A DNA stretch of 64,000 nucleotides, from the IMG/VR virus record IMGVR_UViG_3300043446_005562, positions 188,619-252,618 of that record; one strand, 5' to 3'. This document shows, piece after piece, positions 1-64,000 of this stretch; positions within the stretch are counted from its first letter, which is position 1, and the number at the start of each line of letters is the position of its first letter. The position numbers and the translations under genes were made by a program. Below the pieces are notes generated by a model. That model was not told the DNA's origin and searched no databases. It worked only from the letters and a program-made list of their open reading frames with translations.

Positions 1-119
1 ATACCATCTACTCAAGCAATCAAATCAATGAATTTAACAGCGATTTCTATCAAATCGAGAGCACGTATTATACCTTCATAATGTAAAACTTAAAGGGTTT
101 TTTAGGTAAAATACTTGTA

Positions 120-566
120 ATGGAAGAACTTACACCCCAACCAAAAAGAACGATCGCCGAGGTCTTTCGTAGCAAACGAGAGGATTATTCCGGCGAAATT
201 TATACTGGCATTAAGTTATTGGAAAACGTTCGCAAGATTCCAGAGGCCCAAGTGACATTTTTAAGTCTCAGACAGCGAATCTTAGAAGAAAATCACACTC
301 TGATTGAGCACTTTACCAATTTAAAAAAGAGCTATCGTGAAAAAAAGGGTGAGGAATGGATTGAGGCCTCAAAGAGCAGCCAGCTACGATTTAATTCCAA
401 CGAAAAGACCACAATCGTGGACGGTAAAACCGCAACGATTAAGGAAAAATTAGAACAGATTGAAAATCAAATCGGCTTCTATTCAGAATCCATAAAAACA
501 ATAGACGCCGTCCTATTTGGGATAAAAACGCGTATTGATGTTCAAAAACTATTGGATGGACATTAA
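120..566 (+). CDS. UvsY-like recombination mediator (putative)
   Basis: 148-aa helical/coiled-coil protein directly upstream of uvsW, a T4-like arrangement; size matches UvsY. Confidence 0.5.
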   Translation: MEELTPQPKRTIAEVFRSKREDYSGEIYTGIKLLENVRKIPEAQVTFLSLRQRILEENHTLIEHFTNLKKSYREKKGEEWIEASKSSQLRFNSNEKTTIVDGKTATIKEKLEQIENQIGFYSESIKTIDAVLFGIKTRIDVQKLLDGH

Positions 567-581
567 AATTATCCAACATGA

Positions 582-2111
582 TTGTTAACTTTTAAACTTG
601 CTTCAGATAAACAGCATTTACAGCTAATAAGCCACGATACCAAAGGCGAATTAAAGGATTTGCAACTCTATTTTAGAAAGAGACAAAAAGGCTATCACTT
701 TAATAAACTATATCAACGTAAGCTGTGGGACGGTTACGATAAATTCATTGATAAGGACCTAAAAATCGGCGTGGGTCTTTGGAAAGAGATCTTGAATTTC
801 GGTAAGAAATACGAATACGAAATTAATATTGACGGTCTCGACAATCTCTTAAATCTATCATTTACCAAGGATCAATTGGACAAGTTTGCGTCAGTTTTAC
901 TTGATGGGACTGGCATTGACGTTCGCGATTATCAATTGGAAGCGGCTCATCGTGCCCTAAAATACAAGTTCTGTTCTCAAGAGCTTGCAACCTCAGCCGG
1001 AAAGACCTTAATCCTATTTCTATATCTCTCCTTTCTTAAGCGTAAGGGCGTAATTTCCAGAGAAAAAAAGGCGCTAATCGTTGTTCCCAATATTTCGCTG
1101 GTTGGCCAAACCGCTGAGAAATTTGAGAAAGATTACAAAACTGGCCTGCTTGATTGGACCGTTCTGCAAATCGGCGGCTCCAATAAATATTCAGATAAAT
1201 TATTCGAGGACTCGGACCTAGTTATCTCAACCTATCAGAGTCTAAAGAACCGAGACGCTTCATTTTTTGAGAAATTTAGTTGTCTCTGTATTGATGAGGC
1301 TCACACAAGTCGAGGCAATTCAATCCGGGATATTCTGCTTGCCTGTAAGAACGTCGAATACAAATTGGGTCTCTCGGGTACAATTAAAATCGAGGAAGAG
1401 TACTCTGACTTTTTTAAGATTCAGGAATTCTTGGGTCCATTGAGTATGGTGCTCAAGTCTAATTTTCTGATTGAACAGCAACACTCGCCAAATGTCTACA
1501 TCAAGATGCTTTCGCTTCAGTATCCGGAGTCTGAACCGTTCGTTAAGAAGTATCTGGAATTACGTGAGCGTGGCCAAGCTGGTAAGGAACTCTTTACTGC
1601 CGAGCGGGAATTTATTGTATCGTACGAACCTAGAATCAATTTTATTGCGAGCCTATGCAAAAAATTAGAAGGCAATAAGCTCATCCTATTCATTAATGTC
1701 AAGGACCAATACGGTCAGCGAATTTGCGATAAGATCCGGGAAGAGAATCCCAATGCCTACTACATTGATGGAGGCGTTGGCGATAAGGATCGAAGCGATT
1801 ACAAGGAGAACATGGAAAGGGGTCAAGGAGTTGTGCTCATTGCCTCATACGGAACCTTCTCAACTGGTATTGACCTTAAGAACGTGAATCACATTATTTT
1901 TGCGGAGAGCTACAAATCCGAAATCACAATTCGTCAGTCAATTGGTCGAGGCATGCGTAAACTCGCTGGCAAACATCAAGTCGTTGTTTACGATCTCATT
2001 GACGATCTTGATGGCTATATTGTAAAACACGGTCAAGCTAGAGAAAAGATCTACAAGAAGGAACAGTTCATTCTTTCAAAACATTCATTTGATTTGGGCA
2101 AGTTCCTATAA
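582..2111 (+). CDS. uvsW: UvsW-like SF2 DNA helicase
   Basis: RDYQ, ATSAGKT (Walker A), IDEAH, GLSGT and QSIGRGMR motifs; T4 UvsW-like N-terminus (WDG). Confidence 0.9.
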   Translation: MLTFKLASDKQHLQLISHDTKGELKDLQLYFRKRQKGYHFNKLYQRKLWDGYDKFIDKDLKIGVGLWKEILNFGKKYEYEINIDGLDNLLNLSFTKDQLDKFASVLLDGTGIDVRDYQLEAAHRALKYKFCSQELATSAGKTLILFLYLSFLKRKGVISREKKALIVVPNISLVGQTAEKFEKDYKTGLLDWTVLQIGGSNKYSDKLFEDSDLVISTYQSLKNRDASFFEKFSCLCIDEAHTSRGNSIRDILLACKNVEYKLGLSGTIKIEEEYSDFFKIQEFLGPLSMVLKSNFLIEQQHSPNVYIKMLSLQYPESEPFVKKYLELRERGQAGKELFTAEREFIVSYEPRINFIASLCKKLEGNKLILFINVKDQYGQRICDKIREENPNAYYIDGGVGDKDRSDYKENMERGQGVVLIASYGTFSTGIDLKNVNHIIFAESYKSEITIRQSIGRGMRKLAGKHQVVVYDLIDDLDGYIVKHGQAREKIYKKEQFILSKHSFDLGKFL

Positions 2112-2115
2112 AAGC

Positions 2116-2183
2116 GAAAACCTCCCGGATAGCGATATCGAGAGGTTTTCAATAGCCGAGGCTATTACGGCCCTAAGTCCGTA
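2116..2183 (-). terminator. Three contiguous hairpins between convergent genes (terminator and/or small structured RNA)
   Basis: Minus strand: ACGG-acttaggg-CCGT, AATAGC-ctcg-GCTATT, GAAAACCTC...GAGGTTTTC followed by GCTTTT. Confidence 0.55.
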
Positions 2184-2969
2184 TTATCTTTCTTGAATTT
2201 GTTCTATTGCCCATTCGGTGAACCACTTTTGGGCGCTCTGGGCAAATTTCCTAGGTCGTTCGCTAATTTCTCTTAGATCATTCCAAATCTGTTCAGCTCT
2301 AGCCTTTTCTTTTGTCAGCGCTTCGCGTATATGATCCGCGTCCTTTTTAAAGTACTCTAGTTGATCAGGAGTCTCAGCTAGACCGAGTTTAACAAGTCTC
2401 AAGAATTTTGGATCATGCGCAAGCTTAATTAGTTCGGCCCACCAATCTTCATCCTCCTTTGCTTCAGTCTTAGTATCATGATAAGTCATTAGATCATCTT
2501 CAATTGAATTAATAAACGCTTCGCCGCTTACATCGGGCACAATGATCAACCAGCCGCCGCTGTTGCCGCCCCAACCAGTATTTTCAATCCACGAATAGTA
2601 CTCCTGAATATCCTCCTGAAAGAATTCACGCTGATCCTCAATCCAACTCCACCACATGCTGTCCAATTCATCATCACTTAGTTCTTCTTCAGTCATTCCA
2701 ACTCCATGTCGGATTGCATCAAAATCCGGCCATGTATGAATTTTTGCGTCTATTGCAAAGTGATCCTCTCTAAAATTACGGCCTTCCCTATTCCACCAAT
2801 ACTCGTTTTCAAGTTCTCCCCACATGCGCTGAACTTCGTCCATTAGCTCAGGAATTCCTTCTTCAAAATAAAAGTCCTGATAGTCTTGACCGTAATCTCT
2901 AGCCAGAGACATGTCTTGTTCTTGCCATCGACGTATTTCAGTAATAAATTGTGTGAACGTCTTTACCAT
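2184..2969 (-). CDS. Acidic hypothetical protein with N-terminal capsid-targeting-like motif
   Basis: Starts MVKTFTQFITE (cf. T4 internal-protein MKTYQEFIAE); internal RLVKLGL. Confidence 0.6.
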   Translation of the reverse strand: MVKTFTQFITEIRRWQEQDMSLARDYGQDYQDFYFEEGIPELMDEVQRMWGELENEYWWNREGRNFREDHFAIDAKIHTWPDFDAIRHGVGMTEEELSDDELDSMWWSWIEDQREFFQEDIQEYYSWIENTGWGGNSGGWLIIVPDVSGEAFINSIEDDLMTYHDTKTEAKEDEDWWAELIKLAHDPKFLRLVKLGLAETPDQLEYFKKDADHIREALTKEKARAEQIWNDLREISERPRKFAQSAQKWFTEWAIEQIQER

Positions 2970-3334
2970 TATCTACCCATTTTGCTTATTTCTATTGCCT
3001 GTAGTTGTTTGATTGCCTTTTCTCGACTGGGATGAGTTCCCAATACCTTTTTACCACTCTTATCAGTTACGACCCATTTGTTACCGCGCTTAAGCACCTT
3101 TTCATTTAGTGCTTGATATTCAGAAAAACGAATAACTCGATTTTCGGATAGGGCGGGTTCCATTATAGCTTGTGGTTTTGGCTGTTGTATTGAGATGGAC
3201 TCAACCTTATTCACAAGTTCACTAACCTTATCCCTAATCAATTCTAATTTTTGAATTTGATCTTGCGTCAACGATTCATTAGACTCTTCAACAACAAAGA
3301 GATATTCAATAAAAGAATCGAGCTGATTTTCCAT
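2969..3334 (-). CDS. Hypothetical protein with basic C-terminal domain
   Basis: Internal RVIRFSEYQALNE followed by KRGNKWVVTDKSGKKVLGTH; abuts neighbouring ORFs. Confidence 0.6.
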   Translation of the reverse strand: MENQLDSFIEYLFVVEESNESLTQDQIQKLELIRDKVSELVNKVESISIQQPKPQAIMEPALSENRVIRFSEYQALNEKVLKRGNKWVVTDKSGKKVLGTHPSREKAIKQLQAIEISKMGR

Positions 3335-3336
3335 GG

Positions 3337-3945
3337 TTAAATTGATATTTTTGAAGCAATTACCAAGCCAAGTATAAGCTTAGTATAAATTAATTGAAAA
3401 TGATAATAGGTCAAAATGATGGAGTACTCTTCCTTGCTCAGGCTCACCAGACCCTTTTTTAAATTTAGATGACCTAGGTGATTTAGGACGCGAATCATCT
3501 GATTCTTGTCACGAATTAGACTTGCTAAAATCTCGCCCATCGTTGAGTAACTCAAGCTTGTTCGATTGTCCTGAATAAGCCCGCACCAGTCCTCTGCTGC
3601 CTCAACTGCGTCTCGTTTAGCCAGAATGTCCTTTGATTTAAGACCTCGATTTATGGTTTTAAGAATTCGGTCAAGATCCTTGATTTTTGAGGCAACCTCG
3701 CTAATCCAGTAGAGTTCCTGTTCAAAAATAACGATTGCAATATTACTCTTTTCCCGTGTATAGCTAAATTTAATCAGCTTTGGGTCTATTGGTCTAATCA
3801 GAGCAACTTCATCCTCTTCAAATAAAAAGCTAGGAGACTTTGGCATTTCGCCAATCTCTATCTCAAATTCACCAAACGGGAAGTTCTGCAGAAACGGATA
3901 CTTCTTTGTGAGTATCCTAGATTGCTTACTGGGTGAAATTATCAT
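3337..3945 (-). CDS. Hypothetical protein
   Basis: 202-aa ORF downstream of a late-promoter-like AATAAATA (3962-3969). Confidence 0.6.
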   Translation of the reverse strand: MIISPSKQSRILTKKYPFLQNFPFGEFEIEIGEMPKSPSFLFEEDEVALIRPIDPKLIKFSYTREKSNIAIVIFEQELYWISEVASKIKDLDRILKTINRGLKSKDILAKRDAVEAAEDWCGLIQDNRTSLSYSTMGEILASLIRDKNQMIRVLNHLGHLNLKKGLVSLSKEEYSIILTYYHFQLIYTKLILGLVIASKISI

Positions 3946-4011
3946 CCTTGTACTTTTTGGTTATTTATTTGGTACATTAAACCAAAATACTCTTTATTAA
4001 TACAAGACTGC

Positions 4012-5469
4012 ATGCAGAATAATCTCGAACATCAAATCAAGTCACTAGATCTTAAACAGAATGCCATTAAGATCTTGATTAACTCATTTTACGGAGCCTT
4101 CGGTAACCGATATTTCTATTTTCATAACAATGATATTGCGCAGTCAATCACGCTGCAAGGCCAAGACCTAATCAAATTTTCAATTCGTGCGGTGAATCAC
4201 TATTTCACCAATAAGTGGCATCTTGATACCGAATTACACCAAAAATTAGGTATTGCCGGTCGAAGAATAACTCCAATCACAAAAGAGGCCGCAATCTACA
4301 CAGATACTGATTCTGTCTATTTGTGTTTTGACTATGCAATCCAATCGGTTGAGGGTCTGTCCATGACCAATCAAGAGTCCCTAGAATTCTGCTTGGCAAT
4401 CAATCGCCATCGGCTTAAGGAGTATTTTGAACAAGCCTTTGAAAAGTATTCAACTCATTTCAATACGGATAATCGTCAAAATTTCGAGCTTGAGAATCTC
4501 TCCAAGTCTGGCATTTGGCTTGCAAAAAAGAAGTATATCTTAAAGGTATCTTACAAGGACAACAAGCATGAAAAGCTATTAGACAAAGAGTCACTAATCA
4601 TCAAAGGTCTAGAGGCAATTCAGGCATCATATCCAATCTGGGCTAGAAATCACCTGCAGTCTCTCTATTCATATCTATTGGATATTGGATATGCGCTTGA
4701 CCTTGAGAAAGATCTTATTCCAAAACTCTCTGATCTTCGTAAAGAGTGCGATGCTCTCTCAGTCGAAGAGGCATCATTCAACTTTTCAGTACGAGTATAC
4801 GAAGACTACCTAAAAAGTCTGGTTCCATTGGTTATGGAAAAGGGTATGCCGATCTACGGCCGTGCTGCAGCGTATCACAATCACCTAATTAAAAAGAATA
4901 ATAGTCAAAAGTACGCTTTGATTAGAAGTGGTTCAAAGATTAAATTCTATTACGCAGCTCCAAACGAGCATGATTTTGATATCTTTGCCTACGCGCCAGG
5001 CGCCTTTCCCGAAGAGTTGGCTGTGCCGCTTGATCGTGAACAACAGTTCTTTAGATTAATCGTTGAGCCAATCAATAAATTACTTGTTGCAATGGGCTAT
5101 CCTGAATTAACGCCAGGTTTAACTCGTAAGATTGAAATCATTAAGTCAAGAAGTCGTAAGGCTGAGTTCACCGCTGAAGAGACATATCCTCTCTACTCGG
5201 TCAATGCTGAGACCCTTGAATACGCCGAGATTCCAGCAAGCTGTCAAGAATACGTGAGTAATCCTGACCTAAAGGTTCCAGCCGAACTCTTTACCGTTTA
5301 TATTTCAGCAATCTCTAAATTTGGACTAAATACAGTAATTGTGCCAAATCATGAATTGCATAAGTATCGAGAAAGAGTTGCAAAGAAGAAAGGGCTTGAG
5401 ATTGAATTGCCAAAGCCCGAACCCAAACCCAAAAAGACCAAAGCGGTAAAAGAAGTAAATGAAGCGTGA
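4012..5469 (+). CDS. Family B DNA polymerase, C-terminal subunit only (split gp43-like)
   Basis: Motif B KILINSFYG near the N-terminus, motif C YTDTDS, KKKY and KGLE; no exonuclease domain or motif A (SLYP). Confidence 0.85.
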   Translation: MQNNLEHQIKSLDLKQNAIKILINSFYGAFGNRYFYFHNNDIAQSITLQGQDLIKFSIRAVNHYFTNKWHLDTELHQKLGIAGRRITPITKEAAIYTDTDSVYLCFDYAIQSVEGLSMTNQESLEFCLAINRHRLKEYFEQAFEKYSTHFNTDNRQNFELENLSKSGIWLAKKKYILKVSYKDNKHEKLLDKESLIIKGLEAIQASYPIWARNHLQSLYSYLLDIGYALDLEKDLIPKLSDLRKECDALSVEEASFNFSVRVYEDYLKSLVPLVMEKGMPIYGRAAAYHNHLIKKNNSQKYALIRSGSKIKFYYAAPNEHDFDIFAYAPGAFPEELAVPLDREQQFFRLIVEPINKLLVAMGYPELTPGLTRKIEIIKSRSRKAEFTAEETYPLYSVNAETLEYAEIPASCQEYVSNPDLKVPAELFTVYISAISKFGLNTVIVPNHELHKYRERVAKKKGLEIELPKPEPKPKKTKAVKEVNEA

Positions 5470-6580
5470 AGAAGTAGTCTATTTTATTGAAACTCTGCTC
5501 AGAAAGAGATTTCACGATAATCTTGAAAAACAAAAGATCGAGGACGATTCGGATCGCAAGCTTAATTTTGCTTGCCCAATCTGCGGAGACTCTGAGAAAA
5601 AATCTTCAAAGAAGCGTGGTAATCTCTATCTAGACACAGGCGCCTACAAGTGTTTTAACGACGGTTGTATGGCATACATGACGCTTGGCGAGTTTGTTGC
5701 AAAGATGAGTCGCGAGCACGGCATCATGTTGCCAAGCTTTGTGATGGACATTGAGTACAAACCTGCCAGGGTAAAAAGAGATGACAATCAGCTCATCAGA
5801 TTCTTGACATCAGACACTGGCGAATTGGTTAAGATCACCGATATCATAAACAGATTTAGCCTTAGACGACTTGATCAGATTGAGGGCGAGTCTCGTGCGC
5901 TTGACTATATTAAGGGTCGAGACCTCAATCTTATTGAGGATTTTGGCGATTGCCTCTATACGGATCCATCAGACAGTCGAGTCTATATTTTCAACTTTGA
6001 TAAAAAATCCGGTCGAGTGTTGGGATTTTCAATGAGAAGTCTCAATCCAAACGCTGAACGAAAATACATAATCAAATCGTATACCGACCTGGCGACAGTA
6101 TTCATTCAAAAGAACATTTCTAAACAGCTGGTTGAGGATGCCAATTTTTTAAACAACTACTTTAATATCTTGAACGTTGATTTCTCCAAGCCAATTCTAA
6201 TGGCGGAGGGTCAATTTGACTCCCTGCTACTCTCTAACTGTATTGCAACTTCCGGCGTTAGTAAAGCTCGCAGCATTCTTTCAAATCTTGGCGCAAAGAG
6301 CGGAGTTCGAATCATATTCGATAGGGATAAGGCAGGCCGTACTCAAATGATGCAGTTCATTAAGCAGGGTTACTCAATATTTTTGTGGAATAAAGCGCTT
6401 AACGAAATTAAATCAATGTGCGAGAGCGCATCCGAATACATCAGCCTAGCTCACATAAAGGACATAAATGATCTTTTTTCGTTTATTCGTAAAAAGAAGC
6501 CCGATTACACTCTTGAAAAATTTAACTCTTGGATCAATGGTAATTTTAGCGAGACCGTCTACGACATGGTCTACCTATAA
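5459..6580 (+). CDS. DNA primase (T4 gp61-like)
   Basis: NFACPICGDS...KRG...YKCFNDGC zinc finger; EGQFDS and FDRDKAG TOPRIM motifs; KDIND. Confidence 0.9.
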   Translation: MKREEVVYFIETLLRKRFHDNLEKQKIEDDSDRKLNFACPICGDSEKKSSKKRGNLYLDTGAYKCFNDGCMAYMTLGEFVAKMSREHGIMLPSFVMDIEYKPARVKRDDNQLIRFLTSDTGELVKITDIINRFSLRRLDQIEGESRALDYIKGRDLNLIEDFGDCLYTDPSDSRVYIFNFDKKSGRVLGFSMRSLNPNAERKYIIKSYTDLATVFIQKNISKQLVEDANFLNNYFNILNVDFSKPILMAEGQFDSLLLSNCIATSGVSKARSILSNLGAKSGVRIIFDRDKAGRTQMMQFIKQGYSIFLWNKALNEIKSMCESASEYISLAHIKDINDLFSFIRKKKPDYTLEKFNSWINGNFSETVYDMVYL

Positions 6581-6583
6581 ATA
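6576..6583 (+). promoter_or_regulatory. T4-type late promoter TATAAATA
   Basis: Exact T4 late consensus 5 nt before the gp4-gp2-portal cluster. Confidence 0.7.
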
Positions 6584-6588
6584 ACCTT

Positions 6589-7095
6589 ATGAAACCTAAA
6601 GAGACCAAGAGCATTAAGACATTTTTAAAGCCCAGAGCGGGTGCAATTAGACAAGGCTATTTCAAACCGGCAAATCCTAACAAGTATTTAGGGGACCCTA
6701 ACCAGATCATTTTTAGATCAAGCTGGGAATTCAAGTTTTTAAAATGGTGCGATTCAAGCCCAACGATTATTGCCTATTCCTCTGAACCTGTCGGTATTGT
6801 CTACTACAGCCCACTGGACAAGCGTGGTCATACCTATTACGTTGATTTTTACATTGTGACAAAGGACAGTGAAGGTAACGAACAAAAATGGCTTATTGAG
6901 GTCAAGCCCAATAAGTACGTCAAGCCACCGACCGCTCCTGAGCGCATGACCAACAAACAGACTGCAAATTACGTTTATGCAGCCAAGCAGTACATCATAA
7001 ATCAGGCCAAATTTGAAGCGGCCAAGGATTTTGCAGCCCAACGGGGTCTTAAATTCGGCATAATAACCGAAAACTTTCTGTTCAAATCAATATAA
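6589..7095 (+). CDS. Head completion nuclease (T4 gp4-like, TnsA fold)
   Basis: QGYFKPANPNKYLGD...FRSSWE...WCD...YYVDF...IEVKP...NQAKFEAA. Confidence 0.85.
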   Translation: MKPKETKSIKTFLKPRAGAIRQGYFKPANPNKYLGDPNQIIFRSSWEFKFLKWCDSSPTIIAYSSEPVGIVYYSPLDKRGHTYYVDFYIVTKDSEGNEQKWLIEVKPNKYVKPPTAPERMTNKQTANYVYAAKQYIINQAKFEAAKDFAAQRGLKFGIITENFLFKSI

Positions 7096-7104
7096 AAGAC
7101 TATT

Positions 7105-7755
7105 ATGGCAATTAAACTCCTACAAGACTATGTACAGGATGGCATCGTCAAAGATTTTGAACAGCCCGTTCCAAATTACAGATTTGACACGGAAGGAATT
7201 GCCTATAATTTTAGAGCCCTAGCCCCAGGTCATATTTACACCTTTGTTTCGCTTAGGGAGCGCGGAGCAGACGGTCTACCGAGCCTTGACGAATATCAAA
7301 TAAGCCCGACCAAGAGTAAAAAGCCCTATGCTGACAATCGTCCAATCTTTCTTTCGCTTGGTCAGGAAGGTCCAATGGAAATTGGTCTAAACTTGAAACT
7401 GATGCCCATTCAATTAAGAAAAAATTTTATTCGAGTGTACTTAAAGAACACGGTACTACCGGTAATTGAAAATATGGTTGACTCGAAAGACAATTTACCC
7501 GAATTAACTCAAAGACTTAGATCACCAGAAATTAAAAAATTACTCCTGGTGGACAGGCAGTACATTAAGCTGGCTAGCGATCTATCAAGCTTTAATTTTG
7601 AGTTCCTGGTTGATAAATATAACAGAGAAGAGATGAGATTCTTGAAAATGATAGATTGGCCAGCCGTTCCAAAACTTGGAGAATCCGAGTATGTGCAGGA
7701 CAAGACAATTGTTTCCAAGACTCCAATCTCATATTTCTTGACAAAATTTACATAA
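7105..7755 (+). CDS. DNA end protector (T4 gp2-like)
   Basis: PGHIYTF...PYADNRPIF...GLNL pattern; adjacent to gp4 as in T4. Confidence 0.55.
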   Translation: MAIKLLQDYVQDGIVKDFEQPVPNYRFDTEGIAYNFRALAPGHIYTFVSLRERGADGLPSLDEYQISPTKSKKPYADNRPIFLSLGQEGPMEIGLNLKLMPIQLRKNFIRVYLKNTVLPVIENMVDSKDNLPELTQRLRSPEIKKLLLVDRQYIKLASDLSSFNFEFLVDKYNREEMRFLKMIDWPAVPKLGESEYVQDKTIVSKTPISYFLTKFT

Positions 7756-7762
7756 CATATAA

Positions 7763-9454
7763 ATGGCAGGATTCCTAGACAGTAACCCAATGAGATCTTT
7801 AAGATCTAGACTCACAGAGCTGAGTAAGTTTGGTATGAAATACGACGACCTACTGGTTAAAAATTCACAGGCAATAGGCTTTATTGAAGGCCAAATGCGT
7901 TCATCTGGCACATCGTTGGGCGATGATTTAATGAGAGCCACACTAGCTCTATCCGATACAACATCTGCACTAAAGACAAAATCAATTGCCTTTTTTCAAA
8001 TGGACTATATTTCAAAGCGCGAAAGGCTTAGAGATATTGCCTCAAACGGCGAGATTGAATTTGTATTAGAGACAATCACCGACGACTGTATTGTATTCGA
8101 TGATGATAACCGTTTCTGTTATGCAAACGACCTAGTCGGCGAAATCCAGTACATGGGTGCAAACAAAAAGCAACGCCTTGAATTTCAAGAAAAGGTTTTG
8201 ACCAAATACCAAGATACATTTCAAAACATTTACAGCAAATGGGGTTTTGATCAAGGAATCTCGGCTTGGCAGTATTTTTATCAATGGCTGATTGAAGGTC
8301 ATTTGGCATTTGAAATTATCTATGATGATCTGCTAAAACCCACTCAAATTATAGGTTTCAAAGAACTGGATCCAGCATCTCTCTATCCGGAAATGAAAAA
8401 GGATGCTAAGGGATCGCTGATTTTGCAATGGCAACAAAAGGATCCGGTTTCAAAAACCAACCGGACTCTATCTGATTCGCAAATCATCTATATTTCCTAC
8501 TCAAATCACATGCGAACCAAACGAGTTAGTTTTGTTGAGAGACTTGTTCGTTCGTTCAATATGTTACGTATCATTGAGCATTCAAAGGTTATTTGGCATA
8601 CAATGCACGCCCCAATTCGTTTGGTAACAACTGTGCCGATTGGCACCAAATCAATGCAAAAAGCCAAGGAAGACGTTCGCGAATTCACAAATACTCTCAA
8701 GGAGGATATTTACTTCGACGGCGACTCTGGCGAATTAAAGGTTGACGGTAAACCCAATATCCTATTCTATAAAAACTATGTGGTTCCAGTAAATGATCAG
8801 CAACAGCAGGTTAAGATTGAACCGCTAGAATACACCGGTCCAAACCTAGCCGGTTCCGAACTACTGAAGTACTTTCATGAAAAATTAAAAATGGATTCTA
8901 AAATTCCGGGTACTCGATTCGCAGAAGGCGGTGGAGCATTCACCTTGAATTCAGAAGGCATTTCACGAGAAGAAATTCGCTATAATAAATTCATTCAGCG
9001 CTTGCGGTCAGCCTTTAAGGAGCTGATCACAAAGCCTCTCTATCTGCAAATGTGTTTGGACATGAAGGAGTTACAGAATGATCCAAAGTTTGCAAACGCG
9101 GTTGGTGTTAGCTGGTACAATGATAATGTATTTGAAGAGATCAAGACTCAAGATCTTATCAACAAACGTCTTGCAACAGTCAATGCCCTTAAGGCCGTGG
9201 TTGACGATGAAAACAAGCCTTACTTCTCTACCGAATTCTTGATTCGCGAATACTTAAAAATGAGCGATGAAGATATTCAAAAGAACAAGGACTATCAATC
9301 AGTTCAGGCCGGCGAAGCTGAAGAGGCGAAGGGCGGCGGAGCGGGTGGACCTGGAGGAGCGGGAGGCGGCGGCGGTGCAGCAGCAGCTGGTGCAGCGGCA
9401 GCAGAAGGTGGCGGAGAGTTCAAAACTGAGCTTGGAGCTAAGGGCCAATTATAA
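7763..9454 (+). CDS. Portal vertex protein (T4 gp20-like)
   Basis: EIEFVLETI, WLIEGHL, ELDP, ISREEIRYNKFIQRLR motifs; Gly/Ala-rich tail. Confidence 0.85.
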   Translation: MAGFLDSNPMRSLRSRLTELSKFGMKYDDLLVKNSQAIGFIEGQMRSSGTSLGDDLMRATLALSDTTSALKTKSIAFFQMDYISKRERLRDIASNGEIEFVLETITDDCIVFDDDNRFCYANDLVGEIQYMGANKKQRLEFQEKVLTKYQDTFQNIYSKWGFDQGISAWQYFYQWLIEGHLAFEIIYDDLLKPTQIIGFKELDPASLYPEMKKDAKGSLILQWQQKDPVSKTNRTLSDSQIIYISYSNHMRTKRVSFVERLVRSFNMLRIIEHSKVIWHTMHAPIRLVTTVPIGTKSMQKAKEDVREFTNTLKEDIYFDGDSGELKVDGKPNILFYKNYVVPVNDQQQQVKIEPLEYTGPNLAGSELLKYFHEKLKMDSKIPGTRFAEGGGAFTLNSEGISREEIRYNKFIQRLRSAFKELITKPLYLQMCLDMKELQNDPKFANAVGVSWYNDNVFEEIKTQDLINKRLATVNALKAVVDDENKPYFSTEFLIREYLKMSDEDIQKNKDYQSVQAGEAEEAKGGGAGGPGGAGGGGGAAAAGAAAAEGGGEFKTELGAKGQL

Positions 9455-9472
9455 AGCTAATCTAATTTTTTA

Positions 9473-10384
9473 ATGAAATCTAAAGTAACTGTAATAGGTG
9501 GGGCAGGCTTCATCGGGTCTCACCTGGTATCACTCCTGTTAAAGAATAACTATAGGGTAATAGTAATAGATGACTTTTCAACGGGATCACCTGACAATCT
9601 TAAAAATGATCTGGCAAATCCAGATCTTTTTTGTTTTAAATTCGATATTCTAACGGATTCACGGGTCAAATTGGCAACCCTAATCGGCGGCTCAACTCAC
9701 GTGTTCCATCTAGCCGCAAAGACCTCCGTTGAAGAGTCCTTACAGAATCCTCCAAGCTATCTTAAAGCCAATCTTTTGGGAACAGTTGCGGTGGTTGAGG
9801 CAATGAAGCGAGCTAGAATCAAGCACATTATCTTTAGCTCAACCAGTGCAGTATACGGAGAGACCAACTCCTTTCCAACTCATGAAGACTGCACGCCAAA
9901 TCCAATATCACCGTATGCCATGAGTAAACTTATGGCTGAAAATTTCCTAAAGGATCAATCCGATATTTCAAGCGTAAGTTTAAGATATTTTAACGTGTAT
10001 GGAGATCGCCCAAATTTACGTGGGTCGTATCGACCAGTGATGTCAGTTTTCTTGGAAAAATTTGCAAATGGGGAACCTCTACCTATTATAAATGGAGGTT
10101 CGCAAAGTAGAGATTTCATTAACGTTGAGGATGTTGCCCTAGCAAATCTAGCCGCAATGAAAGTTCAGCAAGGTCATGCTCTATTCAATGTTGGGTCGGG
10201 CACAGACTTGAGCATCAAGCTCATAGCCGATTCAATCTCAGCCAATCAAATAGAGGCAGCTCCTCGAGTAGAACCAACTCGTTCACTTGCAGATATTAGT
10301 AAAATTAAAAAAGAATTGGATTGGACTCCAAGAGTAAAATTTGATGAGTGGATTAGTCCTCGTATAGCGCGGCAAACGATCTAA
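9473..10384 (+). CDS. NAD-dependent sugar epimerase/dehydratase (extended SDR)
   Basis: GGAGFIGSH, HLAA, SSTSAVYG, YAMSK, LRYFNVYG, RDFINVEDV. Confidence 0.9.
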   Translation: MKSKVTVIGGAGFIGSHLVSLLLKNNYRVIVIDDFSTGSPDNLKNDLANPDLFCFKFDILTDSRVKLATLIGGSTHVFHLAAKTSVEESLQNPPSYLKANLLGTVAVVEAMKRARIKHIIFSSTSAVYGETNSFPTHEDCTPNPISPYAMSKLMAENFLKDQSDISSVSLRYFNVYGDRPNLRGSYRPVMSVFLEKFANGEPLPIINGGSQSRDFINVEDVALANLAAMKVQQGHALFNVGSGTDLSIKLIADSISANQIEAAPRVEPTRSLADISKIKKELDWTPRVKFDEWISPRIARQTI

Positions 10385-10727
10385 CGCCGTCTATTGTTAT
10401 GTCCAGGCCCAGTGAGGTTTTGTAAATATCGGATATATCGTCTAGCGTAAATGCCCTTGCACCGATTGCGTACTTCTTAGACATCATTACGTAATTTTGA
10501 ATTTGAGTATGAGCCTCTTTTTCAAGCGAATCCAATGGATAGCCTTCAAATTCAAATAGGTATTTTGTAGTATCCAGACCAAAATCAGGTTCACCAAGCA
10601 CTTCGCCCTTTTTGGTCAATAGGGTCATTCTAATCTGCTCAATGGTATTTTCAATATCATTTTCGCAAGAAAACAATCCTTCTCGATAATTTGGGTCACC
10701 CGGCGCTCTAAAATAAAAGTCTATCAT
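10353..10727 (-). CDS. Baseplate wedge gp25-like protein
   Basis: IRMTLLTKKGEVLGEPDFG...YLFE, a GPW/gp25 signature. Confidence 0.7.
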   Translation of the reverse strand: MIDFYFRAPGDPNYREGLFSCENDIENTIEQIRMTLLTKKGEVLGEPDFGLDTTKYLFEFEGYPLDSLEKEAHTQIQNYVMMSKKYAIGARAFTLDDISDIYKTSLGLDITIDGVRSFAALYED

Positions 10728-10732
10728 AGTTC

Positions 10733-11467
10733 TTAAAAATTAACTAGGAACATCCAGTCTGCTGAATTTTCGCCCTTCATCATGTCCATTACTGCAGTAA
10801 GTTCAGCTTCAGCTTTTGTAACTAGAGTTGCGTAATTGGGTTTTACTCCGCCTGGTAAACTATAGTCAAATGCGGTTAACAGGTCGCCCAATCTGATTTT
10901 GGACTTTGCTCTGACGTATCGTTGAAATACTTCATCTTCGTATAGATCCTCGGCGTCTATTTTTTTAGCAACTTGAACAACTGTTTCAGCCAATGGAGTT
11001 CTTCCCATTATTGTTAGCTTTTTAGTGTTTTTATTGTAATCGTAAGCTAGGGTATCAATTGTAAAATTCTTTGCAATATCTAGGAATGAAAATAGAACTG
11101 TCCTGTACATTAAAGATTCACCAATGAACGGTGTCAAGAATATCTCCGAGCCAATGAACTTATTGTCCGCGAAATCTTTATCAAGAGTTCCAAAAATACT
11201 ACCGCCCTTTGCTTCGCGAACCTGGTGCACAAACTGTACGCAGTCTGGCATTTGAATAGCTCTCTCCTTTTTGAAAAGAGGATTTGTAAAAACGTCTTTC
11301 GGTAATAGTAAGTATCTGGGCTCAATTGCATGTCGCCAATTATCATAAAAATAGCGCTCAGCGTTGGTAATAACACGCACTATTTCCGCTTCTGGAATTG
11401 AATAAGGTAGAGCCTTTGCAAAGGTCATCTCATTTTGAATATCAAGTATTAGTTCGGCTTGAGTCAT
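10733..11467 (-). CDS. Neck protein (T4 gp13-like)
   Basis: C-terminal YVRAKSKIRLG...SLPGGVKPN...AEAEL, typical of gp13. Confidence 0.65.
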   Translation of the reverse strand: MTQAELILDIQNEMTFAKALPYSIPEAEIVRVITNAERYFYDNWRHAIEPRYLLLPKDVFTNPLFKKERAIQMPDCVQFVHQVREAKGGSIFGTLDKDFADNKFIGSEIFLTPFIGESLMYRTVLFSFLDIAKNFTIDTLAYDYNKNTKKLTIMGRTPLAETVVQVAKKIDAEDLYEDEVFQRYVRAKSKIRLGDLLTAFDYSLPGGVKPNYATLVTKAEAELTAVMDMMKGENSADWMFLVNF

Positions 11468-11480
11468 TTAATTAGATAAT

Positions 11481-11855
11481 TTAGGCCTTTGGCTGTTGCG
11501 CATCGGCTGTTTTTTGAGCATCCATTCTTTTAGACGCATCTAACAATTTGGCGTCAAGATCACGTTTTTTAGTTTCATAATCTGCTGCCTTTGGATCAAG
11601 TTTCTTGAGTTCAATATTAATATTATCAATCTCAACCTGAATTTCTAACGCCTTGGTCGACTCATCAATCTTTTGGGTTTTAGAGTAGTCAGGCTCAGTT
11701 GTGTCTAATGGGGTCAAATTTGCGCGTTTTACCTGGTTAATGGTCTTTTCCTTTTTAACTGGATCAGCCGGTTTAACGTCAAGCGCGTGTTTCTTGGGAT
11801 CAACTAGCTCGTTGCCCTTTTTGAAATCGTCAAATTTTAAGATTCTATTCTTCAT
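11481..11855 (-). CDS. Hypothetical protein with capsid-targeting-like N-terminus
   Basis: MKNRILKFDDF; GATAAATA at 11876-11883. Confidence 0.55.
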   Translation of the reverse strand: MKNRILKFDDFKKGNELVDPKKHALDVKPADPVKKEKTINQVKRANLTPLDTTEPDYSKTQKIDESTKALEIQVEIDNINIELKKLDPKAADYETKKRDLDAKLLDASKRMDAQKTADAQQPKA

Positions 11856-11874
11856 TTAAGTCTTATTCTTTTTA

Positions 11875-13296
11875 TTATTTATCAAGCCCGCTATTCAGCG
11901 TTGATTTGTGGAATTTAGCATTATCGGGTTCATCTTTACAAAAATCGTTAAAGGTTTTAACCTTTCTTTCTTCAGGATTGGCGCCGTATCGATTAGACAA
12001 CGGATTGGTCTTGAGATCAAATCTAGAATAGGGCTGAGTTGTTACCCAATGAGACGGTAGACCGCCGACTGGCACATTCACATCGTTAGGCATCACATTT
12101 GGATCAATTTGCTGATCAAATGAGTCTGCTGGAATATCATAGGTGCCGACCTCTTCCTTAAGTTCAATTTGACCTGTAACTATTTGCCAAATGAGCTCCT
12201 TATCCGAGCCTTCAGGTAATCCCTTAAAGAAATTTTGTTTGTCTTTTGCCCGAATGAACCCTCTCATTAGGGTACCCGAAACTCCATCTGAGTCCTTTTT
12301 ATTAGGATCCGCTGAGTTTGCCATAGCCTGACTTATCTCAGGTCTCTCGGTTTCAATTCTTTCAAGCTGTCTGATTCCGCCCAACCATTTTTCCATTGCT
12401 GCAAATCTACCCATATCTTCAGGTAGAGCATAGAGATTTATTTTATTATTGGGAGCGTCTTGTGTTTTGCCAAGGGCTTCAACCCATTCGTATGATGATC
12501 TAACTGGTGTTACCTCAGCCGGATGAATCTTAATAGCTGAGTTCTTTTTGAAATAGAGTTTAAGTATCTCAACCGCCATTTTACCTGTAATACCATCCTC
12601 AGGCTTTGGCGAAACAAACACGTGAAATTCATCGTTTTGAGCCGCGTACTTCTCAATCATTTTATAGTGACCAAGATGGGGCGGTTTGAATTTACCGGTA
12701 AAGATTCCAATTCTCTTAATTTCAAGTTTTGGTAGGTGTTTTGCCTTTACTCGATAGGTATTCACTGTGATTGGCAGCTCAGCTTCAAGCTCCTTAGCCA
12801 ATTTTAAATTATTGACATCATCATCGAAAAATTTAAAATCTCGATAGCCCATTTCATAGAGTCTTCTAAATGCCTGCTGTTTCTTTTCAGCAACCGACCC
12901 GTGAAAACCTTCAGCCGGATCGTTAACTGCAATAACAAATTTTGGATGAATATCAATACCGTTTTCCAAAAAGAATTCACGAATCATTGAACCCTTGTTG
13001 CGAGCGGTGATGATTCCAACCGCAGTTGAGTTTTCGTAAGTTTCTTTTAATATGCCAAGTATCTTCTCAACAAGCCGACCAGCCTTTAAAATTTGAGGAT
13101 CTTCAAATTGGCTGTAATTAACCTCATGATGAGGCTGATGCTCGTATTCATTAAATTCCTGTGGAGTTAAATGAAAAATTTCACCGGTTTTAGAGTCCTT
13201 CACAGCGATTCTTGCATTAGTAACAACTAATGTATCATCAAGATCAAATATGGTAATAGATTCTCCGCTAAAAGCCATTTCATTTACTGATTTCAC
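11875..13296 (-). CDS. HAD-family phosphatase fused to HIGH-motif nucleotidyltransferase domain
   Basis: IFDLDDTL / ITAR / FFDDD (HAD), then GKFKPPHLGH and SGTLMR (cytidylyltransferase-like). Confidence 0.7.
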   Translation of the reverse strand: MKSVNEMAFSGESITIFDLDDTLVVTNARIAVKDSKTGEIFHLTPQEFNEYEHQPHHEVNYSQFEDPQILKAGRLVEKILGILKETYENSTAVGIITARNKGSMIREFFLENGIDIHPKFVIAVNDPAEGFHGSVAEKKQQAFRRLYEMGYRDFKFFDDDVNNLKLAKELEAELPITVNTYRVKAKHLPKLEIKRIGIFTGKFKPPHLGHYKMIEKYAAQNDEFHVFVSPKPEDGITGKMAVEILKLYFKKNSAIKIHPAEVTPVRSSYEWVEALGKTQDAPNNKINLYALPEDMGRFAAMEKWLGGIRQLERIETERPEISQAMANSADPNKKDSDGVSGTLMRGFIRAKDKQNFFKGLPEGSDKELIWQIVTGQIELKEEVGTYDIPADSFDQQIDPNVMPNDVNVPVGGLPSHWVTTQPYSRFDLKTNPLSNRYGANPEERKVKTFNDFCKDEPDNAKFHKSTLNSGLDK

Positions 13297-13301
13297 TTAA
13301 A

Positions 13302-14366
13302 TTAAACCTTTAATTTTTGAGCAGCTGTCATCATGCACTCCATTAGGTATTCATGACACTCATTAAGATAAGATTCATAATTTTGAGACTCATCGTCTGT
13401 CATATCATGTTTATGAGCTTCATGAATAAGCACCTCTTCACAAATTCTCTTGATTGCCTGCTTTGCGCTGTCCGATAGACCTGGAACGTAACCTTCTGGC
13501 ATGGCTGACCAACACTCATTCACGAACTGGTCAAACGTATTTGACACCCTACCCTCTGCTAATTTATTGCCATAGGCATGAAATGGAACTGACGATCCGG
13601 GGTGCATTACGTTCCCTGAAATGCCGTGTTCTCGACTGGTGTACTGTGAAAAGCTAATACCTGTAACATCATCCAATGGAATAACTTCACCGTTGTCTGC
13701 TGTGATTTCACCAGTCCTTAGGTCTAATTGAGAAGTTGGATCAGATACTGTGTACTGCTCCCGATAGGCATGAAATTTGATGGGTTGTTTGGGACCATCT
13801 TCCCATTCTTTAATTAAATGTGAAAATACTTTATGATAGTAATTTGGATCATTGCGCTTTTCGCGGTCGGTCTGCATTGCTGTTTTATTATAGACTGCTT
13901 GGCTTGGAACACCACCGGTTGTATCAACTTCCTCTGCTTCAATCGAATCATTGTCAATATGCTCAATCTCCTCATCCCCGGCCCATCTAGTAACCTCCGC
14001 TTCAATTCTGTACTCAATTCCCTCATGCTCACCAACCAGGACAGCATAGCCTAGTCCATCTTCCCAGGTGGTGTATTGGGTATCAAGATCAAAATCAACG
14101 ATTGCCTCTTCTCCCCAAACCGTTCTAATTTTTATGAAAGTCTCGCTACCAATAATTCTTCTAACCTTATAACCTGCTGCTTGAATTTCAGCCAGATCCT
14201 CCGGTTTATTACTCATGATTTTAATAACCGCAGGTTTACCGGGTTGGGCTAAACCCAAACCCTTAAGTCTTCTGTAATTATCTTGATGCGATTTTGGATT
14301 TGCACCGTACTGTGAAACTTCGTCTTCTGCGAATTTTGGAATTCTTCTTTTGCCAAATTTGCCCAT
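13302..14366 (-). CDS. Hypothetical multi-module late protein
   Basis: TATAAATA at 14392-14399; NYRRLKGLGL and internal NTFDQFVNE motifs. Confidence 0.6.
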   Translation of the reverse strand: MGKFGKRRIPKFAEDEVSQYGANPKSHQDNYRRLKGLGLAQPGKPAVIKIMSNKPEDLAEIQAAGYKVRRIIGSETFIKIRTVWGEEAIVDFDLDTQYTTWEDGLGYAVLVGEHEGIEYRIEAEVTRWAGDEEIEHIDNDSIEAEEVDTTGGVPSQAVYNKTAMQTDREKRNDPNYYHKVFSHLIKEWEDGPKQPIKFHAYREQYTVSDPTSQLDLRTGEITADNGEVIPLDDVTGISFSQYTSREHGISGNVMHPGSSVPFHAYGNKLAEGRVSNTFDQFVNECWSAMPEGYVPGLSDSAKQAIKRICEEVLIHEAHKHDMTDDESQNYESYLNECHEYLMECMMTAAQKLKV

Positions 14367-14394
14367 AAATAAAACCCTTTTTTTGTAGGGTTAT

Positions 14395-15159
14395 TTATAT
14401 GGAACTGTTGATATCGGAAACGACCCCTCGTTTAGACACTGCGACCCCGGCGCAGTGGTTTGCATACCGAATAGCCGCATCCAGATCACGAGTTTGTGCG
14501 TATTTGGCGACCAGACCCGCCAGGAAAGAATCGCCCGCTCCGGACACGTCCTTTACCTCAACCCGTTTTTCGGGTTCAATCTCAACCTTGCCGATTCTTG
14601 CGCCCCGATCGCCAAGCGTAACAATTACTTTGAATCCAAAATCCTTTAAGAAGGCCGGATCGTGATTTGGATTGGCCCATTCCTTTGAGTTAATTTTAAT
14701 CCAGGAGAAGCCTCTGGCCCAATAGCCAAGCGGTTTTTTAGTGTCAATAAAGCTCACCTTTGCAATTGTAGCAATATGGCTAAGGGTTTCGGTGTCTAAA
14801 AAACCTTTGCAGTAATCGGACACAACGACAATATCGGCCGCCATGATTCGGTCGGTCAATCGATCGTCGAGCTTTAGCGGCTCAACTGGGCCATCGTGAT
14901 CCACTCTCAATAGAATATAGTTAGAGGCCAGATCAACATAACGATGTTTAATGATATCGCCGCTCTCCTGTTTTAAAAATTTGACCTCGGCCCCAGGTAA
15001 AAGGTCTTTGATATTGGCATAGACATTTGCAGCCATGCCGCCATTGGTCACCTTTTGCCCGCTAACAAACACTGGGGTTGGAGCCTCAGGATTAAGCCGG
15101 GTACAAGTTCCGTATTCAAACACATCGAGGCAATCCTCGCCAATCACTAAAATCTTCAT
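14395..15159 (-). CDS. PfkB-family kinase, HldE/RfaE kinase-domain-like
   Basis: RLNPEAPTPV, GGMAANV, VSDYCKG, DVSGAGDSF. Confidence 0.85.
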   Translation of the reverse strand: MKILVIGEDCLDVFEYGTCTRLNPEAPTPVFVSGQKVTNGGMAANVYANIKDLLPGAEVKFLKQESGDIIKHRYVDLASNYILLRVDHDGPVEPLKLDDRLTDRIMAADIVVVSDYCKGFLDTETLSHIATIAKVSFIDTKKPLGYWARGFSWIKINSKEWANPNHDPAFLKDFGFKVIVTLGDRGARIGKVEIEPEKRVEVKDVSGAGDSFLAGLVAKYAQTRDLDAAIRYANHCAGVAVSKRGVVSDINSSI

Positions 15160-15171
15160 GCAAATATGGTT

Positions 15172-17145
15172 TTATTTTATACAGAGCTTATCGCTCTTCG
15201 CCTTATGGGTGATCACCAGATGATCCCCTTCCTTGATCTTATTGTCTATATAGGCTTCAGCAATGAGGTCCTCTATGTGTGACTGGATCACTCTCTTTAG
15301 GGGTCTGGCTCCAAACTTTGGATCATAGCCCTTTTCAATTAAAAAGTCCTTTGCTGCCTTGGTAACCTCAATCGTGTAGCCGTTCTCTTTGACCCTTTTT
15401 TCAAGGTCAATAATATCAATCTCAATGATTTTACGAACGTCTTCTTTTTCCAAAGAGTTGAAAATTATAATATCGTCAATTCGATTTATGAATTCTGGCG
15501 CAAACTGCTTGCTCACAGCTTTTTGTAATACCTGATTCGCAAGATCCTTTTGCATTTCAATGCTCGATGCGGTTGCAAAACCAATGCCTGCACCAAAGTC
15601 CTGTAGACCCTTGACACCAACGTTTGAGGTCATGATGATCACCGTGTTCTTGAAATCGATTTTACGACCCAAACCGTCCGTCATGTGGCCTTCATCCAAC
15701 ACCTGCAATAGCGTATTGAAGATGTCCGGGTGAGCCTTTTCAATTTCATCCAATAGAATCACCGAATAGGGTTTGCGCTTAACCTTTTCGGTCAATTGCC
15801 CGCCATTTTCGTAACCCACATAGCCCGGAGGCGCGCCCAGCATTTTGCTTGACGTAAATTTCTCGCCGTATTCGCTCATGTCGATTCTAATCAACGCATC
15901 CTCAGATGAGAACATGAATTTTGCGAGCTGCTTAGCCAATTCAGTTTTACCGACGCCAGTTGGGCCCAAGAACATGAAAGTACCGATTGGTTTCTTTTTG
16001 GACTTTAAACCTGCCCTCGCTCTTTGAATTGCTCTAGTTAATTTTTTAACAGCATCAGACTGGCCAATCACGCTTTTAGAGAGGGTCTCTTCCATGCGGG
16101 CAATCTTTTCCAATTCCGAACCTTGTAAGCGACTCACTGGAATGCCAGTCATAGTTGCAACAACTGCTGCAATGTCGGACTCATTAACGGTAAGTCGATT
16201 GATCTTGAGAGAGTCCTCCCATTTCTTTTTTTCTTCCGCAATTTCGTCCATTACCTTTAGAGCCTCGTCCCTAAGCTTGGCCGCAGCTTCGTACTGTTGA
16301 GACTTGACAGCTTTGTCCTTTTTCTCGGTGACTGCTGCCAATTTTTCCTCAAGTTTTTTAATTGAATCTGGTACAACCACTCCGTTGATGTGAACGTTTG
16401 AACCCGCTTCATCCATTAAATCAATCGCCTTATCCGGTAAAAATCTGTCCTGAATGTATCGATCGCTGTAGTTAACGCATGCGTCCAATGCCTCATCCGT
16501 ATAGTGTACTGAATGATGATCCTCGTATTTGGACCTAATGTTTTCCATGATTTGGCGAGTCTCTTCTGGACTTGAAGGATTCACGACGATCTGTTGAAAA
16601 CGACGATTAAGAGCCCCGTCCTTTTCGAATGATCCCCTAAATTCGTCCACAGTAGTTGCGCCAATGCACTGAATCTCTCCACGACTCAGAGCCGGTTTAA
16701 GAATGTTAGCCGCGTCCAACGAACCGCTTGCTGAACCAGCTCCGACCAGAGTATGAATCTCATCTATGAAAAGAATGATGTTGGCATTCTGTTGCACCTC
16801 TTGAATGATTTGCTCCATGCGCTCTTCGAACTGACCTCGATATTTTGTGCCGGCGACCAGGTTCGCAAGTTCAAGCGAAATTATCTTTTTATCAAATAGA
16901 ACTCGTGGACATGTGCGATTAACAATCATCTCAGCTAGACCTTCCACGATTGCGGTTTTACCAACGCCCGGCTCTCCAATCAAGATGGGATTATTTTTCT
17001 TTCTGCGTGCCAGGATTTGGCTGCATCTCTTTATCTCTTGCGCACGACCGACTACTGGATCCAATTTGCCTTCAAATGCTAATTGAGTTAGGTCCTTACC
17101 GAAGGAGTCCAACATTGGAGTTTTACTCTGTGATTGTTTTGCCAT
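15172..17145 (-). CDS. clpC: ClpC-like Clp protease ATPase lacking the N-terminal domain
   Basis: GEPGVGKT and GPTGVGKT Walker A motifs, KYRGQFEER pore loop, UVR-like middle domain, GIGF loop, GARPLKR. Confidence 0.9.
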   Translation of the reverse strand: MAKQSQSKTPMLDSFGKDLTQLAFEGKLDPVVGRAQEIKRCSQILARRKKNNPILIGEPGVGKTAIVEGLAEMIVNRTCPRVLFDKKIISLELANLVAGTKYRGQFEERMEQIIQEVQQNANIILFIDEIHTLVGAGSASGSLDAANILKPALSRGEIQCIGATTVDEFRGSFEKDGALNRRFQQIVVNPSSPEETRQIMENIRSKYEDHHSVHYTDEALDACVNYSDRYIQDRFLPDKAIDLMDEAGSNVHINGVVVPDSIKKLEEKLAAVTEKKDKAVKSQQYEAAAKLRDEALKVMDEIAEEKKKWEDSLKINRLTVNESDIAAVVATMTGIPVSRLQGSELEKIARMEETLSKSVIGQSDAVKKLTRAIQRARAGLKSKKKPIGTFMFLGPTGVGKTELAKQLAKFMFSSEDALIRIDMSEYGEKFTSSKMLGAPPGYVGYENGGQLTEKVKRKPYSVILLDEIEKAHPDIFNTLLQVLDEGHMTDGLGRKIDFKNTVIIMTSNVGVKGLQDFGAGIGFATASSIEMQKDLANQVLQKAVSKQFAPEFINRIDDIIIFNSLEKEDVRKIIEIDIIDLEKRVKENGYTIEVTKAAKDFLIEKGYDPKFGARPLKRVIQSHIEDLIAEAYIDNKIKEGDHLVITHKAKSDKLCIK

Positions 17146-17165
17146 TTATGTTTATTTCTTTTTTA

Positions 17166-17795
17166 TTAGTCCCACCAGCCGCGTAGACCGCTGCCGTCAA
17201 ACTGTTTTTCCCAATTTTCCCAACTCTTTCTGTGTTCAATATTGTCAGTCGTATTTTCAAATTTTGAATAGTCCTGGCCCTTTATTAGGTGCCATAACTC
17301 ATTCCATGAAGACTCTTCGATTTCCCTAGCCCTTGCAAATACTCGTGAATTGTGTTCCTTTTCGGCGGGCGTATCCTGATCCTTAAGCTGTACATAACCC
17401 TCTTTCTCAGCAGGTTCAAACTCCCATGGGTGATGTATGATCTCGCCCAGCTCATCCTCAGCCAATTCAATGAAGTCATCATCAATGAAGTGTTGCATGA
17501 GCTCAGCCGCACGTCTCATTGCCCAAATCTTTTTTGAACTTGTGCTCTCTATCTCATGCCCACGCTCTTCAATTTTTGAGGCCATGTCCACTAGCGCGGT
17601 TTGCATTAGCGGTAGGACCGCATAGGTTCCGCTCCACCATCTGTAATTCCAGACGGCTTTACGAAATCGCCAAATATTCTTGATGCCAGCTGGCAAATCA
17701 TATCTAAAGAAGTCCCAAGTCTTCCAATACCATTTTTCTCGATCAATCATTGCCTTGAAACTTTCAAAGAATGAGTCAGCTAATTTTACTTTCAT
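17166..17795 (-). CDS. Hypothetical protein (ends GWWD)
   Basis: 209-aa ORF in a tightly packed minus-strand array. Confidence 0.6.
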   Translation of the reverse strand: MKVKLADSFFESFKAMIDREKWYWKTWDFFRYDLPAGIKNIWRFRKAVWNYRWWSGTYAVLPLMQTALVDMASKIEERGHEIESTSSKKIWAMRRAAELMQHFIDDDFIELAEDELGEIIHHPWEFEPAEKEGYVQLKDQDTPAEKEHNSRVFARAREIEESSWNELWHLIKGQDYSKFENTTDNIEHRKSWENWEKQFDGSGLRGWWD

Positions 17796-17796
17796 T

Positions 17797-18078
17797 TTAA
17801 TTTGTTGATTGATTAATTATTGTACTATCCGATTGAGATTTCGGCTTTGGCTCCTCGCAGTGTTTCTTTCTACACTGGGCCGGGATCCTTACCGTATCAG
17901 GCTTGGAATAAACTATCTTTTGAACAACGATCGTGTCCTTTTTGATTGTTTTGGGTTCGGGTTTAGCCGGGTCAGCCAGGCTATTGTGAGCTAATGCAAC
18001 AAGTACCATGAGTATCATGATGAAGGCTATGGCAATAATACTTGAACCCAGTATGGTCAATTTTGTGTACTTAGTCAT
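17797..18078 (-). CDS. Hypothetical membrane-anchored protein
   Basis: N-terminal hydrophobic helix. Confidence 0.55.
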   Translation of the reverse strand: MTKYTKLTILGSSIIAIAFIMILMVLVALAHNSLADPAKPEPKTIKKDTIVVQKIVYSKPDTVRIPAQCRKKHCEEPKPKSQSDSTIINQSTN

Positions 18079-18517
18079 TGATGTGAGATATTATTGATTG
18101 TAGTGAGTGCTTTACGTTTTTTCTAAATGCCATTTCCATCTCAGTACGTCGATGTTCAACTTCGTTGACGAAGGCTTGATATAGTGATCTATGAGTCTTT
18201 TGAGAAATCTTAATGGTGTAACCAAACACGTGATTAATAACAATCATTTCATAATCGGTTAGAATTATCAAAAGCTCCTTGTGATCGTTCTTTAAAAAGT
18301 ATTTACCGCTGATTGGACTAATGAGCAATTCACTATCCTGCTTCATCAGCATCTTTTTGAAGAGTAGGGCAGCATCTTTTTCTGAGCTTGTTACGTCAAA
18401 TGGTAATTTCTCAACTGGATTAAAAGATTTCAACATTTTTATTGAAAGTCTCTGTGAAATTCTACGGAACCTGTGAATTATTGGCTTGGCTCGTTGCAGT
18501 AATTGATCGGAATTCAT
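18071..18517 (-). CDS. Hypothetical protein
   Basis: Packed ORF. Confidence 0.55.
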   Translation of the reverse strand: MNSDQLLQRAKPIIHRFRRISQRLSIKMLKSFNPVEKLPFDVTSSEKDAALLFKKMLMKQDSELLISPISGKYFLKNDHKELLIILTDYEMIVINHVFGYTIKISQKTHRSLYQAFVNEVEHRRTEMEMAFRKNVKHSLQSIISHIND

Positions 18518-18530
18518 GATTTAATTGTAC

Positions 18531-18917
18531 TCAAAATTTAAACAAATTTCCTATTATTTTATCAAAATCAATTGACTCGTTTGTGGGTCTCTTTGGCAGC
18601 TCGTATTCTTTGAAATCTTCACTAACTCTACACTCCTCAACAGTTTTCCATAGGCTCTGAATATCATAGCAGATAGGTGAGCCGTCCTTGTCCCAGGCCT
18701 GATTGATCTCGCCACTTAGAGAATCTCTTTCGTATAGGTACCAGTCAATCCAGTCTCGGCCAACCTCGCCGTAATACGCGCTTAATAAAAGGTGTATTAC
18801 CTCAGAGTATTCCTCCTCATACGTAATTAGATCAATCCCTAATTTATTAGCAGCAAAGCTGCGTTCGTGTTGATTTTTGAGTTGAGTGATAATTCTTTCA
18901 AATACTTCAAGCTTCAT
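18531..18917 (-). CDS. Hypothetical protein
   Basis: Packed ORF; DWIDWYLYE motif. Confidence 0.55.
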   Translation of the reverse strand: MKLEVFERIITQLKNQHERSFAANKLGIDLITYEEEYSEVIHLLLSAYYGEVGRDWIDWYLYERDSLSGEINQAWDKDGSPICYDIQSLWKTVEECRVSEDFKEYELPKRPTNESIDFDKIIGNLFKF

Positions 18918-18918
18918 A

Positions 18919-19122
18919 TTAGTCCTTTGTTTCGGTTTCTTTTAACAATATTAAAAAGTCTTCAAGCGCGGTCTCGATGCCCGCTGCAATTAAATTGGTT
19001 AGATCCTCTTCGGTTGAGACCAAATTCATGCTTTGAGCCAGGGCTAGTGATTTAACGGTCATTGTTGCATGATCCTTTGCAATTTCCGGAATGCTCACTT
19101 TATTACTTTCCATTCGATTCAC
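18919..19122 (-). CDS. Hypothetical protein
   Basis: Packed ORF; true start may be the second Met. Confidence 0.45.
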   Translation of the reverse strand: MNRMESNKVSIPEIAKDHATMTVKSLALAQSMNLVSTEEDLTNLIAAGIETALEDFLILLKETETKD

Positions 19123-19471
19123 CGATTTTAAATAATTCGTAATTACTATTTCTGGTCTTGAATTTAATGTATCCTTCCCTTTCTTCCACGATTTCAGTAA
19201 CTCCCGTTGTCTGCCAAGTGAATGAAAATGTAAATGGAGACATCATTAAACTTCTGCCCAGCCCAATTTCATTGTGCTTAGCTTTAAAACGACCGTCGTC
19301 CTCATTAAATTCAAGCCAAATTATCTCTTTAGACTTTTTAGTCAATCCGTCGCGTTCGCGAACCAGTTTCCAATTGAATTCATTTTCAATTACTCCTTGT
19401 TCAATAGCAACCTTCAAGACATTATCTTCCGTTAATGTCATTGGTATTGAGTCTCGTTTAATCTTACTCAT
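19103..19471 (-). CDS. Hypothetical protein
   Basis: Packed ORF; WQTT...KFKTRNSNYEL. Confidence 0.55.
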   Translation of the reverse strand: MSKIKRDSIPMTLTEDNVLKVAIEQGVIENEFNWKLVRERDGLTKKSKEIIWLEFNEDDGRFKAKHNEIGLGRSLMMSPFTFSFTWQTTGVTEIVEEREGYIKFKTRNSNYELFKIGESNGK

Positions 19472-19700
19472 GTTGTTTTATGTTTTTTTCTAATCTACCA
19501 AATGTTTTATCATCAAGTCGATGATTGAGTCGCCTAGATATTTCAAGGTACACTGGCATCTCCAACTCGGCAGCATAGTTCTTTTCAAAAAGCCGAATCA
19601 ATTTTCGAGCAGCTGACTCTTGAAGCGGATGTTCGCACGAGTCAATTACCTTTTCTATCCAATTTGCGACGTCGCCGTAGTGTTTACTTATTGCTGCCAT
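19464..19700 (-). CDS. Hypothetical protein
   Basis: Packed ORF. Confidence 0.5.
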   Translation of the reverse strand: MAAISKHYGDVANWIEKVIDSCEHPLQESAARKLIRLFEKNYAAELEMPVYLEISRRLNHRLDDKTFGRLEKNIKQHE

Positions 19701-19887
19701 TTATAAAATCATTAAATTCTTTTTGAATCTTGTTAACTCTAAGTTCTGCCAGGATGGCGACTCCCACCCACAGAGTGCAGTTAACTTTCCAGAGATCAAT
19801 GGGTCGATCGAATACAAAGTCAGTTGTGTAACTTACGATTAGAGTAACAAGCATGAATGCGTACAAAATTTTTGAGAATGTGTTCAT
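19684..19887 (-). CDS. Small two-TM membrane protein
   Basis: Two hydrophobic segments. Confidence 0.5.
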   Translation of the reverse strand: MNTFSKILYAFMLVTLIVSYTTDFVFDRPIDLWKVNCTLWVGVAILAELRVNKIQKEFNDFINGSNK

Positions 19888-19899
19888 ATTTATACTATA

Positions 19900-20115
19900 C
19901 TATTTTAATTCTTCGTTTATCCTATTTTGAATGTCTTGCGCAATTTTAATCGCGCCAAATTTTGAAATCCAGGTACCAAGCAGAGGTCCGCCATTGAATT
20001 CTATGTACTCTATCAGATTTTGATGTTGGCAATTTTTAAGCCAATTCAGCGCGTGCACGCTAATAGTTTCCGCATAGAATTGCTCATCAGTTTCAATTAG
20101 TCGATTCTCTTCCAT
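19900..20115 (-). CDS. Hypothetical protein
   Basis: Packed ORF. Confidence 0.5.
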   Translation of the reverse strand: MEENRLIETDEQFYAETISVHALNWLKNCQHQNLIEYIEFNGGPLLGTWISKFGAIKIAQDIQNRINEELK

Positions 20116-20116
20116 G

Positions 20117-20356
20117 CTATTTAATGAATTTATAGGTTATTGAATCGCCGACTTGAGTGTAACTACTGCAAGGCACTGTGTCTCCATTTGAGAGCACCGC
20201 GTTCCAACTGGGATTAATTTCGTCGTGTACTGAAATAGGTCTTTTCTTGTAAACCTCAATTACCTTGAATCTCTCAATGGCAACGCATTCAGGTTCTTTT
20301 ATCTCGCATGCTGCAAGTCCAATTGCGCAAACGATCAATAGTGTCAAGTTTTTCAT
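20117..20356 (-). CDS. Putative lipoprotein
   Basis: Signal peptide with LAAC lipobox. Confidence 0.55.
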   Translation of the reverse strand: MKNLTLLIVCAIGLAACEIKEPECVAIERFKVIEVYKKRPISVHDEINPSWNAVLSNGDTVPCSSYTQVGDSITYKFIK

Positions 20357-20625
20357 TTTTCTATAAAGGATTCTCTGGTGATAGCAATAATTCGTTCACG
20401 TTGACTCTTTGTGAGCATGAAACGGTCTTGCCAAATTTGATTTAGTGCAGCGCCAAGCTCTTGCTCGGTATAGGTTGCTCCCGAAAAAGAGGTGGATTCT
20501 GAGGAGTCTTCGCCAAACTCTTCTTTTAATTCTTCGTACAGGTCCTTACGCTCATGGTAGCTAAGTTCGGACAAGACGTCATCGATGTCAACATCGACGT
20601 CAGTAGTAACAGTAATGTAGCTCAT
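20353..20625 (-). CDS. Acidic hypothetical protein
   Basis: First gene after an early-type promoter (TATAAT at 20647-20652). Confidence 0.55.
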   Translation of the reverse strand: MSYITVTTDVDVDIDDVLSELSYHERKDLYEELKEEFGEDSSESTSFSGATYTEQELGAALNQIWQDRFMLTKSQRERIIAITRESFIEK

Positions 20626-20660
20626 AATTAAGATTTTGTCTTAATTATTATACTACAGTT

Positions 20661-20819
20661 TTAGTACTTTAGTTTTTTGGTTTTGGATTTTTTGCTCTTT
20701 TTGGGGTTAAGGCCAAACCAATATGGATTGCCGCTTTGTGCAACTTGAGCCTGTTGCAGGAATCTCTGATAACTTTGAGACTCTTCAATGAAATTTGTGA
20801 ATGATTTGATGTGTTGCAT
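20661..20819 (-). CDS. 52-aa protein with capsid-targeting-like N-terminus and Lys-rich tail (not in ORF track)
   Basis: Manual translation MQHIKSFTNFIEESQSYQRFLQQAQVAQSGNPYWFGLNPKKSKKSKTKKLKY; ATG directly follows the upstream stop. Confidence 0.65.
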   Translation of the reverse strand: MQHIKSFTNFIEESQSYQRFLQQAQVAQSGNPYWFGLNPKKSKKSKTKKLKY

Positions 20820-21221
20820 TTATCCAAATTTACCAAACATCATGGTAACAATAATACCTGCAATTGACGTGACAATGATCCATAAAAATTTGGTCACGGT
20901 GTCCTTCCAATTCATGAGCTCTTTGTGTTCGTCAATGATTTTGGAATAGTCACGTTCTGCATCCTCCTTCTTCTTTCTGAATTCGGTGTTCTTATTGACC
21001 CTAACCACAAGGCCATCCTCTGGATCGAGTAGCTGCTTTTTGATTAGTCTTAAATCGTCGTGCATGTCTTCCTGAGAAGACTCTATTGAGGCAATTTTTT
21101 CCTGAATTACCTTTATTTCGCCATTAGGCATTTTGGACTTGATTAAATCAAGCGCATCAAGTATTTCATTCATCATGCCATCAACATTACCTTCATGGGA
21201 TCTAGGAGTACGTCCGCTCAT
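20820..21221 (-). CDS. Coiled-coil protein with C-terminal TM helix
   Basis: Heptad-rich body; hydrophobic C-terminus. Confidence 0.6.
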   Translation of the reverse strand: MSGRTPRSHEGNVDGMMNEILDALDLIKSKMPNGEIKVIQEKIASIESSQEDMHDDLRLIKKQLLDPEDGLVVRVNKNTEFRKKKEDAERDYSKIIDEHKELMNWKDTVTKFLWIIVTSIAGIIVTMMFGKFG

Positions 21222-21245
21222 GGTATTATCGAAATAGTAATTTTA

Positions 21246-21566
21246 TTACATTAGGTCAGGATTCTGACCGTCATTGTCTTGAACATCGTTTGCATCAGTA
21301 GCTTCTTCGCCAGTCTCTGCTTGATCATCTTGGGCACCGGTTTCTACCTCAGTTTCAGTATTAACTGGCTCGTCCATCATCATTAGATTAGGTTCCATTG
21401 GTTGTTGTTCATGACCCATTGGCTCTTGCGCAGGTGCAGGCAATTCCATGTGACCGTGTGGTTGATCCATGTGAATGTTTGCATCAGCTGAAGGTTGATT
21501 ATCTAATCCTTGAGACACGAAATCTTCAAAGCTAAGAATTCTACTTTTTGGTTGTGAATTTTCCAT
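21246..21566 (-). CDS. Acidic low-complexity protein with capsid-targeting-like motif
   Basis: SRILSFEDFVSQ; GATAAATA at 21589-21596. Confidence 0.6.
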   Translation of the reverse strand: MENSQPKSRILSFEDFVSQGLDNQPSADANIHMDQPHGHMELPAPAQEPMGHEQQPMEPNLMMMDEPVNTETEVETGAQDDQAETGEEATDANDVQDNDGQNPDLM

Positions 21567-21638
21567 TATTGGATGGGTAATTTTTGTTTATTTATCTGTA
21601 AGGGTCGGAACAATTTGAGCCTCGCTCTTGTCAAATTG

Positions 21639-22415
21639 TTAAGAATTAAGTTCGGTTCCGCAACTTGGGCAGAACTTCCAATTACTCTTTTTTATTCTGG
21701 CGCCGCAACCTGTGCAATAGCTACGGATTTCACCAACTTCTACCGGTTTTTGGCTCTGCGGTAGAATCTTATAATGATACACCGAGCATGCCCATGAATT
21801 AAATGAACCGTATCCGTTGATAAAACTTTGATCGGATTTTGCGCCCTTTTCAACACGGCCAGTTTCAATAGATCCAGCCGGCGGTACTGTCGCACTGCTA
21901 GTTAAAGATAAGGTTCCGATTGAACCGGAATTCATTGAACAGTACACGGTGTTTACTGTTGAGCCAGCGTAAGACAAATTGGTGGTCCAGCTTGGATTTG
22001 CGTATTGCGCGTACAGGTTAGGTGAGTCTACTTCAGAATAGAAATCAACCTTTACGTTGCCGTTGTTTGCGATTGCCATCTTGACCTCAGCCGATTCCTC
22101 AACATCATAGGTTGAAAATTTAAACTTACGATCTTCATCGATGAATCTTTCCAGATAGACTCTTTGGCCGGGATTCACAATGATTCCTCCGCTGGATATG
22201 AGTCGGCCGTTAATGCTAATCTTGGCTAGAACCTTTACGTTTTTTGGATTGAATAATTCTATCTCAAAATGAGATTCGTCCTTTAGGTACACGGTTGATC
22301 CGCTGTACACCTTTAGACGATTTTTGCTCTTTGTAATGTGAGCTTCAGGTTTTGGGTCATAGTTCGAATAGGTAAGTGAACTGCCCAAATTTAGGGTGTT
22401 TGTTTGTTGGTACAT
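21639..22415 (-). CDS. Hypothetical protein with C-terminal double zinc ribbon
   Basis: YCTGCG...FCPSCG. Confidence 0.65.
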   Translation of the reverse strand: MYQQTNTLNLGSSLTYSNYDPKPEAHITKSKNRLKVYSGSTVYLKDESHFEIELFNPKNVKVLAKISINGRLISSGGIIVNPGQRVYLERFIDEDRKFKFSTYDVEESAEVKMAIANNGNVKVDFYSEVDSPNLYAQYANPSWTTNLSYAGSTVNTVYCSMNSGSIGTLSLTSSATVPPAGSIETGRVEKGAKSDQSFINGYGSFNSWACSVYHYKILPQSQKPVEVGEIRSYCTGCGARIKKSNWKFCPSCGTELNS

Positions 22416-22549
22416 AGTAGTTATGTTATTTTTTGCTCATCTCTTTGTAACCCTTATTGATTACTCAAAGGCCCGCGGACCCGAGACGAACAGAGCGAGG
22501 CTCTATGTTCCAATAATATTTATACTAAAATCCAAAAAAGGTTTTGGAT

Positions 22550-22626
22550 TGGCGATCCCGACAGGATTCGAACCTGTGGCCCACAGATTAGAAATCTGTT
22601 GCTCTATCCAACTGAGCTACGGGACC
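22550..22626 (-). tRNA. tRNA-Arg(TCT)
   Basis: Cloverleaf; anticodon arm ACAGA-tttctaa-TCTGT; encoded CCA. Confidence 0.95.
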
Positions 22627-22650
22627 ATTGTTTAATTAATATACTATTTG

Positions 22651-22731
22651 TACCTCGGGTGGGACTCGAACCCACAAGCATTTCGCACTCGATCTTAAGC
22701 CGAGCGTGTTTACCAATTTCACCACCGAGGC
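22651..22731 (-). tRNA. tRNA-Leu(TAA)
   Basis: CTCGG-cttaaga-TCGAG, long variable arm, GTTCGAGTC. Confidence 0.95.
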
Positions 22732-22732
22732 A

Positions 22733-22809
22733 TGGGGTGACGGAGGGGAATCGAACCCCCGACCTTCTGAACCACAATCAGACGCTCTAACCTGCTGAGC
22801 TACCGCCAC
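22733..22809 (-). tRNA. tRNA-His(GTG)
   Basis: TCTGA-ttgtggt-TCAGA; C73 plus CCA. Confidence 0.95.
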
Positions 22810-22811
22810 AG

Positions 22812-22881
22812 AGGTCAATGTTGGAATCGAACCAACTCCGTGGGATTTGCAGTCCCATTGGCCTCCACGACCGAACTGACC
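22812..22881 (-). tRNA. tRNA-Cys(GCA)
   Basis: TGGGA-ctgcaaa-TCCCA; U73; short D-loop. Confidence 0.9.
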
Positions 22882-22885
22882 TAAT

Positions 22886-22920
22886 AAAAAATGGGGCTTA
22901 AACTTGCGCTTAAGCCCCAT
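22886..22920 (-). terminator. Intrinsic terminator immediately upstream of tRNA-Cys (attenuator terminator)
   Basis: ATGGGGCTTAAGC-gcaa-GTTTAAGCCCCAT then TTTTT. Confidence 0.85.
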
Positions 22921-22944
22921 GTAAGGTTTTAGTTTTCCATCACA

Positions 22945-23016
22945 TCACGACTTAAGTCCCTCAGATCTAGATCTGTGAGTACATAAACTTAATCGATGTA
23001 ATGATAAGGTTTTCAT
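22945..23016 (-). CDS. Putative leader peptide of the Cys/His/Leu/Arg tRNA operon
   Basis: MKTLSLHRLSLCTHRSRSEGLKS; ATG 6 nt after a -10 box; 4 TTA, 2 AGA, TGT, CAT and CAC codons. Confidence 0.7.
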   Translation of the reverse strand: MKTLSLHRLSLCTHRSRSEGLKS

Positions 23017-23022
23017 GTTAAT

Positions 23023-23050
23023 AATATACTATAAAATTGCTTTTCGGTTT
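23023..23050 (-). promoter_or_regulatory. Early-type promoter AAACC-N17-TATATT
   Basis: Matches the recurring window-wide motif AAAC(C/T)-N16-18-TATAAT. Confidence 0.6.
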
Positions 23051-24259
23051 TTATTTATTATCGGACCTGCCTAATTTACGTTTCACAGCTTCTCTGGTTT
23101 TTTCCATCTTTGCTGCGTAACTTGGATTCTTCTTTTTATTAAAATTAATCTGTTGATTTAGTGAACCTGATATTTTTTGTAGGTTCCTGCCTCTAGTTTT
23201 AATTAACCAATTAGCTAATGCATTTACTCCAAGTTCTTTAAATTTGCCGTTTGCGTCTGGTGCGTTAGAATCATGCCATTCAAGTCGCTTCTTTTCGGAT
23301 ACTGCATAATTATCTTCAATTGCTTGATCTACGATTTGTTCAATTTGAGCATCCGTAAATCCTAGATTTAACATAGGCTGTCTGAAAGACCATTTTAATT
23401 TATGAGTGAGTCTCTGTTTAATTTGTTCGGGAGTGGTTGCATAGTATCTAGTATCTCTGTGATTCACAAATACTTTACATACGGCTTTAACTCGACGAAC
23501 CATCTTCATTGGCTCTTTAATCAACTGTGCCATTCTTGAGGCTTTACCCTCATCGAATCCATAGCTGTTGAATAGACCATTCGCTCTCATCATGTCCTTT
23601 TCTTCAGGCTGAACTGCTTCAACGTCGATAAAATTGTTACTAGCTAAACCTAGTGCTTTTAATCTATTGTAATTACGTTGCTGATTTTCACGAATCTCTG
23701 ACATTCTTTGAAATTCTGAGAGTATTCGTTGACTGCGATCGTATTCTTCTCCTCCGTATTTTCCCGAATAGTAGGCAAGAACTGAAACTCCATTCATTAG
23801 ATCAGAATATGCAGATACTCTTGTTGTATCAGGATCCTTCTTCTGTAGAGAAATAATATCTAACAGAATATCTTCTAGGAAATCTAGCGCCGAGTTTGCA
23901 TTAATTTGAGCTGGCTCGCTTTCAAGATCATCGTCCTCAATAATATTAACGTAATTTGTAACTTGATCCGCCAATTGTTTTACTTCAGCCTCTGTGTTAG
24001 GCATCTCGGTGTTAACTGAAGATTTTTTAATCTTCTTTAGCGAAAATACTGGAACCTTTGCAATGGTTCCGTTGCTGCCTGTAAATTTGATTTTTGCGAA
24101 CTCTCCATCAATTGATAATAATTGACCGTGACCACGATAAGTATCAACCCAATCCCCAGGTTCTAATTCTGGATTGTCCTCGTTCTTTGCAAACTCTGAG
24201 TCAGGGTCTTGTAAAAATTTATCAAGATCGAAATCTTCGAATAGTTTAACGTGTTTCAT
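23051..24259 (-). CDS. Multi-module late protein with capsid-targeting-like N-terminus
   Basis: MKHVKLFEDF; internal NYNRLKALGL. Confidence 0.65.
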   Translation of the reverse strand: MKHVKLFEDFDLDKFLQDPDSEFAKNEDNPELEPGDWVDTYRGHGQLLSIDGEFAKIKFTGSNGTIAKVPVFSLKKIKKSSVNTEMPNTEAEVKQLADQVTNYVNIIEDDDLESEPAQINANSALDFLEDILLDIISLQKKDPDTTRVSAYSDLMNGVSVLAYYSGKYGGEEYDRSQRILSEFQRMSEIRENQQRNYNRLKALGLASNNFIDVEAVQPEEKDMMRANGLFNSYGFDEGKASRMAQLIKEPMKMVRRVKAVCKVFVNHRDTRYYATTPEQIKQRLTHKLKWSFRQPMLNLGFTDAQIEQIVDQAIEDNYAVSEKKRLEWHDSNAPDANGKFKELGVNALANWLIKTRGRNLQKISGSLNQQINFNKKKNPSYAAKMEKTREAVKRKLGRSDNK

Positions 24260-24653
24260 TGTACTTAATGATCAGTTCTCCTAAAACTTCAATTTTTCCA
24301 ACGATTCTTTGAAAGTCCATCTGCTTTAGCGCAATGGCTTTAGTTGAACCGTCAATTGATGTTAGATGCTCCGATAATTCTTTTTTGGCCTCAGCTAGAT
24401 TGAATTTTCCAGCTGCAGCTTTTTGATAGTATGGAAGTTTAACTTTAAAATGCTGATACGTCAAGAGGGCATCGCCGCCCTTTTCCTTGGCATTCTGAGC
24501 AATCTTTGAGGCTCCGCCCAAACGATTCTTTGCGAACTGTTCAAGAGTTTCAACCTGTTTGGCTTCATGCAGAGCATTGAAATCCATGAATGTTGTAGCA
24601 ATCTTGGTCTTCGGTAAGGTCTTTTGGTGTAATTCCCAGTTAATAATTGACAT
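24246..24653 (-). CDS. Hypothetical late protein
   Basis: TATAAATA at 24673-24680; TFMDFNALHE. Confidence 0.6.
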   Translation of the reverse strand: MSIINWELHQKTLPKTKIATTFMDFNALHEAKQVETLEQFAKNRLGGASKIAQNAKEKGGDALLTYQHFKVKLPYYQKAAAGKFNLAEAKKELSEHLTSIDGSTKAIALKQMDFQRIVGKIEVLGELIIKYNETR

Positions 24654-24671
24654 CAGCTTGACTAGTTTAGG

Positions 24672-26408
24672 TTATTTATACTCAACCTTGACTCTAGACC
24701 TGAACTCCGGTGGAAATTGGGTGCCGGCGTTCTTGAAAAGATCAGAAAAACAGCCGTCTATTAGATAGGTTACTGCCCAGTCTTCTGGGGTTCTGATTGA
24801 TCGTCCAACTCCCTGTAAAACCGAGACTGACGTCTTCCAGTTATACCATTTTTGAGAATAGTTTAGCTTGGCAGCAACGTACTTGTCACCAAGATGAGGA
24901 TACGGCACCTTTAAGAAGATTTGAAATCTGGACAGGTCGTCTACTAGATTTAGACCCTCAAGTAGAGATGGACCCATTGCAACGAGTCCACGAGTCTTCT
25001 TCATCTTCTTGAGCATCTTCTCCTTTTCATCAGAGCCTTTGTAGAGCAGCACTCTTTTTCTAAGCTCCTTAGGCAGATTCTTCCAAACCTTTTGACCAAG
25101 CTCATAGGAGCCGGTGTGAATGATGCCGGACTCGGTCGAATGAGTCTTTAGAATTTCCGAAACTCGATTGACTGCCCATTCTAAATTATCGGCCAGAAAT
25201 CTGGCTGACAATTTTTTACCCGGATAGAAAAAGATCGGCGACTTATCCCATTTAAAATGAGTCTCAATCTTGAAGTACTTTGCGGCCTTGATACCGTGAT
25301 TTCGCATAAAGTCTTGGGTGTTTCCCATCGTAGCGGTCATCAGCAGTTTAAAGCCGAATTTATTAAAGAAGTGCTTGTGTAGTAGGTAGTATTCGTCAAT
25401 GCAATTGAACGTGATTGAGGTTTCGCCCGGGTTCTTAACCATTTTTTCAAGACCGGTCTTCTCGATTATTTCGCAATAGTCTTCAAGCTTACAGTGAACG
25501 TCCTTTAACCAATCTGTTAAGTTAAAAGTTGCCAACCAATCCTGTGGAACATCGTTCTCTCCAAACTCCTTACCTGCAACCTCCCGAATGTCGGCAGTTG
25601 CCTTAACAAGTCCACCCAAGATTTTTGTTATCTCTTTTAGGTGAGCTAGGATAACGGCGGGTGCCTCCTCTAAATAGATCTCCTCAATGTTCTTTTTGAG
25701 TCCAATTAGATTAACACTGGGCACCTTAAGTCCCAAGTCACCAATGTTCTCAAGAGTCTTCTCAACCTTTTTGTAAATGTCATGGGAAACGATTGGGCTA
25801 AAATGACTCTGTACAATGTCTAGTAGCTTATGAGCCTCATCACAGACCACAAAGTCTCTTTGTGGAAATGGGGAGCCTTTGCCCTTGCCCTGCTGCTGTT
25901 GCTCAACGTAGTTTCTCTGAATTAGTGCGTACGGATAGGTGAGTAGCGCAACTGGCGATTTTATTGCCTTTTTTCTGGCAGTTAAGTATCCGCACTGTTT
26001 AAAACAAGGTAGCGATTCTGCAGCTTCGTATGATATGCCCTTGCTCTTACAGTCGCCGACCGAAAAACGTTCTCCGTTAACCGCGCATTCATAGTTATCA
26101 ACTCCCTTAATATTACCCCAATTCCAGAGCTGCATGCCTCGAAAGTCTTTGACGTACTGCTCATGTAGAGCCAGATCGGATGCAAGAATATAGCCGCGGT
26201 TGCCTTTGAAGGCCAGAAAATCAGCAAAAAGCATTGCAATGACGGATTTACCCGAACCAGTCGGTGCGTCTAACAGAAAGATTCCATTTGGATCTTCGTC
26301 GTATGCTTCAATTATTGAGAGAATTGCCTCTTTCTGCTGGGGTCTAAACTCAAACATTGGATGTTTACCCTTGACAAATTGTTCAAATTCAGCCTTTAAA
26401 TTACTCAT
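24672..26408 (-). CDS. DinG/XPD-like SF2 helicase
   Basis: FRPQQ, APTGSGKS, CDEAH, MTAT, KVPYP, QGVGRSIR; Cys residues consistent with an Fe-S domain. Confidence 0.85.
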   Translation of the reverse strand: MSNLKAEFEQFVKGKHPMFEFRPQQKEAILSIIEAYDEDPNGIFLLDAPTGSGKSVIAMLFADFLAFKGNRGYILASDLALHEQYVKDFRGMQLWNWGNIKGVDNYECAVNGERFSVGDCKSKGISYEAAESLPCFKQCGYLTARKKAIKSPVALLTYPYALIQRNYVEQQQQGKGKGSPFPQRDFVVCDEAHKLLDIVQSHFSPIVSHDIYKKVEKTLENIGDLGLKVPSVNLIGLKKNIEEIYLEEAPAVILAHLKEITKILGGLVKATADIREVAGKEFGENDVPQDWLATFNLTDWLKDVHCKLEDYCEIIEKTGLEKMVKNPGETSITFNCIDEYYLLHKHFFNKFGFKLLMTATMGNTQDFMRNHGIKAAKYFKIETHFKWDKSPIFFYPGKKLSARFLADNLEWAVNRVSEILKTHSTESGIIHTGSYELGQKVWKNLPKELRKRVLLYKGSDEKEKMLKKMKKTRGLVAMGPSLLEGLNLVDDLSRFQIFLKVPYPHLGDKYVAAKLNYSQKWYNWKTSVSVLQGVGRSIRTPEDWAVTYLIDGCFSDLFKNAGTQFPPEFRSRVKVEYK

Positions 26409-27121
26409 TATTTCCAGTAGTTTTGGTCCTTGTAAAAATAGGATTCGTTATTGCGATTAAGCCAATTTCTAAAAACCAGGCCTATCATTTTAAAGTACCC
26501 GTATCTTTTAAACCTTCGATTATCCTGCGTAATTAAATCCGGTACGAGCTTGAATTTTTTTGGCTTGATCTTTCGACTTAGCAGCCAATCTTCGCTTTGA
26601 TGAGCGGCTTCGTCAAATCCTCCAAGTTCTAAAAATATGAGTCGCCTAACGAGTATAAAACCGCCTATTGCAAACGGTTTCGTTTTGGAAAGGTACCATG
26701 TGACTAGTCGATTAATGCTAAATATTAATTTAGCTCGAATGTCAAACTCACCACGATATTTTGGACAAGTTCCAATCATTGCCAAATTTTCATTCATTAA
26801 GCAGGTTAGCGCTCGTGAGACGACCGTTTTATCAGTAAATGTAATATCCGCATCAATGAACAGCAGATATGGTGTGGTAGCGAGGTCCGCGCCGGCATTA
26901 CGGCCAACCGCCGGTAATCCTCCCTTAACTATCTCAACTCTTAGATCAAGTTGCTTCTTTAACTTTTCAATGATGCTGAGGGTTGAGTCAACTGAGCCAG
27001 CGTCCGCAATTATTATTCTCACGCCTTCCGTACCAAGCTGTCTTTTAATATGTCGAAGAGTTCTGCCAATATAGAGCTCTTCGTTGTAGCATGGAATGAC
27101 GATTGTGAGCAGATCCTGCAT
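26408..27121 (-). CDS. Glycosyltransferase family 2
   Basis: IVIPCYNEE, DAGSVD, GRNAGA, FIDAD, GGFDE, SED. Confidence 0.9.
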   Translation of the reverse strand: MQDLLTIVIPCYNEELYIGRTLRHIKRQLGTEGVRIIIADAGSVDSTLSIIEKLKKQLDLRVEIVKGGLPAVGRNAGADLATTPYLLFIDADITFTDKTVVSRALTCLMNENLAMIGTCPKYRGEFDIRAKLIFSINRLVTWYLSKTKPFAIGGFILVRRLIFLELGGFDEAAHQSEDWLLSRKIKPKKFKLVPDLITQDNRRFKRYGYFKMIGLVFRNWLNRNNESYFYKDQNYWK

Positions 27122-27816
27122 TAGATGAATAGGGTTAATTTTTGAGAATTTAGATTAAATCCAGAAGTTTCGTATATTACGTACGAAGTATTTTCAATCC
27201 AGTCACCGGTATTTAGATAGCGAACTCCATCGATCTGTTTGTCGGCCGGCGTATGAATGTGACCGCAGATAACCGTATGACAATTTCTCTTTTTTGCTTG
27301 CCTTACCATTTCATTTTCAAAGTCGGTCATGAAAGAGATAGCCGCTTTGACATTATCCTTTAGGTATTTGGATAGGCTTGTCTTTTTATTAAACTTCTTT
27401 AGTAGTCTATCGATTACTATTGCTAAATCGTAACCGATTGAGCCAAGCATGCCTAACCAGTGCATCTTTACAATACCATCATAGCGATCACCATGACAAA
27501 ACCAGATACCGGCCTCACAAAATTCGTCAACTACCTTTATTCCACCTATCGTAACTGGTAAATATTCTCTAAGAAATTCATCGTGATTGCCAGCGATCCA
27601 GATAACCTCATGCTCCTTTGAGACCTTTAATAACTTTCTAATGAGGCGAGTGTGTTCAACCGAAAATTTCTTGTACTTTTTAAACAACCAACCGTCAATT
27701 ATATCGCCGACCAGAATCAATCGGTCGAATTCGGTATTTTTTAGTAGTGCTATTACACCCTCGGTATTACAACCTTTAGAGCCAATGTGAACGTCCGATA
27801 TTACTAGAGTTTTCAT
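27121..27816 (-). CDS. LpxH-like (UDP-2,3-diacylglucosamine hydrolase family) metallophosphoesterase
   Basis: SDVHIG, GDIIDGW, GNHD, HGD, CGHIH, YLNTGDW. Confidence 0.8.
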   Translation of the reverse strand: MKTLVISDVHIGSKGCNTEGVIALLKNTEFDRLILVGDIIDGWLFKKYKKFSVEHTRLIRKLLKVSKEHEVIWIAGNHDEFLREYLPVTIGGIKVVDEFCEAGIWFCHGDRYDGIVKMHWLGMLGSIGYDLAIVIDRLLKKFNKKTSLSKYLKDNVKAAISFMTDFENEMVRQAKKRNCHTVICGHIHTPADKQIDGVRYLNTGDWIENTSYVIYETSGFNLNSQKLTLFI

Positions 27817-27818
27817 AA

Positions 27819-28130
27819 TTAATCCTTTTCCCAGCCTTCCTCGGCATGGTCATATTCACAGCAGGGAAACTGTCGACCCTTATCGTCAACGTGAGTCCAA
27901 ACCTTGCCTTCCTTAATCCATACCCAAGGTTCATCCGATTTTCCCGGAAGTTCAGGTCTTTCTAAAGGCGGATGATAGGCATTTACGTCAGTGTGTCTGT
28001 GATTACATTCACAACCTCTTGGAACGCAATCATCACAAGAATAGTCGTTCTCTTTGCTTGAATATCCGGGCAAGTAAACCCAGGTTGCGATCTTACCGCA
28101 ATCGCATAATTCTTTACCAGCTATCAACAT
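27819..28130 (-). CDS. Cys-rich hypothetical protein
   Basis: CDCG, CDDC, GCEC, PCCE. Confidence 0.55.
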   Translation of the reverse strand: MLIAGKELCDCGKIATWVYLPGYSSKENDYSCDDCVPRGCECNHRHTDVNAYHPPLERPELPGKSDEPWVWIKEGKVWTHVDDKGRQFPCCEYDHAEEGWEKD

Positions 28131-28317
28131 CAGTTAAATCTATTTCAGTTCCAGTTAAATGACTAAAGAGACGTAATTCACTACCAATTCCATTCGGTGT
28201 ACATTTCCAAGTAAGTAGCCCAACCTCACCATATATAGCCTTAATATGACTAATCCATTTATCAAACTTCTTCTGCTGCTTGTCATTTAATTCTATAATT
28301 ATTTGTTTATTTGCCAT
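28114..28317 (-). CDS. Hypothetical protein
   Basis: Packed ORF; TPNGIG...DLTDVDSW. Confidence 0.55.
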   Translation of the reverse strand: MANKQIIIELNDKQQKKFDKWISHIKAIYGEVGLLTWKCTPNGIGSELRLFSHLTGTEIDLTDVDSW

Positions 28318-28334
28318 TGCATGTATTTAAAAAG

Positions 28335-28441
28335 TAGTCGGTCCGGGACTCGAACCCGTATGCTGTTGCCAGCGGGGACTTGTACAATCCCTGTGTCTGT
28401 CCATCGGCAGTTGTACACCTGCTCGCTTTCACCACCCGACT
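28335..28441 (-). ncRNA. Aberrant tRNA-like RNA with enlarged D-arm hairpin
   Basis: Acceptor AGTCGG/CCGACT, T-arm CGGG-ttcgagt-CCCG, variable arm GCTG-gcaa-CAGC, anticodon-like GGGAT-tgtacaa-GTCCC, extra GCAG-gtgtacaa-CTGC. Confidence 0.7.
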
Positions 28442-28447
28442 GAAAAA

Positions 28448-28524
28448 TGGAAGAGGGGGGAATCCAACCCACCGTCACGGCCGTTAGGGCTTGCTCTCAT
28501 GTAGTGTCACTGAGCTACTCTTCC
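28448..28524 (-). ncRNA. Degenerate tRNA-like element
   Basis: Acceptor GGAAGAG/CTCTTCC, D-stem GCTC/GAGC with 15-nt loop, irregular anticodon arm, T-loop TTGGATT. Confidence 0.55.
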
Positions 28525-28528
28525 CTTG

Positions 28529-28606
28529 TACCCTCTGAGAGACTCGAACTCTCACCCGAAGACTAGATCCTAAGTCTAGCGCGTCTACCAATTCCGCCAA
28601 GAGGGC
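28529..28606 (-). tRNA. tRNA-Leu(TAG)
   Basis: CTAGA-cttagga-TCTAG; GGCGGAATTGGTAGACGC D-arm. Confidence 0.95.
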
Positions 28607-28617
28607 ATTCTATGAAA

Positions 28618-29043
28618 TTAATCGATTAGTGTTTCCATTTTAAAAGTTACAATCCACCTAGCGCAATCTTGAGGTAGTCGATTAATGTGTTTGTAATTAT
28701 TGATGTATCCCATCATGTTTGCAGACCCAATCGCATTTGCTGAATGTACCATCACTTTACAAACTGGGGCTCCATTCATCCATTGCTCTACTAACCACTT
28801 TGTACAATCCATTCCTGTTTTTTCAGTAATGTTGTCGTAGTTAAGAGTGTAGTTATGATACACGTTGGTGTGCCATTCTTTCATGGCTGAGTCACCTAAG
28901 TCGTGATCTAAGCTAATAAGAGCAATGTTCTCTAATCCAATTTCAGTTACCTTAGCTACAAACTCTTCGTAGTTACGTACTACTGTCCAATCTTCTTTAT
29001 TGATTGGAGTTCTTACGTCGTCTAGGTAAATATTGTATTTCAT
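28618..29043 (-). CDS. Cyclic-phosphate-processing receiver-domain protein
   Basis: IYLDDVRTP, ISLDHDLG, TGMDCTKWL and VHSAN motifs; adjacent to an RNA ligase. Confidence 0.75.
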   Translation of the reverse strand: MKYNIYLDDVRTPINKEDWTVVRNYEEFVAKVTEIGLENIALISLDHDLGDSAMKEWHTNVYHNYTLNYDNITEKTGMDCTKWLVEQWMNGAPVCKVMVHSANAIGSANMMGYINNYKHINRLPQDCARWIVTFKMETLID

Positions 29044-29079
29044 GTAGCTATTATACTAAGTTAAATCAGCTAGGGTTTA

Positions 29080-30159
29080 CTAGTCTCCGCCTTTTAGCAA
29101 AAATTTATTTGAGATTACCTTAAACGAAATTGATCTAACCATATTTCGGATTACCAAACCTTCACGCTCCGTACTTTCACACAGGGCAGATTTGCCCTCG
29201 GCGAACTGCAACAGCTCTTCAATTGTATTGGGCAGTAGAAAATGATTATGAAGCATGGGTACCGTTTCAAGGCCCAATTCATTGATCGTTTTTTCCAATT
29301 GGGCTTTAATGTAGTACTGATGTTCGTCGATATCGAAGATATTAAAGAACTTCAGAGTTTGACCCTTCAGCCTGTATGGATTGCCCTGAATTCCTTCACC
29401 GATAATCTCTCCTTGAAAGGAAACATTTTTACCAAGACTACGCATCTTTGTCTCAAGATCCAATTCTCTGGCAACCTTCCACATTGTGTTGTCTTCAGTC
29501 TCAAGCAGCTCAAGATTTCTAGAACAGATGCCAAATTCGCCATCCTTTACGTAGGCTGTGAAAGAGGATCCATCTAGCTTTTCAGTAACATAGAAGGAGG
29601 TTTTTGTGTAGCCCTCATACTCGTTGGTCAAGTTCTGCACTCGCTCTTCATCTGTTTTTGGAATGAACGATGGAAAAAGACCCTTGGCCACACCAGCTAA
29701 TGAAGCCGGTACCGGCGGTTCATACTTAATGATTCCCAAGTGTTTACTTACATCCAATCCTTCTTCAATCACCAGCGCATCATCGTAAGGCCCCAGTTGT
29801 AGCTGCTCTCCCCATGGCTGTTCACTGACTCCAACGACCATTTCCTCAGCACAGTTTAGAGTTTCAAGCGGTAGGACTAGACCTTGCGATACTTGGCCTC
29901 TGAGCTTAATCGTCTTTAATCGAAAGCCTTCAGAGCCGTCCGCTAATTTTCGATAGGAACTCTTACGTAAGAACTCAAACTCCTCCTTTATTGGCAGGAA
30001 CGAGTCAATTTCGCAATAGATGCACAGATCTCCCGGTTTGTACTCGCCCTTTTTGCAAACGACGTTCCAGTTATTGATCTGTACGACTTCAATCACGTCA
30101 GCTCCTTCGATCGGTCTAACGTCTCTGACTCTTTGAATACTTGCTAATTTTCTTTCCAT
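29080..30159 (-). CDS. RNA ligase, DRB0094 family
   Basis: MERKLASIQ OB-like N-terminus, FPSFIPKTDEERVQN, TEKLDGSS, QGEIIG, EREGLV, SFKVISNKFL. Confidence 0.9.
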   Translation of the reverse strand: MERKLASIQRVRDVRPIEGADVIEVVQINNWNVVCKKGEYKPGDLCIYCEIDSFLPIKEEFEFLRKSSYRKLADGSEGFRLKTIKLRGQVSQGLVLPLETLNCAEEMVVGVSEQPWGEQLQLGPYDDALVIEEGLDVSKHLGIIKYEPPVPASLAGVAKGLFPSFIPKTDEERVQNLTNEYEGYTKTSFYVTEKLDGSSFTAYVKDGEFGICSRNLELLETEDNTMWKVARELDLETKMRSLGKNVSFQGEIIGEGIQGNPYRLKGQTLKFFNIFDIDEHQYYIKAQLEKTINELGLETVPMLHNHFLLPNTIEELLQFAEGKSALCESTEREGLVIRNMVRSISFKVISNKFLLKGGD

Positions 30160-30161
30160 TT

Positions 30162-30419
30162 TTATTCTTTGTATATTTCGGCAAGTTTGCGTTCTATTTC
30201 ATAACACTTTTCGGATGGAACTCCATCTGCGTAAAATCTAAATGAATTGAACTTGCTCTTGATTTGACTGAACTTAAAATCCGGTAATTTGCTTAGGCTC
30301 TCAAACTCCGCGTCTAAATACTCAATTACTTCCGGTTTATCTAGTGCAAGCCCATAGTGGCCCTTTTTTAAAAAGGCACCCCACTTTTTGTTAAACTCAT
30401 CAGAGGTTGTAGGTTTCAT
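30162..30419 (-). CDS. Hypothetical protein
   Basis: QIKSKF..FRFY motif. Confidence 0.55.
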   Translation of the reverse strand: MKPTTSDEFNKKWGAFLKKGHYGLALDKPEVIEYLDAEFESLSKLPDFKFSQIKSKFNSFRFYADGVPSEKCYEIERKLAEIYKE

Positions 30420-30445
30420 ATATCGTTTTTAATAATTTAATTGTA

Positions 30446-30706
30446 CTAAAAAGGCAGTGGTCGGGTTTCCCAATCCGAGTAAGAGGTCCATTCGACAAGA
30501 TCGTCAACTTGACCCTCTTCGATCACATGAGCGACCATAATCTCCTGCTTCTCATTCTTTCCGACTGCGACCATTCTGCAGCCTTCACATAGAACAGGCA
30601 TGTAAGTATTTGGTTCAAGGGACTCAGCTATTTTCTGAACGTCTATTTCCGGTTCAAAATCTTCGCCCCACATTTCGGTTGCGCATCGATTACAAAAGTC
30701 TGCCAT
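30446..30706 (-). CDS. Small zinc-binding hypothetical protein
   Basis: FCNRC...LCEGC. Confidence 0.55.
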   Translation of the reverse strand: MADFCNRCATEMWGEDFEPEIDVQKIAESLEPNTYMPVLCEGCRMVAVGKNEKQEIMVAHVIEEGQVDDLVEWTSYSDWETRPLPF

Positions 30707-30707
30707 A

Positions 30708-31211
30708 TTATTGTCTGTTTAAAATTTTAAGAGCGTAGCCGTTGATCATAGGTCTGCCTGTGTTATAACAGCCCAGCACCAGACCCCAATCGCCGTACTT
30801 TTTATAGAGGTTTGAGAGCAGCTTCATTGAGATCTTTACATTTAATTCCAAGTCGTTTAATAGCTGCTTTGAAGTAATTTGTTTGCCCCAAGTTGCGGTT
30901 GCGGTCGGCACCTGAATCTGCATTGCACCGTAGGCATGAGCTGAAGACACAAGTTTTGGATTGTATCCCCAGTCGAATGGGCCGTGATAGCCGCTTTCAG
31001 TTTCAGCAACGCCCATCGCAATGTTGAAGGGTACGTTGTACTGCTTTGAGTAGGTCTGCAGATAATCGTACAGCCTAATACAAGGTGGCGCTTTTTTTAG
31101 TGAAACTTTGGAGAGATCTAGGGTTCTATCCCCGTGCTTAGCTGTTTCGTAAGACCAGGCTGCGCCAAATAATAACAGCACTCCAAAGATTAGAGTTGAT
31201 CTTAGTGACAT
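30708..31211 (-). CDS. Lytic transglycosylase (SLT domain) with signal/anchor
   Basis: AETESG, AYGAMQI, YNTG. Confidence 0.85.
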   Translation of the reverse strand: MSLRSTLIFGVLLLFGAAWSYETAKHGDRTLDLSKVSLKKAPPCIRLYDYLQTYSKQYNVPFNIAMGVAETESGYHGPFDWGYNPKLVSSAHAYGAMQIQVPTATATWGKQITSKQLLNDLELNVKISMKLLSNLYKKYGDWGLVLGCYNTGRPMINGYALKILNRQ

Positions 31212-31534
31212 TACTTCGCGATTTGGTCATACTTCCTAGAAGCATAAAGGTTAAAAATCATTAGTCCTACCGAATCTTGATACACGGTGTAGGTACCGTC
31301 CGCTCTATCGATTACAAGAAGTTCATTGCGCTCGTTGATCGCAACTGAGGTTGTGGATAGAGGTTTTGTATTCTTAAGTGGGGATTTCTTTGCGTGACTC
31401 ATCATTACCCAATAGTAATAGCCAATAAAGAATCCAGTTATCATTGCGACCGCAACAATAAGCAGATTACCAAGTTTCTTTGCAAAGACGTTTAAACGAG
31501 CCAATGCATTCGTGATCATGAGTTTCTTGTCCAT
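31211..31534 (-). CDS. Membrane protein
   Basis: Single TM helix; coupled to the SLT gene. Confidence 0.55.
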   Translation of the reverse strand: MDKKLMITNALARLNVFAKKLGNLLIVAVAMITGFFIGYYYWVMMSHAKKSPLKNTKPLSTTSVAINERNELLVIDRADGTYTVYQDSVGLMIFNLYASRKYDQIAK

Positions 31535-31590
31535 AACTTTGTTTTATAGGTTTAAAACTATTATACTAAAAAATGGGGCGAGCGGTCTTT

Positions 31591-31971
31591 TTAGTATTCT
31601 TTTGGACTTTCGATGTCCTTTAAGTCTGGAAATTTAGTGTACAGTTTATGATAGATTCTGTCAAATCTGCGATCCTGATCCCGTTGAAATCGATCGCCCG
31701 CTTCAAATACATTGCGCTGAATGTTTGATTGTTCTTCTCGAATGGATCTAAATTCCCATTCAAGATTCTTTCGAATCTCTTCAGTGTTCTCTTCCAATCT
31801 TCGATAAAGATCTTCCCGAACTGAATGAAGTGTGTTAGCAAGACCTGTTAGATCATTACTTAATTGATTGTTGATTGCTTGTGCCTTACGTAACCCCAAC
31901 CCAATCCATCCAAGATAGATTACGGCCAAAGTGCCTAGTACGCTCAACACGACAGTTGAAATTATTGTCAT
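31591..31971 (-). CDS. N-terminal TM plus coiled-coil protein
   Basis: Hydrophobic N-terminus, heptad-rich body; bracketed by a 10-bp inverted repeat. Confidence 0.6.
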   Translation of the reverse strand: MTIISTVVLSVLGTLAVIYLGWIGLGLRKAQAINNQLSNDLTGLANTLHSVREDLYRRLEENTEEIRKNLEWEFRSIREEQSNIQRNVFEAGDRFQRDQDRRFDRIYHKLYTKFPDLKDIESPKEY

Positions 31972-32033
31972 ATATTTAGGGTGTTTTTAGTGCTCGCCCC
32001 AAATATTTTACTCTATCGTAAACTTAGGTTTTG

Positions 32034-32888
32034 TTAAAAGCCGTTGGTTGAAGTGTTATAAAAAACTTTACCAGTCACGTCGGTCGTCTTGGTGATGGTC
32101 GGCGTTGAATAGTTAAAGGTTAATACATCACCGCCTGTGTTCTCTCCGAATTGAATTCTAATTGGATAATAAGTGCCGGACGTTAAAGCAACTGAGCCGG
32201 ATCTTTCAACCGTTCCATGGAGTCCTCCATTATTCACAGTTGCATTGCCTGTGGTAAAGCCGCTAATTGCATTACTTCCAACCCAAACATAGGAAGCATC
32301 ATCGCTTGATGTGTAAAAGGTATAGGTTTCAGTCGTAGTTGGTTTAAAATAACCCAACCATTGACAACTAAATACTTCTCCATCATTTGAGGATGGTTCG
32401 GAAATCACTGTAGTTTGAACTGATGTTGCCGGGTTAGCACCGAATGTCGTTGGCGTAGCGGTCGCAAAAAAGCTTACGTTATCACTAAAATATCCAGAAT
32501 AGGTTGTTTTGTAGAGACCCGCTGCATACGGTACAAATGTTGTAAAATAATTATTGGTATTCAACCAATCATACGCCAATTGAGCTGTTGCAAAGGGTCC
32601 ACTTGCGCCAGCAACAGCATTTGCAATACTTAAAAAACTTGCATCTGTCAAGCTACTCGATCTCCAAAAACCAACGGTTCCGTTGTTCAGGCCGTTTGGT
32701 GTGGGCTGATTTGCTGCAGCAACGTCCTTTGCGATAATATAGCCCAGTGATTCGTCTGGACCCATCCACCAGGTAAGACCGGTCGCGCCAAAGCCGGCGC
32801 TTGGGGTACCGTATGCCAGGTTTCCAAGCTGGGTTGTTCCGCCGATTGCGGCGCCAGTATTACGAGTGAAGGGTCGTGATGTTGCCAT
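32034..32888 (-). CDS. PA14-domain (carbohydrate-binding) putative virion protein
   Basis: FSCQWLGYFKP...YTFYTSSDDAS...NNGGLHG...YYPIRIQFGE; late-promoter-like AATAAATA at 32911-32918. Confidence 0.8.
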   Translation of the reverse strand: MATSRPFTRNTGAAIGGTTQLGNLAYGTPSAGFGATGLTWWMGPDESLGYIIAKDVAAANQPTPNGLNNGTVGFWRSSSLTDASFLSIANAVAGASGPFATAQLAYDWLNTNNYFTTFVPYAAGLYKTTYSGYFSDNVSFFATATPTTFGANPATSVQTTVISEPSSNDGEVFSCQWLGYFKPTTTETYTFYTSSDDASYVWVGSNAISGFTTGNATVNNGGLHGTVERSGSVALTSGTYYPIRIQFGENTGGDVLTFNYSTPTITKTTDVTGKVFYNTSTNGF

Positions 32889-32913
32889 CCAGTAACTAGA
32901 TCTTTCTAGTTAT

Positions 32914-34005
32914 TTATTCTTCTTGATTCCAGAAAGGTTTTTGATAATCTGGTCGAATCTGCTTCCAGATCTGCTGACTGGGATCCCGACCGTTCAGCAA
33001 GCAGAATAGGGTGCTCCAAGCGGTTTGCGGAACATTTTCTTGAATCCACAAGGCCTCGTCCTTTCTGGTCTTGAAACCCTGTTCAGATAATTGATTTAGA
33101 TAATTTTGCGCAGACCTCATTCGCATGACATGTGCAACTTTTAGGGCAGCCTCCCACTGTCTAACCCATGCATCAAATTCATCGGGCACCATCTCTAAAA
33201 ATTGATCAAGTTCTTCGCCCCGGCTCAGGTGCTCCCAAATATCGACATTAGAAAAATTGGTCAAGAGCCGGTGCAATCGAACGTATTCTTCGAATTTAAT
33301 CTTCATTCTAAAATTTCCGGGCTGGAATCTTAGAACAAAACCTTCAGCCTTTCTAGTATTCATGGCCTTTAGGCTTTCATAGAGTTCAGGACTAAAATTA
33401 AAATGTTGCTCAGTTTTTACCAGATCAGATTTGCTAATTCCGTTTGACCTAAAAAAAGCGCACGCGGTTGTCCAGTGCAATTCAGTACCCTCAGAGATGG
33501 CGCTCAGAAAAACCACCCTGGGCTTGGAACCGTAATCAACAACTATACGATTCTTGGGATAGATGATTTCGCACAAGTAGGTTACTCGACGCTCAAATTG
33601 ACGTAGTCCAAAATATTTCTCTTTTAGAATTTTTAAACCCTCAACTGCCTGATCCGAATGAAATGAACCTCGAGTGGCCATGTGCCAGGCGTCAGCATAA
33701 TAGAATAGAATTCCCAATGAGCCGTCCATTTTTTGCTGCACATAAACGTAATCACCTTTGACTGGAATTTGACCAGTCTGCGCAGCCTCCTCGTAATTAA
33801 AGAATTTATTGAAACCCCTAGCCACAATCTCGCCTGAATCATCCATGATGAGACCTCGACACTGTAGAGTCACTTCATCCCATGCCGAATCGTATTGGCA
33901 TTTTCTAGAGTAATTGTAAATTGTCAACGGTAATTTGTTATGCCGATTGGCAACGACCAATCCACGGTTGACGTAATCCTTTAAGATAGTTTGAGTTAGG
34001 GTCAT
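32914..34005 (-). CDS. RNA ligase 1 (T4 RnlA-like)
   Basis: CRGLI, FNKFFNY, KMDGSLG, ATRGSF, NRIVVDY, EGFV, KIKFEEY. Confidence 0.9.
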   Translation of the reverse strand: MTLTQTILKDYVNRGLVVANRHNKLPLTIYNYSRKCQYDSAWDEVTLQCRGLIMDDSGEIVARGFNKFFNYEEAAQTGQIPVKGDYVYVQQKMDGSLGILFYYADAWHMATRGSFHSDQAVEGLKILKEKYFGLRQFERRVTYLCEIIYPKNRIVVDYGSKPRVVFLSAISEGTELHWTTACAFFRSNGISKSDLVKTEQHFNFSPELYESLKAMNTRKAEGFVLRFQPGNFRMKIKFEEYVRLHRLLTNFSNVDIWEHLSRGEELDQFLEMVPDEFDAWVRQWEAALKVAHVMRMRSAQNYLNQLSEQGFKTRKDEALWIQENVPQTAWSTLFCLLNGRDPSQQIWKQIRPDYQKPFWNQEE

Positions 34006-34410
34006 TTATAATTTAATTTCAAAACGAGCTCTCATCTGCTCTACTTTTTCAGCCGGCACTCCATGAGAATTAATGCCACCGTGCCTATTTTCAACAATGA
34101 TTGAGAAAACTCGATAGTTCCATTCCTTTGCTAAATCGTAATAGGCTTGCATTTCCCACTCTTGAGTAAATGTATTCGAGACCACAATCACGGAATTTTG
34201 ACCGGTTGTGTGATTTAGTATCATGGCGGTTTCCACATCACCATAACACCACTGATGAGCCTCCTTTAATTTAGAGGCATCGAATCGATATTCGCTATTC
34301 TCATCCAAGAAAAATCTGTCTGTTTCAAAATGAGAACCTCCAAGCTCTTTAGCTAGTGTTGATTTGCCCGCACCCGGCAAACCTCGTAAAAGAAATAGTG
34401 TCTTTGTCAT
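34006..34410 (-). CDS. P-loop kinase (polynucleotide-kinase-like, AAA_33)
   Basis: LRGLPGAGKST, VSNTF, HGVP...MRARFE; abuts Rnl1. Confidence 0.8.
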   Translation of the reverse strand: MTKTLFLLRGLPGAGKSTLAKELGGSHFETDRFFLDENSEYRFDASKLKEAHQWCYGDVETAMILNHTTGQNSVIVVSNTFTQEWEMQAYYDLAKEWNYRVFSIIVENRHGGINSHGVPAEKVEQMRARFEIKL

Positions 34411-34441
34411 GCTATTTTAGTTAATGATATTATACTAAAAG

Positions 34442-34523
34442 TGGGAGTAGGTGGACTCGAACCACCGAACTCAGAAGAGGAGGGATTTACAGTCCCTTGC
34501 AATTGCCGCTATGCGATACTCCC
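34442..34523 (-). tRNA. tRNA-Tyr(GTA)
   Basis: AGGGA-ctgtaaa-TCCCT; long variable arm. Confidence 0.95.
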
Positions 34524-34663
34524 AAAATAAGGAAAGGGGAAGATGGTTGTGTGGACGACCCCTTTTACGATTGGCTTTACTCTGCTAATGATCTGCCAAC
34601 TCCGATGCTGCCAGTCGACCATTAGTCTCAAACTATTGACAGCTCATTCCCCAATCAACCTTG

Positions 34664-34738
34664 TCGGGGTGGCAGGATTCGAACCTACGACCTCCTGCTC
34701 CCAAAGCAGGCGCGATAACCGGACTACGCTACACCCCG
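34664..34738 (-). tRNA. tRNA-Pro(TGG)
   Basis: CCTGC-tttggga-GCAGG. Confidence 0.95.
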
Positions 34739-34820
34739 AAAATCAATACGCTTTCGCCCCCTGTATGGCGTATTACTGATGCTTAAGGTCGGCCTTAACC
34801 GTTAAGGGAGCCACCAGTTG

Positions 34821-34893
34821 AGCGGATGGCGAGAATCGAACTCGCATCTCCAGCTTGGAAGGCTGGAGTAATAAGCCATTATACGACATCCGC
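34821..34893 (-). tRNA. tRNA-Gly(TCC)
   Basis: CCAGC-cttccaa-GCTGG. Confidence 0.95.
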
Positions 34894-34900
34894 TTATTTG

Positions 34901-34973
34901 AGCGGGAGACCGGGTTCGAACCGGCGACCTCAACCTTGGCAAGGTTGCGCTCTACCAACTGAGCTACTCCCGC
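34901..34973 (-). tRNA. tRNA-Gly(GCC)
   Basis: CAACC-ttgccaa-GGTTG. Confidence 0.95.
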
Positions 34974-35160
34974 AATTGGGTAGGATCAGACGTGTTCTGC
35001 CTACTAGGCAGGTCTGCCTACCGAGACCTCGTCGTTAACTTTCGTCAGAGCGTACCGAGACACCATTTGTTTTTCGACTTGAGGTAGTCACGGCCGCCTC
35101 TGGTCCTCTCAAGTCTATTTCGTATCGTGGCAAGATGCGGCTCGACCCTGATACGCTGTG

Positions 35161-35233
35161 AGCCTCCTGCCGGGATCGAACCAGCGACCTACTGATTACA
35201 AATCAGTTGCTCTACCAGCTGAGCTAAGGAGGC
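35161..35233 (-). tRNA. tRNA-Thr(TGT)
   Basis: ACTGA-tttgtaa-TCAGT. Confidence 0.95.
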
Positions 35234-35316
35234 AAGATGAACCGTCACAGTGGTTCAGTCTGGTCATTTTCTTCTTCAGTCATCGGTAAACCGCGACCTT
35301 CTGACGGTGACATCCA

Positions 35317-35393
35317 TGGTGGACCGTGAGAGACTCGAACTCTCGACCCCCTGCGTGCAAGGCAGGTGCTCTAGCCAACTGAGCTAACAGCCC
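35317..35393 (-). tRNA. tRNA-Ala(TGC)
   Basis: CCTGC-cttgcac-GCAGG; G3:U70; CCA. Confidence 0.95.
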
Positions 35394-35399
35394 ATTTTG

Positions 35400-35471
35400 T
35401 AGCCCGTACGAGAATCGAACTCGTCTCTCATCCGTGAAAGGGATGCGTCCTAACCGATAGACTAACGGGCC
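35400..35471 (-). tRNA. tRNA-Glu(TTC)
   Basis: CATCC-ctttcac-GGATG. Confidence 0.95.
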
Positions 35472-35593
35472 AAATAAAAACATAATACTACTTTAATAGC
35501 GCTTACCCAATTTTACAACAGAGCGCGTTACCTTGCTAGACCGTTATTGGGCAACGACTTCTAACAATCCTACCTACCCATATTATGTTTTTG

Positions 35594-35665
35594 CGGTCCC
35601 ACCGGGAATCGAACCCGGCACTTTGCCGTGACAGGGCAATATTATAGCCGATTAACTATGAGACC
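35594..35665 (-). tRNA. tRNA-Asp(GTC)
   Basis: TTGCC-ctgtcac-GGCAA. Confidence 0.95.
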
Positions 35666-35864
35666 TTTTGCTCCTTATAAATCCTTCCCGTGCACAGAAC
35701 AAGAAACTGGGGAGACGTTGTTTCTACTTTTATGAAAGGCTTGGGTACCCTCTCCCACCGTTTCGCAGGTTGAAGCGTCCATCTCCACGCCGTCCCTGTG
35801 GAACTACAGTGGCTGGTTGTTGCGGCATGCTGCGCTGTGATGGAACATTCGCACAAGCATTGAC

Positions 35865-35939
35865 TGGTTGCGGGTGCTGGAATCGAACCAGCGATCTTTG
35901 GGTTATGAGCCCAACGAGTTACCATTTCTCCGACCCGCG
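35865..35939 (-). tRNA. Initiator tRNA-fMet(CAT)
   Basis: C1:A72 mismatch, three G:C pairs in the anticodon stem, CCA. Confidence 0.9.
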
Positions 35940-35944
35940 ATGTG

Positions 35945-36015
35945 TTGTCCCGCAAGGATTCGAACCTCAATTCTCTGGACCAAAACCAGATGTGCTGCCG
36001 TTACACCACAGGACA
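35945..36015 (-). tRNA. tRNA-Gln(TTG)
   Basis: TCTGG-ttttggt-CCAGA. Confidence 0.95.
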
Positions 36016-36027
36016 ATTTACTATCTC

Positions 36028-36043
36028 CAATACGTCAAAGAAC
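36028..36043 (-). promoter_or_regulatory. boxA-like antitermination element
   Basis: GTTCTTTGACGTATTG downstream of an internal TATAAT (about 36065-36070). Confidence 0.55.
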
Positions 36044-36086
36044 CTAATTCTCTTTGTATAGAATATTATACTATATTCCAGAGATC

Positions 36087-36160
36087 TGGCACGAGTGGAG
36101 AGATTCGAACTCCCATCAACGGTTTTGGAGACCGGTATGCTACCATTGCACCACACACGT
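36087..36160 (-). tRNA. tRNA-Trp(CCA)
   Basis: CGGT-ctccaaa-ACCG; CCA end. Confidence 0.9.
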
Positions 36161-36164
36161 ATTT

Positions 36165-36241
36165 TGGTTGGAATAGTAGGATTTGAACCTACGACCTCAT
36201 GAGTATCAGTCATGCGCTCTAACCAACTGAGCTATATTCCA
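36165..36241 (-). tRNA. tRNA-Ile(GAT)
   Basis: CATGA-ctgatac-TCATG; CCA end. Confidence 0.9.
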
Positions 36242-36244
36242 ATT

Positions 36245-36320
36245 TGGTGGTGCGGGGCAGGATCGAACTGCCGACACCAGGATTTTCAGTCCTGTGCTCT
36301 ACCGTCTGAGCTACCGCACC
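36245..36320 (-). tRNA. tRNA-Phe(GAA)
   Basis: CAGGA-ctgaaaa-TCCTG; CCA end. Confidence 0.95.
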
Positions 36321-36324
36321 GGGT

Positions 36325-36360
36325 AAAACAAAAAACCTCGAATTTTTTAGGTTCGAGGTT
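36325..36360 (-). terminator. Intrinsic terminator immediately upstream of tRNA-Phe (attenuator terminator)
   Basis: AACCTCGAA-cctaaaaaa-TTCGAGGTT then TTTTGTTTT. Confidence 0.8.
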
Positions 36361-36384
36361 CAGTGTTTCGTAGTTAATATTTCC

Positions 36385-36516
36385 TTAACTTAATCCGCTT
36401 GAACCTCGCAATGCCCCAAAATCTTTAATCGCTTCCGTTGCATTCACAGTAATTGTGCCTGCCGGATACTGATTCCAGTTTTGAGAAATTTTTGATGTGT
36501 TCGCGTAGTTTTGCAC
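36385..36516 (-). CDS. Putative leader peptide of the 13-tRNA operon
   Basis: GTG start after an A-rich leader; MQNYANTSKISQNWNQYPAGTITVNATEAIKDFGALRGSSGLS; contains the antiterminator strand CGAGGTTCA. Confidence 0.7.
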   Translation of the reverse strand: MQNYANTSKISQNWNQYPAGTITVNATEAIKDFGALRGSSGLS

Positions 36517-36537
36517 GGTTTAAGTTTTTTGTCTAGT

Positions 36538-36578
36538 TATTTATAAAGCTATTATACCAACTTTTCGGAAAAAGGTTC
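36538..36578 (-). promoter_or_regulatory. Tandem early-type (GAACC-N17-TATAAT) and late (TATAAATA) promoters of the tRNA operon
   Basis: TATAAT at 36551-36556 with GAACC at 36574-36578; TATAAATA at 36538-36545. Confidence 0.65.
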
Positions 36579-37436
36579 TTAGTGTTGAATAATTTTCTTG
36601 GAGGTTCCGTCATCATACAGATAAATCATGATTTCATCTTTGCGGATATATTGAACCGGCCTGCCTAACATATCAACCACACCAATTAATTTGGGTTCAC
36701 GTTTAGTAAAAGTTTTAATTCCGCTTGTAGTGCAAGTTTCAATTGTAATACGTGTGAAGAAGAATGTATCTTGGTCCAAGCATTTATTATACCATTGAGT
36801 TGCAATCAAGTAATGACCATCATGAGGGAATTTGTATTTGATAATGCGAGCATCATTACCCGGTCCTTTCTGCCAAACCAGATCGCTATCATTAAAATCG
36901 TAATACATGTACAGCTGATCATCACTCATAGAATCCCAGTCGTGCTGATTTAGAGAATCTAGCATAGGTCCATTCCAAATATAAGAATACCACTGCCAAC
37001 AAGTATCGCCTTTCTTCCAAGGACCCAGAGTCATTTCACCAACCATACTATCATTACAGGTTCCGGTAGTACTCTTTAAATTATAGACAAACTTAGAGTT
37101 GGGAAAATAAATCAATTCAATAGGACGATAAATCAGAGTATCGCATCCTTTACAACGGTTTTTCACTACGACACGCAAGTAATACTTACCCTTTTTGTTG
37201 AATTGAACTTCGCAAATACCCCTATACGAATAGACAGTATCTAATTTTTTGGTTTGAAGATCAATTACTGTAAACATGTAATCGACACAAGTATCATCCA
37301 ATACTTGACCGCTTAAATACCATTTGTAAAGGTTACGCTGATTCCATTGTTGAAGTTTTAACGTGCTCCAATCACATTTTGCAGAGGCAGTAGCTGATGC
37401 AACGAAAAGCAGAACTGCTAATAGTAGTTTTTTCAC
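36579..37436 (-). CDS. Secreted protein with tandem PKD/Ig-like modules and T9SS-type C-terminal sorting domain
   Basis: Signal peptide; KLIGVVDMLGRPV...IYLYDDGTSKKII tail; internal repeat F.K.G.Y...N.C..CDT. Confidence 0.7.
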   Translation of the reverse strand: MKKLLLAVLLFVASATASAKCDWSTLKLQQWNQRNLYKWYLSGQVLDDTCVDYMFTVIDLQTKKLDTVYSYRGICEVQFNKKGKYYLRVVVKNRCKGCDTLIYRPIELIYFPNSKFVYNLKSTTGTCNDSMVGEMTLGPWKKGDTCWQWYSYIWNGPMLDSLNQHDWDSMSDDQLYMYYDFNDSDLVWQKGPGNDARIIKYKFPHDGHYLIATQWYNKCLDQDTFFFTRITIETCTTSGIKTFTKREPKLIGVVDMLGRPVQYIRKDEIMIYLYDDGTSKKIIQH

Positions 37437-37491
37437 GCCGATCTTATACTAATCAGCACGCAATAAGTTTTTAATGGAAATGTAAAAAAGA

Positions 37492-38124
37492 TTAGTCTTG
37501 AGTCTGGGCTTCCAGGAAAGAAACTACGTCAGAGTAAATTGTCTCTTTATCTGAATTGCTTACGTCCAGCTCATCAAGCAAATATCCGCGTTCTGGCACC
37601 AGCCTGTTAAAATCGTAGTCCGGTCCGCTACGGCCAAAGAATTCGCCGTGAACTCTAATGTCCCCTGTGTGCGTGACCTCAAGGGAAGTTTTAGCATAAA
37701 CGCTATCCCAATTGTATTCCATCTGACGGCGACATGCGTCTTCATACTCGTATTCGGTCATCTGCTTGTCTTCATCGTGAACCAAATCCTCTTGGCCCAG
37801 CATTCGGATTGCATCTGCTTGAGAACCCGAAGACAATACGTATTCGTCAAACGCAGCCGAAAACCAATTCGCAAGATCATAGTCATAAAGTCTAATCCAT
37901 TGGTATCGCGGTATTCTATCAAATCCAGAGTTTGATAGTAGCAGCATTTGAACATAATCCTCCTCATCAATAAAAATTGAACTCTCGCCTGTCTCCCTAA
38001 CCAGGCTTGCCGCTCTGTGCTCCAGTCTAGTCAATTCGTCAGTAAGACCCAATTGAGCAAGGCGGCCTAATCTGTCCTCGTTCTCGGTTATGAATTGATT
38101 AAATCTCTTAAGGGAATGATTCAC
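37492..38124 (-). CDS. Acidic protein with capsid-targeting-like N-terminus
   Basis: MNHSLKRFNQFITENEDRLGRLAQLGL. Confidence 0.65.
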   Translation of the reverse strand: MNHSLKRFNQFITENEDRLGRLAQLGLTDELTRLEHRAASLVRETGESSIFIDEEDYVQMLLLSNSGFDRIPRYQWIRLYDYDLANWFSAAFDEYVLSSGSQADAIRMLGQEDLVHDEDKQMTEYEYEDACRRQMEYNWDSVYAKTSLEVTHTGDIRVHGEFFGRSGPDYDFNRLVPERGYLLDELDVSNSDKETIYSDVVSFLEAQTQD

Positions 38125-38778
38125 TTAGTATCTGCGTAATTTTGCTAGGGCTCTTTTAGCCGCTTCACCGCGCTCGCGAATGTTGTCCTTTTCCTCTTGT
38201 GACATGTGTTTGTACTGTGCATGCTCAGGATCGGAACCCCAACGCTCAAGGTGATCTAGCGCGCTAACGTCTTGTCGATAGCCGTGTACCAAATCATCAT
38301 TGCTGTCGCCCTCTTCATTGCGGCCTCTACGGTAAGGATAATTACCAGCTCCCTTATGATAACGGCCGTATTCGTACACCTCATCATTTGGATCGTACTC
38401 GTCCTCGTCGTACCAGGTCGCGGGATCAAACTCTTCAGCAACTGCTCTGGTAAATTTTGGATCGGTTTGCAAAAATTCAATGGCTGAGTCAATTTCAGCC
38501 GGATCAGAGGTTTCAACGTATTCGTCGCCTTGTGCAACAGCCAACTGTAGATTGGCAATATTGAAGTCTGAAATTCCATAGAAATCGCCAAGCTCATGAA
38601 AGCCATGGCCCTCTTCTCTCTGTGATGGCGTGTATTCGGTTTCGCCCTCTACCTCGGCTGTGCAAATATAATCACGGCCGTCCATTGTGAATTCAAAATC
38701 TTCAACGGTAATCATTTGGGGTCCGCCGTGATGAGATTCATTCACGAATTGGCCGAAATTTGCTACAAAATTCTTCAT
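38125..38778 (-). CDS. Acidic protein with capsid-targeting-like N-terminus
   Basis: MKNFVANFGQFVNE; GATAAATA at 38798-38805. Confidence 0.65.
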   Translation of the reverse strand: MKNFVANFGQFVNESHHGGPQMITVEDFEFTMDGRDYICTAEVEGETEYTPSQREEGHGFHELGDFYGISDFNIANLQLAVAQGDEYVETSDPAEIDSAIEFLQTDPKFTRAVAEEFDPATWYDEDEYDPNDEVYEYGRYHKGAGNYPYRRGRNEEGDSNDDLVHGYRQDVSALDHLERWGSDPEHAQYKHMSQEEKDNIRERGEAAKRALAKLRRY

Positions 38779-38796
38779 TAAGTAATATCTTTCTTG

Positions 38797-39054
38797 TTAT
38801 TTATCCAAGACTCTGTCTATTACTTCAATAGAAATGTATCCATCAGGAGAGTCCCGTTTGACCCGAATGGTCATTTCCGAATGACCTCTAACAAAGAGCA
38901 CATCGTCAACCGCTTCCGCCAGATCATCCGTACACAGGTTTGGGTGCACAATGCCCGGCTGATATGGATCCGTTTCAATCTTTTCGGTGAATTCCGCAAC
39001 AAGCCGCTTAAGCTCTTCTTGCTCGGCCCGACTTCTAAATTCCGACCCTTTCAT
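38797..39054 (-). CDS. Hypothetical protein
   Basis: Packed ORF. Confidence 0.5.
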   Translation of the reverse strand: MKGSEFRSRAEQEELKRLVAEFTEKIETDPYQPGIVHPNLCTDDLAEAVDDVLFVRGHSEMTIRVKRDSPDGYISIEVIDRVLDK

Positions 39055-39058
39055 TGGA

Positions 39059-39688
39059 TTAGCCTACGTATTTTGCAAAATTCGCTGCCGCAATCTGAGC
39101 CTCTTCATAGGTCTTGATTACCTTGGCCCCGCGTTGTCTAAAAGGAATGTGGCCGACTGCCCACTCGTTGAGAGTCTGACCTTCTGGAATTTCACCAAGG
39201 TGCTTTGCAAAGTATCTTTCGTACTGTAAAAGCTCATCATCGCCCGGCACCCAAGTTGCATCGAATAGGCGATCACCTTTGCCGAAGGCACAGGCCGCTC
39301 TATGCGAATAACCAACCCATTGTTTGGTCGATTTCTTCCACGCGGTGAATACGTGAGTTCCCTTTTTGGCAGTAAGACCGTTCTTGAGATACCAATAGCC
39401 TCTCTCCAAATCGCCAACGTATCCGCCGTCTGGGTGCATGCACGAGTTTTCTAGAGAGTGCTCGCCTTTCGGCCCAAAGGTATGAGTTTCAATTCTTAAA
39501 CCTGTTGTGTTCAGAATTGACGCGATTGCTTCCGGTCTGGGTTCACGAGTATCGATTCGACTTACCAACTTGGTAAAGCCCAAGTTTAGATGAACCTTGT
39601 TTAATTTGTTTGAACCGCTCGAATAGTGAGGGTGCTTTTCAAATTTTAGCCTGATTTTGCCCGAGTAGGGCGTTTGATTCTTTATCAT
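39059..39688 (-). CDS. Hypothetical protein
   Basis: WVGYSHRA...FGKGDRLFD...AQIAAANFAKYV. Confidence 0.6.
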   Translation of the reverse strand: MIKNQTPYSGKIRLKFEKHPHYSSGSNKLNKVHLNLGFTKLVSRIDTREPRPEAIASILNTTGLRIETHTFGPKGEHSLENSCMHPDGGYVGDLERGYWYLKNGLTAKKGTHVFTAWKKSTKQWVGYSHRAACAFGKGDRLFDATWVPGDDELLQYERYFAKHLGEIPEGQTLNEWAVGHIPFRQRGAKVIKTYEEAQIAAANFAKYVG

Positions 39689-39699
39689 GTTATCTGTTT

Positions 39700-40071
39700 T
39701 TAAATTTTATTCCATTTGTTATTGGAGTCTAGCACAAAACTGCCGATCCATTCATAAGACCATTCGGTTGGATTTATCATCGACAAAAATAGGTTAGAGT
39801 CCCGACCAACATAGAGATGATAGGCTTGACCTATGATGGGTTCAAATGCAAATTTAGCATTGTAGACCAATTCGTTCCATTTGTACTCTTCAACCAATTT
39901 TTGATACTCGGCCTTTAGCTCATTGAACTTTGTCTGCAAGCTGGCATTTGCCTTGACCGAGCTCCTGGCCTTCCATGCGCTGATGTCTTCTATCTTGATT
40001 GCCGGCGCTCCAACATTACTTGCATAGGGTAAAAGCCCCGGATTATCAGCTACATTGTCTGGCTTTTTCAT
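39700..40071 (-). CDS. DUF2452-like protein
   Basis: LPYASNVGAPAI...YNAKFAFEPIIGQAYHLY...FLSMINPTEW. Confidence 0.7.
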   Translation of the reverse strand: MKKPDNVADNPGLLPYASNVGAPAIKIEDISAWKARSSVKANASLQTKFNELKAEYQKLVEEYKWNELVYNAKFAFEPIIGQAYHLYVGRDSNLFLSMINPTEWSYEWIGSFVLDSNNKWNKI

Positions 40072-40081
40072 TGATACTATT

Positions 40082-40169
40082 TGGCGGAGAGGGAGGGATT
40101 CGAACCCCCGTTAGCTTTCACTAAAACGGTTTTCAAGACCGCCGCATTCGACCGCTCTGCCACCTCTCC
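40082..40169 (-). tRNA. tRNA-Ser(TGA)
   Basis: GCGGT-cttgaaa-ACCGT; long variable arm; CCA. Confidence 0.95.
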
Positions 40170-40205
40170 TGATTTATTATATTATACTACCTTAGTCAAA
40201 AAAAT

Positions 40206-41201
40206 TTACGGATAGGGTTCAATATAATTTTCTATTTGATCTACCGATTTACTAAAGACTAAGAGATCATTATCGTAAACCTCAAATTTTGAAACTCCGC
40301 CCCTAATTTCGTTAAAGGTCCATTCACCGTCTATTGTAAAAGTATGCTCAAAAATTTCGTAATTTGAAAAATCGCCGTAGACCTTTACCTTTCTGCGTAG
40401 AGTGGAATTTTTTCTATTCAAAGAGAATAATATGGTTTGGTCCCCGTATTTGTAAACATCGGTTGAACACTCATGCATTGATTCCGGCAAATGAGAATTG
40501 GAAATAGACTGATTCCACACAGTATCGTTCAATACTTCAGCCAAATCATTCTCGATGTAAATTTGATCCTTGTCTAATTTACTAATGTAATGATACATCA
40601 ATTTTTCAACAGTAACAAAATCCTGATTACCGTATTCTCTGTTCAATAAATCTGAGTAATCCTGCTCATTTTTTATCTCTGGAAAGTTATCTAGAAAAAA
40701 GTCAATTTCGCTGAAAAAATATTGAAAAGTATTTACCTTAGCTGGCTCATTGATGTAAAATTTGGCCTTTTTACCCGCAGCTGCACACGCAAGTGGAGTG
40801 TCGATAAAATCTTGCAAAGTTCTTTCACCAATCAAAGTATCATATTCAATTCGTCTAAAATGGGTGTAACCTAGGTCCTTTGCCAGTTTTAAACTTCTGA
40901 ATAGATTTATGAGCACCGACAGTCCATGCTTTTGAGTGTGAACTTGTAGAGTAAAAAATTTTAGGTCATTAACTACTCTCCACAATAAAAATCTCTCATA
41001 ATTCTCGTATTTGCCTTCAAATAGAGTATTACTCTTGTCGTAGAAAAGATAGTCAACTCGTTCGGCAATGCTTTTATCCAGCACACTATTTGTAATCAAC
41101 AGAACTGGATCAATTGGATTCACCCTATTCAAAAAATTAATCAGCAATTCGTGTTGTTGGTCCCGATCCACGAATGCATCTATGATTGTTATTGTCTTCA
41201 T
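40206..41201 (-). CDS. Hypothetical, possible GT-A-fold protein
   Basis: [15 protein letters not shown]; shares this motif with 43730-44707. Confidence 0.55.
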
Positions 41202-42043
41202 TGTTTTATAGCTAATGTATCAATACCAAATTCAATGATTTTATAATTTAAACTCTGTAAATAGTCAATACACGGTTGATAAGTATTTATGAATTTAGCA
41301 TGTTCATTTTCAAAAATAATGAATTTGGGCAAGTACTTTAAGCCCATAATCAATTCAGCATCATAACCTTCAATATCAGTATGCAGCCAATCGTACTCTT
41401 GATAGTTATTGGACTCAATGAGTTCATTTATTGAAACGCTTTGCCTTTTTTCGGTCAAGATCTCTTCGTCTTTCAAGAATCGCTGATTTACCTGCTTCAC
41501 GACCGAGTCTGTGTATCCCGCTCCGCCCGTGTGCCATTCAATTAATCCACCGTCTACTGTTACAATTTCGTTTACCAGGGTACAGTTGGCTAGGCCATCA
41601 TAATTTTTTTGTAACTCTTTAAATTGAGGCTCGGAACCCTCTATGATTATGCAATCTGTGTCTTGATCCCTTACCGATTGTACCCAATGTCCCCAAACTC
41701 CATTGTGAGATCCTATAACAATGCCTTTGGTATTCTTGTTATATTTACAATAGAAATTAAAGAATTTGTCCAAATCTCCACCGTCGTATAGCGAATTGTA
41801 TTCTCTGGTAAAAATAACATTTCTCTGTTGATCCATGACAGTTATGTTCCATCTACTATTGCCGCCGCCATTCCATTCTGACCAGTGGCCTGGTAACAAT
41901 TGAGTTTCCCAGCCCTCTCCAGCCAGATCATTGAAACTAACGATCAGGGGTTCTTTTATTATGAGAGCCAGCGCAGGATCTAATTCTATTTTAAATGTAA
42001 AAAGCTCAGGATTCTGCTGATTGTGCAATTTAAAGTGTATCAT
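41198..42043 (-). CDS. FkbM-like methyltransferase (C-terminal domain)
   Basis: VIGSHNG, IIEG, DWLHTDIEGYDAEL, IIFE. Confidence 0.7.
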   Translation of the reverse strand: MIHFKLHNQQNPELFTFKIELDPALALIIKEPLIVSFNDLAGEGWETQLLPGHWSEWNGGGNSRWNITVMDQQRNVIFTREYNSLYDGGDLDKFFNFYCKYNKNTKGIVIGSHNGVWGHWVQSVRDQDTDCIIIEGSEPQFKELQKNYDGLANCTLVNEIVTVDGGLIEWHTGGAGYTDSVVKQVNQRFLKDEEILTEKRQSVSINELIESNNYQEYDWLHTDIEGYDAELIMGLKYLPKFIIFENEHAKFINTYQPCIDYLQSLNYKIIEFGIDTLAIKQ

Positions 42044-42117
42044 AGTATATTGTTTGTTTTATTAGCGTTTGGTTCTTTATTTTACTATTAATAATGATAA
42101 GGATCTTATCCATTTTA

Positions 42118-43020
42118 TTAGAGTAATTTTTCTTCCCAGTACTGCACGAAACTGTTTATAGTTTTTTGATCTATTTTTTCCAATTCCTGTAAATGATTTC
42201 TAACCAAGCCGACCGTATCATTAGCCCATTTTAAATCATCTAAGCCATAGGCTACTCCAAACATTTGAGTAGGATTGCTTAATCTATATTCCAACGGAGT
42301 AGTGTTTTTGTCCGGATTCAATATTATTGATTTACAACCGCATAAAGCGGCCGCTGCAGTAATATATGATTTAGAATCAAATGTGACCAAATACTCAAAT
42401 TTATTAAATTCATCGGATAGTTCACTGAATTTACCATCAAGCATCAAACTAGTTAAATTTTTTGCATTGAATTTATCAACAAAATCTAAACCCCAGTCTG
42501 GAGTGTACTTATGATTGATAAAACAAAAACCATTTCTTTTAGCGTTTTTGCTAGTGTACGTTTCTAATTTATAGTCAGTTACAATTAATTTTTGCTGTTT
42601 TATATTTTTTGGTACAAAAAAGGATCCATAATTGTATATTAGATCAGTTTCGTCATAACTTTTCCATTTTTCATGATCATCATGTAAAATCCATCTACAC
42701 GTATGTATTGTTCCAAATGGATTGTGCCACGTATTTTGGTTGTATATTGAAATGGTTTTATGTAGATCATACGCAAACGGCTCCCAACTAAACTCCGAAT
42801 CCCAAGGATTACCTTTTTCTTCAGTCTTTGAAGTTGGAATCGTATTAATATTTTCATGGGGATAGCACGGTTCATCAAAAACATATACAATGTGTCCTCG
42901 ATTTGCTAACTCATAGGCCAGTTTGTGAACTGCGATTGAACCTCCCCTATTTTCAAAACCAATAGAACATAGCGTATCAACGATAAATGTTAGCTTTCCT
43001 TCCTCGTTTTTTAAAAGCAT
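42118..43020 (-). CDS. Putative glycosyltransferase-like protein
   Basis: GGSIAVHKLAYELANRGH...AAALCGCKSII. Confidence 0.55.
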   Translation of the reverse strand: MLLKNEEGKLTFIVDTLCSIGFENRGGSIAVHKLAYELANRGHIVYVFDEPCYPHENINTIPTSKTEEKGNPWDSEFSWEPFAYDLHKTISIYNQNTWHNPFGTIHTCRWILHDDHEKWKSYDETDLIYNYGSFFVPKNIKQQKLIVTDYKLETYTSKNAKRNGFCFINHKYTPDWGLDFVDKFNAKNLTSLMLDGKFSELSDEFNKFEYLVTFDSKSYITAAAALCGCKSIILNPDKNTTPLEYRLSNPTQMFGVAYGLDDLKWANDTVGLVRNHLQELEKIDQKTINSFVQYWEEKLL

Positions 43021-43022
43021 AG

Positions 43023-43733
43023 TTATTTTTTCTTTAAGACTATTTTTAAGTTATCATAGTGATCGTAGTGATTACCAATTAACTCCCATTCTATTCTGCC
43101 AGCCAGCGCCTCTTGATATAGATGTGCGCCCTTGCCGATCATTGGATATTGAATAGCTACATTACTCTCGGTTCCATTCTGAAACCATTGTAGCAAACTA
43201 TTATTTCTCCAATTGTCATCAATTATTATGATACTGCCAGGTTTCATCAGCCTCTCGATTGCTGTGAATTCTTTCCATACATGAAGCGCGCTCGGAAAAG
43301 GATCGAACAGCTGAAAATCATAACTATCTAGATGAATGATATTTGGGATGATTGGAGGAGTCTTCAAGAATTCTATTGAGTCTTGACAATAGGTTTTGTA
43401 CTTTAGATTAGGTAGTTGAGTTTTAAAAATAATTTCACTATTTTCGCAGGCTGACTGATCTAGATCGACCGAATGCATTTGCCCACCGTATTGATCTATT
43501 GCGTGCGCAAAAAATAATCCAAATAGTCCATACTCCAGATGACCACTAACGCCAGTTTCTATTAAATTAATTTCGTCAAATTGAAAATTCTCGGAAAGAC
43601 AATCGACTAGTGTGTTCATCTGACGTACTCTTAACTGATATCCCTTATGATTATAATAGTCTTCTACCTTATCCTCAAGATATTGATTGTACTGTACAAT
43701 TGAATTCAATAGGATCTGCTTCAAATTTTTCAT
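43023..43733 (-). CDS. Class I SAM-dependent methyltransferase
   Basis: LIETG, HSVDLD, DSIEFL, IHLDS, IIIDD, GKG. Confidence 0.7.
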   Translation of the reverse strand: MKNLKQILLNSIVQYNQYLEDKVEDYYNHKGYQLRVRQMNTLVDCLSENFQFDEINLIETGVSGHLEYGLFGLFFAHAIDQYGGQMHSVDLDQSACENSEIIFKTQLPNLKYKTYCQDSIEFLKTPPIIPNIIHLDSYDFQLFDPFPSALHVWKEFTAIERLMKPGSIIIIDDNWRNNSLLQWFQNGTESNVAIQYPMIGKGAHLYQEALAGRIEWELIGNHYDHYDNLKIVLKKK

Positions 43734-44707
43734 GATGTAATTTGATTTTTTTGAATAAGGAAGTTTTTACTTTTGAACAACTCTAAATTAGTTTCATTTA
43801 ATTCTACCGACTTGGTTAGAGTATCATCAATATAAATTTTTATCTTGATAGGCAAAGTCATTTCACAAAGTCTTGTCATTGTCCACGACGATGGCGGCGG
43901 ACACGAGTATGTACGAATAGTATCGTTGACTGAAACTGCAATATTATAGTTTCCGCCATGCTCATTGTAGATGAACAGCTCTAAATGATCAGCTGTCGTA
44001 TTGTATATTGGAATGACCCAATTCAGGCCTCTAGAATTATGAGAATCTATTAAATCTATTTTTCCAGAAATTTTGACCAGATTCGAAACATCATAATGAT
44101 ACACACTTCGGTTGTTTGAGACTAGTCTTGAAAAAATATGCTCAGTATGTTTGGATTCAGATTCACGTAACTCATTGATGATTTTTTCATTAGTCATTGG
44201 TGATTCAATTTCTAGATTGTCTACTCGAAAAGCCCAGTATGGGCCATGCGTCCAACCTATTTCAAAGTCTCTGACTAAAACCGTATCGTAATCTATTAAT
44301 ATTTTACTTGCATCAGTGATAGCTTTAAGATTCTCTGGCAGTAAATCGTACTCAACATAGTGTAAATTTCGATAGCCATTGAATTTTGCAAAATTAATTG
44401 AATTATAGATCATTCCGTATACGGCCAAATGAGTGCTCTTTGAGAAGATCAATGTTGAATTTATAAAAAAATCAGGGTGATTAAATTCAAAAGAATTTGT
44501 AAGATCAAAGTCTTCAAGAATATTGTTGAATCTATCGTATATTACAAAATCAACAAGTTCACAAAAGGTTTCACCAATTGGGCAATGACTCATTATCAAT
44601 AAATCGTAAGACTTTCGATAGTCCTGTAATTTTAATAATAACTCAAGTAAGATTTGCCTTTTTTCCGGAGTCGGACAGTGCGCCGAAATTGCTATTAGTT
44701 CTTTCAT
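43730..44707 (-). CDS. Hypothetical, paralog of 40206-41201
   Basis: LVDFVIYD...AKFNGYRNLHYVEYD. Confidence 0.55.
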   Translation of the reverse strand: MKELIAISAHCPTPEKRQILLELLLKLQDYRKSYDLLIMSHCPIGETFCELVDFVIYDRFNNILEDFDLTNSFEFNHPDFFINSTLIFSKSTHLAVYGMIYNSINFAKFNGYRNLHYVEYDLLPENLKAITDASKILIDYDTVLVRDFEIGWTHGPYWAFRVDNLEIESPMTNEKIINELRESESKHTEHIFSRLVSNNRSVYHYDVSNLVKISGKIDLIDSHNSRGLNWVIPIYNTTADHLELFIYNEHGGNYNIAVSVNDTIRTYSCPPPSSWTMTRLCEMTLPIKIKIYIDDTLTKSVELNETNLELFKSKNFLIQKNQITS

Positions 44708-45300
44708 ACTTTAAGAGCGGGAGTTCCAATATAGGTTCCAGGTTGATCGATATTTTTAGTTACGCCAGCGTTCATTCCAATTACAGCATCATCACATACT
44801 GATAATTTTTGTTTGATACATGATCGAGTACCGAAGTAAACTCGATTACCGATCGTTTCATTTCCTGAAATTTGTACACCTGGTGCAGTTGTAAAATAAT
44901 CTCCGATTATGCAATCATGACCGATTGTAGTTATTAAATTTATGTGAGCGTGTTTACCTATTTTTACATTAGTTGTTATTATAGAGCCAGCGCAAATAAT
45001 GCTACCTTCCCCAATTTCAACGTCCGGCCCATGAATTTGAGCGGACGAATTGATGTGAGTAAAAAATTTAGTATTGGCTGGCAAACTTTCTACGATTCGC
45101 TGTCTGTGATTTGAGTCAGCTATTGCGACGACTAACGTATATTCAAGAGGATCAAATTTAGATAGAGGTAGAATCAGTGGATCACTTCCATTAAAGTATG
45201 CATCATCTACGAAAAAAACCGTATTTTCTCGTTCACTCGGGTTTAGACTCCAGTATACTTCTCTACCAAATCCTCCTGCTCCAACTATTCCCTTTCTCAT
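44704..45300 (-). CDS. Sugar O-/N-acetyltransferase (NeuD/PglD family)
   Basis: GAGGFGREV, hexapeptide repeats, IGHD, GTPA. Confidence 0.9.
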   Translation of the reverse strand: MRKGIVGAGGFGREVYWSLNPSERENTVFFVDDAYFNGSDPLILPLSKFDPLEYTLVVAIADSNHRQRIVESLPANTKFFTHINSSAQIHGPDVEIGEGSIICAGSIITTNVKIGKHAHINLITTIGHDCIIGDYFTTAPGVQISGNETIGNRVYFGTRSCIKQKLSVCDDAVIGMNAGVTKNIDQPGTYIGTPALKV

Positions 45301-45926
45301 TGATTATAAATTTCAAATTTTGATAGATCCGGATATGGCAATTCTAGATCTGCCTGTTTTTTCTTGGAACCATCGAGATTGTAAAACTGATTCATTAATA
45401 AAAGACCTCGAGCCGCCAGTTCAGGCATCATGTAAAAATTCCAACCGAGCATGTCAAAGTGATCATCATGATACGAACACTCTCTACGACCAGAATATCT
45501 TGCACGTTTGAACCAATGATATGCTTCTAAGTTATCGGTTAAGATTGCACCGCCCTTACTTAATTTGAAGTGCTTGTACGGCCCAGTGAATGAAATACAC
45601 ATGTGAGTGCCGGGCTTGTACATGTCAGCAGTGAAGCTCAGTGCTGAATCCCAAACTCGGGTTGGTTCTAGTTGATACGCGCCTTTGATTGTTTTGCCCT
45701 CAACTGGTCTAAATTTAACCTTTGCACCAGCGTGAATGATTTCGCATGGGACTGAAGGATAGGTTCTGGCCGGAATGGTTATCTCCTGACCAGTAACTTT
45801 TTCATAGTAGAGCGCAAGGAATAGAGCATTACTTTGATTATCCACAGTAATACAGTAAGGTGCACCAGTGTAGTCACATAAAGCTTTTTCAAAGTCTTCG
45901 GTTATTTTATAGACACCATTTGCCAT
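45297..45926 (-). CDS. Short DegT/DnrJ/EryC1/StrS-family aminotransferase
   Basis: FEKALCDYTGA, DSA, SFTGPYK..KGGAILT, GWNFYM; only 209 aa. Confidence 0.8.
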   Translation of the reverse strand: MANGVYKITEDFEKALCDYTGAPYCITVDNQSNALFLALYYEKVTGQEITIPARTYPSVPCEIIHAGAKVKFRPVEGKTIKGAYQLEPTRVWDSALSFTADMYKPGTHMCISFTGPYKHFKLSKGGAILTDNLEAYHWFKRARYSGRRECSYHDDHFDMLGWNFYMMPELAARGLLLMNQFYNLDGSKKKQADLELPYPDLSKFEIYNQ

Positions 45927-45971
45927 AATTAATTTGTTTTAGATATTTTACTCCAAAGACCTTGTCGGTTT

Positions 45972-46202
45972 TTAGAAAGGTCTCTCCCCAATTAGGGCTT
46001 CTCTGTGCCAGAGCGGAGTTCGATATTGAATCAGTTTGTCAACCATTTCTCGAATTGGCATGCCGAATTTTTGACACCGATCCGAGATGGGACGATCATC
46101 GTCTCCTTCCGGTTGTAACCACTCCTCGTAAAAGAAACCTAGTGCATGATCGTGACCATACACTAGGAGTTTGTCAGCTGCGCGTTTTGTGTATCTGCTC
46201 AT
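45972..46202 (-). CDS. Hypothetical protein
   Basis: Overlap-coupled ORF; YGHDHALGFF. Confidence 0.5.
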   Translation of the reverse strand: MSRYTKRAADKLLVYGHDHALGFFYEEWLQPEGDDDRPISDRCQKFGMPIREMVDKLIQYRTPLWHREALIGERPF

Positions 46203-46855
46203 ACTTCTATTTGAATAGGATTTTGATAGTAAAGTTCATATCTTAAATCAACGACTGACGCATTCACAAAAGTTGTGCCGCCCTCTTCATGAACTCCTCT
46301 GGCCTCATGAATGTGGCCAAACACATGCACCTTGGGCTTGATCCGCTTGACCTTTTCAAGTAGATACGGACAGCCGACGTGCAATTGAGTGTGTTGAGTA
46401 AGATCAAGAATTCCATTCGGCGGACCGTGCGTAATGAGAACATCAATTCCATCCGGAATCATGTCCCAGTGCTTGCGAATCTCTGGTCCAGTTCGATTGA
46501 ACGCCCAATTGTGGAACCACGGAGTTATTGGACTACCCCAAAATTTAATACCTTCAATCGTTACGCCGCTATCGTTTAGATAGGTGATGCCCGGATATTT
46601 GGCAAGCAGCTTGGCCGCTTCTTCGGGATCAGCCTCAAATAGGAAATCATGGTTGCCTGCAATTAGGATCTTGTGCGCGTAGGGTAGCTCGCTAAACCAG
46701 TCTAAAAACTGTTCAACCTCAAAGTAGGTACCTCGGCCTGAAACATCACCAGCGTGCACCAAGATAGGACCGCCTTCCAACATTGACGTCATGTCATCGC
46801 GCTCAACATCGTTTTTAACAAGCCAATGAGTATCGCTAATAAACGTGATTTTCAT
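46199..46855 (-). CDS. Metallophosphoesterase (MPPED-like)
   Basis: SDTH, HAGD, AGNHD, THGPP, FGHIHE. Confidence 0.85.
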   Translation of the reverse strand: MKITFISDTHWLVKNDVERDDMTSMLEGGPILVHAGDVSGRGTYFEVEQFLDWFSELPYAHKILIAGNHDFLFEADPEEAAKLLAKYPGITYLNDSGVTIEGIKFWGSPITPWFHNWAFNRTGPEIRKHWDMIPDGIDVLITHGPPNGILDLTQHTQLHVGCPYLLEKVKRIKPKVHVFGHIHEARGVHEEGGTTFVNASVVDLRYELYYQNPIQIEV

Positions 46856-46861
46856 GATTCT

Positions 46862-47134
46862 CTATTTTAATTCAGTTATTAATTCAATGATATCTGATTT
46901 TTGTCTGATGCCGGTAACAGTCTTTACTATTTTACCTTCTTTTTCAAAAACCATTTGCGGAATTGATTTTACGTTGTACTGCCTACAGAGCTCAGCCGAT
47001 TCATCAGCATTCACCTTCACAATCTCAACTCCGCTTTCTGGTTTATTATACTCAACAATTAAACTTTCGATCGTGGGTGCCATTGCTTTGCAGGGTCCGC
47101 ACCATGGAGCCCAAAAATCAATTACTTTTAACAT
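46862..47134 (-). CDS. trxA: Thioredoxin
   Basis: DFWAPWCGPCK; SIP. Confidence 0.9.
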   Translation of the reverse strand: MLKVIDFWAPWCGPCKAMAPTIESLIVEYNKPESGVEIVKVNADESAELCRQYNVKSIPQMVFEKEGKIVKTVTGIRQKSDIIELITELK

Positions 47135-47145
47135 TTGCCTTTTTA

Positions 47146-47382
47146 TTATTTTATGATTGTATCCGGTTTTTTAGGCTCTCTAATCTGAAATTGCTCGTTG
47201 ACATGGCCGCATGCCGTGCAAATGAAAGTTGGCACGGGCACAATCATGTCCTCGGCTGATCCAGTTAAAAGCCTTGAAATTTTCCTTAGGTAACTTGCCT
47301 CCTTGAAGGTTGAGTTTTCGCATTTTTCACAGACGATTGCGGTTGAATTTTCTAGACCGACCCTCACTTGTTGATTCTCCAT
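47146..47382 (-). CDS. Zinc-ribbon protein
   Basis: CEKC...CTACGHVN. Confidence 0.6.
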   Translation of the reverse strand: MENQQVRVGLENSTAIVCEKCENSTFKEASYLRKISRLLTGSAEDMIVPVPTFICTACGHVNEQFQIREPKKPDTIIK

Positions 47383-47442
47383 ATATGAATTTTGATTTGT
47401 ATATTATTTTACTTCAATGCGGAATTTGGTTTACTGCTAAAT

Positions 47443-47468
47443 AAAAAAAGGGAGCTTACAGGCTCCCT
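47443..47468 (-). terminator. Intrinsic terminator
   Basis: AGGGAGC-ctgtaa-GCTCCCT then T run, after the lipoprotein gene. Confidence 0.75.
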
Positions 47469-47491
47469 CAGCGTCAGTCTCAGTAATTTAA

Positions 47492-47680
47492 TTACTTTAC
47501 TGTTGGAGTGCAGCATGCAGCAGTATCAGCTTTTGTTGCAGCTGAGTCTACTACGGTCGAGTCAACTTTAACTAGAGTTGAGTCGGTCGCATTGGCTGTT
47601 GCTTCGGTGGTTCCTGTGGTGCAGCTAACTGCGAACATTGTCGCGATAGCGATAGCAAAGATTGCTTTTTTCATAGTCAT
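47492..47680 (-). CDS. Small Bacteroidota-style lipoprotein
   Basis: MKKAIFAIAIATMFAVSC lipobox; DST/DSA repeats. Confidence 0.7.
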   Translation of the reverse strand: MTMKKAIFAIAIATMFAVSCTTGTTEATANATDSTLVKVDSTVVDSAATKADTAACCTPTVK

Positions 47681-47716
47681 TTGTTTTTTTGTAAAACTAT
47701 TATACCATACCTGGTG

Positions 47717-48121
47717 CTAAAGTTTCCCATTCTTTTTATTTAACTCCCTAATTTGCTGAAGCACCCAGCGCTGAGCCTCGTCCGCATGTTTGGTGGACTT
47801 GTTATTGGCTGTAATTTCATACGGATGATTATCGTAGTTACGGCCATACCTTTCAAAATAGTCATCGTACTTTTCAAAGATCGGCTGCCTGAAATGAGTG
47901 TACTCATGGATCACGGTCGTGACCCAATCCTTAAGCGTCTTGTGCCGCTTTGGATTAAGTAGAATTAGATTGTCTAATTCGTCGTAACTACCCAAGTAGT
48001 CAACTCGAGAATCCAACTTTATGCGTAGAGTTTCAAGATCCGCGAATCTGCTTGGGCCGTACTTTTCAATGCACCAGTCCAGGGCAAGAAGAGCACTTTT
48101 TCTGGAGATAAGCTTAACCAT
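47717..48121 (-). CDS. HExxH zinc metallopeptidase-like protein
   Basis: TVIHEYTHFRQ...HPYEITA. Confidence 0.7.
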   Translation of the reverse strand: MVKLISRKSALLALDWCIEKYGPSRFADLETLRIKLDSRVDYLGSYDELDNLILLNPKRHKTLKDWVTTVIHEYTHFRQPIFEKYDDYFERYGRNYDNHPYEITANNKSTKHADEAQRWVLQQIRELNKKNGKL

Positions 48122-48180
48122 TCGGTACTCTCAATGATTTCTTTATTATTTATTTGGCCCGCTTAGTTGAGACCTCGCTT

Positions 48181-48188
48181 TATAAATA
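48181..48188 (+). promoter_or_regulatory. T4-type late promoter TATAAATA
   Basis: Exact consensus heading the 48209-58241 plus-strand cluster. Confidence 0.7.
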
Positions 48189-48208
48189 AACAAAAAACTT
48201 TTTAGTCG

Positions 48209-49039
48209 ATGGCACTTCTAAAAAACGGATCCTCTGGCCCAGAGGTTTCTAAGCTCCAGTCATTCCTGGGCATCCCAGCGGACGGCCAATTTGGTCCAGG
48301 TACCGAAGCAAAGGTAAAGGAATGGCAGGCTGCACACGGGTTAAAGGCGGACGGTATTGTTGGAGAGGACACTCTTGCAAAAATGCTTGGAACACCGGCC
48401 CCAGCGGCACAATCTCAAACGACGATTCCAGCGTCAAGTTTCAAACTGGAAAAATTAAAAGGGCATGTGCCCGATGCAGTCCTGGCTCAGATTCCTGACA
48501 CGGCTGCAAAATTCGGAATTACTAATGTTTTAAGATTAGCTCATTTCTTGGCTCAATGCGGTCACGAATCCGGCGGATTTAAGGCGGTTAGTGAGAACCT
48601 AAATTACTCAGCGGACGGTCTAAAAAAGATCTTTCCAAAGTACTTTCCCGGCAATCTAAACGAGTCCTATGCCAGACAACCTGAAAAAATCGCTAACCGC
48701 GTCTATTCTTCAAGAATGGGTAACGGCGACGAGACCTCAGGCGATGGCTTTAAGTTTAGGGGCCGCGGCTACATTCAATTGACTGGAAAGTCTAACTATT
48801 CAGCATTTGATAAGTTCGTGGACGACGATATCATCGGTAATCCAGATCTAGTATCCACAAAGTATCCATTGGCATCAGCTGCTTTCTTTTTTAACAATAA
48901 CGGTCTATGGACGGTTTGCGATAAAGGAGCTGACGATGCAACGGTTACTGCAGTTACCAAACGAGTTAACGGTGGAACCATTGGATTAGAGGATCGTCTA
49001 AAGCACTTTAAGGAGTATTATTCTCTACTAACTACTTAA
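48209..49039 (+). CDS. Endolysin: peptidoglycan-binding domain plus glycoside hydrolase family 19
   Basis: DGQFGPGT...DGIVG; FLAQCGHESGG, ENLNYS, FRGRGYIQLTG, VNGGTIG. Confidence 0.9.
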   Translation: MALLKNGSSGPEVSKLQSFLGIPADGQFGPGTEAKVKEWQAAHGLKADGIVGEDTLAKMLGTPAPAAQSQTTIPASSFKLEKLKGHVPDAVLAQIPDTAAKFGITNVLRLAHFLAQCGHESGGFKAVSENLNYSADGLKKIFPKYFPGNLNESYARQPEKIANRVYSSRMGNGDETSGDGFKFRGRGYIQLTGKSNYSAFDKFVDDDIIGNPDLVSTKYPLASAAFFFNNNGLWTVCDKGADDATVTAVTKRVNGGTIGLEDRLKHFKEYYSLLTT

Positions 49040-49053
49040 AATAATTTTAAAAA

Positions 49054-50982
49054 ATGAAGAATTTCTTTGTCGGATTAATAATTGTACTTGCCTCTCTGGT
49101 TGGGTCCAACCCAGCCTTTGCTCAATCCGGTCCACCCGCTCCAGGCTGGGGGATCTATGCTCTAATCGACACCACCTATCAAGTTGGAACCTATTCGCAG
49201 GGTGTATCCCATGCAAAGATCACTCTTAAGAACAGCGTTACCACAAAATACACAGGTGTTCAGTTTAGACTCTTTTACGATAAAAACGCGTTTGCCTCTG
49301 CCTCAGTTGCACTAATTGGTTCAGCAACGAACCTTGACCTGCAAGCGGTTGACAATAACGCAAACGGTTATGTTACCATTTCTTTGGTTTACACGGGTAA
49401 CAGCGCAACCTACACAATACCGGACGGCGAAAGATTTGACGTGACGTTCACTCACGTTGCGCCCAATGCCTTTTTTGGCTTAGCTTCAATCTCTAACCTA
49501 ACCTGGTCCGGTGCACAATCATACAGCCAATACGCATCATCTCAACCTGGTCTAGATACCGTGCTTACTCTACACAGCTACAACGGGCAATGGTTAAGGG
49601 ATACCCTAAAATTCCACGGCACATTCACCAACGTTACCGGCTCACCCGCTAAAAACCTAACACTTTCTCTTGAAAAGAAGGTAAAGGTTGGAGGTACCTG
49701 GTCCCAGCACGCTGCCTATACTACGAATCTACAGGGTAAATTTTCAATCGCTGAATTGATTGACACAACCTATTACGATGTTCGCTTGGCAATCAAGGGC
49801 GATACGATGGGAGTTGGTAATGTAATCTCAACCGCTGATGCTCAACTAATTAATCAGTGGATTCTAGGCAACGGTACTCCACAGGCCTGGGATTTTTATA
49901 CTGGAGATATTAACGGCTCAAACGGTTTGACCATCACCGATGCCTATGGAGTTTTTGGTAGAATCTCTGGCCGATTCAACTCTTGGCCCAATGGCGTAAA
50001 GGATCTTAAGTTCTTTACTCAAGCCGAGTACGCTGCAATCACAGGCTCGCCAAATACAAACTACACCGCAACCTATACCGGCACAACCAACTTCTACTAC
50101 AATATTTTACCAGGTCAGCCAGATTCGGTTAATTATTATGTGTTGGTACCGGGCGATGCAAACGGTACAGGCTATCACATGGCTCGTTTGACACCTATCA
50201 CGATCCTGCCAACGCCCAATCCCAATTATCCATCTCAATTGGAAAACATAATTGACATGACCGCTGAATACGACTTTCCAACCGATCATGTTGAGATCAA
50301 CATGCCTTCAATTAAGGTTACAGCCGGCAATCTGGTTGAAATTCCAGTAACCGTTAAAACCTTTGGTAAGCAGATCTCATCTCTACAATTGGGAATGTTA
50401 TACGATTCAAGCGCTCTTGACTTTAAAGAATTAAGCAATTCGGACAAATCAATGCTGTGGCTCTCTTCAATCAATCCAATGGACGGTATGGTTGAATGGT
50501 CGGGTTACGATCCATCTGCAAACAAGGACTACATGATTCCGGACGGCTACAATATCTTTACTCTTAAATTCATAGCTAAACAGCCACAATCAAACTGGTC
50601 TCAATCACCACTATGGACAACTCGTAAATTTACGGGCGATGCTAATTCCAAGGACATGAGCGTGACACCAACTAATGGAATCTTGATTGTTGCAAAGATG
50701 GCCGCTCCAATCGGTCCAAACGAGGCCGAGGAGTCAATGATCGTCTATCCTAATCCAACGACCGGCGATTTCAGCGTTAACTTCACAGTTAAGAACAGCG
50801 GTCACGTTACCCTCTACATTCTAAATAACCGCGGTATAGTTGAACACCTAATCTTAGACAAGGACATGCCAGAAGGAAACTACGTTTACTCTTCAAACAT
50901 TTCTAATCTAGCTTCAGGTCTTTACATTGCAACTCTACAGCAAAAAGGAGAGGTGAAGACCTCAAAAATTATTAAAGAATAA
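49054..50982 (+). CDS. T9SS-secreted protein with cohesin-like and dockerin-like domains
   Basis: Signal peptide; cohesin-like GVQFRLFYD and VEIPVTV..SSLQLGMLYD; dockerin-like GDINGSNGLTITDA; CTD VYPNPT...LASGLYI...KIIKE. Confidence 0.8.
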   Translation: MKNFFVGLIIVLASLVGSNPAFAQSGPPAPGWGIYALIDTTYQVGTYSQGVSHAKITLKNSVTTKYTGVQFRLFYDKNAFASASVALIGSATNLDLQAVDNNANGYVTISLVYTGNSATYTIPDGERFDVTFTHVAPNAFFGLASISNLTWSGAQSYSQYASSQPGLDTVLTLHSYNGQWLRDTLKFHGTFTNVTGSPAKNLTLSLEKKVKVGGTWSQHAAYTTNLQGKFSIAELIDTTYYDVRLAIKGDTMGVGNVISTADAQLINQWILGNGTPQAWDFYTGDINGSNGLTITDAYGVFGRISGRFNSWPNGVKDLKFFTQAEYAAITGSPNTNYTATYTGTTNFYYNILPGQPDSVNYYVLVPGDANGTGYHMARLTPITILPTPNPNYPSQLENIIDMTAEYDFPTDHVEINMPSIKVTAGNLVEIPVTVKTFGKQISSLQLGMLYDSSALDFKELSNSDKSMLWLSSINPMDGMVEWSGYDPSANKDYMIPDGYNIFTLKFIAKQPQSNWSQSPLWTTRKFTGDANSKDMSVTPTNGILIVAKMAAPIGPNEAEESMIVYPNPTTGDFSVNFTVKNSGHVTLYILNNRGIVEHLILDKDMPEGNYVYSSNISNLASGLYIATLQQKGEVKTSKIIKE

Positions 50983-50998
50983 AAAAACCAATAAAACC

Positions 50999-51328
50999 AT
51001 GTCAGAAGAAACAAACGTACAGGATCAAAATGACGGCACCTGGTCAGGTCTCAAGAAAACCTTGATCGCCACTTTAACTACCGTAATTACGGGAGGCGGT
51101 GTCTGGTTGGGAACCTTCCTTTATGGGGGGCATGAAGAACCCAAGGCCGAGCCAAAAACTGAACAGGCAGCACCAGCTCCTGCACCAGTTATTGTTAATG
51201 TTCAGCAAACTCAAGAGAACACTCAACAACAAAAAGCGGGTGGAACAACAACAATCATCAAGGAAAAGATTGTTGAGAAGCCAGCAAAGAAAGAAAAAAA
51301 GAGCGAGACTGAAGACTCTCCTTGGTAA
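50999..51328 (+). CDS. Single-TM protein with low-complexity tail
   Basis: LIATLTTVITGGGVWL; PAPVIVNV. Confidence 0.6.
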   Translation: MSEETNVQDQNDGTWSGLKKTLIATLTTVITGGGVWLGTFLYGGHEEPKAEPKTEQAAPAPAPVIVNVQQTQENTQQQKAGGTTTIIKEKIVEKPAKKEKKSETEDSPW

Positions 51329-51344
51329 AAATACGTAATTTAAA

Positions 51345-51701
51345 ATGTCACTGAAAAAACTCTTAATTGGCGAAAACGCCTACGTTAAGGTGGAAGACAA
51401 GAATCGCTTCTACTATATGTTACAACAAATGCAGGCCAATCGTTGGAAGATTACAGCGATCGTGTTGGGCCTGTTCTTCTTTATTATTTTAGGTATCAAT
51501 TCAGCCGTTTTCTTTGGAGTTACAATCCAAGAATCATGGAAGGAAATGTTACTAATTTTATTGGGAGCGTTTGTTGGTAATCTAAACAAGGTTGTTGATT
51601 ACTGGTTTAATTCAGAAGATCGCGACAAGATGCTGATTCAAAAGGTAGATGAAGAGGACGGAACTTCGCTATCAAACGTAACAACAAATAGCCCAGAATA
51701 A
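51345..51701 (+). CDS. Two-TM membrane protein (holin-like candidate)
   Basis: Two hydrophobic helices; LLGAFVG...VVDYWF. Confidence 0.55.
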   Translation: MSLKKLLIGENAYVKVEDKNRFYYMLQQMQANRWKITAIVLGLFFFIILGINSAVFFGVTIQESWKEMLLILLGAFVGNLNKVVDYWFNSEDRDKMLIQKVDEEDGTSLSNVTTNSPE

Positions 51702-51702
51702 C

Positions 51703-52422
51703 ATGAAAAAGCTAGCAATACTCTTTGCGCTTTTCCTAAATTCAGCCATGTGTGTTGCTCAGATTGGTTCAATCAAGTCTGAGCAATACCAAGCTGACTT
51801 TGAAAAGAAAATGTCGCTTGACTCTGTGCCCGAATACAAGGACACAATCAAGATTCCCGTGCAGATTCTAAAAATTGGAATCAGCTCGGATCTTTACGAA
51901 ATGTATCCAGAATTAAAGGACAAGCGTGTTGGACTTGGTGTTACCAATATTGTGTTGGAATACCTAGAGTACACCAACCGATTCGTCTTTACTGAGGATA
52001 AGTTGGAGATTAAGGAGCGCATGATTAATCAGTTCAAAGCATCGGACAAGGGATTCACCGAGAACAAAATGGACGGTCGTGGTAAGATCAAACTTGCAAA
52101 ATACTTTGTCTATATTGAAGTTTACGATTTTTCGGTGTCAGACGATGAGGTTGTGAAGGTGAACGGCCAATCGCAAACAACCCAAATTACGAGACTTGGC
52201 TTACAGGTTAAATTCGTTGATGCTGAGACCGGCGAAATCATAATGGGCTCAGGACTGGGCGAGGCCAAGACAGTAAAAACGGTTTCAATCTTGGAAGGTA
52301 TTGACGATACTGAAATTAAATTTAATCAATCCCATATTGGTATAACCACCAAAAAAGCTTTGGAAACCGCTGCTGCTCGAATAGTTAATCGCATGATAAA
52401 AAAGGGAATTTTTAAATCTTAA
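51703..52422 (+). CDS. CsgG/HfaB-family protein
   Basis: Signal peptide; GVTNIVLEYL..TNRF..TE; LGLQVKFVDAETGEII.GSGLG; TKKALETA. Confidence 0.7.
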   Translation: MKKLAILFALFLNSAMCVAQIGSIKSEQYQADFEKKMSLDSVPEYKDTIKIPVQILKIGISSDLYEMYPELKDKRVGLGVTNIVLEYLEYTNRFVFTEDKLEIKERMINQFKASDKGFTENKMDGRGKIKLAKYFVYIEVYDFSVSDDEVVKVNGQSQTTQITRLGLQVKFVDAETGEIIMGSGLGEAKTVKTVSILEGIDDTEIKFNQSHIGITTKKALETAAARIVNRMIKKGIFKS

Positions 52423-54005
52423 TGCATGTCAAGAAAATCATATTCATACTATTTTTAATTATCTCAAATGTTGCAATCGGTCAAATCAATTATTCATACA
52501 TTGACCCTTGTACTGGGATAAAGAAAACAATTCAGGTGCCGTCTAACGGCGTGACCGTTACCTATTACGGTCAAATACACACATTTCAACCGACCGATTT
52601 TTACAGCGGAGTTTTTGAGAATTGGGCAAATGGCGTTTACGCATCATTCGGCTCCAATAATCCATGCGCAAGCATTGTCGGCATGCCAACCGGTCTAACC
52701 GTTGCTCAGAGCAGCGCGTTGAATTTTCTAGGAATAATTAATTCGCTCGATGCGGTCAAGGATTTAGCGGGAGGAGGAACGAATTTTCTTTCTGGTACAA
52801 TTGAGAGTACTAAAAAATCTGAAAAAAAGGAAAAGAAAGATGATAATACTAACTCTACTTCTGTTAATGCTGGTGCCGCTAGCGGTCAAACTGGTAATTC
52901 GGCAACATCGCCGCAATCTGGGAATAAAGGCGAAGCTCAATCGGCTGGTGGATCTCAAGGCCAATCTGGAGGCGAGGCTCAATCAAGCGGTGGGAGCCAA
53001 CCGGCTAGCCAAAAGCCTGATCAAACGGGCGGATCTGGATCGGGCCAAGCTGGCGGAGGAAGCGGATCAAACGGCAGCGGCTCACCACAAAATCCAGGAT
53101 CGGAAACCTCAGGTGGATCAGCCCAGGGATCAACAACCGGATCAGGTGGACAAACAACTGGCTCGAGTTCAAATAATAGTTCAACTTCTCAAAATGGGTC
53201 TTCCTCTGGAGGAGGCTCACAGGGAGGCGGACAAAATGATGCAACAAAAAAAGTAACCACAACACCCGCTGGGGAATCCAAAACGGATCAGCCATCTGGC
53301 TCGGGTAAAACCGATCTGGTTGGATCGTCAGTTAATAATGTGCAGCGAGTTGATGCAAAAAACGGCAATCGACCCAATATCATAGCCTCAAGCGATTTTG
53401 TTGGATTTAATTTTAAAAATTCAGATGTCTCATACGGCGGTAAATTTACCGGAGGCTATACCTCAGCCAGATGGGACGGCGCTCGAGCTCATGGACTACT
53501 CATTGACTACACGACCGCACTAAAGGGTCCAAACATTAGCGGCTTCTATGCATTCATTAAGCCCAAAAGAATTGACCTTATCTCAACCACGCTAACTCTT
53601 GGTCTTGACATAAAAAAATCAATTTACGGAACGATTGCGCTGGGTCAAATGTGGGATATCAACAAGAAGAAAAACGTTAAAGCTGTTTATCTTTTAACTG
53701 GCTCTTACGGTAGTGTCTATGATCAAGCATTCATTGGTACGGCAGCAATTGCGGGCGGCATGTGGGATCTTAAACTCGGTAAAAGAATTGATGCTAAAAT
53801 AATGGGTCTCTATGTTTACGCACCGTATGTTAGCTATTACAACGATATTTTGCTAAAGTCGCCTCACGTTGTTTTACCAATTCTTGGGTGCAATATTAAA
53901 ATCACAAATAAATTCAAGATAAACATTAACGGTGGTGGCGCTTGGGCTCTAAAAGAAAACACCCTAAATTACACAGTAATGATGGGTACCAGATTATTGT
54001 TATGA
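52422..54005 (+). CDS. Secreted protein with Gly/Ser/Gln-rich linker and C-terminal beta-barrel-like domain
   Basis: Signal peptide; about 150-aa low-complexity G/S/Q tract; alternating beta strands. Confidence 0.65.
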   Translation: MHVKKIIFILFLIISNVAIGQINYSYIDPCTGIKKTIQVPSNGVTVTYYGQIHTFQPTDFYSGVFENWANGVYASFGSNNPCASIVGMPTGLTVAQSSALNFLGIINSLDAVKDLAGGGTNFLSGTIESTKKSEKKEKKDDNTNSTSVNAGAASGQTGNSATSPQSGNKGEAQSAGGSQGQSGGEAQSSGGSQPASQKPDQTGGSGSGQAGGGSGSNGSGSPQNPGSETSGGSAQGSTTGSGGQTTGSSSNNSSTSQNGSSSGGGSQGGGQNDATKKVTTTPAGESKTDQPSGSGKTDLVGSSVNNVQRVDAKNGNRPNIIASSDFVGFNFKNSDVSYGGKFTGGYTSARWDGARAHGLLIDYTTALKGPNISGFYAFIKPKRIDLISTTLTLGLDIKKSIYGTIALGQMWDINKKKNVKAVYLLTGSYGSVYDQAFIGTAAIAGGMWDLKLGKRIDAKIMGLYVYAPYVSYYNDILLKSPHVVLPILGCNIKITNKFKININGGGAWALKENTLNYTVMMGTRLLL

Positions 54006-55186
54006 GAAAACTTATATTACTGCTAGTTACGGCGATTGCGCTTTCAATTACACTCACGGCTCAGCCTTTTACCTATTCAGGTTACGTTTACGGCGCAAAC
54101 GGCCAGGGTCTTCAAAACATTCCGGTCAAACTGTTTGGCAAACGAACTGACCCATACGAGATTAGCTTTCCAACCTACAGCCCAGCTGGTGCATTTAATT
54201 CCGGCACGGTGATTCCATCTTCCGACGACGCGACTCATGGACCCTTTAATATAGGCTTCACCTTTAGCTTCTTTGGTAATAACTACACCCAATTCTATGT
54301 TGGGTCAAACGGCTGGATTGGTTTTTCTTCTGCTCAAACAACAGGTTATACTGCTCAATACATTCCAAATGCAGGTTCGCCAAAGAACGTTATCATGGCG
54401 GACTGGGAAGACCTCTATCCAGGTTCAGCCAATATCTACTACACAACGGTTGGCACTTCGCCCAATCGTAAATTAATAGTTTCATTCAATGCAGTGCCGC
54501 ATTACGGCTGTCGTACTAATCTGCACACATTTCAATTTGTGCTGTACGAATCAAGCAATGTGATTGATGTCTATTATCAGGACAAGCCCCTGTGCTCAGG
54601 CAATAACTCAACCGCAGGCTTGGTCAATATTGATAATACGAATGTCGTACCGGTTGGCGGCAAGAATGCCTCTGCCTGGTCGGCGACCAATTACGCAGTT
54701 CGATACACGCCAGCCGTGCCGGAAACTTCTTTTTCGCTAAAGGGTACCTATTCAACCAGTGCAACCGGTCAATACACAATAAATCCAAATCTGGATGCAC
54801 AGTCTTATCAATTTGAAATTCGACTAGAATCATTATCGGTTGCATTACCTACACCGACTGATGCGCAATATCCAACCGAGATAAGTCTCTATAATATTAC
54901 GCCAACCTCCAAGCTCTATTACACGATGGACGTCAACGGCGATGGCCGATTCACGGTCACGGATTCATACAATATCTATGCTCGCATAAATAACAGACCA
55001 GGTTTTTGGATCTCTCCAATTGCAGACTATCGAATATTCACACCAGCCCAGTGGACCACAATTAATTCAGGCACCACTGACATGAGGGGTACGATTCCCG
55101 GTGTTCAGTCAATGATCATCTTCACTCCAACAAACGGTGGTTCAACCAATTTTTATCTGTTGAGAACTGGCATAAAAACACAATAA
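54002..55186 (+). CDS. Secreted nidogen-like beta domain protein with dockerin-like module
   Basis: Likely start MRKLILLL at 54002 (ATGA overlap); DDATHGPFNIGFTFSFFG..YVGSNG; MDVNGDGRFTVTD; no T9SS CTD. Confidence 0.7.
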   Translation: MRKLILLLVTAIALSITLTAQPFTYSGYVYGANGQGLQNIPVKLFGKRTDPYEISFPTYSPAGAFNSGTVIPSSDDATHGPFNIGFTFSFFGNNYTQFYVGSNGWIGFSSAQTTGYTAQYIPNAGSPKNVIMADWEDLYPGSANIYYTTVGTSPNRKLIVSFNAVPHYGCRTNLHTFQFVLYESSNVIDVYYQDKPLCSGNNSTAGLVNIDNTNVVPVGGKNASAWSATNYAVRYTPAVPETSFSLKGTYSTSATGQYTINPNLDAQSYQFEIRLESLSVALPTPTDAQYPTEISLYNITPTSKLYYTMDVNGDGRFTVTDSYNIYARINNRPGFWISPIADYRIFTPAQWTTINSGTTDMRGTIPGVQSMIIFTPTNGGSTNFYLLRTGIKTQ

Positions 55187-55191
55187 CTAAC

Positions 55192-55653
55192 ATGAAAAAA
55201 CTAATCTTTACCCTATTAATTTTTATCTCAACCCAAGTCACGGCCTTTTCCCAAACTGATCGATGTTTTAGCATTGATACTGTGTACTCAACTGCAAAGT
55301 TTAGAGAATTGGGCAAACGCGATATTAGGTTCGGTGTCAAGCAGATGACCGAGGAATTGATCTCTGAGAAGTTCTGTATTAAGCCAGGGTCGTCAAGTGT
55401 CAAGGTTGAAATATTCTATTTTGGCTTGCCGAGAAAGGAACTTAGGCTGCTTGGAGTTGGACGAGAAGAGGCAATCACGCAGGTCGGAATCAGGCTGCAC
55501 ATTGATGGTAAAGCATACGAGGGCTATGGCGAATCGGAAACTGAGATTAGAACAATAATGTTGGAGGTGGTGGAAGAGTCTGTACCTTTTTCCAAAATGA
55601 CTCTGTCCAATTCCATTAAAAAAGCCCTGGTTCAATGCGTTTCGCAATTATAG
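55192..55653 (+). CDS. Short secreted protein, CsgG-like fold candidate
   Basis: FGVKQMTEEL...GYGESET...FSKMTLSNSIKKAL parallels 51703-52422. Confidence 0.55.
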   Translation: MKKLIFTLLIFISTQVTAFSQTDRCFSIDTVYSTAKFRELGKRDIRFGVKQMTEELISEKFCIKPGSSSVKVEIFYFGLPRKELRLLGVGREEAITQVGIRLHIDGKAYEGYGESETEIRTIMLEVVEESVPFSKMTLSNSIKKALVQCVSQL

Positions 55654-56096
55654 CTCTAATCGTTTGGCTGGCAGCTGGCTCAGCACAGGCTCAAATTCAA
55701 ATACCCGATGTGGGAGACGGCTGGCGACCAAAGGTCGACTCGGCGATTGCTGTGATTAAGGCCCATGATCCAGTCGCTCACAAGCGCCTGCTTGAAAACT
55801 GTAAATCGATTCAATTCATTATCGCGGGAGAGTCAACCACTCAACCGCCCAGCGTAATTGCAATATCGGTAAACGACATGCGATTAAACTCAATCAACAA
55901 CATTGCTGCCATTCTGGTACACGAGTCGTATCATTTGTACATTGCAAATCAGGGCATAAAGCTTGATCCAAACGTTGAGGAGTATCAGGCCTACTCAATA
56001 GAATATGAATTTTTATTTAAAATTCCTGACCTTGAGGATTGGCTATTCGAGAATGCGCTCAACCGCATGCTCTATTATAAATCCAAGATAAAATGA
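55635..56096 (+). CDS. Secreted HExxH metalloprotease-like protein
   Basis: Signal peptide; ILVHESYH...EEYQAY. Confidence 0.65.
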   Translation: MRFAIIALIVWLAAGSAQAQIQIPDVGDGWRPKVDSAIAVIKAHDPVAHKRLLENCKSIQFIIAGESTTQPPSVIAISVNDMRLNSINNIAAILVHESYHLYIANQGIKLDPNVEEYQAYSIEYEFLFKIPDLEDWLFENALNRMLYYKSKIK

Positions 56097-56878
56097 AAAC
56101 CTTAATTACATTGGCTTTAATGCTAGCATCAATTGCAGCAGTCGGTCAGACAAGTCCACCTCCACCGCCCAAGGCGCCAGCTGAGGATTTTGGCAATACT
56201 CAAAATAATATTATGGGCGCGCAGGCCAGATCTTTTGGCGGCGGCTCAATAATTAGACCCAACCCAGTGCTGACCTCAGCCGATTTTAGTTTCATACAGA
56301 ATCCAACCTTTGAATCGGGTTGGCGCTATGGTACTGGCTTGGGATACAGTAATGTAAATTTGGGTAAGGGTTATGGTGTCAACGTTATTTTGACATTTGA
56401 CTTGACCCAACAAACCTATTCGGGTTTCTATCGCAATGGAGACTGGTACTTTCATCTCAACTTTGGAAAAATGGGTCTTGTCAGAAACATTGGCGCAAGC
56501 GCAACCAGAGTTTGGGAATTCGATAAAACAACTGTCGGTGTACAGCTTGGAGTATCCGATGTTGAGAGCATGGATTTAAAAAATCAGTATTACGTTGCGG
56601 TGCCCTATCTTGTTTTTCTAGCGGATCGAGAGATTAGATTAAGCAAAAGACTTGAATGGAAGCCTGAGATTTTCATAACTACTTGTTCGCCATACTATGA
56701 CATTGGTAAAAAATTTAGCAGCACATCCACAACATTCAACGCGGTCGTTGGCAACAACATCTCAATCGCAGTTCACAAGAAATTCAGGCTAAATGTTAAT
56801 TGGCGTGCAAATATGAACACAACTCCAAACTGGGGTGTCATGCACAACATTCTAGTCGGAACAACTTTAAAATTTTAA
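56093..56878 (+). CDS. Outer-membrane beta-barrel-like protein
   Basis: Signal peptide, amphipathic strands, terminal Phe; paralogous to the C-terminus of 52422-54005. Confidence 0.6.
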   Translation: MKTLITLALMLASIAAVGQTSPPPPPKAPAEDFGNTQNNIMGAQARSFGGGSIIRPNPVLTSADFSFIQNPTFESGWRYGTGLGYSNVNLGKGYGVNVILTFDLTQQTYSGFYRNGDWYFHLNFGKMGLVRNIGASATRVWEFDKTTVGVQLGVSDVESMDLKNQYYVAVPYLVFLADREIRLSKRLEWKPEIFITTCSPYYDIGKKFSSTSTTFNAVVGNNISIAVHKKFRLNVNWRANMNTTPNWGVMHNILVGTTLKF

Positions 56879-56910
56879 ACCCAGATAAATATTATTAAAA
56901 AATAAAGAAT

Positions 56911-57501
56911 ATGAATTACACAAGAGAACAAATTGAAAAGGCGGTCAAGGCCAAGGGTTATGCATGGTTTGAGGGCGCAAAGGACTATGATGTCAATATT
57001 GTTGGTATTAGAAATTCTAGCACCGGCCAAAAGGTCACTAACGTGTTTGATGATCTGTTGACCGTGTCCTATAAATTAAACGGTGAATGGCACTTTCATG
57101 CCTGGGCCGCAACAACCGATCCCGGTAAAAAGGGGGTTATGGAGTATCATAATGCAGCTGGCGTTGCTCGACTGGTTGAGGGTCAATATCGTGGATCGCA
57201 TGCAATCGGTCTACACCAGGGTAAGTACGAAGCCCTAAAGCAGGCTAAAAACGTCAAGGTGTATCGCGATGCAAATCGTGATCTAACTTACGATGAAACC
57301 AAAATTCAGGAAGGAATCTTTGGAATCAACATTCACAAAGCTGGAGCGGACTCAACCTATGTTGAAAACTGGTCAGAAGGTTGTCAAGTATTTAAAAAGT
57401 CAGCGGACTTTGATCAGTTCTTGGCCATCTGTAAAAAATCACAAGCAATTCACGGTAATTCCTTTACCTATACGCTAATTGAATCTGCGGACATTGTATG
57501 A
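56911..57501 (+). CDS. YkuD/L,D-transpeptidase-like peptidoglycan enzyme
   Basis: TTDPG; GINIH...WSEGCQV catalytic motif; GATAAATA at 56884-56891. Confidence 0.7.
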   Translation: MNYTREQIEKAVKAKGYAWFEGAKDYDVNIVGIRNSSTGQKVTNVFDDLLTVSYKLNGEWHFHAWAATTDPGKKGVMEYHNAAGVARLVEGQYRGSHAIGLHQGKYEALKQAKNVKVYRDANRDLTYDETKIQEGIFGINIHKAGADSTYVENWSEGCQVFKKSADFDQFLAICKKSQAIHGNSFTYTLIESADIV

Positions 57502-58241
57502 GATTAATATTTCTATTACTACTAATTATTCCTATTGAAGCCTTTAGTCAAACTAAGGGCTTCATTTCAATAGGTGGCGATTGGAATTCAGGTAACTTTC
57601 AGTCGATTGGCCTGACACTGCGGTCGGAGATTAAAAAGGACAGTGGCAACTATCAATGGGCGATTGCGCCCAACTTTAGATGGAGCGAACAGTCAAAGGT
57701 TGGTGGAGGAGACCTAAATCTCTATGAGAACGAGCTCTACTTGACAGGTAATTTGACACGATCATTGGTCAAGAGCTGGAAGGTGATAGGCTTTTCCGAA
57801 AACGAAAAATCCTATTTAAGAAAAATAGACTTGCGATCAGCTGCTGGTTTTGGAATTGGGGTTGATCTACTCAATCTAAAAGGAGTTCGGCTCTCAGTGT
57901 CTGAACTTATTCTACCTGAATACTATTGGTCAAGCCTGAACACTGAACTAAATAACTTTACGGTTAGGGGCTCGACCCGATTCAAGCTTGAGATCAGCGG
58001 TAAGATTTTAAAGTTCTCATCAGTCAATCTAATTCAACCGGCCATCTATTCAAGTCGACAGGTTAGCTTTGCGGATAATCTAAACATTCGCAGTAATTCT
58101 TCAATCTCTACCAAGTTAAAGGATCGCTATGAGGTTGGTGTGTTACATACCTTAACCTATCAGGGATATCCCTACTACATCAATAAGACGATTGTGCCAA
58201 TGCAACAGGGCGCATCCATCTTTGTTAAGTGTACTTTTTAA
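57498..58241 (+). CDS. DUF481-like outer-membrane beta-barrel
   Basis: Signal peptide; SGN...SYLRKIDLRSAAGFGIG; terminal Phe. Confidence 0.65.
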   Translation: MRLIFLLLLIIPIEAFSQTKGFISIGGDWNSGNFQSIGLTLRSEIKKDSGNYQWAIAPNFRWSEQSKVGGGDLNLYENELYLTGNLTRSLVKSWKVIGFSENEKSYLRKIDLRSAAGFGIGVDLLNLKGVRLSVSELILPEYYWSSLNTELNNFTVRGSTRFKLEISGKILKFSSVNLIQPAIYSSRQVSFADNLNIRSNSSISTKLKDRYEVGVLHTLTYQGYPYYINKTIVPMQQGASIFVKCTF

Positions 58242-58242
58242 T

Positions 58243-58752
58243 TTAGAGATTTTCCAGACCGTCAGCAAGAGTGGAGTCCCAATCCTTGGAGTCGTCAACT
58301 GGTTTCTTAGCCTTGCTGCGAGTCATCTCTTCAGGCGTCAATAGGGCTCTGCCGAATTTTTTGACACGATCTGCGTATCTGGTCTTGACGCGATCGCTGA
58401 TTGCAAGCGGCTCGCCCTCATCGTCAATTCTGACAAATTTCATGTTAGTATGAGTCACGACCTTTTGGACTCCAGTATAGACATTGTGCTTTCTAACCTC
58501 AATGTAGAGAGTGACTGACGTTGTGCCAAATTCTTTAACGCTACCGTAGATCTTTAGGATATTACCTGACTTAACTGGCAATTTAAAAACAAGCTCATCT
58601 ATTTTTAGGGTGACCACGCGTTGAGTATCGCAGATTTGAGAAGCATAACTTGCGGCAGCATCATCAATGATCGATAGGATTATTCCACCGAACATGTTAT
58701 TGTGAACTCCAATATCTCCCTGCTTGCAGATGTAGGTACTAATTAATTCCAT
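58243..58752 (-). CDS. Acyl-CoA thioesterase (hotdog, YciA-like)
   Basis: NMFGGIILSIIDDAAA...VVT...FGTTS...FVRID. Confidence 0.85.
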   Translation of the reverse strand: MELISTYICKQGDIGVHNNMFGGIILSIIDDAAASYASQICDTQRVVTLKIDELVFKLPVKSGNILKIYGSVKEFGTTSVTLYIEVRKHNVYTGVQKVVTHTNMKFVRIDDEGEPLAISDRVKTRYADRVKKFGRALLTPEEMTRSKAKKPVDDSKDWDSTLADGLENL

Positions 58753-60113
58753 TACTTAACTGTTGCTTTTAAATTTTTCTTTAGTTCAGCCAGATCCTCA
58801 CGATACATGTCAATTGGATCCTTCTTTTTAATCTCGGCCAAAAGAGCCTTTTTGTCAGCAACCTCTTTTAAAAGCTGTTCATAGGTTTCCTTGGTCAAGG
58901 AATGAATTGGCATGTTAAGCAAATAGTTGTAAGAGCCGTTGACCTCATCAAAATCTGCCGTTTGCAAGTAGAGAATGATCTCCTTACGCGGAACGTTGTT
59001 GATCTTCAACTTGCCGTCGATTATCAACTTAACGAATCTTGCCCGATTGGAAAGGTACGTAAGTTCCTCATTGTACTTGTTGATGAGATAGGCCTTGCGC
59101 TTTGCATAGAAGGTTGATCTAAACTTGACAAAGTATTCCACCAGTTGGGGCACCGTATCAAAGATGATAAGCTTGCCGCGCTCGTCCAAACAGGTTAGGT
59201 TCTCAGTCTCGGTCTCAACCATTTTTAGAGTCTGTTCAAGACGACCCTTTGCAATTAGGTCAGCAAGGGTTGCTCTTGAAAATTTAAGAGTGTAGTTGAT
59301 ACCGTTTGCTGAGTTGTCCTCATACGAAAAGATGATACCTCTATCCTGTAGAGAATTAAGATGAGCTTCGTATTTTTGAAAGGTTATGGACGGCGGCAGT
59401 TCAGAGATCTCGACTGTTGTTGTGTTTGCAACTCGATACTCTCCACGCATCATGTACTGATTTGTACCCGCAACCTGTTCGACAGGTCCACGATACTCAT
59501 TCCACCAGGGCAGAAGCTTGCCAACCTTTTTACCGTCCAACACTTTAAGACAGGCATCAACTAGATCAAGTGGATTACGATTTAAGATGTTTGTTGCAAA
59601 ACCAACCGCAATACCCGAACTACCGTTCAACAAGACAGTTGGAATGATTGGTAAAAAATACTTGGGCTCTATCAAATTACCCTCTTCAACCTGATTCTCA
59701 AGCAGTTCAAAGTCCTTGTACAGCAGCCTAAAGTTACCGGTTAATTTCGTTGAGATATATCGAGCCGCGCCCGCTTCTGGCGAACGTAGGGAACCGAACT
59801 GACCAATCTCTTCTAGGAGTGGCAGGGAATTCTTAAATGACTGCGCCATGCCAATGATTGCACCATTTAGTGAACCGTCACCGTGATGGTAGTGGGCCTC
59901 GGATGCGATGCGGCCACCTAATTGAAATATCTTTAGGGGTTTTTCGGAGCCATTACGCCAAACCTTATCTGCAATAAAGATAATCTTACGTGCAGTAGGT
60001 TTAAAACCGTCTATCACTGACGGTATTGCTCGATTCTCTAGCGTGTACATGCCGTACATTGCGTAGTCCTGATCGAGATATTCGGTTATTGTTTTATTCT
60101 GTAATTGATTCAT
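58752..60113 (-). CDS. Type II topoisomerase medium subunit (T4 gp52/GyrA-like)
   Basis: RAIPSVIDGFKP, YHHGD, AARYI (catalytic Tyr), LLNGSSGIAVGFAT. Confidence 0.95.
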   Translation of the reverse strand: MNQLQNKTITEYLDQDYAMYGMYTLENRAIPSVIDGFKPTARKIIFIADKVWRNGSEKPLKIFQLGGRIASEAHYHHGDGSLNGAIIGMAQSFKNSLPLLEEIGQFGSLRSPEAGAARYISTKLTGNFRLLYKDFELLENQVEEGNLIEPKYFLPIIPTVLLNGSSGIAVGFATNILNRNPLDLVDACLKVLDGKKVGKLLPWWNEYRGPVEQVAGTNQYMMRGEYRVANTTTVEISELPPSITFQKYEAHLNSLQDRGIIFSYEDNSANGINYTLKFSRATLADLIAKGRLEQTLKMVETETENLTCLDERGKLIIFDTVPQLVEYFVKFRSTFYAKRKAYLINKYNEELTYLSNRARFVKLIIDGKLKINNVPRKEIILYLQTADFDEVNGSYNYLLNMPIHSLTKETYEQLLKEVADKKALLAEIKKKDPIDMYREDLAELKKNLKATVK

Positions 60114-60128
60114 CCGGTATTATTATAC

Positions 60129-60509
60129 TTAAATTATGTCTAAACAGACTGGTGTCAAGAATTTATGATCTTCAGGTAGAGCAAATAACTCGGCAATATG
60201 GTTTTGAACAAAGAGTTCGCTTTCCTCAGTAAGTTTATTTCCCCAAAGAGTTGCCTGATCAAAATGATTCAGTTTAGCAAGTCTCACGAACTCATTGTAA
60301 TCCTTGTCGAGTATGTATCCCTTTAATGGAACAATTCGGCCAACGCATGTATTCCAAGTAAACTTACGACCATTGTAAGTTATCCAATAGTAATCCATTT
60401 CATCTTCACCGACCGCCACAAGTCTTTCAATTTTCCACGAATCTGTTATAACGAATTGCCCCTTAAGATTTTCAAATTCTGTTTTTATTGAGCTTAAATT
60501 ATCTTCCAT
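60129..60509 (-). CDS. Hypothetical protein between topoisomerase subunits
   Basis: 126-aa ORF; DEMDYYWI. Confidence 0.55.
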   Translation of the reverse strand: MEDNLSSIKTEFENLKGQFVITDSWKIERLVAVGEDEMDYYWITYNGRKFTWNTCVGRIVPLKGYILDKDYNEFVRLAKLNHFDQATLWGNKLTEESELFVQNHIAELFALPEDHKFLTPVCLDII

Positions 60510-60510
60510 T

Positions 60511-60597
60511 TTAGAATTTTTGAATTGTTGAAAATGATCTGGCCTGATCCAGGTGGTTCTGTAACAGGTTTAGAAAGTTGACAAAGCGACGGATCAT
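60511..60597 (-). CDS. 28-aa coupled mini-ORF (not in track)
   Basis: MIRRFVNFLNLLQNHLDQARSFSTIQKF; ATGA overlap with the topoisomerase stop; ends just before the next start. Confidence 0.35.
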   Translation of the reverse strand: MIRRFVNFLNLLQNHLDQARSFSTIQKF

Positions 60598-62429
60598 AAC
60601 GACAGTTTTAAAAGTTTCTCCTTACGCATTGCTGAGTCTGTGCCGAACCAGTCATTGAGACTCTCCTTGTACTTCTTATCGTTCTGCATTTTGACCAATA
60701 CTGGATTGTGAATGATATCTCGATACTCAATGTCTTCTAGGGCAGCAAGTCCCTTTTTGTACTCAACGTCCCAGCCCTTGGCACCAGTTTTCTTTTCCCA
60801 GGCCTGATACTCCTCGTTAGAATAGAACGGCTTGACCTCCTTGCCCTTTTTTGCAACAACCAATGGAGTCATTACCTTGAAGACTCGGCCCTGATCAAAG
60901 AGCTCTGGCCAATACTTATTAAAGAAGTTCATTAGCAGACCTGCGATGGAGTCGCCGTCCGGATCCGCGTCAGTATAGATATACACGCTGCCATATCTCA
61001 GGTCACTCGGTTCCTCTCCTAATTTGATTCCTAATGATGCCATAAGCTGGACAGCTTCATCATTCTGGATGACCCCAGAGTTTGTCATTTCACTAACGTT
61101 TAGGAACTTACCCTTTAGTGGAAAGGCTCCAAATGTCTGGGGATCTCTGAATTTCCGAACGGCTGACAGCGCTGACATTCCTTCGAATATTCCAAGCACG
61201 CATTTCTTACGGTCCTTGCCCTTTGCATCAATCAGCTTAAGTACTTTAGTTGAGGCTAGCGACTTATTTAATTTTCTGAGTTCAGCGCGCTCTTCGGCCG
61301 CTTTCTTCTGTTCAATCCAGTCAAGTAACGAAGAGACCACCTCAGACGCAAAGACCGACTTCACGAATTTTTCAGAAACTTGATGGCTTGTGCCAAAGTC
61401 CTTGGGCTCGGTGATGAGCTTCTCCTTGGTTTGGGATGAAAAGGCTGGATTGATTACTGTACAGTTGACAAACAGGAACACGTGATTTCGAATCTCAGAC
61501 GGTTTAACCTCAACCTTGTGCTTCTTTTTGATTAGGGTTCTCAGCCCTTCGATTACTTGATTGAGCACATAATTCTCATGCGTGCCGCCGTCTTTTGTAC
61601 CAATTGAGTTGACGAAAGACACCGACTGAAATCCGTCCTTTGAGACGCCGAACGCAATTTCCCAATCCTTTGATCTTTCCCATATTGAGTTTTGAGTATA
61701 GAGGTCAACGTATTCTCTAAATGTTTTAAACTTAAATTTCTCGCCGTTGAACTCAAGCTTGAGACCTGGATTCGCAGCCGCAATATCAATTACTCTTTTT
61801 CTCATGAGCTTGATATGGGACTCATCAATCGACTTCATTTCAAATCTCGATAGGTCAGGTTCATAGGTAATCTCGGTAAAGCCCTGTCCGGATTTACTAA
61901 TCTTTGGCGTGCTACGACTTGACATGTTGTTGCTAAATATTTGCAAGAACCTATTTTTACCGTCTGCTGTTTCAATCGTGAATTTTTTGGAAAAGATATT
62001 AACGAGCGATGCACCAACCCCGTTTGTGCCGGCAACCGTTCGATCTTCATCGTCGTTGAAATTGGAACCCGCTCTAAGATTCGAGAAGATTAGTTCTGGA
62101 ATCCACACCTTGTGTTCCGGGTGTTGTAACACCGGGATTCCACCGTTATCCCAAACCGAAATGGTTGAGCCGGTTATTTGAACTTTGATTGTATTGATTT
62201 TACCAGTTCTTTTGTGTTCATCGACCGAGTTGGAAATGATTTCATCAAATAGTTTAAGAAAACCTGGATTATGCGTCAACTCTTCCTTTTCGTAGACTCC
62301 GTCCTTTAGGATCCATTCGTTAGACGTGTGAGGTTTTGTTGAACCAATGTACATGCCTGGGCGCTTGAGCACGTGTTCAATCTCGTCAAGTAACTGATAC
62401 TTTTTGCTTATTTCTTTATTAGATGCCAT
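60594..62429 (-). CDS. Type II topoisomerase large subunit (fused gp39+gp60/GyrB-like)
   Basis: HVLKRPGMYIGS, DEIISNSVDE, GTNGVG, EGMSA, PLKGK, TDADPDG, YKKGL. Confidence 0.95.
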   Translation of the reverse strand: MASNKEISKKYQLLDEIEHVLKRPGMYIGSTKPHTSNEWILKDGVYEKEELTHNPGFLKLFDEIISNSVDEHKRTGKINTIKVQITGSTISVWDNGGIPVLQHPEHKVWIPELIFSNLRAGSNFNDDEDRTVAGTNGVGASLVNIFSKKFTIETADGKNRFLQIFSNNMSSRSTPKISKSGQGFTEITYEPDLSRFEMKSIDESHIKLMRKRVIDIAAANPGLKLEFNGEKFKFKTFREYVDLYTQNSIWERSKDWEIAFGVSKDGFQSVSFVNSIGTKDGGTHENYVLNQVIEGLRTLIKKKHKVEVKPSEIRNHVFLFVNCTVINPAFSSQTKEKLITEPKDFGTSHQVSEKFVKSVFASEVVSSLLDWIEQKKAAEERAELRKLNKSLASTKVLKLIDAKGKDRKKCVLGIFEGMSALSAVRKFRDPQTFGAFPLKGKFLNVSEMTNSGVIQNDEAVQLMASLGIKLGEEPSDLRYGSVYIYTDADPDGDSIAGLLMNFFNKYWPELFDQGRVFKVMTPLVVAKKGKEVKPFYSNEEYQAWEKKTGAKGWDVEYKKGLAALEDIEYRDIIHNPVLVKMQNDKKYKESLNDWFGTDSAMRKEKLLKLSL

Positions 62430-62529
62430 ATCGTTTTATTGTATTTGCCAATACACAAAGGTTTTAACGAAGCCACGTTGGTTCCGTCGATTAAGAATAT
62501 TATACTAAAATTAGTGGGTAAAGGTCGAC

Positions 62530-64000
62530 TTAGTAGTCGTAGTCATCGTCGTCATCCTCGTCTTCCGAGTAGTTCTTGTTGTCCCAAGTATATTCAAGCT
62601 CTTCAGTGTCTCTATCTTGTGTAATACCGTAGGTGCGCTCATAGAATCTAGCGTTTTCCGAGTAGAAATCCCATAGACCCATTGCATCGTCTTCGTGACG
62701 AATTGAATCCATGTATTCACGATATTCACCTCTAAGCAATTTCATGAATTCGGAAATAGTTATTGATTTTGGATCGTCAACTAATCCTAACTGTTTAAGT
62801 CTTTTAAGACGGTCTTCACGGCTTTCCTTTAGCATCATGGAAAGACGTTCAACTTCTTTAAAGTCTCTACGATCTAGCGCTTTGTCGATTAGCTCCTGGA
62901 TCTCAGCCTGATCGGGTTCTCTGTCTGCTGGCTCTTCGGCCTGGTAGCTTGGGAAGTCCTGATCGTCTTCTGCATAGGGATCTTCGTAATTAGCAGCATC
63001 AACCGAGTCTTGCCAATCCTTAAGTTCCTGTTTAATTATCTGAATCAGCTTACGAACCTTGGCCTGAGCTGCGTGCATTGCATCAGCAGCCGCAACAATC
63101 TCAGCCTCAGAGTAAGGAGGTTCGCCTTCAGCAAGTTCGCGATAGGCCGGCGCAGCTGTGAATATCAAATTCATCAGCTCAAGGAATTCTCGATCTGATA
63201 CCAGATTGGCATCAATCATTTTACCCCAAACGTATTCACGACCGTTTTCAATATCATCAACCTCCGGGAAGGATTGAATAAACTCTCTAAGATCGGCTGC
63301 TGTTAATTTGGCGCGCTTTAGGTCCTGAACCTCGTCTCTTGGAGTTTCAGTGTTCATAAATACTTTAGCAATCGTTTCATCGTCAAGATGAGCAAGCCCT
63401 CCCTGATTAATTAGCCCGTATATTGCCTTGATTGCTTCATGAAATAGCATTGCCTGATCAAGACCCAAGATAATTAAAGTTGGTGTTGTTTGAGAGTCTT
63501 CGGCTGGAGTCTCTGTCTCCTCTTCTTCCTGATCTTCTTCCGATTCAGGTTTAGCAGGTTTCCATTCAATTTTGGATACACCGCTGAGTCCATTACCCAT
63601 TTCAATCATGCGGGCTCCAACCTCTTCTGGAATTCGCCAATCACGCGCATTACAAATATCGGTGATCATGACAAGCAGCTCAACCATTTTTTTGGCATTG
63701 GCCTCGCCAAATAATTCGATTAGGCCATCCATATTGGTATCGCCCAGTAGCATCTTTTTTGAATTGATTGCCTCGCCCTGCGCAATCATGTTTAGGATCT
63801 TACGCTTGTGAATCGCCGTCTTTGTATCCTCATCTTCAATCTCTTTAAACGATGGCATTTCCTGATCTTCCGACTTTTCCTGATCCATCTTCTGCTTCAT
63901 TTCACGCTGATCGGTTGGAATCCGAATATCTAATTCGGTCTCCCCAAGAATTGTACCATACTGTTCAAGGATAACTTTTTTTGTTAAATCGGCCAGCTGT
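62530..64000 (-). CDS. Large acidic protein, open to the window edge, with IDEAL-like and RLKQLGL motifs
   Basis: Frame is open upstream of 63900 to the edge; ELIDKALDRRDF; ESREDRLKRLKQLGL. Confidence 0.65.
   Translation of the reverse strand, partial: QLADLTKKVILEQYGTILGETELDIRIPTDQREMKQKMDQEKSEDQEMPSFKEIEDEDTKTAIHKRKILNMIAQGEAINSKKMLLGDTNMDGLIELFGEANAKKMVELLVMITDICNARDWRIPEEVGARMIEMGNGLSGVSKIEWKPAKPESEEDQEEEETETPAEDSQTTPTLIILGLDQAMLFHEAIKAIYGLINQGGLAHLDDETIAKVFMNTETPRDEVQDLKRAKLTAADLREFIQSFPEVDDIENGREYVWGKMIDANLVSDREFLELMNLIFTAAPAYRELAEGEPPYSEAEIVAAADAMHAAQAKVRKLIQIIKQELKDWQDSVDAANYEDPYAEDDQDFPSYQAEEPADREPDQAEIQELIDKALDRRDFKEVERLSMMLKESREDRLKRLKQLGLVDDPKSITISEFMKLLRGEYREYMDSIRHEDDAMGLWDFYSENARFYERTYGITQDRDTEELEYTWDNKNYSEDEDDDDDYDY

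Follow-up and report, generated by a model that had tools for sequence, protein, structure and literature searches.

Predicted leader-peptide attenuators upstream of the tRNA operons of a large phage

We found that each of the two tRNA operons in a 64,000-nt stretch of a large phage genome (IMG/VR record IMGVR_UViG_3300043446_005562, positions 188,619 to 252,618; hereafter the window) is preceded by a small leader ORF and a predicted intrinsic terminator, and that the leader uses the amino acids carried by the tRNAs of its own operon. The most likely reading is that these elements are ribosome-dependent transcription attenuators, so that the phage probably makes the tRNAs only when decoding runs short. 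We consider this reading likely, although it is inferred from anatomy and comparison among phages and not from experimental or expression evidence. We found no earlier description of such a device for tRNA genes in full-text literature searches.

A first-pass annotation of the sequence had proposed a leader-peptide attenuator upstream of the tRNA-Cys/His/Leu(TAA)/Arg(TCT) operon. The elements it described were confirmed, and its interpretation was supported by comparative evidence. It had also suggested a test, namely whether leader codons co-vary with the downstream tRNAs in related phages. The outcome of this test was positive at the level of amino acids within the clade, between the two leaders of the window, and in other phages. 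The annotation missed a third helix in leader 1, in which codons 5-8 pair with the sequence over and just after the stop codon, giving a trp-like set of alternative pairings.

Anatomy of the two leaders

The elements of the two operons, all on the minus strand, are as follows.

23046..23051 (-), -35-like box AAAACC of the leader 1 promoter (inferred), whose first base overlaps the stop codon of the upstream 402-aa gene
23023..23028 (-), -10 hexamer TATATT, part of the conserved block TAGTATATTATTA(A/G)CATGAAAAC
22945..23016 (-), leader ORF 1, 23 codons plus TGA, with codons 4-18 encoding LSLHRLSLCTHRSRS
22994..23003 (-), segment 1, the 5' strand of helix P1 (codons 5-8, CATTACATCG), candidate anti-antiterminator
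22962..22975 (-), internal hairpin within the ORF (CAGAT-CTAG-ATCTG, codons 14-19)
22937..22956 (-), segment 2, the antiterminator 5' strand, with the core CTTAAGTC (22956-22949, codons 21-23) continuing through the stop codon into GTGATGTGATGG, which is also the 3' strand of P1 (22947-22938)
22908..22926 (-), segment 3, CCTTACAT plus the terminator 5' arm, which pairs either with segment 2 (antiterminator) or with segment 4 (terminator)
22885..22920 (-), intrinsic terminator with a 13-bp stem (22920-22908 with 22903-22891), GCAA loop and T-run
22550..22881 (-), tRNA-Cys(GCA), His(GTG), Leu(TAA) and Arg(TCT)
22637..22647 (-), second exact copy of ATAGTATATTA, between tRNA-Leu and tRNA-Arg, a possible internal promoter
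36551..36558 (-), promoter-like GGTATAAT of leader 2, followed by TAGCTTTA, which resembles the Bacteroidota -7 motif
36385..36516 (-), leader ORF 2, 43 codons with a GTG start
36401..36408 (-), antiterminator segment of leader 2, CGAGGTTC (codons 37-39), a perfect complement of the terminator 5' arm GAACCTCG
36325..36361 (-), terminator 2 (GAACCTCGAA, 9-nt loop, TTCGAGGTTT, T-run), ending 4 nt before tRNA-Phe
34441..36320 (-), array 2, tRNA-Phe, Ile, Trp, Gln, Met, Asp, Glu, Ala, Thr, Gly, Gly, Pro and Tyr

ARAGORN and Rfam both called the four tRNAs of operon 1 as tRNA-Cys(GCA) at 22811-22881, His(GTG) at 22733-22809, Leu(TAA) at 22650-22731 and Arg(TCT) at 22550-22626. In the promoter-like site, AAACC (23050-23046) is separated by a 17-nt spacer from TATATT (23028-23023), and the ATG begins 7 nt after the -10 hexamer, so the mRNA would be leaderless. 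The -35-like box is invariant and the -10 block identical in the first five relatives aligned, whereas the sixth variant (L149) differs from the block at a few positions. A similar A(A/G)AACC-N16/17-TATAAT precedes leader 2, where the block TATAATAGCTTTATAAATAAC is identical in four variants. The 11-mer ATAGTATATTA occurs exactly twice in the window, both times in operon 1; its second copy might let tRNA-Arg partly escape the attenuator, but it is absent in the sequence L002, where tRNA-Leu and tRNA-Arg are 4 nt apart. Only 4 of 72 phage genes have a Shine-Dalgarno-like motif, and their upstream regions are A-rich. The lack of a ribosome-binding site on the leaders is therefore normal for this phage.

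Leader ORF 1 translates to MKTLSLHRLSLCTHRSRSEGLKS. Nine of codons 4-17 (TTA x4, CAT, CAC, TGT and AGA x2) are read by the four tRNAs of the operon, while such codons make up 7.9% of codons in the phage's own genes; a binomial estimate gives about 2e-7 for 9 of 14. In codons 4-18, 14 of 15 residues are Cys, His, Leu, Arg or Ser, and among 59,561 stop-free 15-mers in all six frames of the window exactly one reaches 14 of 15. The terminator was the best hit of a scan of 6 kb, and its T-run ends 4 nt before tRNA-Cys. No promoter-sized space lies between either terminator and its first tRNA. The segment 2 core pairs with GGCTTAAG (22916-22909) over 8 bp, including one G-U.

Leader 2 uses the complementary amino acids. 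Residues 2-35 contain 14 of the 15 amino acids outside Cys/His/Leu/Arg/Ser, and only 2 Ser from that set. The comparison of leader 1 with leader 2 gives a Fisher p of 5e-8, although the Fisher and permutation figures given here ignore relatedness. The pairing of the leader 2 antiterminator segment with the terminator 5' arm was equalled by 4 of 2000 shuffles, but it is invariant in four variants and so offers no covariation.

Conservation, folding and amino-acid composition

Leader 1 is conserved in six sequence variants from related jumbo phages, with a 23-codon ORF and the same start and stop in each, while the other two frames of the window's leader carry 2 and 3 stops. Residues 8-18 change yet stay within Leu/Ser/His/Arg/Cys. 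Relatives add Ser(TGA or GGA), Leu(TAG), Ser(GCT) and Arg(ACG) to the same operon, and those whose operon also carries Ser, Leu(TAG) and Arg(ACG) tRNAs have 15 of 15 such residues in codons 4-18. Leader 2 is conserved as a 42-43-codon ORF in three further leader 2 sequences (L124, L126 and L128/L129). In one contig (3300042549_009448), leader 1 and operon 1 are absent together, and the leader 2 ORF is deleted together with a truncated tRNA-Phe.

The full leader 1 folds with z = -5.7 against shuffles, and its helices show compensatory changes, with three such pairs in the terminator, two in the antiterminator, and one pair of P1 (15-78) found as A-U, U-A and C-G. The antiterminator core helix is 95.6% paired, and 92% of cells in P1 are paired across five homologues. 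These covariation counts rest on essentially one clade split, and the sequences as a whole come from only a few independent lineages. The internal hairpin is also predicted in all homologues, but its stem sequence differs between clades (AAGAC/GTCTT, GAGAT/GTCTC) and its register shifts by 1 nt; a pause site is possible.

In 15 representative leaders of about 10 sequence families, the nascent RNA was predicted to fold into the antiterminator, and this helix was lost when a simulated ribosome A-site lay in the last 6-12 codons. For leader 1, the boundary (codon 18) coincides with the end of the Leu/Ser/His/Arg/Cys run. Complementarity between the ORF and the terminator 5' arm beat at least 96% of shuffles in 13 of the 15 leaders and always lay in the last third of the ORF. 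In most families, however, the antiterminator segment ends 13-26 nt before the stop codon, so that a ribosome parked on the stop would mask it only partly, by footprint or by steric exclusion.

The same design recurs in at least seven further leader families. The arrays of L124 and L126 carry exactly the 15 amino acids found in residues 2-35 of their leader 2, and the leader of another family, L157, has all 20 amino acids in 43 residues before an array serving all 20. Across 13 leader/array pairs, 149 of 155 array amino acids occur in the pair's own leader, while amino acids absent from the array appear in 47 of 105 cases; shuffling arrays among leaders reached the observed match once in 20,000 trials. 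One unrelated 634-kb phage (LR745206.1) has four paralogous leaders, each enriched in the amino acids of its own array, and the true assignment of these leaders to their arrays ranks 1 of 24.

The match is at the level of amino acids, and a strict codon-for-anticodon covariation does not hold. The window's leader 1 uses CGA, AGT and TCT although its operon has no Arg(ACG) or Ser tRNA, L002 uses CTA without Leu(TAG) in its operon, and the window's leader 2 has 5 Asn, 2 Lys and 1 Val although its array lacks those tRNAs. Peptide diversity taken as a statistic was significant only for the all-amino-acid leaders (p = 0.003-0.024) and not for the leaders L140, L161 or L159.

Proposed mechanism and alternative readings

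In the mechanism that we consider most likely, transcription of leader 1 starts at or next to the ATG, and a ribosome begins translating the leader while RNA polymerase moves on. If every codon is decoded promptly, the ribosome reaches the last codons and the stop, where it covers segment 2; the terminator 5' arm then pairs with its 3' arm, and transcription ends 4 nt before tRNA-Cys. If the ribosome instead stalls anywhere in codons 2 to about 17 for lack of a charged tRNA, segment 2 stays free, helix P1 is also prevented, and segment 2 captures the terminator 5' arm as it emerges, so that polymerase reads through into the tRNA genes. With no ribosome at all, segment 1 can pair with segment 2, which would favor termination as in the trp leader, but this step is the least certain: P1 is part of the minimum-energy fold of the full leader, whereas equilibrium folding of the nascent RNA without a ribosome already favors the antiterminator (paired fraction 0.4-1.0). 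Leader 2 would work the same way for the array that serves the other amino acids. The net effect would be a demand-driven negative feedback, in which a shortage of any tRNA species that the operon supplies turns the operon on and sufficiency turns it off. Anticodon-nuclease attack, the trigger suggested by the first-pass annotation, has as its only support the RNA-ligase, kinase and phosphoesterase genes lying between the two operons.

Other readings of these elements appear unlikely. The attenuator could be ribosome-dependent yet report only whether ribosomes are translating at all, for example after host shut-off or a ribosome shortage, with no regulatory meaning in the codon content. This would fit the several leaders that carry many different amino acids once each, the unremarkable diversity of L140, L161 and L159, and the fact that masking the antiterminator needs only the arrival of the ribosome at the ORF end. 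A generic sensor, however, gives no reason for the restriction of leader 1 to Leu/Ser/His/Arg/Cys, for the avoidance of Leu, Arg, His and Cys by leader 2, or for the agreement between leaders and their own arrays in the 13 pairs and in LR745206.1. The same agreement at the amino-acid level is not explained by an untranslated RNA, which makes it doubtful that the leader is a structured element that binds a factor or an uncharged tRNA (T-box-like), or that serves in precursor processing or stability, with an incidental ORF. In favor of such an element, the RNA structure is strong and conserved (z = -5.7 and -6.2) with compensatory changes, and a 30-nt stretch of leader 2 is invariant in four variants, including third codon positions. 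Yet an ORF starting at a conserved ATG or GTG and ending after the antiterminator segment is present in all 22 leaders examined, while the other two frames carry 59 and 46 stops, and no Rfam family, T-box included, matched these elements at E <= 1 in a cmscan of 20000-42000. Their only hit was a sub-threshold match to BjrC68 over 22884-22970, covering the terminator and the 3' part of the leader, and the scan otherwise listed tRNAs and a few sub-threshold chance hits.

Least likely, in our view, is an independent micro-gene encoding a functional peptide, with the tRNAs made by unregulated leak-through or from other promoters. Promoter, ORF and terminator do form a complete transcription unit, the N-terminus MKTL.LH / MRTLTHT is conserved across families, and a promoter-like repeat lies inside the operon. 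Beyond residue 7, however, only the composition of the peptide is conserved, the terminator abuts the first tRNA in every case, the complement of the terminator 5' arm inside the ORF co-varies with that arm, and the leader and its tRNAs are lost together.

A broader reading, which we regard as somewhat more likely than not, is that huge phages, probably of Bacteroidota hosts, carry a modular sampler of decoding capacity, in which each tRNA array is preceded by a mini-ORF containing about one codon for every amino acid the array serves. A shortage of any one of those tRNAs, whether from host tRNA-cleaving defenses, phage-induced loss of host tRNAs or codon-usage mismatch, would then switch on the whole array, and the leader would be rewritten to match when an array is split or specialized during evolution. 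This would be the first attenuator found on tRNA genes and the first sensor of up to all 20 amino acids in one leader. How phages regulate their own tRNA genes is essentially unknown, and why large phages carry near-complete tRNA sets is still debated; a feedback device of this kind would show that phage tRNAs are supplied on demand and would link them mechanistically to tRNA depletion during infection. Leader composition predicts which tRNAs belong to one transcription unit, and the modules could be used as compact, natural reporters of tRNA availability.

Relation to known systems and distribution of the module

The closest known systems are the leader-peptide attenuators of enterobacterial amino-acid operons (trpL, hisL, leuL, thrL, pheL and the multivalent ilvL/ivbL). 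These share with the present elements a short leader ORF enriched in the codons that matter, an intrinsic terminator directly before the regulated genes, an antiterminator that shares a strand with the terminator, probably a choice of hairpin decided by ribosome position and, in the leader 1 clade, perhaps a further helix that would act as anti-antiterminator. The ilv leaders already sense three amino acids at once. Here, the regulated genes are tRNAs and not biosynthetic enzymes, so that the loop would close on decoding capacity itself, the element is in phages, the mRNA is leaderless or lacks a Shine-Dalgarno sequence, and the valency is extreme (5, 15 or all 20 amino acids, mostly with one to a few codons each rather than runs). 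No sequence similarity to any of these leaders was detected in the Rfam search. The pheM leader of the E. coli pheST operon (phenylalanyl-tRNA synthetase) probably also controls a component of the translation apparatus in response to charged tRNA, but it controls a synthetase and senses a single amino acid. T-box riboswitches make a tRNA-responsive choice between terminator and antiterminator upstream of genes of the aminoacylation pathway, but they bind uncharged tRNA directly and need no translation, whereas the conserved feature here is an ORF whose amino-acid content tracks the array. The tRNA clusters of phages T4 and T5 and other tRNA-rich phages are likewise arrays, sometimes interspersed with small ORFs, with RNA ligase and kinase genes linked to tRNA repair. 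We know of no attenuator described for them, and our literature searches found none.

DNA searches of 50,697 deposited phage genomes with positions 22540-23060 of the window and 1150-2350 of L157 matched only the tRNAs and not these leaders; at near-identity, the 1-kb region of the window found only a tRNA-Arg match. A query with the LR745206.1 leader found only that record and LR756502.1. The exact promoter/start pattern of leader 1 returned, among viral contigs, only the known clade plus L048, a chance match to the start of an ordinary gene. The gene neighboring leader 2 (36579-37436) is not syntenic with tRNAs in other phages, and a small ORF starting ATGAAAAC just before terminator 2 in L124 is not conserved; the window has ACG there. 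The device is not universal, since L111, a more distant phage, has no terminator or leader before tRNA-Phe. The upstream tRNA cluster of the sequence L142 and the solitary tRNA-Leu(TAG) and tRNA-Ser(TGA) of the window also have no leader.

The leader upstream of the tRNA-Cys operon

The window belongs to a 252-kb uncultured phage contig, IMGVR_UViG_3300043446_005562, with 41% G+C, and carries 19 tRNA genes, all on the minus strand. Read 5' to 3' on the minus strand, the region of interest consists of the following elements:

the stop codon of a 402-aa gene
AAAACC, a 17-nt spacer, and then TATATT
6 nt further on, an ATG that opens a 23-codon ORF (23016..22945)
24 nt after the TGA of this ORF, a 13-bp hairpin with a GCAA loop and a T-run (22920..22885)
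4 nt later, tRNA-Cys, His, Leu(TAA) and Arg(TCT)

The first-pass annotation, which had proposed a leader-peptide attenuator here, described this layout accurately in every detail, including the 8-bp complementarity between CTTAAGTC and GGCTTAAG. Nine of codons 4-17 are read by the four tRNAs, whereas such codons make up 7.9% of codons in the phage's own genes. In codons 4-18, 14 of 15 residues are Cys, His, Leu, Arg or Ser, for which the binomial probability from the phage's proteome composition is 8e-9. Exactly one of 59,561 stop-free 15-mers in six frames of the window scores as high, and the leader's codons 4-18 score 14 of 15.

To evaluate the conservation of this module, we retrieved loci through the neighbouring gene and through the 5' half of tRNA-Cys. 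These searches gave six distinct versions of the module, namely that of the window and those of five retrieved loci (L002, L003, L010, L012 and L149). The block TAGTATATTATTA(A/G)CATGAAAAC is identical in five of the six, with L149 differing at a few positions. The ORF always has 23 codons and ends in TGA. After MK(T/N)L(S/T)LH the peptide sequence changes freely, but residues 4-18 stay within Leu/Ser/His/Arg/Cys, with 15 of 15 such residues in L003, L010 and L012 and 14 in the window, L002 and L149. In the relatives with 15 of 15 the operon is Cys, Ser, His, Leu, Leu, Ser, Arg, Arg, a complete tRNA set for exactly those five amino acids. In L002, two genes have been inserted between the 402-aa gene and the module, yet the module stays attached to the tRNAs. 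This pattern of conservation is that of a regulatory leader. A natural deletion variant, contig 3300042549_009448 (loci L073 2190-2310 and L011 5360-5430), lacks leader 1 together with its whole operon; in the same contig the ORF of the second leader discussed below is gone but its promoter and terminator remain, and tRNA-Phe is truncated.

The full leader folds far better than shuffled sequences (z = -5.7), and the fold contains the terminator plus a long-range helix, P1, between codons 5-8 and the ten bases over and just after the stop codon. When truncated before the terminator 3' arm, the RNA instead pairs segment 2 (the last codons and the following bases) with the terminator 5' arm and the bases before it. 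On a gap-free alignment, the terminator has three compensatory pairs, the antiterminator core has two (C-G/U-A and U-A/C-G) with 95.6% of cells paired, and P1 has one pair present as A-U, U-A and C-G. Because these counts rest on one main clade split, they are supportive rather than conclusive. The 3' arm of the terminator is invariant; the change in the 5' arm is absorbed there by G-U wobble but matched by Watson-Crick changes in segment 2, which argues that the antiterminator pairing is itself under selection.

We also modelled the effect of ribosome position by forcing 26 nt around a simulated P/A site to be unpaired and folding the nascent RNA. In all homologues, the terminator 5' arm is held in the antiterminator while the A-site is at codons 2-17 and is released when the A-site is at codon 18 or later, although this boundary depends on the assumed footprint by about one codon. 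The run of Leu/Ser/His/Arg/Cys codons spans codons 4-18, the stretch where a stall would give readthrough.

Other sequences around this operon were also noted. The -10-like motif (A)TAGTATA(T/A)(T/A)T recurs between tRNA-Leu and tRNA-Arg (22637-22647, minus strand) and again just after the weak hairpin that follows tRNA-Arg (22517-22527, minus strand), and these may be an internal promoter and the promoter of the next gene, respectively. Similar motifs precede the ATG at 19887-19903 and lie inside the big array at 36064-36074. A G+C-rich stretch (GAGCCTCGCTCTGTTCGTCTCGGGTCCGCGGGCC..., 22440-22510, minus strand) lies between the operon end and the 258-aa zinc-ribbon gene; it stands out in an A/T-rich intergenic region but gave no Rfam hit.

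A second leader upstream of the 13-tRNA array

A second candidate attenuator lies in the same window, upstream of the 13-tRNA array (tRNA-Phe to tRNA-Tyr, 36320..34441), and comprises the following elements:

a promoter-like GGTATAAT
a 43-codon ORF (36516..36385)
a small A/T hairpin
a terminator that ends 4 nt before tRNA-Phe

Codons 37-39 of the ORF (CGAGGTTC) are a perfect complement of the terminator 5' arm. Four variants keep a 42-43-codon ORF, in which residues 2-35 contain 14 or 15 of the 15 amino acids outside the leader-1 set, no Leu, Arg, His or Cys, and only one or two Ser. In two related loci, L124 and L126, the array serves exactly those 15 amino acids. The two leaders of the window differ in composition with Fisher p = 5e-8. 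The twenty amino acids are thus divided between two leaders in the same way as the tRNAs are divided between two operons.

Within leader 2 (36425-36495, minus strand), a 30-nt stretch (CAAAACTGGAATCAGTATCCGGCAGGCACA) and a later 17-nt stretch are invariant at every codon position in four variants, while the flanks vary. These stretches form the base of a predicted long hairpin inside the ORF, which could be a pause site or a timing device. Relatives also carry suppressor-type tRNAs (L124 5194-5271; L126 626-698; L072 1775-1847; L074 605-677), with anticodon TTA (reads TAA) inside the array that follows leader 2 and TCA (called SeC, reads TGA). As leader 2 ends in TAA and leader 1 in TGA, such tRNAs could in principle also be sensed at the leaders' stop codons, and they may also indicate stop-codon recoding.

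Related leaders in other phages

The tRNA-Cys anchor brought in loci from other phages. A small ORF, an internal complement of the terminator 5' arm, a terminator, and then the first tRNA of an array are found in L157 (ORF 1193-1324); L146 (6265-6423, minus strand); L142, L136 and L139; L138, L156, L163 and L137; L140, L144, L150 and L152; and L148, L159 and L161. Their N-termini resemble that of leader 1, so the family appears homologous. The L157 leader has all 20 amino acids in 43 residues and precedes an array serving all 20, and the L146 leader has 20 before an array of 19. Over 13 leader/array pairs, 149 of 155 array amino acids occur in the pair's own leader, while amino acids absent from the array occur in 47 of 105 cases; random re-pairing equals the observed fit once in 20,000 trials. 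In 13 of 15 representative leaders, the complementarity between ORF and terminator beats at least 96% of shuffles and lies in the last third of the ORF.

The clearest case is an unrelated 634-kb phage, LR745206.1, which has four paralogous modules. The true assignment of its leaders to arrays is the best of 24 by a wide margin.

Table. Leader composition and array content of the four paralogous modules of LR745206.1.
Module; leader is rich in; tRNAs in the array it precedes
A; His, Lys, Phe, Trp, Ser; His, Phe, Trp, Lys, Arg, Ser
B; Tyr, Glu, Ile, Gly; Glu, Tyr, Ile, Gly, Met
D; Asn, Leu, Thr, Met, Val, Ile, Arg; Asn, Arg, Leu, Val, Ile, Thr, Met
E; a Pro/Gln/Asp core; Pro, Asp, Gln

Directly after the terminators of L140 (about 3745-3820; also L144, L150, L152, L135 and L148) and of LR745206.1 (about 365190-365260) are tRNA-shaped sequences that ARAGORN does not call, one with an Ala-like TGC anticodon loop and one with a Tyr-like GTA loop. 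The true first gene of some arrays is therefore unannotated. A phage-encoded tmRNA with tag peptide AEELSSFTFEDAMAFVGADYAVAA lies near the tRNA array of L146 (8355-8756, minus strand).

Proposed mechanism and genomic context

We used a combination of sequence comparison and RNA folding to gain insight into these leaders, and their anatomy, conservation, covariation and match to the arrays are best explained by a trp-type attenuator whose output is the tRNA operon itself. In this inferred mechanism, a ribosome completing the leader would mask the antiterminator and transcription would stop, whereas stalling at any represented codon would leave the antiterminator free and give readthrough. Translation of the leader, termination, coupling, and the direction and trigger of the response are inferences from sequence. 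A generic translation sensor, an untranslated RNA element and an independent micro-gene were considered as alternatives, but each fails to explain either the match between leader and array at the amino-acid level or the co-varying complement of the terminator arm. Although the mechanism class is classical, its target, its valency and its modular co-evolution with tRNA arrays are new: Rfam has no matching family, and full-text literature searches, which did not cover all journals and so cannot exclude prior work, found no description of leader-peptide attenuation of tRNA genes in phages or bacteria.

Only 4 of 72 phage genes in the window have a Shine-Dalgarno-like motif, and the 20 nt upstream of starts are about 50% A and about 10% G, a pattern typical of Bacteroidota and their phages. 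Several related leaders are preceded by TAnnTTTG, which is probably the Bacteroidota promoter motif, and, by a helicase protein, the nearest deposited phages are an uncultured huge phage and the Prevotella Lak megaphages. A Bacteroidota host is therefore likely, and leaders without ribosome-binding sites are normal for it.

A set of RNA-repair-type genes lies between the two operons (27121-34410, minus strand):

27121-27816, a metallophosphoesterase
29080-30159, an Rnl2-like ligase with a PHA02142 OB domain
32914-34005, a T4 Rnl1-like RNA ligase
34006-34410, an AAA_33 kinase

This gene set is associated with tRNA repair, and it fits, but does not prove, a link to tRNA damage. The relative L124 also has a CCA-adding-type PolyA_pol gene. 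Finally, a tRNA-like sequence lies directly after tRNA-Leu(TAG) (28448-28524, minus strand); the Rfam tRNA model scores it 25.8 bits, below the 29-bit threshold, and ARAGORN does not call it, but it may be a degenerate or atypical tRNA.

Follow-up and report, generated by a model that had tools for sequence, protein, structure and literature searches.

Two tRNA gene arrays and their leaders

The window analysed here is a 64,000-nt stretch of a giant phage genome (IMG/VR record IMGVR_UViG_3300043446_005562, positions 188,619 to 252,618), and all of its tRNA genes lie on the minus strand. Most fall into two arrays. Array 1 (22550-22881) encodes Cys(gca), His(gtg), Leu(taa) and Arg(tct), while array 2 (34441-36320) encodes Phe, Ile, Trp, Gln, Met, Asp, Glu, Ala, Thr, Gly, Gly, Pro and Tyr. 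The two sets do not overlap. Relatives add Leu(tag), Arg(acg), Ser(tga) and Ser(gct) to the first array, and Lys, Asn, Val, Val, Ile and Met to the second. Two further genes stand alone: tRNA-Leu(tag) (28528-28606, minus strand) directly follows a gene and has no leader, and tRNA-Ser(tga) (40082-40169, minus strand) sits behind its own promoter-like site (TTGACT ... GTAGTATAAT) with no leader or terminator. Ser is outside both arrays in this phage. Both arrays are preceded by a promoter-like site, a short ORF, an RNA strand that can pair with the 5' arm of a terminator, and an intrinsic terminator 3-10 nt before the first tRNA. There is no room for a promoter between terminator and tRNA.

Leader 1 has a promoter-like region (23021-23050, minus strand) comprising AAACCGAAAAG and a -10-like GTATATT that ends 6 nt before the ATG, so that the leader mRNA would be nearly leaderless. 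This region is invariant or nearly so in 5 relatives (designated here by L numbers), including L002, where a different gene lies upstream, although its function as a promoter is inferred. The ORF itself (22945-23016, minus strand) has 23 codons and reads MKTLSLHRLSLCTHRSRSEGLKS. It contains 5 L, 3 R, 2 H and 1 C, or 11 of the 22 codons after Met, and 14 of the 15 residues at codons 4-18 are L/S/H/R/C. It is followed by an intrinsic terminator (22882-22920, minus strand) with a 13-bp stem (22920-22891), a GCAA loop and a T-run at 22890-22886, only 4 nt from tRNA-Cys.

Leader 2, whose start lies 13.5 kb from that of leader 1, has a promoter-like region (36551-36577, minus strand) with AACCTTTTTCCGAAAAG and then the extended -10 TGGTATAAT, conserved in all leader 2 variants although the upstream genes differ. 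The ORF (36385-36516, minus strand) starts with GTG and has 43 codons, with no L, R, H or C in codons 1-35; L36 and R37 lie in the antiterminator strand and L42 lies after it. The terminator (36325-36362, minus strand) consists of the 5' arm AACCTCGAA (36360-36352), a 9-nt loop, the 3' arm TTCGAGGTT (36342-36334) and a T-run (36333-36325), with tRNA-Phe starting 4 nt later. It was read from the sequence, appears in the MFE fold and is invariant in 13 distinct sequences; a consensus terminator scan with a loop limit of 8 missed it. The two leaders show no ORF similarity and share only a promoter-region word, CCGAAAAG.

The initial annotation had stated that leader 1 is rich in L/H/R/C and has no Q, N, Y, A, I, W, P, V, D or F, and that leader 2 has no L, R, H or C in its first 35 codons. 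Both statements are confirmed. It did not mention that S is frequent in both leaders, or that 10 of the 32 sensing codons of leader 2 (N, K, S, V) have no tRNA in the array 2 of the window. Could such a composition be coincidental? The window contains 1,639 ORFs of at least 10 codons, and the cut-off at codon 35 was chosen after seeing the sequence. However, L/H/R/C make up only 15.8% of residues in the long ORFs of the phage, and only 10 of 499 ORFs of 18-30 codons reach 50%. Only 1 of 37,706 fifteen-residue windows, this one, has at least 14 of 15 residues in L/S/H/R/C, and only 2 of 414 ORFs of at least 36 codons, one of them leader 2 itself, lack L/R/H/C in codons 2-35. The ORFs are also conserved in every relative with a split array, and independent leader families behave alike. 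These observations contradict coincidence, which is very improbable.

Conservation of the ORFs and of the RNA switch

Leader 1 was found in 5 distinct variants, always of 23 codons and with the same start and stop, and leader 2 in 9 variants of 42-43 codons that include a frame-preserving 3-nt indel. The GTG start of leader 2 aligns with ATG in more distant homologues. The lack of a Shine-Dalgarno sequence is normal for this phage, as only 6 of 67 long ORFs have one and upstream regions are A-rich. Selection acts on composition rather than sequence. Two clades of leader 1 differ at 20 of 45 bases in the core (44%), a near-saturating divergence, and 8 residues are replaced, all within L/S/H/R/C, so that 14-15 of 15 codons stay in that set (P≈3e-5 in a substitution simulation). 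In leader 2 there are at least 26 nonsynonymous versus at least 9 synonymous state changes, with only one change to L/R/H/C where about 20% are expected (P≈0.025). L/R/H/C are absent from codons 1-35 in 8 of the 9 variants; the split-clade variant L137 has a Leu codon at position 4.

Both leaders are far more structured than shuffled sequences (z = -5.70 and -4.55; 0 of 200 shuffles fold as well), and terminator and antiterminator alternatives exist in every variant. In leader 1, the antiterminator 5' strand CTTAAGTC (22949-22956, minus strand; codons 21-23, ending 1 nt before the stop codon) pairs with 22909-22916 in the 5' arm of the terminator. This pairing holds in 100% of cells in 5 sequences, against at most 55% in slid controls, and 2 pairs have changes on both sides. 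A long-range helix, P1, is formed in the MFE fold between 22995-23003 (minus strand; codons 5-8) and 22938-22946 just after the stop codon, and would hold the antiterminator strand inside a closed domain when no ribosome is present; 97.8% of its cells are paired, with one compensatory pair in 3 sequences. The terminator is 96.8% paired with 2 compensatory pairs. A palindrome inside the ORF, CAGATCT/AGATCTG (22962-22975, minus strand), is a possible pause hairpin. It is present in all variants with a different sequence (CAAGACT/AGTCTTG in L010), but its register shifts between clades, so that column counts are poor.

In leader 2, the antiterminator 5' strand CGAGGTTCA (36400-36408, minus strand; codons 37-39, 12 nt before the stop codon) pairs with 36354-36362, bases that also belong to the terminator. 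The pairing holds in 86.5% of cells in 14 sequences. Covariation is not significant because the region hardly varies, but the core GAGGTTC is kept in three different reading frames. A ribosome-footprint folding model places the switch between codons 33 and 34: the antiterminator has 9-10 pairs with the A site at codons 1-33, and the terminator has 9 pairs at codons 34-44, which is where L36 and R37 begin. For leader 1, however, the 13-bp terminator wins thermodynamically at every modelled ribosome position, so antitermination would have to be kinetic.

These data bear on two alternatives. In the first, the hairpins are ordinary terminators or 5' processing and stability elements of the tRNA precursors, for example a structured 5' leader removed by RNase P or RNase E, and the small ORFs are untranslated. 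The strong structure, the long stretches of leader 2 that are invariant even at synonymous sites, the lack of translation evidence, and two lineages (L114, L134) that have deleted the ORF and antiterminator but kept the promoter and terminator all point this way. However, the reading frame, start and stop are kept across clades, the stop codon always lies 1-12 nt after the antiterminator strand in four leader families, and replacements stay inside an amino-acid set defined by the genetic code, which an untranslated RNA cannot sense. This makes a purely RNA-level element unlikely. In the second, the ORFs encode functional micropeptides that lie next to tRNA arrays incidentally, as blocks such as QNWNQYPAGT and IKDFG, conserved in the split clade, might suggest. 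Yet these blocks are also conserved at synonymous sites, which points to RNA-level constraint, nonsynonymous changes outnumber synonymous ones, the residue order of leader 1 is permuted between clades, the C-terminal residues change with reading frame while the RNA motif stays, and the peptide has no relative among 5.8 billion proteins. A micropeptide function is therefore highly doubtful.

Leader composition and array content

Related phages with one undivided array (Val, Lys, Gly, Thr, Met, Tyr, Phe, Arg, Leu, Arg, Pro, Leu, Leu, Cys, Trp, Asn, Gln, Ala, Ile, Ser, Ser, His) carry homologous leaders (L158, L168, L171, L172, L173) with 4-7 L/R/H/C codons, which the split clade has purged. They mostly lack D/E, whose tRNAs lie outside that array. 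In L158 the amino-acid set of the sensing part equals the array set apart from Met, and both lack D and E. A further leader family in other jumbo phages also tracks its array: all 21 of 21 sensing codons are served in L117, whose array starts Ala, Phe, Lys, Val, Trp, and 17 of 18 in L122, whose array starts Asn, Gly, Gln, Pro, Ile, Trp. Compared with the expectation from amino-acid usage, the served fraction is 0.62-0.87 versus 0.16-0.22 for leader 1 (P 3e-5 to 2.5e-7), 0.94 versus 0.78 for leader 2 of the relative L089 (P 0.018), 1.00 versus 0.87 for L158 (P 0.022) and 0.94 versus 0.69 for L122 (P 0.012). The sensing-window rule behind these values was derived from a model of one leader and then applied to the others.

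The matching is imperfect. In the window itself leader 2 matches its array only weakly, with 22 of 32 codons served versus 0.59 expected (P 0.17). Leaders track the ancestral, pan-clade array rather than the present tRNA set of each phage: the relative L091 lacks Asp, Ala and Gly tRNAs but keeps those codons. A third leader family, located before Asp-Met in L158, L171 and L173, has mixed composition, with 2 of 21 codons served. Most amino acids are represented by only 1-5 scattered codons rather than tandem runs, and high diversity in a peptide of about 37 residues is not unusual in itself (mean 15.6 distinct residues; P(at least 17) = 0.27).

These exceptions leave room for a model in which the modules couple tRNA transcription to general translation activity or to a trans-acting factor, with the composition match a by-product of ancestry or of RNA-structure constraints on the ORF. 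In-frame palindromes such as AGATCT repeats, for instance, automatically give Arg/Ser codon pairs. Structure constraints do not, however, explain the Leu, His and Cys codons that lie outside the hairpin. The five-member amino-acid set of leader 1 equals the five amino acids of array 1 in the relatives L010 and L012, one of 15,504 possible five-member sets, and survives the divergence between clades. Together with the presence of L/R/H/C in the undivided-array homologues and their absence in the split clade, and with L117 and L122 differing in the direction that their arrays predict, this makes the codon-independent model possible but unlikely.

A two-channel attenuation model

Together, these results support a model, with a probability of roughly 0.65, in which each array is controlled by a ribosome-mediated transcription attenuator, although the mechanism is inferred from anatomy and comparative data with no direct evidence of translation, termination or regulation. 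Transcription would start at the promoter-like site and a ribosome would begin translating the leader ORF. If every codon is decoded quickly, the ribosome reaches the stop codon and covers the antiterminator 5' strand 1-12 nt upstream, the terminator forms, and RNA polymerase stops a few bases before the first tRNA. If the ribosome stalls earlier because a charged tRNA is scarce, the free antiterminator strand pairs with the 5' arm of the terminator and polymerase reads into the array. With no ribosome at all, a long-range helix sequesters the antiterminator strand and termination occurs. An exact 172-nt metatranscriptome contig (36292-36463) that bridges tRNA-Phe, the terminator and the leader ORF is compatible with read-through transcripts, but the metatranscriptome contigs show no excess of short leader transcripts, and DNA carry-over cannot be excluded.

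Multivalent attenuators of amino-acid operons, such as the E. coli ilvGMEDA/ilvBN leaders (Leu, Val, Ile) and the thr leader (Thr and Ile), likewise appear to combine a short leader ORF whose codons for several amino acids act as stall sites, alternative antiterminator and terminator hairpins, a stop codon placed so that a terminating ribosome masks the antiterminator strand, and an anti-antiterminator helix. They differ in that they are not phage systems, regulate biosynthetic enzymes and sense two or three amino acids through tandem runs, whereas here tRNAs would be regulated, five to about fifteen amino acids would be sensed through scattered single codons, and the alphabet is partitioned between two leaders in one genome. 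Rfam leader models do not match (Thr_leader scores 20 bits against a gathering score of 55). The pheST (pheM leader) attenuator also controls a component of the translation apparatus in response to charged cognate tRNA, but it is cellular, regulates a protein-coding synthetase and senses a single amino acid through a run of Phe codons. T-box riboswitches choose between a terminator and an antiterminator upstream of translation-related genes, but bind uncharged tRNA directly, without a ribosome, through a specifier codon and a conserved T-box sequence; no T-box model matched here, and the present elements carry conserved ORFs. Phage tRNA clusters (T4, T5, jumbo and huge phages) share with these arrays the many tRNA genes, the homing-endonuclease ORFs interspersed in relatives and the nearby tRNA repair genes (Pnk, Rnl1). 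They are regarded as expressed from ordinary early or middle promoters, and no report of leader-peptide attenuation or codon-matched leaders was found in the literature library searched.

The initial annotation had inferred a two-channel tRNA-supply monitor in which the same logic arose or was tuned twice. The inference is supported, but the logic was used more than twice in this phage group, as four leader families were seen. The sensing part of leader 1 is written in Leu/Ser/His/Arg/Cys codons and that of leader 2 in the other fifteen amino acids, so that in this model each array is switched on by a shortage of the tRNA species it encodes. Candidate triggers are a codon-usage mismatch with the host, loss of host tRNAs during infection, or host anticodon nucleases. 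The phage thus probably makes tRNAs on demand when ribosomes run short of them, through a two-channel negative feedback on tRNA supply.

Anatomy and conservation of the two leaders

The record IMGVR_UViG_3300043446_005562 is a 252.6-kb uncultured jumbo phage with no close relative among GenBank phages: megablast and blastn searches found no relative of either leader, and only tRNA matches came up. Its helicase is nearest to a huge uncultured phage and to the Lak phages of Prevotella. Shine-Dalgarno sequences are lacking (6 of 67 genes have one) and upstream regions are A-rich. Together with the helicase affinity, these features point to a Bacteroidota host, although this is an inference. All 19 tRNA genes of the window lie on the minus strand. 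Array 1 (22550-22881) encodes Cys, His, Leu(taa) and Arg(tct), and array 2 (34441-36320) encodes Phe, Ile, Trp, Gln, Met, Asp, Glu, Ala, Thr, Gly, Gly, Pro and Tyr. Leu(tag) at 28528 and Ser(tga) at 40082 stand alone, without leaders. A degenerate tRNA-like sequence lies right after tRNA-Leu(tag), at 28448-28524 (-), but it scores 25.8 bits against the Rfam tRNA model, below the threshold of 29, and is not called by ARAGORN. Directly downstream of array 2, at 32914-34410 (-), a P-loop polynucleotide-kinase-like ATPase (34006-34410) and an Rnl1-type RNA ligase (32914-34005) look like a T4-like tRNA repair pair and may be co-transcribed with the array.

Each array is directly preceded by a short ORF and an intrinsic terminator. 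Upstream of array 1, a 23-codon ORF (23016-22945) is followed by a 13-bp stem and T-run (22920-22886) that ends 4 nt before tRNA-Cys. Upstream of array 2, a 43-codon GTG-initiated ORF (36516-36385) is followed by a 9-bp stem with a 9-nt loop and a T-run (36360-36325) that ends 4 nt before tRNA-Phe. No third module was found in the window. The initial annotation described leader 1 as rich in L/H/R/C and devoid of Q, N, Y, A, I, W, P, V, D and F, and leader 2 as free of L, R, H and C in its first 35 codons, and both statements are exactly right. Both compositions are unusual against nulls drawn from the window itself: 1 of 37,706 fifteen-residue windows reaches 14/15 L/S/H/R/C, and 2 of 414 ORFs lack L/R/H/C in codons 2-35. 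High amino acid diversity, in contrast, is not evidence on its own, as random 36-mers have 15.6 distinct residues on average.

Five distinct versions of leader 1 were found in related contigs of 253-271 kb, all with 23 codons and the same start and stop. The promoter-like block is invariant or nearly so even where a different gene lies upstream, and the 285-aa gene upstream in the window is not syntenic with tRNA arrays elsewhere. The word TATATTATTA(A/G)C immediately before an ATG (window 23017-23031, minus strand) recurs in front of ordinary genes of unrelated viral contigs (L100, L105, L109 and L111), suggesting a -10-like box that gives nearly leaderless mRNAs. A scan of genome contigs with a pattern for the start of leader 1 gave only chance MKTxSLH matches. 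Between the two clades of leader 1, 20 of the 45 bases of codons 4-18 differ and eight residues are replaced (HRLSLCTHRSRS against HSLCLRSSRLSL), yet 14-15 of the 15 codons remain L, S, H, R or C, a result that a substitution simulation keeping the frame open gives in about 3 of 100,000 trials. In two of the related loci, L010 and L012, the array is Cys, Ser, His, Leu, Leu, Ser, Arg, Arg, which is exactly the five amino acids of the leader core.

Leader 2 was traced independently of its own motifs, by searching with the invariant terminator, which retrieved nine distinct versions of 42-43 codons from viral and metagenome contigs. Eight of the nine have no L/R/H/C in codons 1-35, the exception being L137, with one Leu codon at position 4. 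Within this clade there are at least 26 nonsynonymous and at least 9 synonymous state changes, and only one change leads to L/R/H/C, where about 20% would be expected (P≈0.025). These counts do not show the purifying selection on the amino acid sequence that would be expected of a functional small protein gene, and a search of 5.8 billion proteins with the leader 2 peptide found only the peptide itself. Two lineages (L114 around 7801-7827, minus strand, and L134 around 1889-1915, plus strand) are natural deletion variants in which the promoter is joined directly to the terminator, the leader ORF and antiterminator are gone, and tRNA-Phe is truncated. This lineage also lacks array 1 downstream of the 402-aa gene homologue (locus L011) and has a reduced array.

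Leader composition and array content in related phages

The pan-clade array 2 is Phe, Lys, Ile, Met, Trp, Gln, Met, Asp, Glu, Ala, Thr, Gly, Gly, Val, Val, Pro, Ile, Asn, Tyr, Met, and together with array 1 it covers all twenty amino acids. The window phage has lost the Lys, Asn and Val tRNAs but keeps those codons in the leader, and its own leader 2 matches its present array only weakly (P 0.17). Relatives also carry suppressor-type tRNAs inside or near the arrays, with anticodon tta (reading UAA) and an anticodon tca species that ARAGORN labels SeC (L085 2229-2306 on the minus strand, L031 194-271 and L035 3045-3116; L032 1775-1847 and L034 605-677).

The key comparison comes from more distant leaders (L133 and L138), also retrieved by the invariant terminator, and from the full loci then obtained (L158, L168 and L171-L173). 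These leaders, 35-38 codons long in five distant homologues, are homologous to leader 2: starts and stops align, an ATG stands where the window has GTG, and the blocks NY..IS and WN.I.P align. They precede one undivided array: Val, Lys, Gly, Thr, Met, Tyr, Phe, Arg, Leu, Arg, Pro, Leu, Leu, Cys, Trp, Asn, Gln, Ala, Ile, Ser, Ser, His. They contain 4-7 L/R/H/C codons in their first 30 codons, and they mostly lack D and E, whose tRNAs lie outside that array. In L158 the amino acids of the sensing part are exactly those of the array apart from Met, with D and E missing from both. In the split clade, Asp and Glu tRNAs are inside array 2, and E28 and D32 are conserved in leader 2. The leader alphabet therefore changed together with the array content. 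Homologues of the kinase-like gene at 55-75% identity (L167, L169, L170, L176 and L177) are not next to tRNA arrays. In the undivided arrays, HNH and DUF559-type endonuclease ORFs are inserted between tRNA genes (L158 12122-12616, L168 7119-7703, L171 7963-8460 and L173 7958-9178). A Ro60/TROVE-like protein gene also sits between tRNA clusters (L158 8591-10216 and 10220-10416; also L168, L171 and L173), followed by repeated units beginning GTTCTTTGAAA/GTTCTTTAAAA that may be Y-RNA-like or tRNA-like RNAs. The same word precedes odd tRNA-like calls in L032, L034, L035, L085 and L071.

A generic scan of all the loci obtained, looking for a hairpin plus T-run just upstream of a first tRNA with an ORF ending nearby, recovered all of these leaders and another family in other jumbo phages. 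In L117, L123, L125 and L130 the array starts Ala, Phe, Lys, Val, Trp, and the antiterminator strand TCTCGAGGT is the exact complement of the terminator's 5' arm. In L122 the array starts Asn, Gly, Gln, Pro, Ile, Trp, and the leader contains a run, QPNQIWIGN, made only of those six amino acids. The array serves 21/21 sensing codons in L117 and 17/18 in L122, although the rule defining the sensing window was fixed after modelling one leader. However, a leader before Asp-Met in L158, L171 and L173 has the same RNA design but a mixed composition, with only 2/21 codons served; its operon continues into protein genes. In the other jumbo-phage group the motif TATCTTTG, apparently of the TAnnTTTG type of Bacteroidota -7 promoter boxes, lies upstream of the leaders or arrays (L117 about 4440-4470, L123, L130 and L071), whereas the window's leaders use TATAAT-like boxes. 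Does the correspondence extend to individual codons? Codon-level matching, such as TTA with Leu(taa) and AGA with Arg(tct), is compatible with the data but not distinguishable from the phage's own codon usage, in which TTA+TTG make up 35% of Leu codons and AGA+AGG 46% of Arg codons.

Alternative RNA pairings and transcript evidence

Both window leaders fold far better than shuffles (z = -5.70 and -4.55). In leader 1, the strand CTTAAGTC (22956-22949) pairs with GGCTTAAG in the terminator's 5' arm over 8 pairs: all 40 cells are paired across five sequences, two pairs show changes on both sides, and slid controls reach at most 55%. The terminator and a long-range helix (23003-22995 with 22946-22938) also covary. 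In leader 2, CGAGGTTCA (36408-36400) pairs with TGAACCTCG (36362-36354) over 9 pairs, with 86.5% of cells paired in 14 sequences, but covariation is not significant because the region barely varies. More telling, the core GAGGTTC is kept in three different reading frames in different clades, and it is therefore an RNA signal, not a peptide signal. The stop codon is placed so that a terminating ribosome would mask this strand: it lies 1 nt after it in leader 1, 12 nt in leader 2 and 3-8 nt in the undivided-array leaders of L158, L171 and L173, overlaps it in the Asp-Met leader, and in every family lies 0-12 nt after it.

A simple model in which a ribosome footprint was masked at each codon gives, for leader 2, the antiterminator with the A site at codons 1-33 and the terminator at codons 34-44, which is exactly where L36 and R37 begin. 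For leader 1 the thermodynamic model does not switch, as the terminator always wins, so the choice would have to be kinetic. The expression data bearing on these pairings are limited to one exact 172-nt metatranscriptome contig that bridges tRNA-Phe, the terminator and the leader; the metatranscriptome contigs are mostly cellular tRNA look-alikes and give no 3'-end information. Exact metatranscriptome contigs also cover the spacer between tRNA-Asp and tRNA-Met (35649-35846, minus strand) at depth 9-36, while the upstream protein gene has depth 0-2.7. A promoter-like site (36092-36065) lies inside the array, so internal promoters may contribute to expression.

Relation to known attenuators and possible role

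The design has every structural feature that defines leader-peptide attenuators. It differs from them in the kind of gene regulated, tRNA genes in place of amino acid biosynthesis, synthetase or resistance genes, and in its multivalent, partitioned alphabet. A T-box riboswitch is not supported, as no T-box hit was obtained at E up to 1 on either leader. Nor does any described Rfam family reach its gathering threshold: the best hits, Thr_leader at 20.1 bits against 55 and BjrC68 at 27.7 against 39, cover only the terminator region. Full-text searches, in a collection lacking much of the subscription literature, found no description of attenuation of tRNA arrays by leader peptides. The proposal of the initial annotation, that the two leaders form a two-channel tRNA-supply monitor, is supported, but the mechanism itself is inferred, with a probability of about 0.65.

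A broader view, only slightly more likely than not, is that a group of freshwater jumbo phages, probably of Bacteroidota, runs its tRNA genes as demand-driven feedback circuits, in which leader peptides act as ribosome-stall sensors and their codon content is an index of the tRNAs encoded downstream. When an ancestral array split in two, the sensor alphabet would have split with it, L/S/H/R/C against the other fifteen amino acids. The phage would then measure shortages in the host's tRNA pool, caused by codon mismatch, host shut-off or anticodon nucleases, and answer only with the needed set, next to a Pnk/Rnl1 tRNA repair module.

Such a system would extend leader-peptide attenuation, a textbook mechanism known for amino acid and synthetase operons, to RNA genes and to viruses, and would add an extreme multivalent form in which the amino acid alphabet is partitioned between two sensors. 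Leader composition could predict the tRNA content and evolutionary history of arrays, and the modules could serve as compact reporters of the availability of specific tRNAs. Why phages carry tRNA genes is a long-standing question, for which the proposals include compensating for codon usage, replacing tRNAs lost on host shut-off and evading anticodon nucleases. A built-in sensor that turns an array on when ribosomes stall at the matching codons would show that the phage treats tRNA supply as a regulated quantity, and would make the question testable, since the leader tells which shortages the phage expects.

What the first reader, a model, noticed from the sequence alone, without database searches (positions are those of the whole stretch)
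28618..34410. RNA-repair genes placed among the tRNA clusters
Seen: a P-loop kinase and Rnl1-like ligase directly downstream of the 13-tRNA operon, and a DRB0094-family ligase plus cyclic-phosphate receiver-domain protein directly upstream of tRNA-Leu(TAG) and two tRNA-like RNAs. Established: T4 Pnk/Rnl1 repair PrrC-cleaved tRNA. Inference: two ligase systems plus inducible tRNA replacement form a layered counter-defence. The kinase lacks the HAD phosphatase of T4 PseT, so 3'-end healing may come from the receiver domain, the HAD at 11875 or the metallophosphoesterase at 46199.
Basis: partly seen in the sequence, partly recalled or inferred. Interest (0 to 1): 0.6.

Follow-up and report, generated by a model that had tools for sequence, protein, structure and literature searches.

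The report
Phage tRNA-repair genes beside its tRNAs
An uncultured jumbo phage keeps a 5'-kinase, two RNA ligases and a receiver-like phosphoesterase inside the one island that holds all 19 of its tRNA genes, a layout already predicted for jumbo phages whose cREC enzyme has, as far as I could find, never been tested.

Summary
On the minus strand, a 134-aa Pnk-like P-loop kinase (34006-34410) starts 30 nt after the 13-tRNA array and abuts a full-length Rnl1-type ligase (32914-34005). An Rnl5 (DRB0094/NgrRnl) ligase (29080-30159) and a cREC protein (28618-29043) end 11 nt before tRNA-Leu(UAG). All 19 tRNAs of the 252.6-kb phage lie within 17.6 kb around these genes.

In 134 related viral loci the same families recur as shuffled cassettes: kin-Rnl1-cREC (21 loci), Rnl1-metallophosphoesterase-kin, cREC-MPE-Rnl5-Rnl1 and kin-HAD-Rnl1. 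Of 72 loci with kinase plus ligase, 63 also carry cREC, a calcineurin-like esterase or a HAD.

The genome has no 2H, RtcB, PNK3P or CCA-adding gene. A closer metallophosphoesterase at 27121 was missed.

"Layered" and "inducible" are untested inference. Only one tRNA-like RNA has support, and it scores below Rfam's cut-off.

The Aravind group described the cREC/ligase/kinase/tRNA association in 2021-22, so this is a new member of a known, predicted but biochemically untested kind. Interest is moderate.

The parts
34441..36320 (-). Array of 13 tRNA genes (Phe, Ile, Trp, Gln, Met, Asp, Glu, Ala, Thr, Gly x2, Pro, Tyr).
   Evidence: ARAGORN. All 13 score 55-78 bits on Rfam RF00005. No extra tRNA remnants in the gaps.
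34006..34410 (-). Stand-alone Pnk-like P-loop kinase (134 aa), the predicted RNA 5'-OH kinase. It has no phosphatase domain.
   Evidence: PF13671 3e-11, phrog_2071 1e-37, phrog_505 (polynucleotide kinase) 5e-6. AF2 model pLDDT 83.6, with Foldseek top hits T4 Pnk, C. thermocellum Pnk and PSTK. Family profile against PDB: Trl1 kinase 9drz 5e-7, T4 Pnk 1ly1 4e-6, with invariant D31 aligned to T4 D35. Invariant G10, P12, G15, K16 and D31 in 41 homologues.
32914..34005 (-). Rnl1-type ATP-dependent RNA ligase (363 aa). Its start codon abuts the kinase stop codon.
   Evidence: PF09511 2e-21. phrog_562 1e-61 covering residues 13-356. T4 Rnl1 2c5u 2e-10. Invariant in 56 homologues: R50, K67/F68, K92-x-D94-G95-S96 (motif I by its alignment to T4 'KEDGSL'; the other motif labels are from memory), E146, E221-G222, K235-x-K237. 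Below the TIGR02308 equivalog cut-off (60 against 242 bits).
30162..32888 (-). Intervening block that is not RNA repair: a PA14/GLEYA protein, two small membrane-type proteins, an SLT lytic transglycosylase, and two small ORFs (86 and 85 aa).
   Evidence: Pfam and PHROGs. The same block follows Rnl1 in relatives L002-L007.
29080..30159 (-). Rnl5-family (DRB0094/NgrRnl) nick-sealing RNA ligase (359 aa): N-terminal OB module plus adenylyltransferase domain.
   Evidence: PF21189 3e-41, PF09414 8e-24, TIGR02306 198 bits above its cut-off, 5cot 1e-72. K194-L-D-G-S-S is invariant in 11 homologues.
28618..29043 (-). cREC protein (141 aa): a receiver-fold predicted phosphoesterase and the candidate 3'-end (2',3'-cyclic phosphate) healing enzyme.
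   Evidence: PF20274 8e-23. AF2 pLDDT 96. All of the top 50 VIA matches are receiver domains, Z 8-9.9. In 92 diverse representatives D8, D9, R11, D46, H47, D48, T/S76, G77, H100, S/T101, N103 and G106 are invariant or nearly so. Adjacent to a ligase in 23 of 80 loci.
28528..28606 (-). tRNA-Leu(UAG), 11 nt downstream of cREC.
   Evidence: ARAGORN and Rfam, 57.8 bits.
28448..28524 (-). tRNA-like RNA 1: has acceptor, D and T arms, but a stunted anticodon arm.
   Evidence: Rfam tRNA 25.8 bits, below the cut-off of 29. Conserved in L002 at the same place. Fold z only -1.5.
28334..28441 (-). Possible tRNA-like RNA 2 (weak): a T-arm and acceptor-like stem followed by a U-run that may act as a terminator.
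   Evidence: Fold z -2.4. Terminator-like site at 28356-28340. No relatives in 134 loci, and not called by ARAGORN or Rfam.
28114..28317 (-). Small ORF 'g67' (67 aa) of unknown function that travels with the ligase genes in relatives.
   Evidence: Lies between Rnl5 and Rnl1, or beside the kinase, in about 10 related loci. No Pfam or PHROG match.
27121..27816 (-). Metallophosphoesterase 'MPE1' (231 aa; weak, sub-cut-off similarity to YfcE, LpxH and PdeM models), 0.8 kb downstream of cREC. A possible second end-healing esterase. Link unproven.
   Evidence: PF12850 1e-13, PF00149 5e-13. NCBIfam hits all below cut-off. Homologues within 6 kb of cREC in 8 of 80 loci.

Best explanation
This is a modular RNA 'heal-and-seal' toolkit embedded in the phage's only tRNA island.

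Proposed pathway: host anticodon nucleases leave tRNA halves with 2',3'-cyclic-phosphate and 5'-OH ends. The stand-alone Pnk-like kinase phosphorylates the 5'-OH. cREC opens or removes the 2',3'-cyclic or 3'-phosphate, possibly together with a calcineurin-like esterase. The Rnl1-type ligase then reseals breaks in the single-stranded loop. The Rnl5 ligase seals 3'-OH/5'-PO4 nicks in base-paired RNA. The phage's own 19 tRNAs replace what cannot be repaired.

No terminator-like site separates the tRNA array from kinase-Rnl1, or Rnl5-cREC from tRNA-Leu and the tRNA-like RNA. This fits, but does not show, co-transcription.

Shown here: gene identities, intact catalytic motifs, folds, and conserved gene linkage. 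Inferred: all substrates, the order of the steps, and the biological target.
For: - Family and fold assignments.
- Catalytic motifs are invariant across homologues.
- All 19 tRNAs and all four genes lie in one 17.6-kb span of a 252.6-kb genome.
- Related viral loci: kin-Rnl1-cREC is contiguous in 21 loci. 43 of 80 cREC loci have Rnl1 or Rnl5 within 6 kb, and in 23 it is adjacent. 42 of 53 Rnl1 loci have the kinase. 28 of 80 cREC loci have tRNAs.
- Of 72 loci with kinase plus ligase, 63 also carry cREC (33), a cassette-type metallophosphoesterase (37) or a HAD (3), and only 9 carry both cREC and that esterase. This pattern fits different esterases filling one role.
- PHROG 8238 is a single profile that the kinase matches at positions 2-109 and the ligase at 418-730, so some phages appear to fuse the two.
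- The genome has no 2H, RtcB, PNK3P-HAD or CCA-adding gene that could do the healing instead.
- No terminator-like site between the tRNAs and the genes.
- Literature: cREC was predicted to process cyclic phosphates and was found linked to RNA ligases, kinases and calcineurin-like esterases in phages (PMC7824862, PMC9503650). Rnl5 enzymes seal nicked duplexes whose 3'-OH strand is RNA (PMC4408790, PMC5397189).
Against: - No activity of cREC has ever been measured; PMC9503650 (2022) calls it experimentally uncharacterized, and my paper searches found no later test.
- cREC is also fused to Nudix and linked to NAD/ADP-ribose enzymes, so it may act on small molecules.
- In this genome cREC sits next to Rnl5, 3.9 kb from kinase-Rnl1, and the cassette-type esterase homologue is about 190 kb away.
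- The kinase lacks counterparts of T4 Pnk R38, and has N where T4 has D85, so its substrate is unproven.
- The Rnl1-like protein is far below the T4 RnlA equivalog cut-off, and its C-terminal domain matches T4 only through a broad PHROG profile.
- The locus samples were chosen by similarity to the window's proteins and are phylogenetically non-independent, so the counts are not probabilities.
- The host and its nucleases are unknown.
Confidence: 0.6

Rival explanations
1. cREC and the metallophosphoesterases are anti-signalling enzymes. They would degrade host immune nucleotides (cyclic ADP-ribose isomers, 2',3'-cyclic or cyclic oligonucleotides) and are merely parked in the same anti-defence island as the ligases. 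End healing for the ligases would then come from elsewhere, or would not be needed.
For: A Tad6 (Thoeris inhibitor) homologue lies in the same island at 39059-39688. MPE2 at 46199 is MPPED2-like (3rl4 3e-45). In cultured jumbo phages cREC lies within genes annotated as Nudix hydrolases, which fits the cREC-Nudix fusions that the literature reports together with links to NAD/ADPr enzymes. 12 of 80 cREC loci show no known repair gene or tRNA nearby. Flavobacterium phage immuto has cREC with two esterases and tRNAs but no ligase within 9 kb.
Against: cREC is directly adjacent to a ligase in 23 of 80 loci and forms kin-Rnl1-cREC cassettes in 21. It largely alternates with esterases placed inside kinase-ligase cassettes. 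These patterns are not expected for an unrelated signalling esterase.
Confidence: 0.2
2. The ligases and kinase serve the phage's own nucleic-acid metabolism rather than counter-defence. Possible roles are processing or quality control of the phage tRNA transcripts, sealing RNA-containing nicks during replication or repair (Rnl5), or a T4 gp63-like tail-fibre attachment role for Rnl1.
For: DraRnl loss sensitises Deinococcus to radiation, and the physiological role of Rnl5 is described as uncharted (PMC5397189). PHROG 562 carries the dual T4 gp63 label. A PA14/GLEYA carbohydrate-binding protein follows Rnl1 here and in relatives. The genes may be co-transcribed with the tRNAs.
Against: None of the 19 tRNAs was called with an intron, so there is no obvious need for splicing-type ligation. 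The consistent pairing of ligase with a 5'-kinase and a phosphoesterase is the signature of repair of 2',3'-cyclic-phosphate/5'-OH breaks, which processing by RNase P or RNase Z does not produce (established biochemistry of T4 Pnkp/Rnl1).
Confidence: 0.15
3. The placement is chance co-location in a plastic accessory region, with no functional link between the two gene pairs or with the tRNAs.
For: The exact adjacency is not conserved. In the closest relative, L002, 2.5 kb separates the tRNA array from the kinase, and an extra gene separates cREC from tRNA-Leu. The kinase of L002 is only 57% identical while Rnl1 is 82% identical, which shows mosaic exchange.
Against: The same families recur together in many different orders across 134 loci and in cultured rV5-like phages, where kinase, phosphoesterase and tRNA array lie together. 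For two independent gene pairs to fall inside 7% of the genome has a chance of about 0.005.
Confidence: 0.05

Closest known systems
Phage T4 Pnkp (PseT) plus Rnl1 (RnlA/gp63) tRNA repair pathway, which counters the PrrC anticodon nuclease
   Same: A Pnk-clade P-loop 5'-kinase with P-loop and catalytic Asp (D31 aligned to T4 D35), and an Rnl1-family ligase with conserved active-site residues including the motif I lysine. Both are phage-encoded. T4 also places small stable RNAs in its tRNA cluster (from memory).
   Different: The kinase is a 134-aa stand-alone protein without the HAD 3'-phosphatase. The phosphatase role is presumably taken by a separate cREC or metallophosphoesterase. The ligase is only distantly related to T4 Rnl1 (60 bits against a cut-off of 242 for TIGR02308). 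A second ligase of the Rnl5 family is present.
cREC-centred RNA-repair and NAD/ADPr neighbourhoods predicted by Iyer, Burroughs, Aravind and co-workers (PMC7824862, 2021; PMC9503650, 2022)
   Same: A cREC protein linked to a T4-like tRNA ligase, a small 'nucleotide kinase', sometimes a calcineurin-like esterase, and tRNA arrays in jumbo or medium phages. That is what is seen here and in the 134 related loci.
   Different: No sirtuin or MazG gene was noted among the ORFs scanned near the repair genes; neither family was searched across the genome. cREC is paired with an Rnl5 ligase. The kinase-Rnl1 pair is separated from Rnl5-cREC by a lysis/adhesin-like block. The published work is prediction only, as is this.
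Bacterial Pnkp (Clostridium thermocellum type: kinase, calcineurin-like phosphoesterase and ligase in one polypeptide)
   Same: The same three chemistries. In relatives of this phage they are encoded as separate adjacent genes in the order Rnl1, calcineurin-like esterase, kinase (15 loci). The kinase model matches CthPnk (4jt2, 4gp6).
   Different: The genes are split, not fused. The ligase is Rnl1-type rather than Rnl4-type. Hen1 was not looked for. In the window itself the cassette-type esterase is not adjacent.
Rnl5 nick-sealing ligases DraRnl and NgrRnl
   Same: Full-length match including the N-terminal OB module, above the curated equivalog cut-off.
   Different: An insertion of about 30 aa between the OB and adenylyltransferase domains. 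The setting is a phage, next to cREC and a tRNA gene.

Membership tests
Rnl1 (T4 RnlA) RNA ligase family | Covalent nucleotidyltransferase motifs with the lysine nucleophile in motif I (KxDGS), plus motifs III, IV and V. | tested here: met
   PF09511 2e-21. K92-x-D94-G95-S96 aligns with T4 'KEDGSL' in the 2c5u alignment. K92/D94/G95/S96, E146, E221/G222 and K235/K237 are invariant in 56 homologues; labelling the last three groups as motifs III, IV and V rests on memory of the T4 enzyme.
Rnl1 (T4 RnlA) RNA ligase family | Rnl1-specific C-terminal domain that gives tRNA specificity, and curated equivalog score. | tested here: inconclusive
   phrog_562 covers residues 13-356. However, the T4 structure and TIGR02308 align only to about residue 265, and the score is 60 against a cut-off of 242. 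The C-terminal part is conserved within the clade.
Rnl1 (T4 RnlA) RNA ligase family | Sealing of 3'-OH/5'-PO4 breaks in the tRNA anticodon loop. | not testable with these tools
   Needs enzyme assays.
Rnl5 (DraRnl/NgrRnl, DRB0094) ligase family | N-terminal OB module fused to a C-terminal adenylyltransferase domain with KxDGSS, and curated equivalog score. | tested here: met
   PF21189 3e-41, PF09414 8e-24, TIGR02306 198.4 bits against a cut-off of 151, 5cot 1e-72 over both domains. K194-LDGSS is invariant.
Rnl5 (DraRnl/NgrRnl, DRB0094) ligase family | Template-dependent sealing of nicks whose 3'-OH strand is RNA. | not testable with these tools
   Property of the characterised members (PMC4408790, PMC5397189).
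T4-type bifunctional Pnkp (PseT) | P-loop 5'-kinase domain of the Pnk clade with the catalytic aspartate. | tested here: met
   Profile against PDB: T4 Pnk 4e-6, Trl1 kinase 5e-7, with D31 aligned to T4 D35. Foldseek top hits are T4 Pnk and CthPnk. The P-loop is invariant. T4 R38 and D85 have no identical counterparts.
T4-type bifunctional Pnkp (PseT) | Fused HAD (DxDxT) 3'-phosphatase domain. | tested here: not met
   The protein has 134 aa and a kinase domain only. PF08645 is absent from the genome.
cREC (PF20274, cyclic-phosphate-processing receiver domain) | Match to the family model, receiver (CheY-like) fold, and conserved acidic pocket. | tested here: met
   81 bits against a cut-off of 27. 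AF2 pLDDT 96. All of the top 50 structural matches are receiver domains. D8, D9 and D46 are conserved, together with invariant H47, D48 and H100.
cREC (PF20274, cyclic-phosphate-processing receiver domain) | Hydrolysis of 2',3'-cyclic phosphate (RNA ends or ADPr>P). | not testable with these tools
   This is a prediction in the literature; PMC9503650 (2022) states that cREC is experimentally uncharacterized, and searches found no later test.
tRNA (Rfam RF00005), for the two 'tRNA-like RNAs' | Score at or above the gathering cut-off, with a cloverleaf including an anticodon arm. | tested here: not met
   The element at 28448-28524 scores 25.8 bits, below 29, and has a stunted anticodon arm. The element at 28334-28441 gets no tRNA hit. 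Neither is called by ARAGORN.

The most novel reading that the evidence does not exclude
cREC is a new class of RNA 3'-end-healing enzyme. It would be a receiver-fold phosphoesterase, with a DD...DHD...T...HS pocket carrying two invariant histidines, that replaces the HAD or calcineurin-like domain of Pnkp. Kinase, cREC and Rnl1 (or Rnl5) would then form a split, mix-and-match tRNA repair pathway. The adjacent anticodon-arm-deficient tRNA-like RNA might be a decoy or cofactor for it.
Probability: 0.4. Interest if true: 0.65.

Novelty: new member of a known kind. Interest (0 to 1): 0.4.

Why it matters
tRNA-cleaving defences such as PrrC, RloC, PARIS, retron/PtuAB, Cas13 and Schlafen-type nucleases are now recognised as widespread. 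Phage answers to them are known experimentally only for T4 repair and for replacement tRNAs.

This locus and its relatives offer a compact set of natural variants: kinase plus cREC, metallophosphoesterase or HAD, plus Rnl1 or Rnl5. Such a set could be used to test whether cREC is an RNA end-healing enzyme. cREC is a very abundant phage protein family, with more than 4,700 clusters at 90% identity, and no measured activity.

The gain would be enzymological and annotational, not a new concept.

Tried and rejected
- Kinase plus cREC complex prediction: score 0.00, tool verdict 'no answer'. It is not evidence either way.
- Megablast against GenBank phages found only tRNA-sized matches, so there is no close cultured relative.
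- Foldseek of cREC against the PDB gave only weak hits (E >= 0.02). The receiver fold was recovered with VIA-align instead.
- A Pfam scan of longer cREC homologues found no informative fusions.
- An Atlas search of g67 was uninformative.
- The promoter and terminator scan showed no enrichment over shuffles.
- I considered reading the high identity of cREC (75-84%, against 35-50% for Rnl1 in the same loci) as unusually strong constraint. I rejected this because those loci were selected by cREC similarity. In Rnl1-selected loci L043 and L044 cREC is 52% identical.
- MPE1 and MPE2 are not orthologues of the cassette-type esterase; they share motif-level similarity only.
- The idea that gaps in the tRNA array hide decayed tRNAs was rejected.

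Full report
**Setting**

The window is the last 64 kb of a 252,618-bp IMG/VR virus record, estimated 93% complete. It is a jumbo phage with 41% G+C. No close relative exists among GenBank phages. The closest cultured match to any of the four proteins is the cREC of Flavobacterium phage immuto, at 78% identity. That is only a weak hint about the host.

All 19 tRNA genes of the genome lie in the window between 22550 and 40169, all on the minus strand.

**Check of the observation**

- Kinase, 34006-34410 (134 aa): AAA_33 3e-11, phrog_2071 1e-37, and weaker matches to the polynucleotide-kinase PHROG 505.
- Rnl1-like ligase, 32914-34005 (363 aa): PF09511 2e-21, phrog_562 (the T4 RnlA/gp63 family) 1e-61 over residues 13-356, and T4 Rnl1 structure 2c5u at 2e-10.
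- Rnl5 ligase, 29080-30159 (359 aa): PF21189 OB module 3e-41, PF09414 8e-24, TIGR02306 at 198 bits (cut-off 151), and Naegleria RNA ligase 5cot at 1e-72 over both domains.
- cREC, 28618-29043 (141 aa): PF20274 8e-23.

The kinase start lies 30 nt after tRNA-Tyr, the last gene of the 13-tRNA array. The kinase stop abuts the ligase start. The cREC stop lies 11 nt before tRNA-Leu(UAG).

The two gene pairs are separated by 2.7 kb. This block holds a PA14/GLEYA protein, two small membrane-type proteins, an SLT transglycosylase and two small ORFs. None is an RNA-repair gene.

No terminator-like site separates the tRNAs from the genes. The only one on this strand near the genes follows the second tRNA-like element.

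**The tRNA-like RNAs**

The element at 28448-28524 has acceptor, D and T arms but only a stub of an anticodon arm. It scores 25.8 bits on the Rfam tRNA model, below the cut-off of 29. It is conserved at the same place in the nearest relative, L002.

The element at 28334-28441 has a T-arm, an acceptor-like stem and a fold z-score of -2.4. It has no relatives, and neither ARAGORN nor Rfam calls it.

**What the proteins are**

Kinase. An alignment of 41 homologues keeps the P-loop (G10, P12, G15, K16) and D31 invariant. The AlphaFold model (pLDDT 83.6) finds T4 polynucleotide kinase first, followed by C. thermocellum Pnk, PSTK and mammalian PNKP. The family profile hits Trl1 kinase domains (5e-7) and T4 Pnk (4e-6), with D31 aligned to the T4 catalytic D35. 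T4 R38 has no counterpart, and T4 D85 corresponds to an invariant Asn. The protein belongs to the polynucleotide-kinase clade, but its substrate is inferred. It has no HAD domain, and PF08645 is absent from the genome.

Rnl1-like ligase. Conserved active-site residues, including the motif I lysine, are invariant across 56 homologues. The protein is a distant member of the family: 60 bits against the T4 RnlA equivalog cut-off of 242. Its C-terminal domain is linked to T4 only through the broad PHROG profile.

Rnl5 ligase. This is a secure family member. Characterised members seal nicks in duplexes whose 3'-OH strand is RNA, and their physiological role is described as uncharted (PMC4408790, PMC5397189).

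cREC. A search of 1.84 billion cluster representatives gave 1,511 relatives. In 92 diverse relatives (30-73% identity), D8, D9, R11, D46, H47, D48, T/S76, G77, H100, S/T101, N103 and G106 are invariant or nearly so. The model is very confident (pLDDT 96). All 50 best structural matches are response-regulator receiver domains, with Z 8-9.9. No solved structure is close.

The conserved residues sit where receiver domains carry their acid pocket: after strand 1, after the third main strand, and after the last main strand. By position (from memory of CheY; not checked on an alignment), a His-Ser pair seems to stand where receiver domains carry their conserved lysine, and a second invariant His follows the Asp at the phospho-acceptor position. 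This arrangement is compatible with phosphoester chemistry. It does not say which chemistry.

**Comparative genomics**

Searches of IMG/VR with the Rnl1-like protein and with cREC fetched 134 loci. The same families recur together in many orders:

| Arrangement | Loci |
|---|---|
| kin-Rnl1-cREC, contiguous | 21 |
| Rnl1-esterase-kin | 15 |
| esterase-kin-Rnl1 | 9 |
| kin-HAD-Rnl1 | 3 |

- Other recurring orders are cREC-esterase-kin-Rnl1, cREC-esterase-Rnl5-g67-Rnl1 and esterase-kin-cREC-Rnl5. Many of all these arrangements lie beside tRNA arrays.
- The 'cassette' esterase is a 215-225-aa calcineurin-like protein (PF00149). Its nearest solved structure is aq_1665, 1xm7.
- A CCA-adding enzyme occurs in 3 loci.

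Counts across the loci:

- Of 80 cREC-anchored loci, 43 have Rnl1 or Rnl5 within 6 kb, and in 23 it is adjacent. 32 have the kinase and 28 have tRNAs.
- Of 53 Rnl1-anchored loci, 42 have the kinase and 31 have the cassette esterase.
- Of 72 loci with kinase plus ligase, 63 also have cREC (33), the cassette esterase (37) or a HAD (3). Only 9 have both cREC and the esterase.

This near-alternation fits different phosphoesterases filling one slot between a 5'-kinase and a ligase. In other words, it looks like a split Pnkp plus ligase. The samples were chosen by similarity and are not phylogenetically independent, so I treat these numbers as strong suggestion, not as statistics.

One contig (covered by loci L005 and L088) has the same split layout as the window: kin-Rnl1, then about 7.7 kb, then Rnl5-cREC. 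The nearest relative, L002, has the same gene order, but with 2.5 kb between the tRNA array and the kinase, and an extra gene between cREC and tRNA-Leu. The neighbourhood is therefore conserved, while the exact adjacency is not.

Cultured rV5-like coliphages carry the same kinase followed by a phosphoesterase, with a sirtuin and a tRNA array a few kb away.

**What could heal 3' ends in this genome**

There is no 2H phosphoesterase, RtcB, PNK3P-type HAD or CCA-adding enzyme. The candidates are these.

- cREC is the best supported, for the reasons above.
- MPE1 (27121-27816) has only weak, sub-cut-off similarity to YfcE, LpxH and PdeM models. It lies 0.8 kb downstream of cREC. Homologues lie near cREC in 8 of 80 loci.
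- A 213-aa esterase about 190 kb away is the nearest homologue of the cassette esterase (30% identity, 5e-7).
- MPE2 (46199-46855) is MPPED2-like (3rl4, 3e-45). It is more likely a nucleotide phosphodiesterase.
- The ORF at 11875-13296 has a HAD domain (DxDxT motif) fused to an NMNAT-like nucleotidyltransferase. It looks like NAD metabolism rather than RNA repair.

**Mechanism proposed (inferred)**

Nucleases that leave 2',3'-cyclic-phosphate and 5'-OH ends are answered by the kinase, cREC (perhaps with an esterase) and Rnl1. Nicks in paired regions, or breaks that already carry 3'-OH and 5'-phosphate, can be sealed by Rnl5. The phage's own tRNAs substitute for host tRNAs.

The window's tRNA set lacks Lys, Asn and Val, which relatives carry. 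For those tRNAs, only repair would be available. Nothing here shows that the tRNAs are inducible, or that the two ligases act as ordered layers.

**Comparison with what is known**

The closest experimentally known system is T4 Pnkp plus Rnl1 countering PrrC (established knowledge). The closest description of this exact gene set is computational. Iyer et al. 2021 (PMC7824862) defined cRec, predicted that it resolves 2',3'-cyclic phosphates, and noted its operonic links to RNA ligases and the tRNA complements of jumbo phages. The 2022 survey (PMC9503650) lists a neighbourhood of T4-like tRNA ligase, cREC, nucleotide kinase and occasional calcineurin-like esterase, and states that cREC is experimentally uncharacterized. 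My literature searches found no later biochemical test.

The finding is therefore a new member of a known, predicted kind. What this analysis adds:

- the explicit catalogue of kinase-X-ligase cassettes, and the alternation of cREC with a calcineurin-like esterase;
- a confident fold and residue map for cREC;
- the pairing of cREC with an Rnl5 ligase next to a tRNA and a tRNA-like RNA.

**Limits**

- The complex prediction for kinase plus cREC gave no answer.
- Read data could not be obtained.

Noticed in passing
window 39059-39688 (-): Homologue of Tad6, a type I Thoeris inhibitor (PF25188, 2e-19), just downstream of tRNA-Ser(UGA) and one small gene (39700-40071). A 59%-identical copy precedes the tRNA array in relative L005. 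This suggests that the tRNA island doubles as an anti-defence island.
   Followed up: partly
Homologues lie within 6 kb of cREC in 8 of 80 related loci.
   Followed up: partly
This is a cyclic-nucleotide/nucleotide phosphodiesterase type and may be an anti-signalling enzyme. Homologues lie near cREC in 5 loci.
   Followed up: partly
The fusion is unusual and its role is unknown.
   Followed up: partly
G000:C1:183476-186430 (-), about 2.2 kb before the window start (L139:2477-5431): A third ligase-domain gene: a 984-aa ORF with an N-terminal RNA_ligase domain (PF09414, 31 bits; phrog_548) and about 730 aa with no match in Pfam, PHROGs or PDB sequences.
   Followed up: partly
window 28114-28317 (-): A 67-aa ORF with no family match. 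It recurs between Rnl5 and Rnl1, or beside the kinase, in about 10 related loci, so it may be an unrecognised accessory of the repair cassette.
   Followed up: partly
window 28334-28441 (-): The second tRNA-like element has two hairpins whose loops both carry the heptamer UGUACAA. One of them could be read as an anticodon-like arm (UAC, Val) with G at position 33. A class II-like extra arm and a U-run terminator follow. The window lacks a tRNA-Val that relatives have. A repeat of this size could arise by chance.
   Followed up: partly
window 32034-32888 (-) and 30708-31971 (-): A PA14/GLEYA carbohydrate-binding protein directly follows the Rnl1-like gene here and in relatives L002-L006. After it come two membrane-type proteins and an SLT transglycosylase, a lysis-like set. 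This is of interest because T4 Rnl1 (gp63) also promotes tail-fibre attachment.
   Followed up: no
loci L003, L007 (tRNA with anticodon UUA); L004, L006 (anticodon UCA): ARAGORN calls suppressor-type tRNAs, reading UAA or UGA, in the tRNA arrays of related phages. The window has none.
   Followed up: no
window 22550-40169: The window's 19 tRNAs lack Lys, Asn and Val, which relatives carry. L002 has Lys(UUU), Asn(GUU) and two extra Met in the same array. The Pro-Tyr gap of 140 nt holds no tRNA remnant.
   Followed up: yes
window 39700-40071 (-): A DUF2452 protein (PF10504, 3e-10). Homologues lie 2-3 kb from cREC in loci L080, L084 and L085.
   Followed up: no
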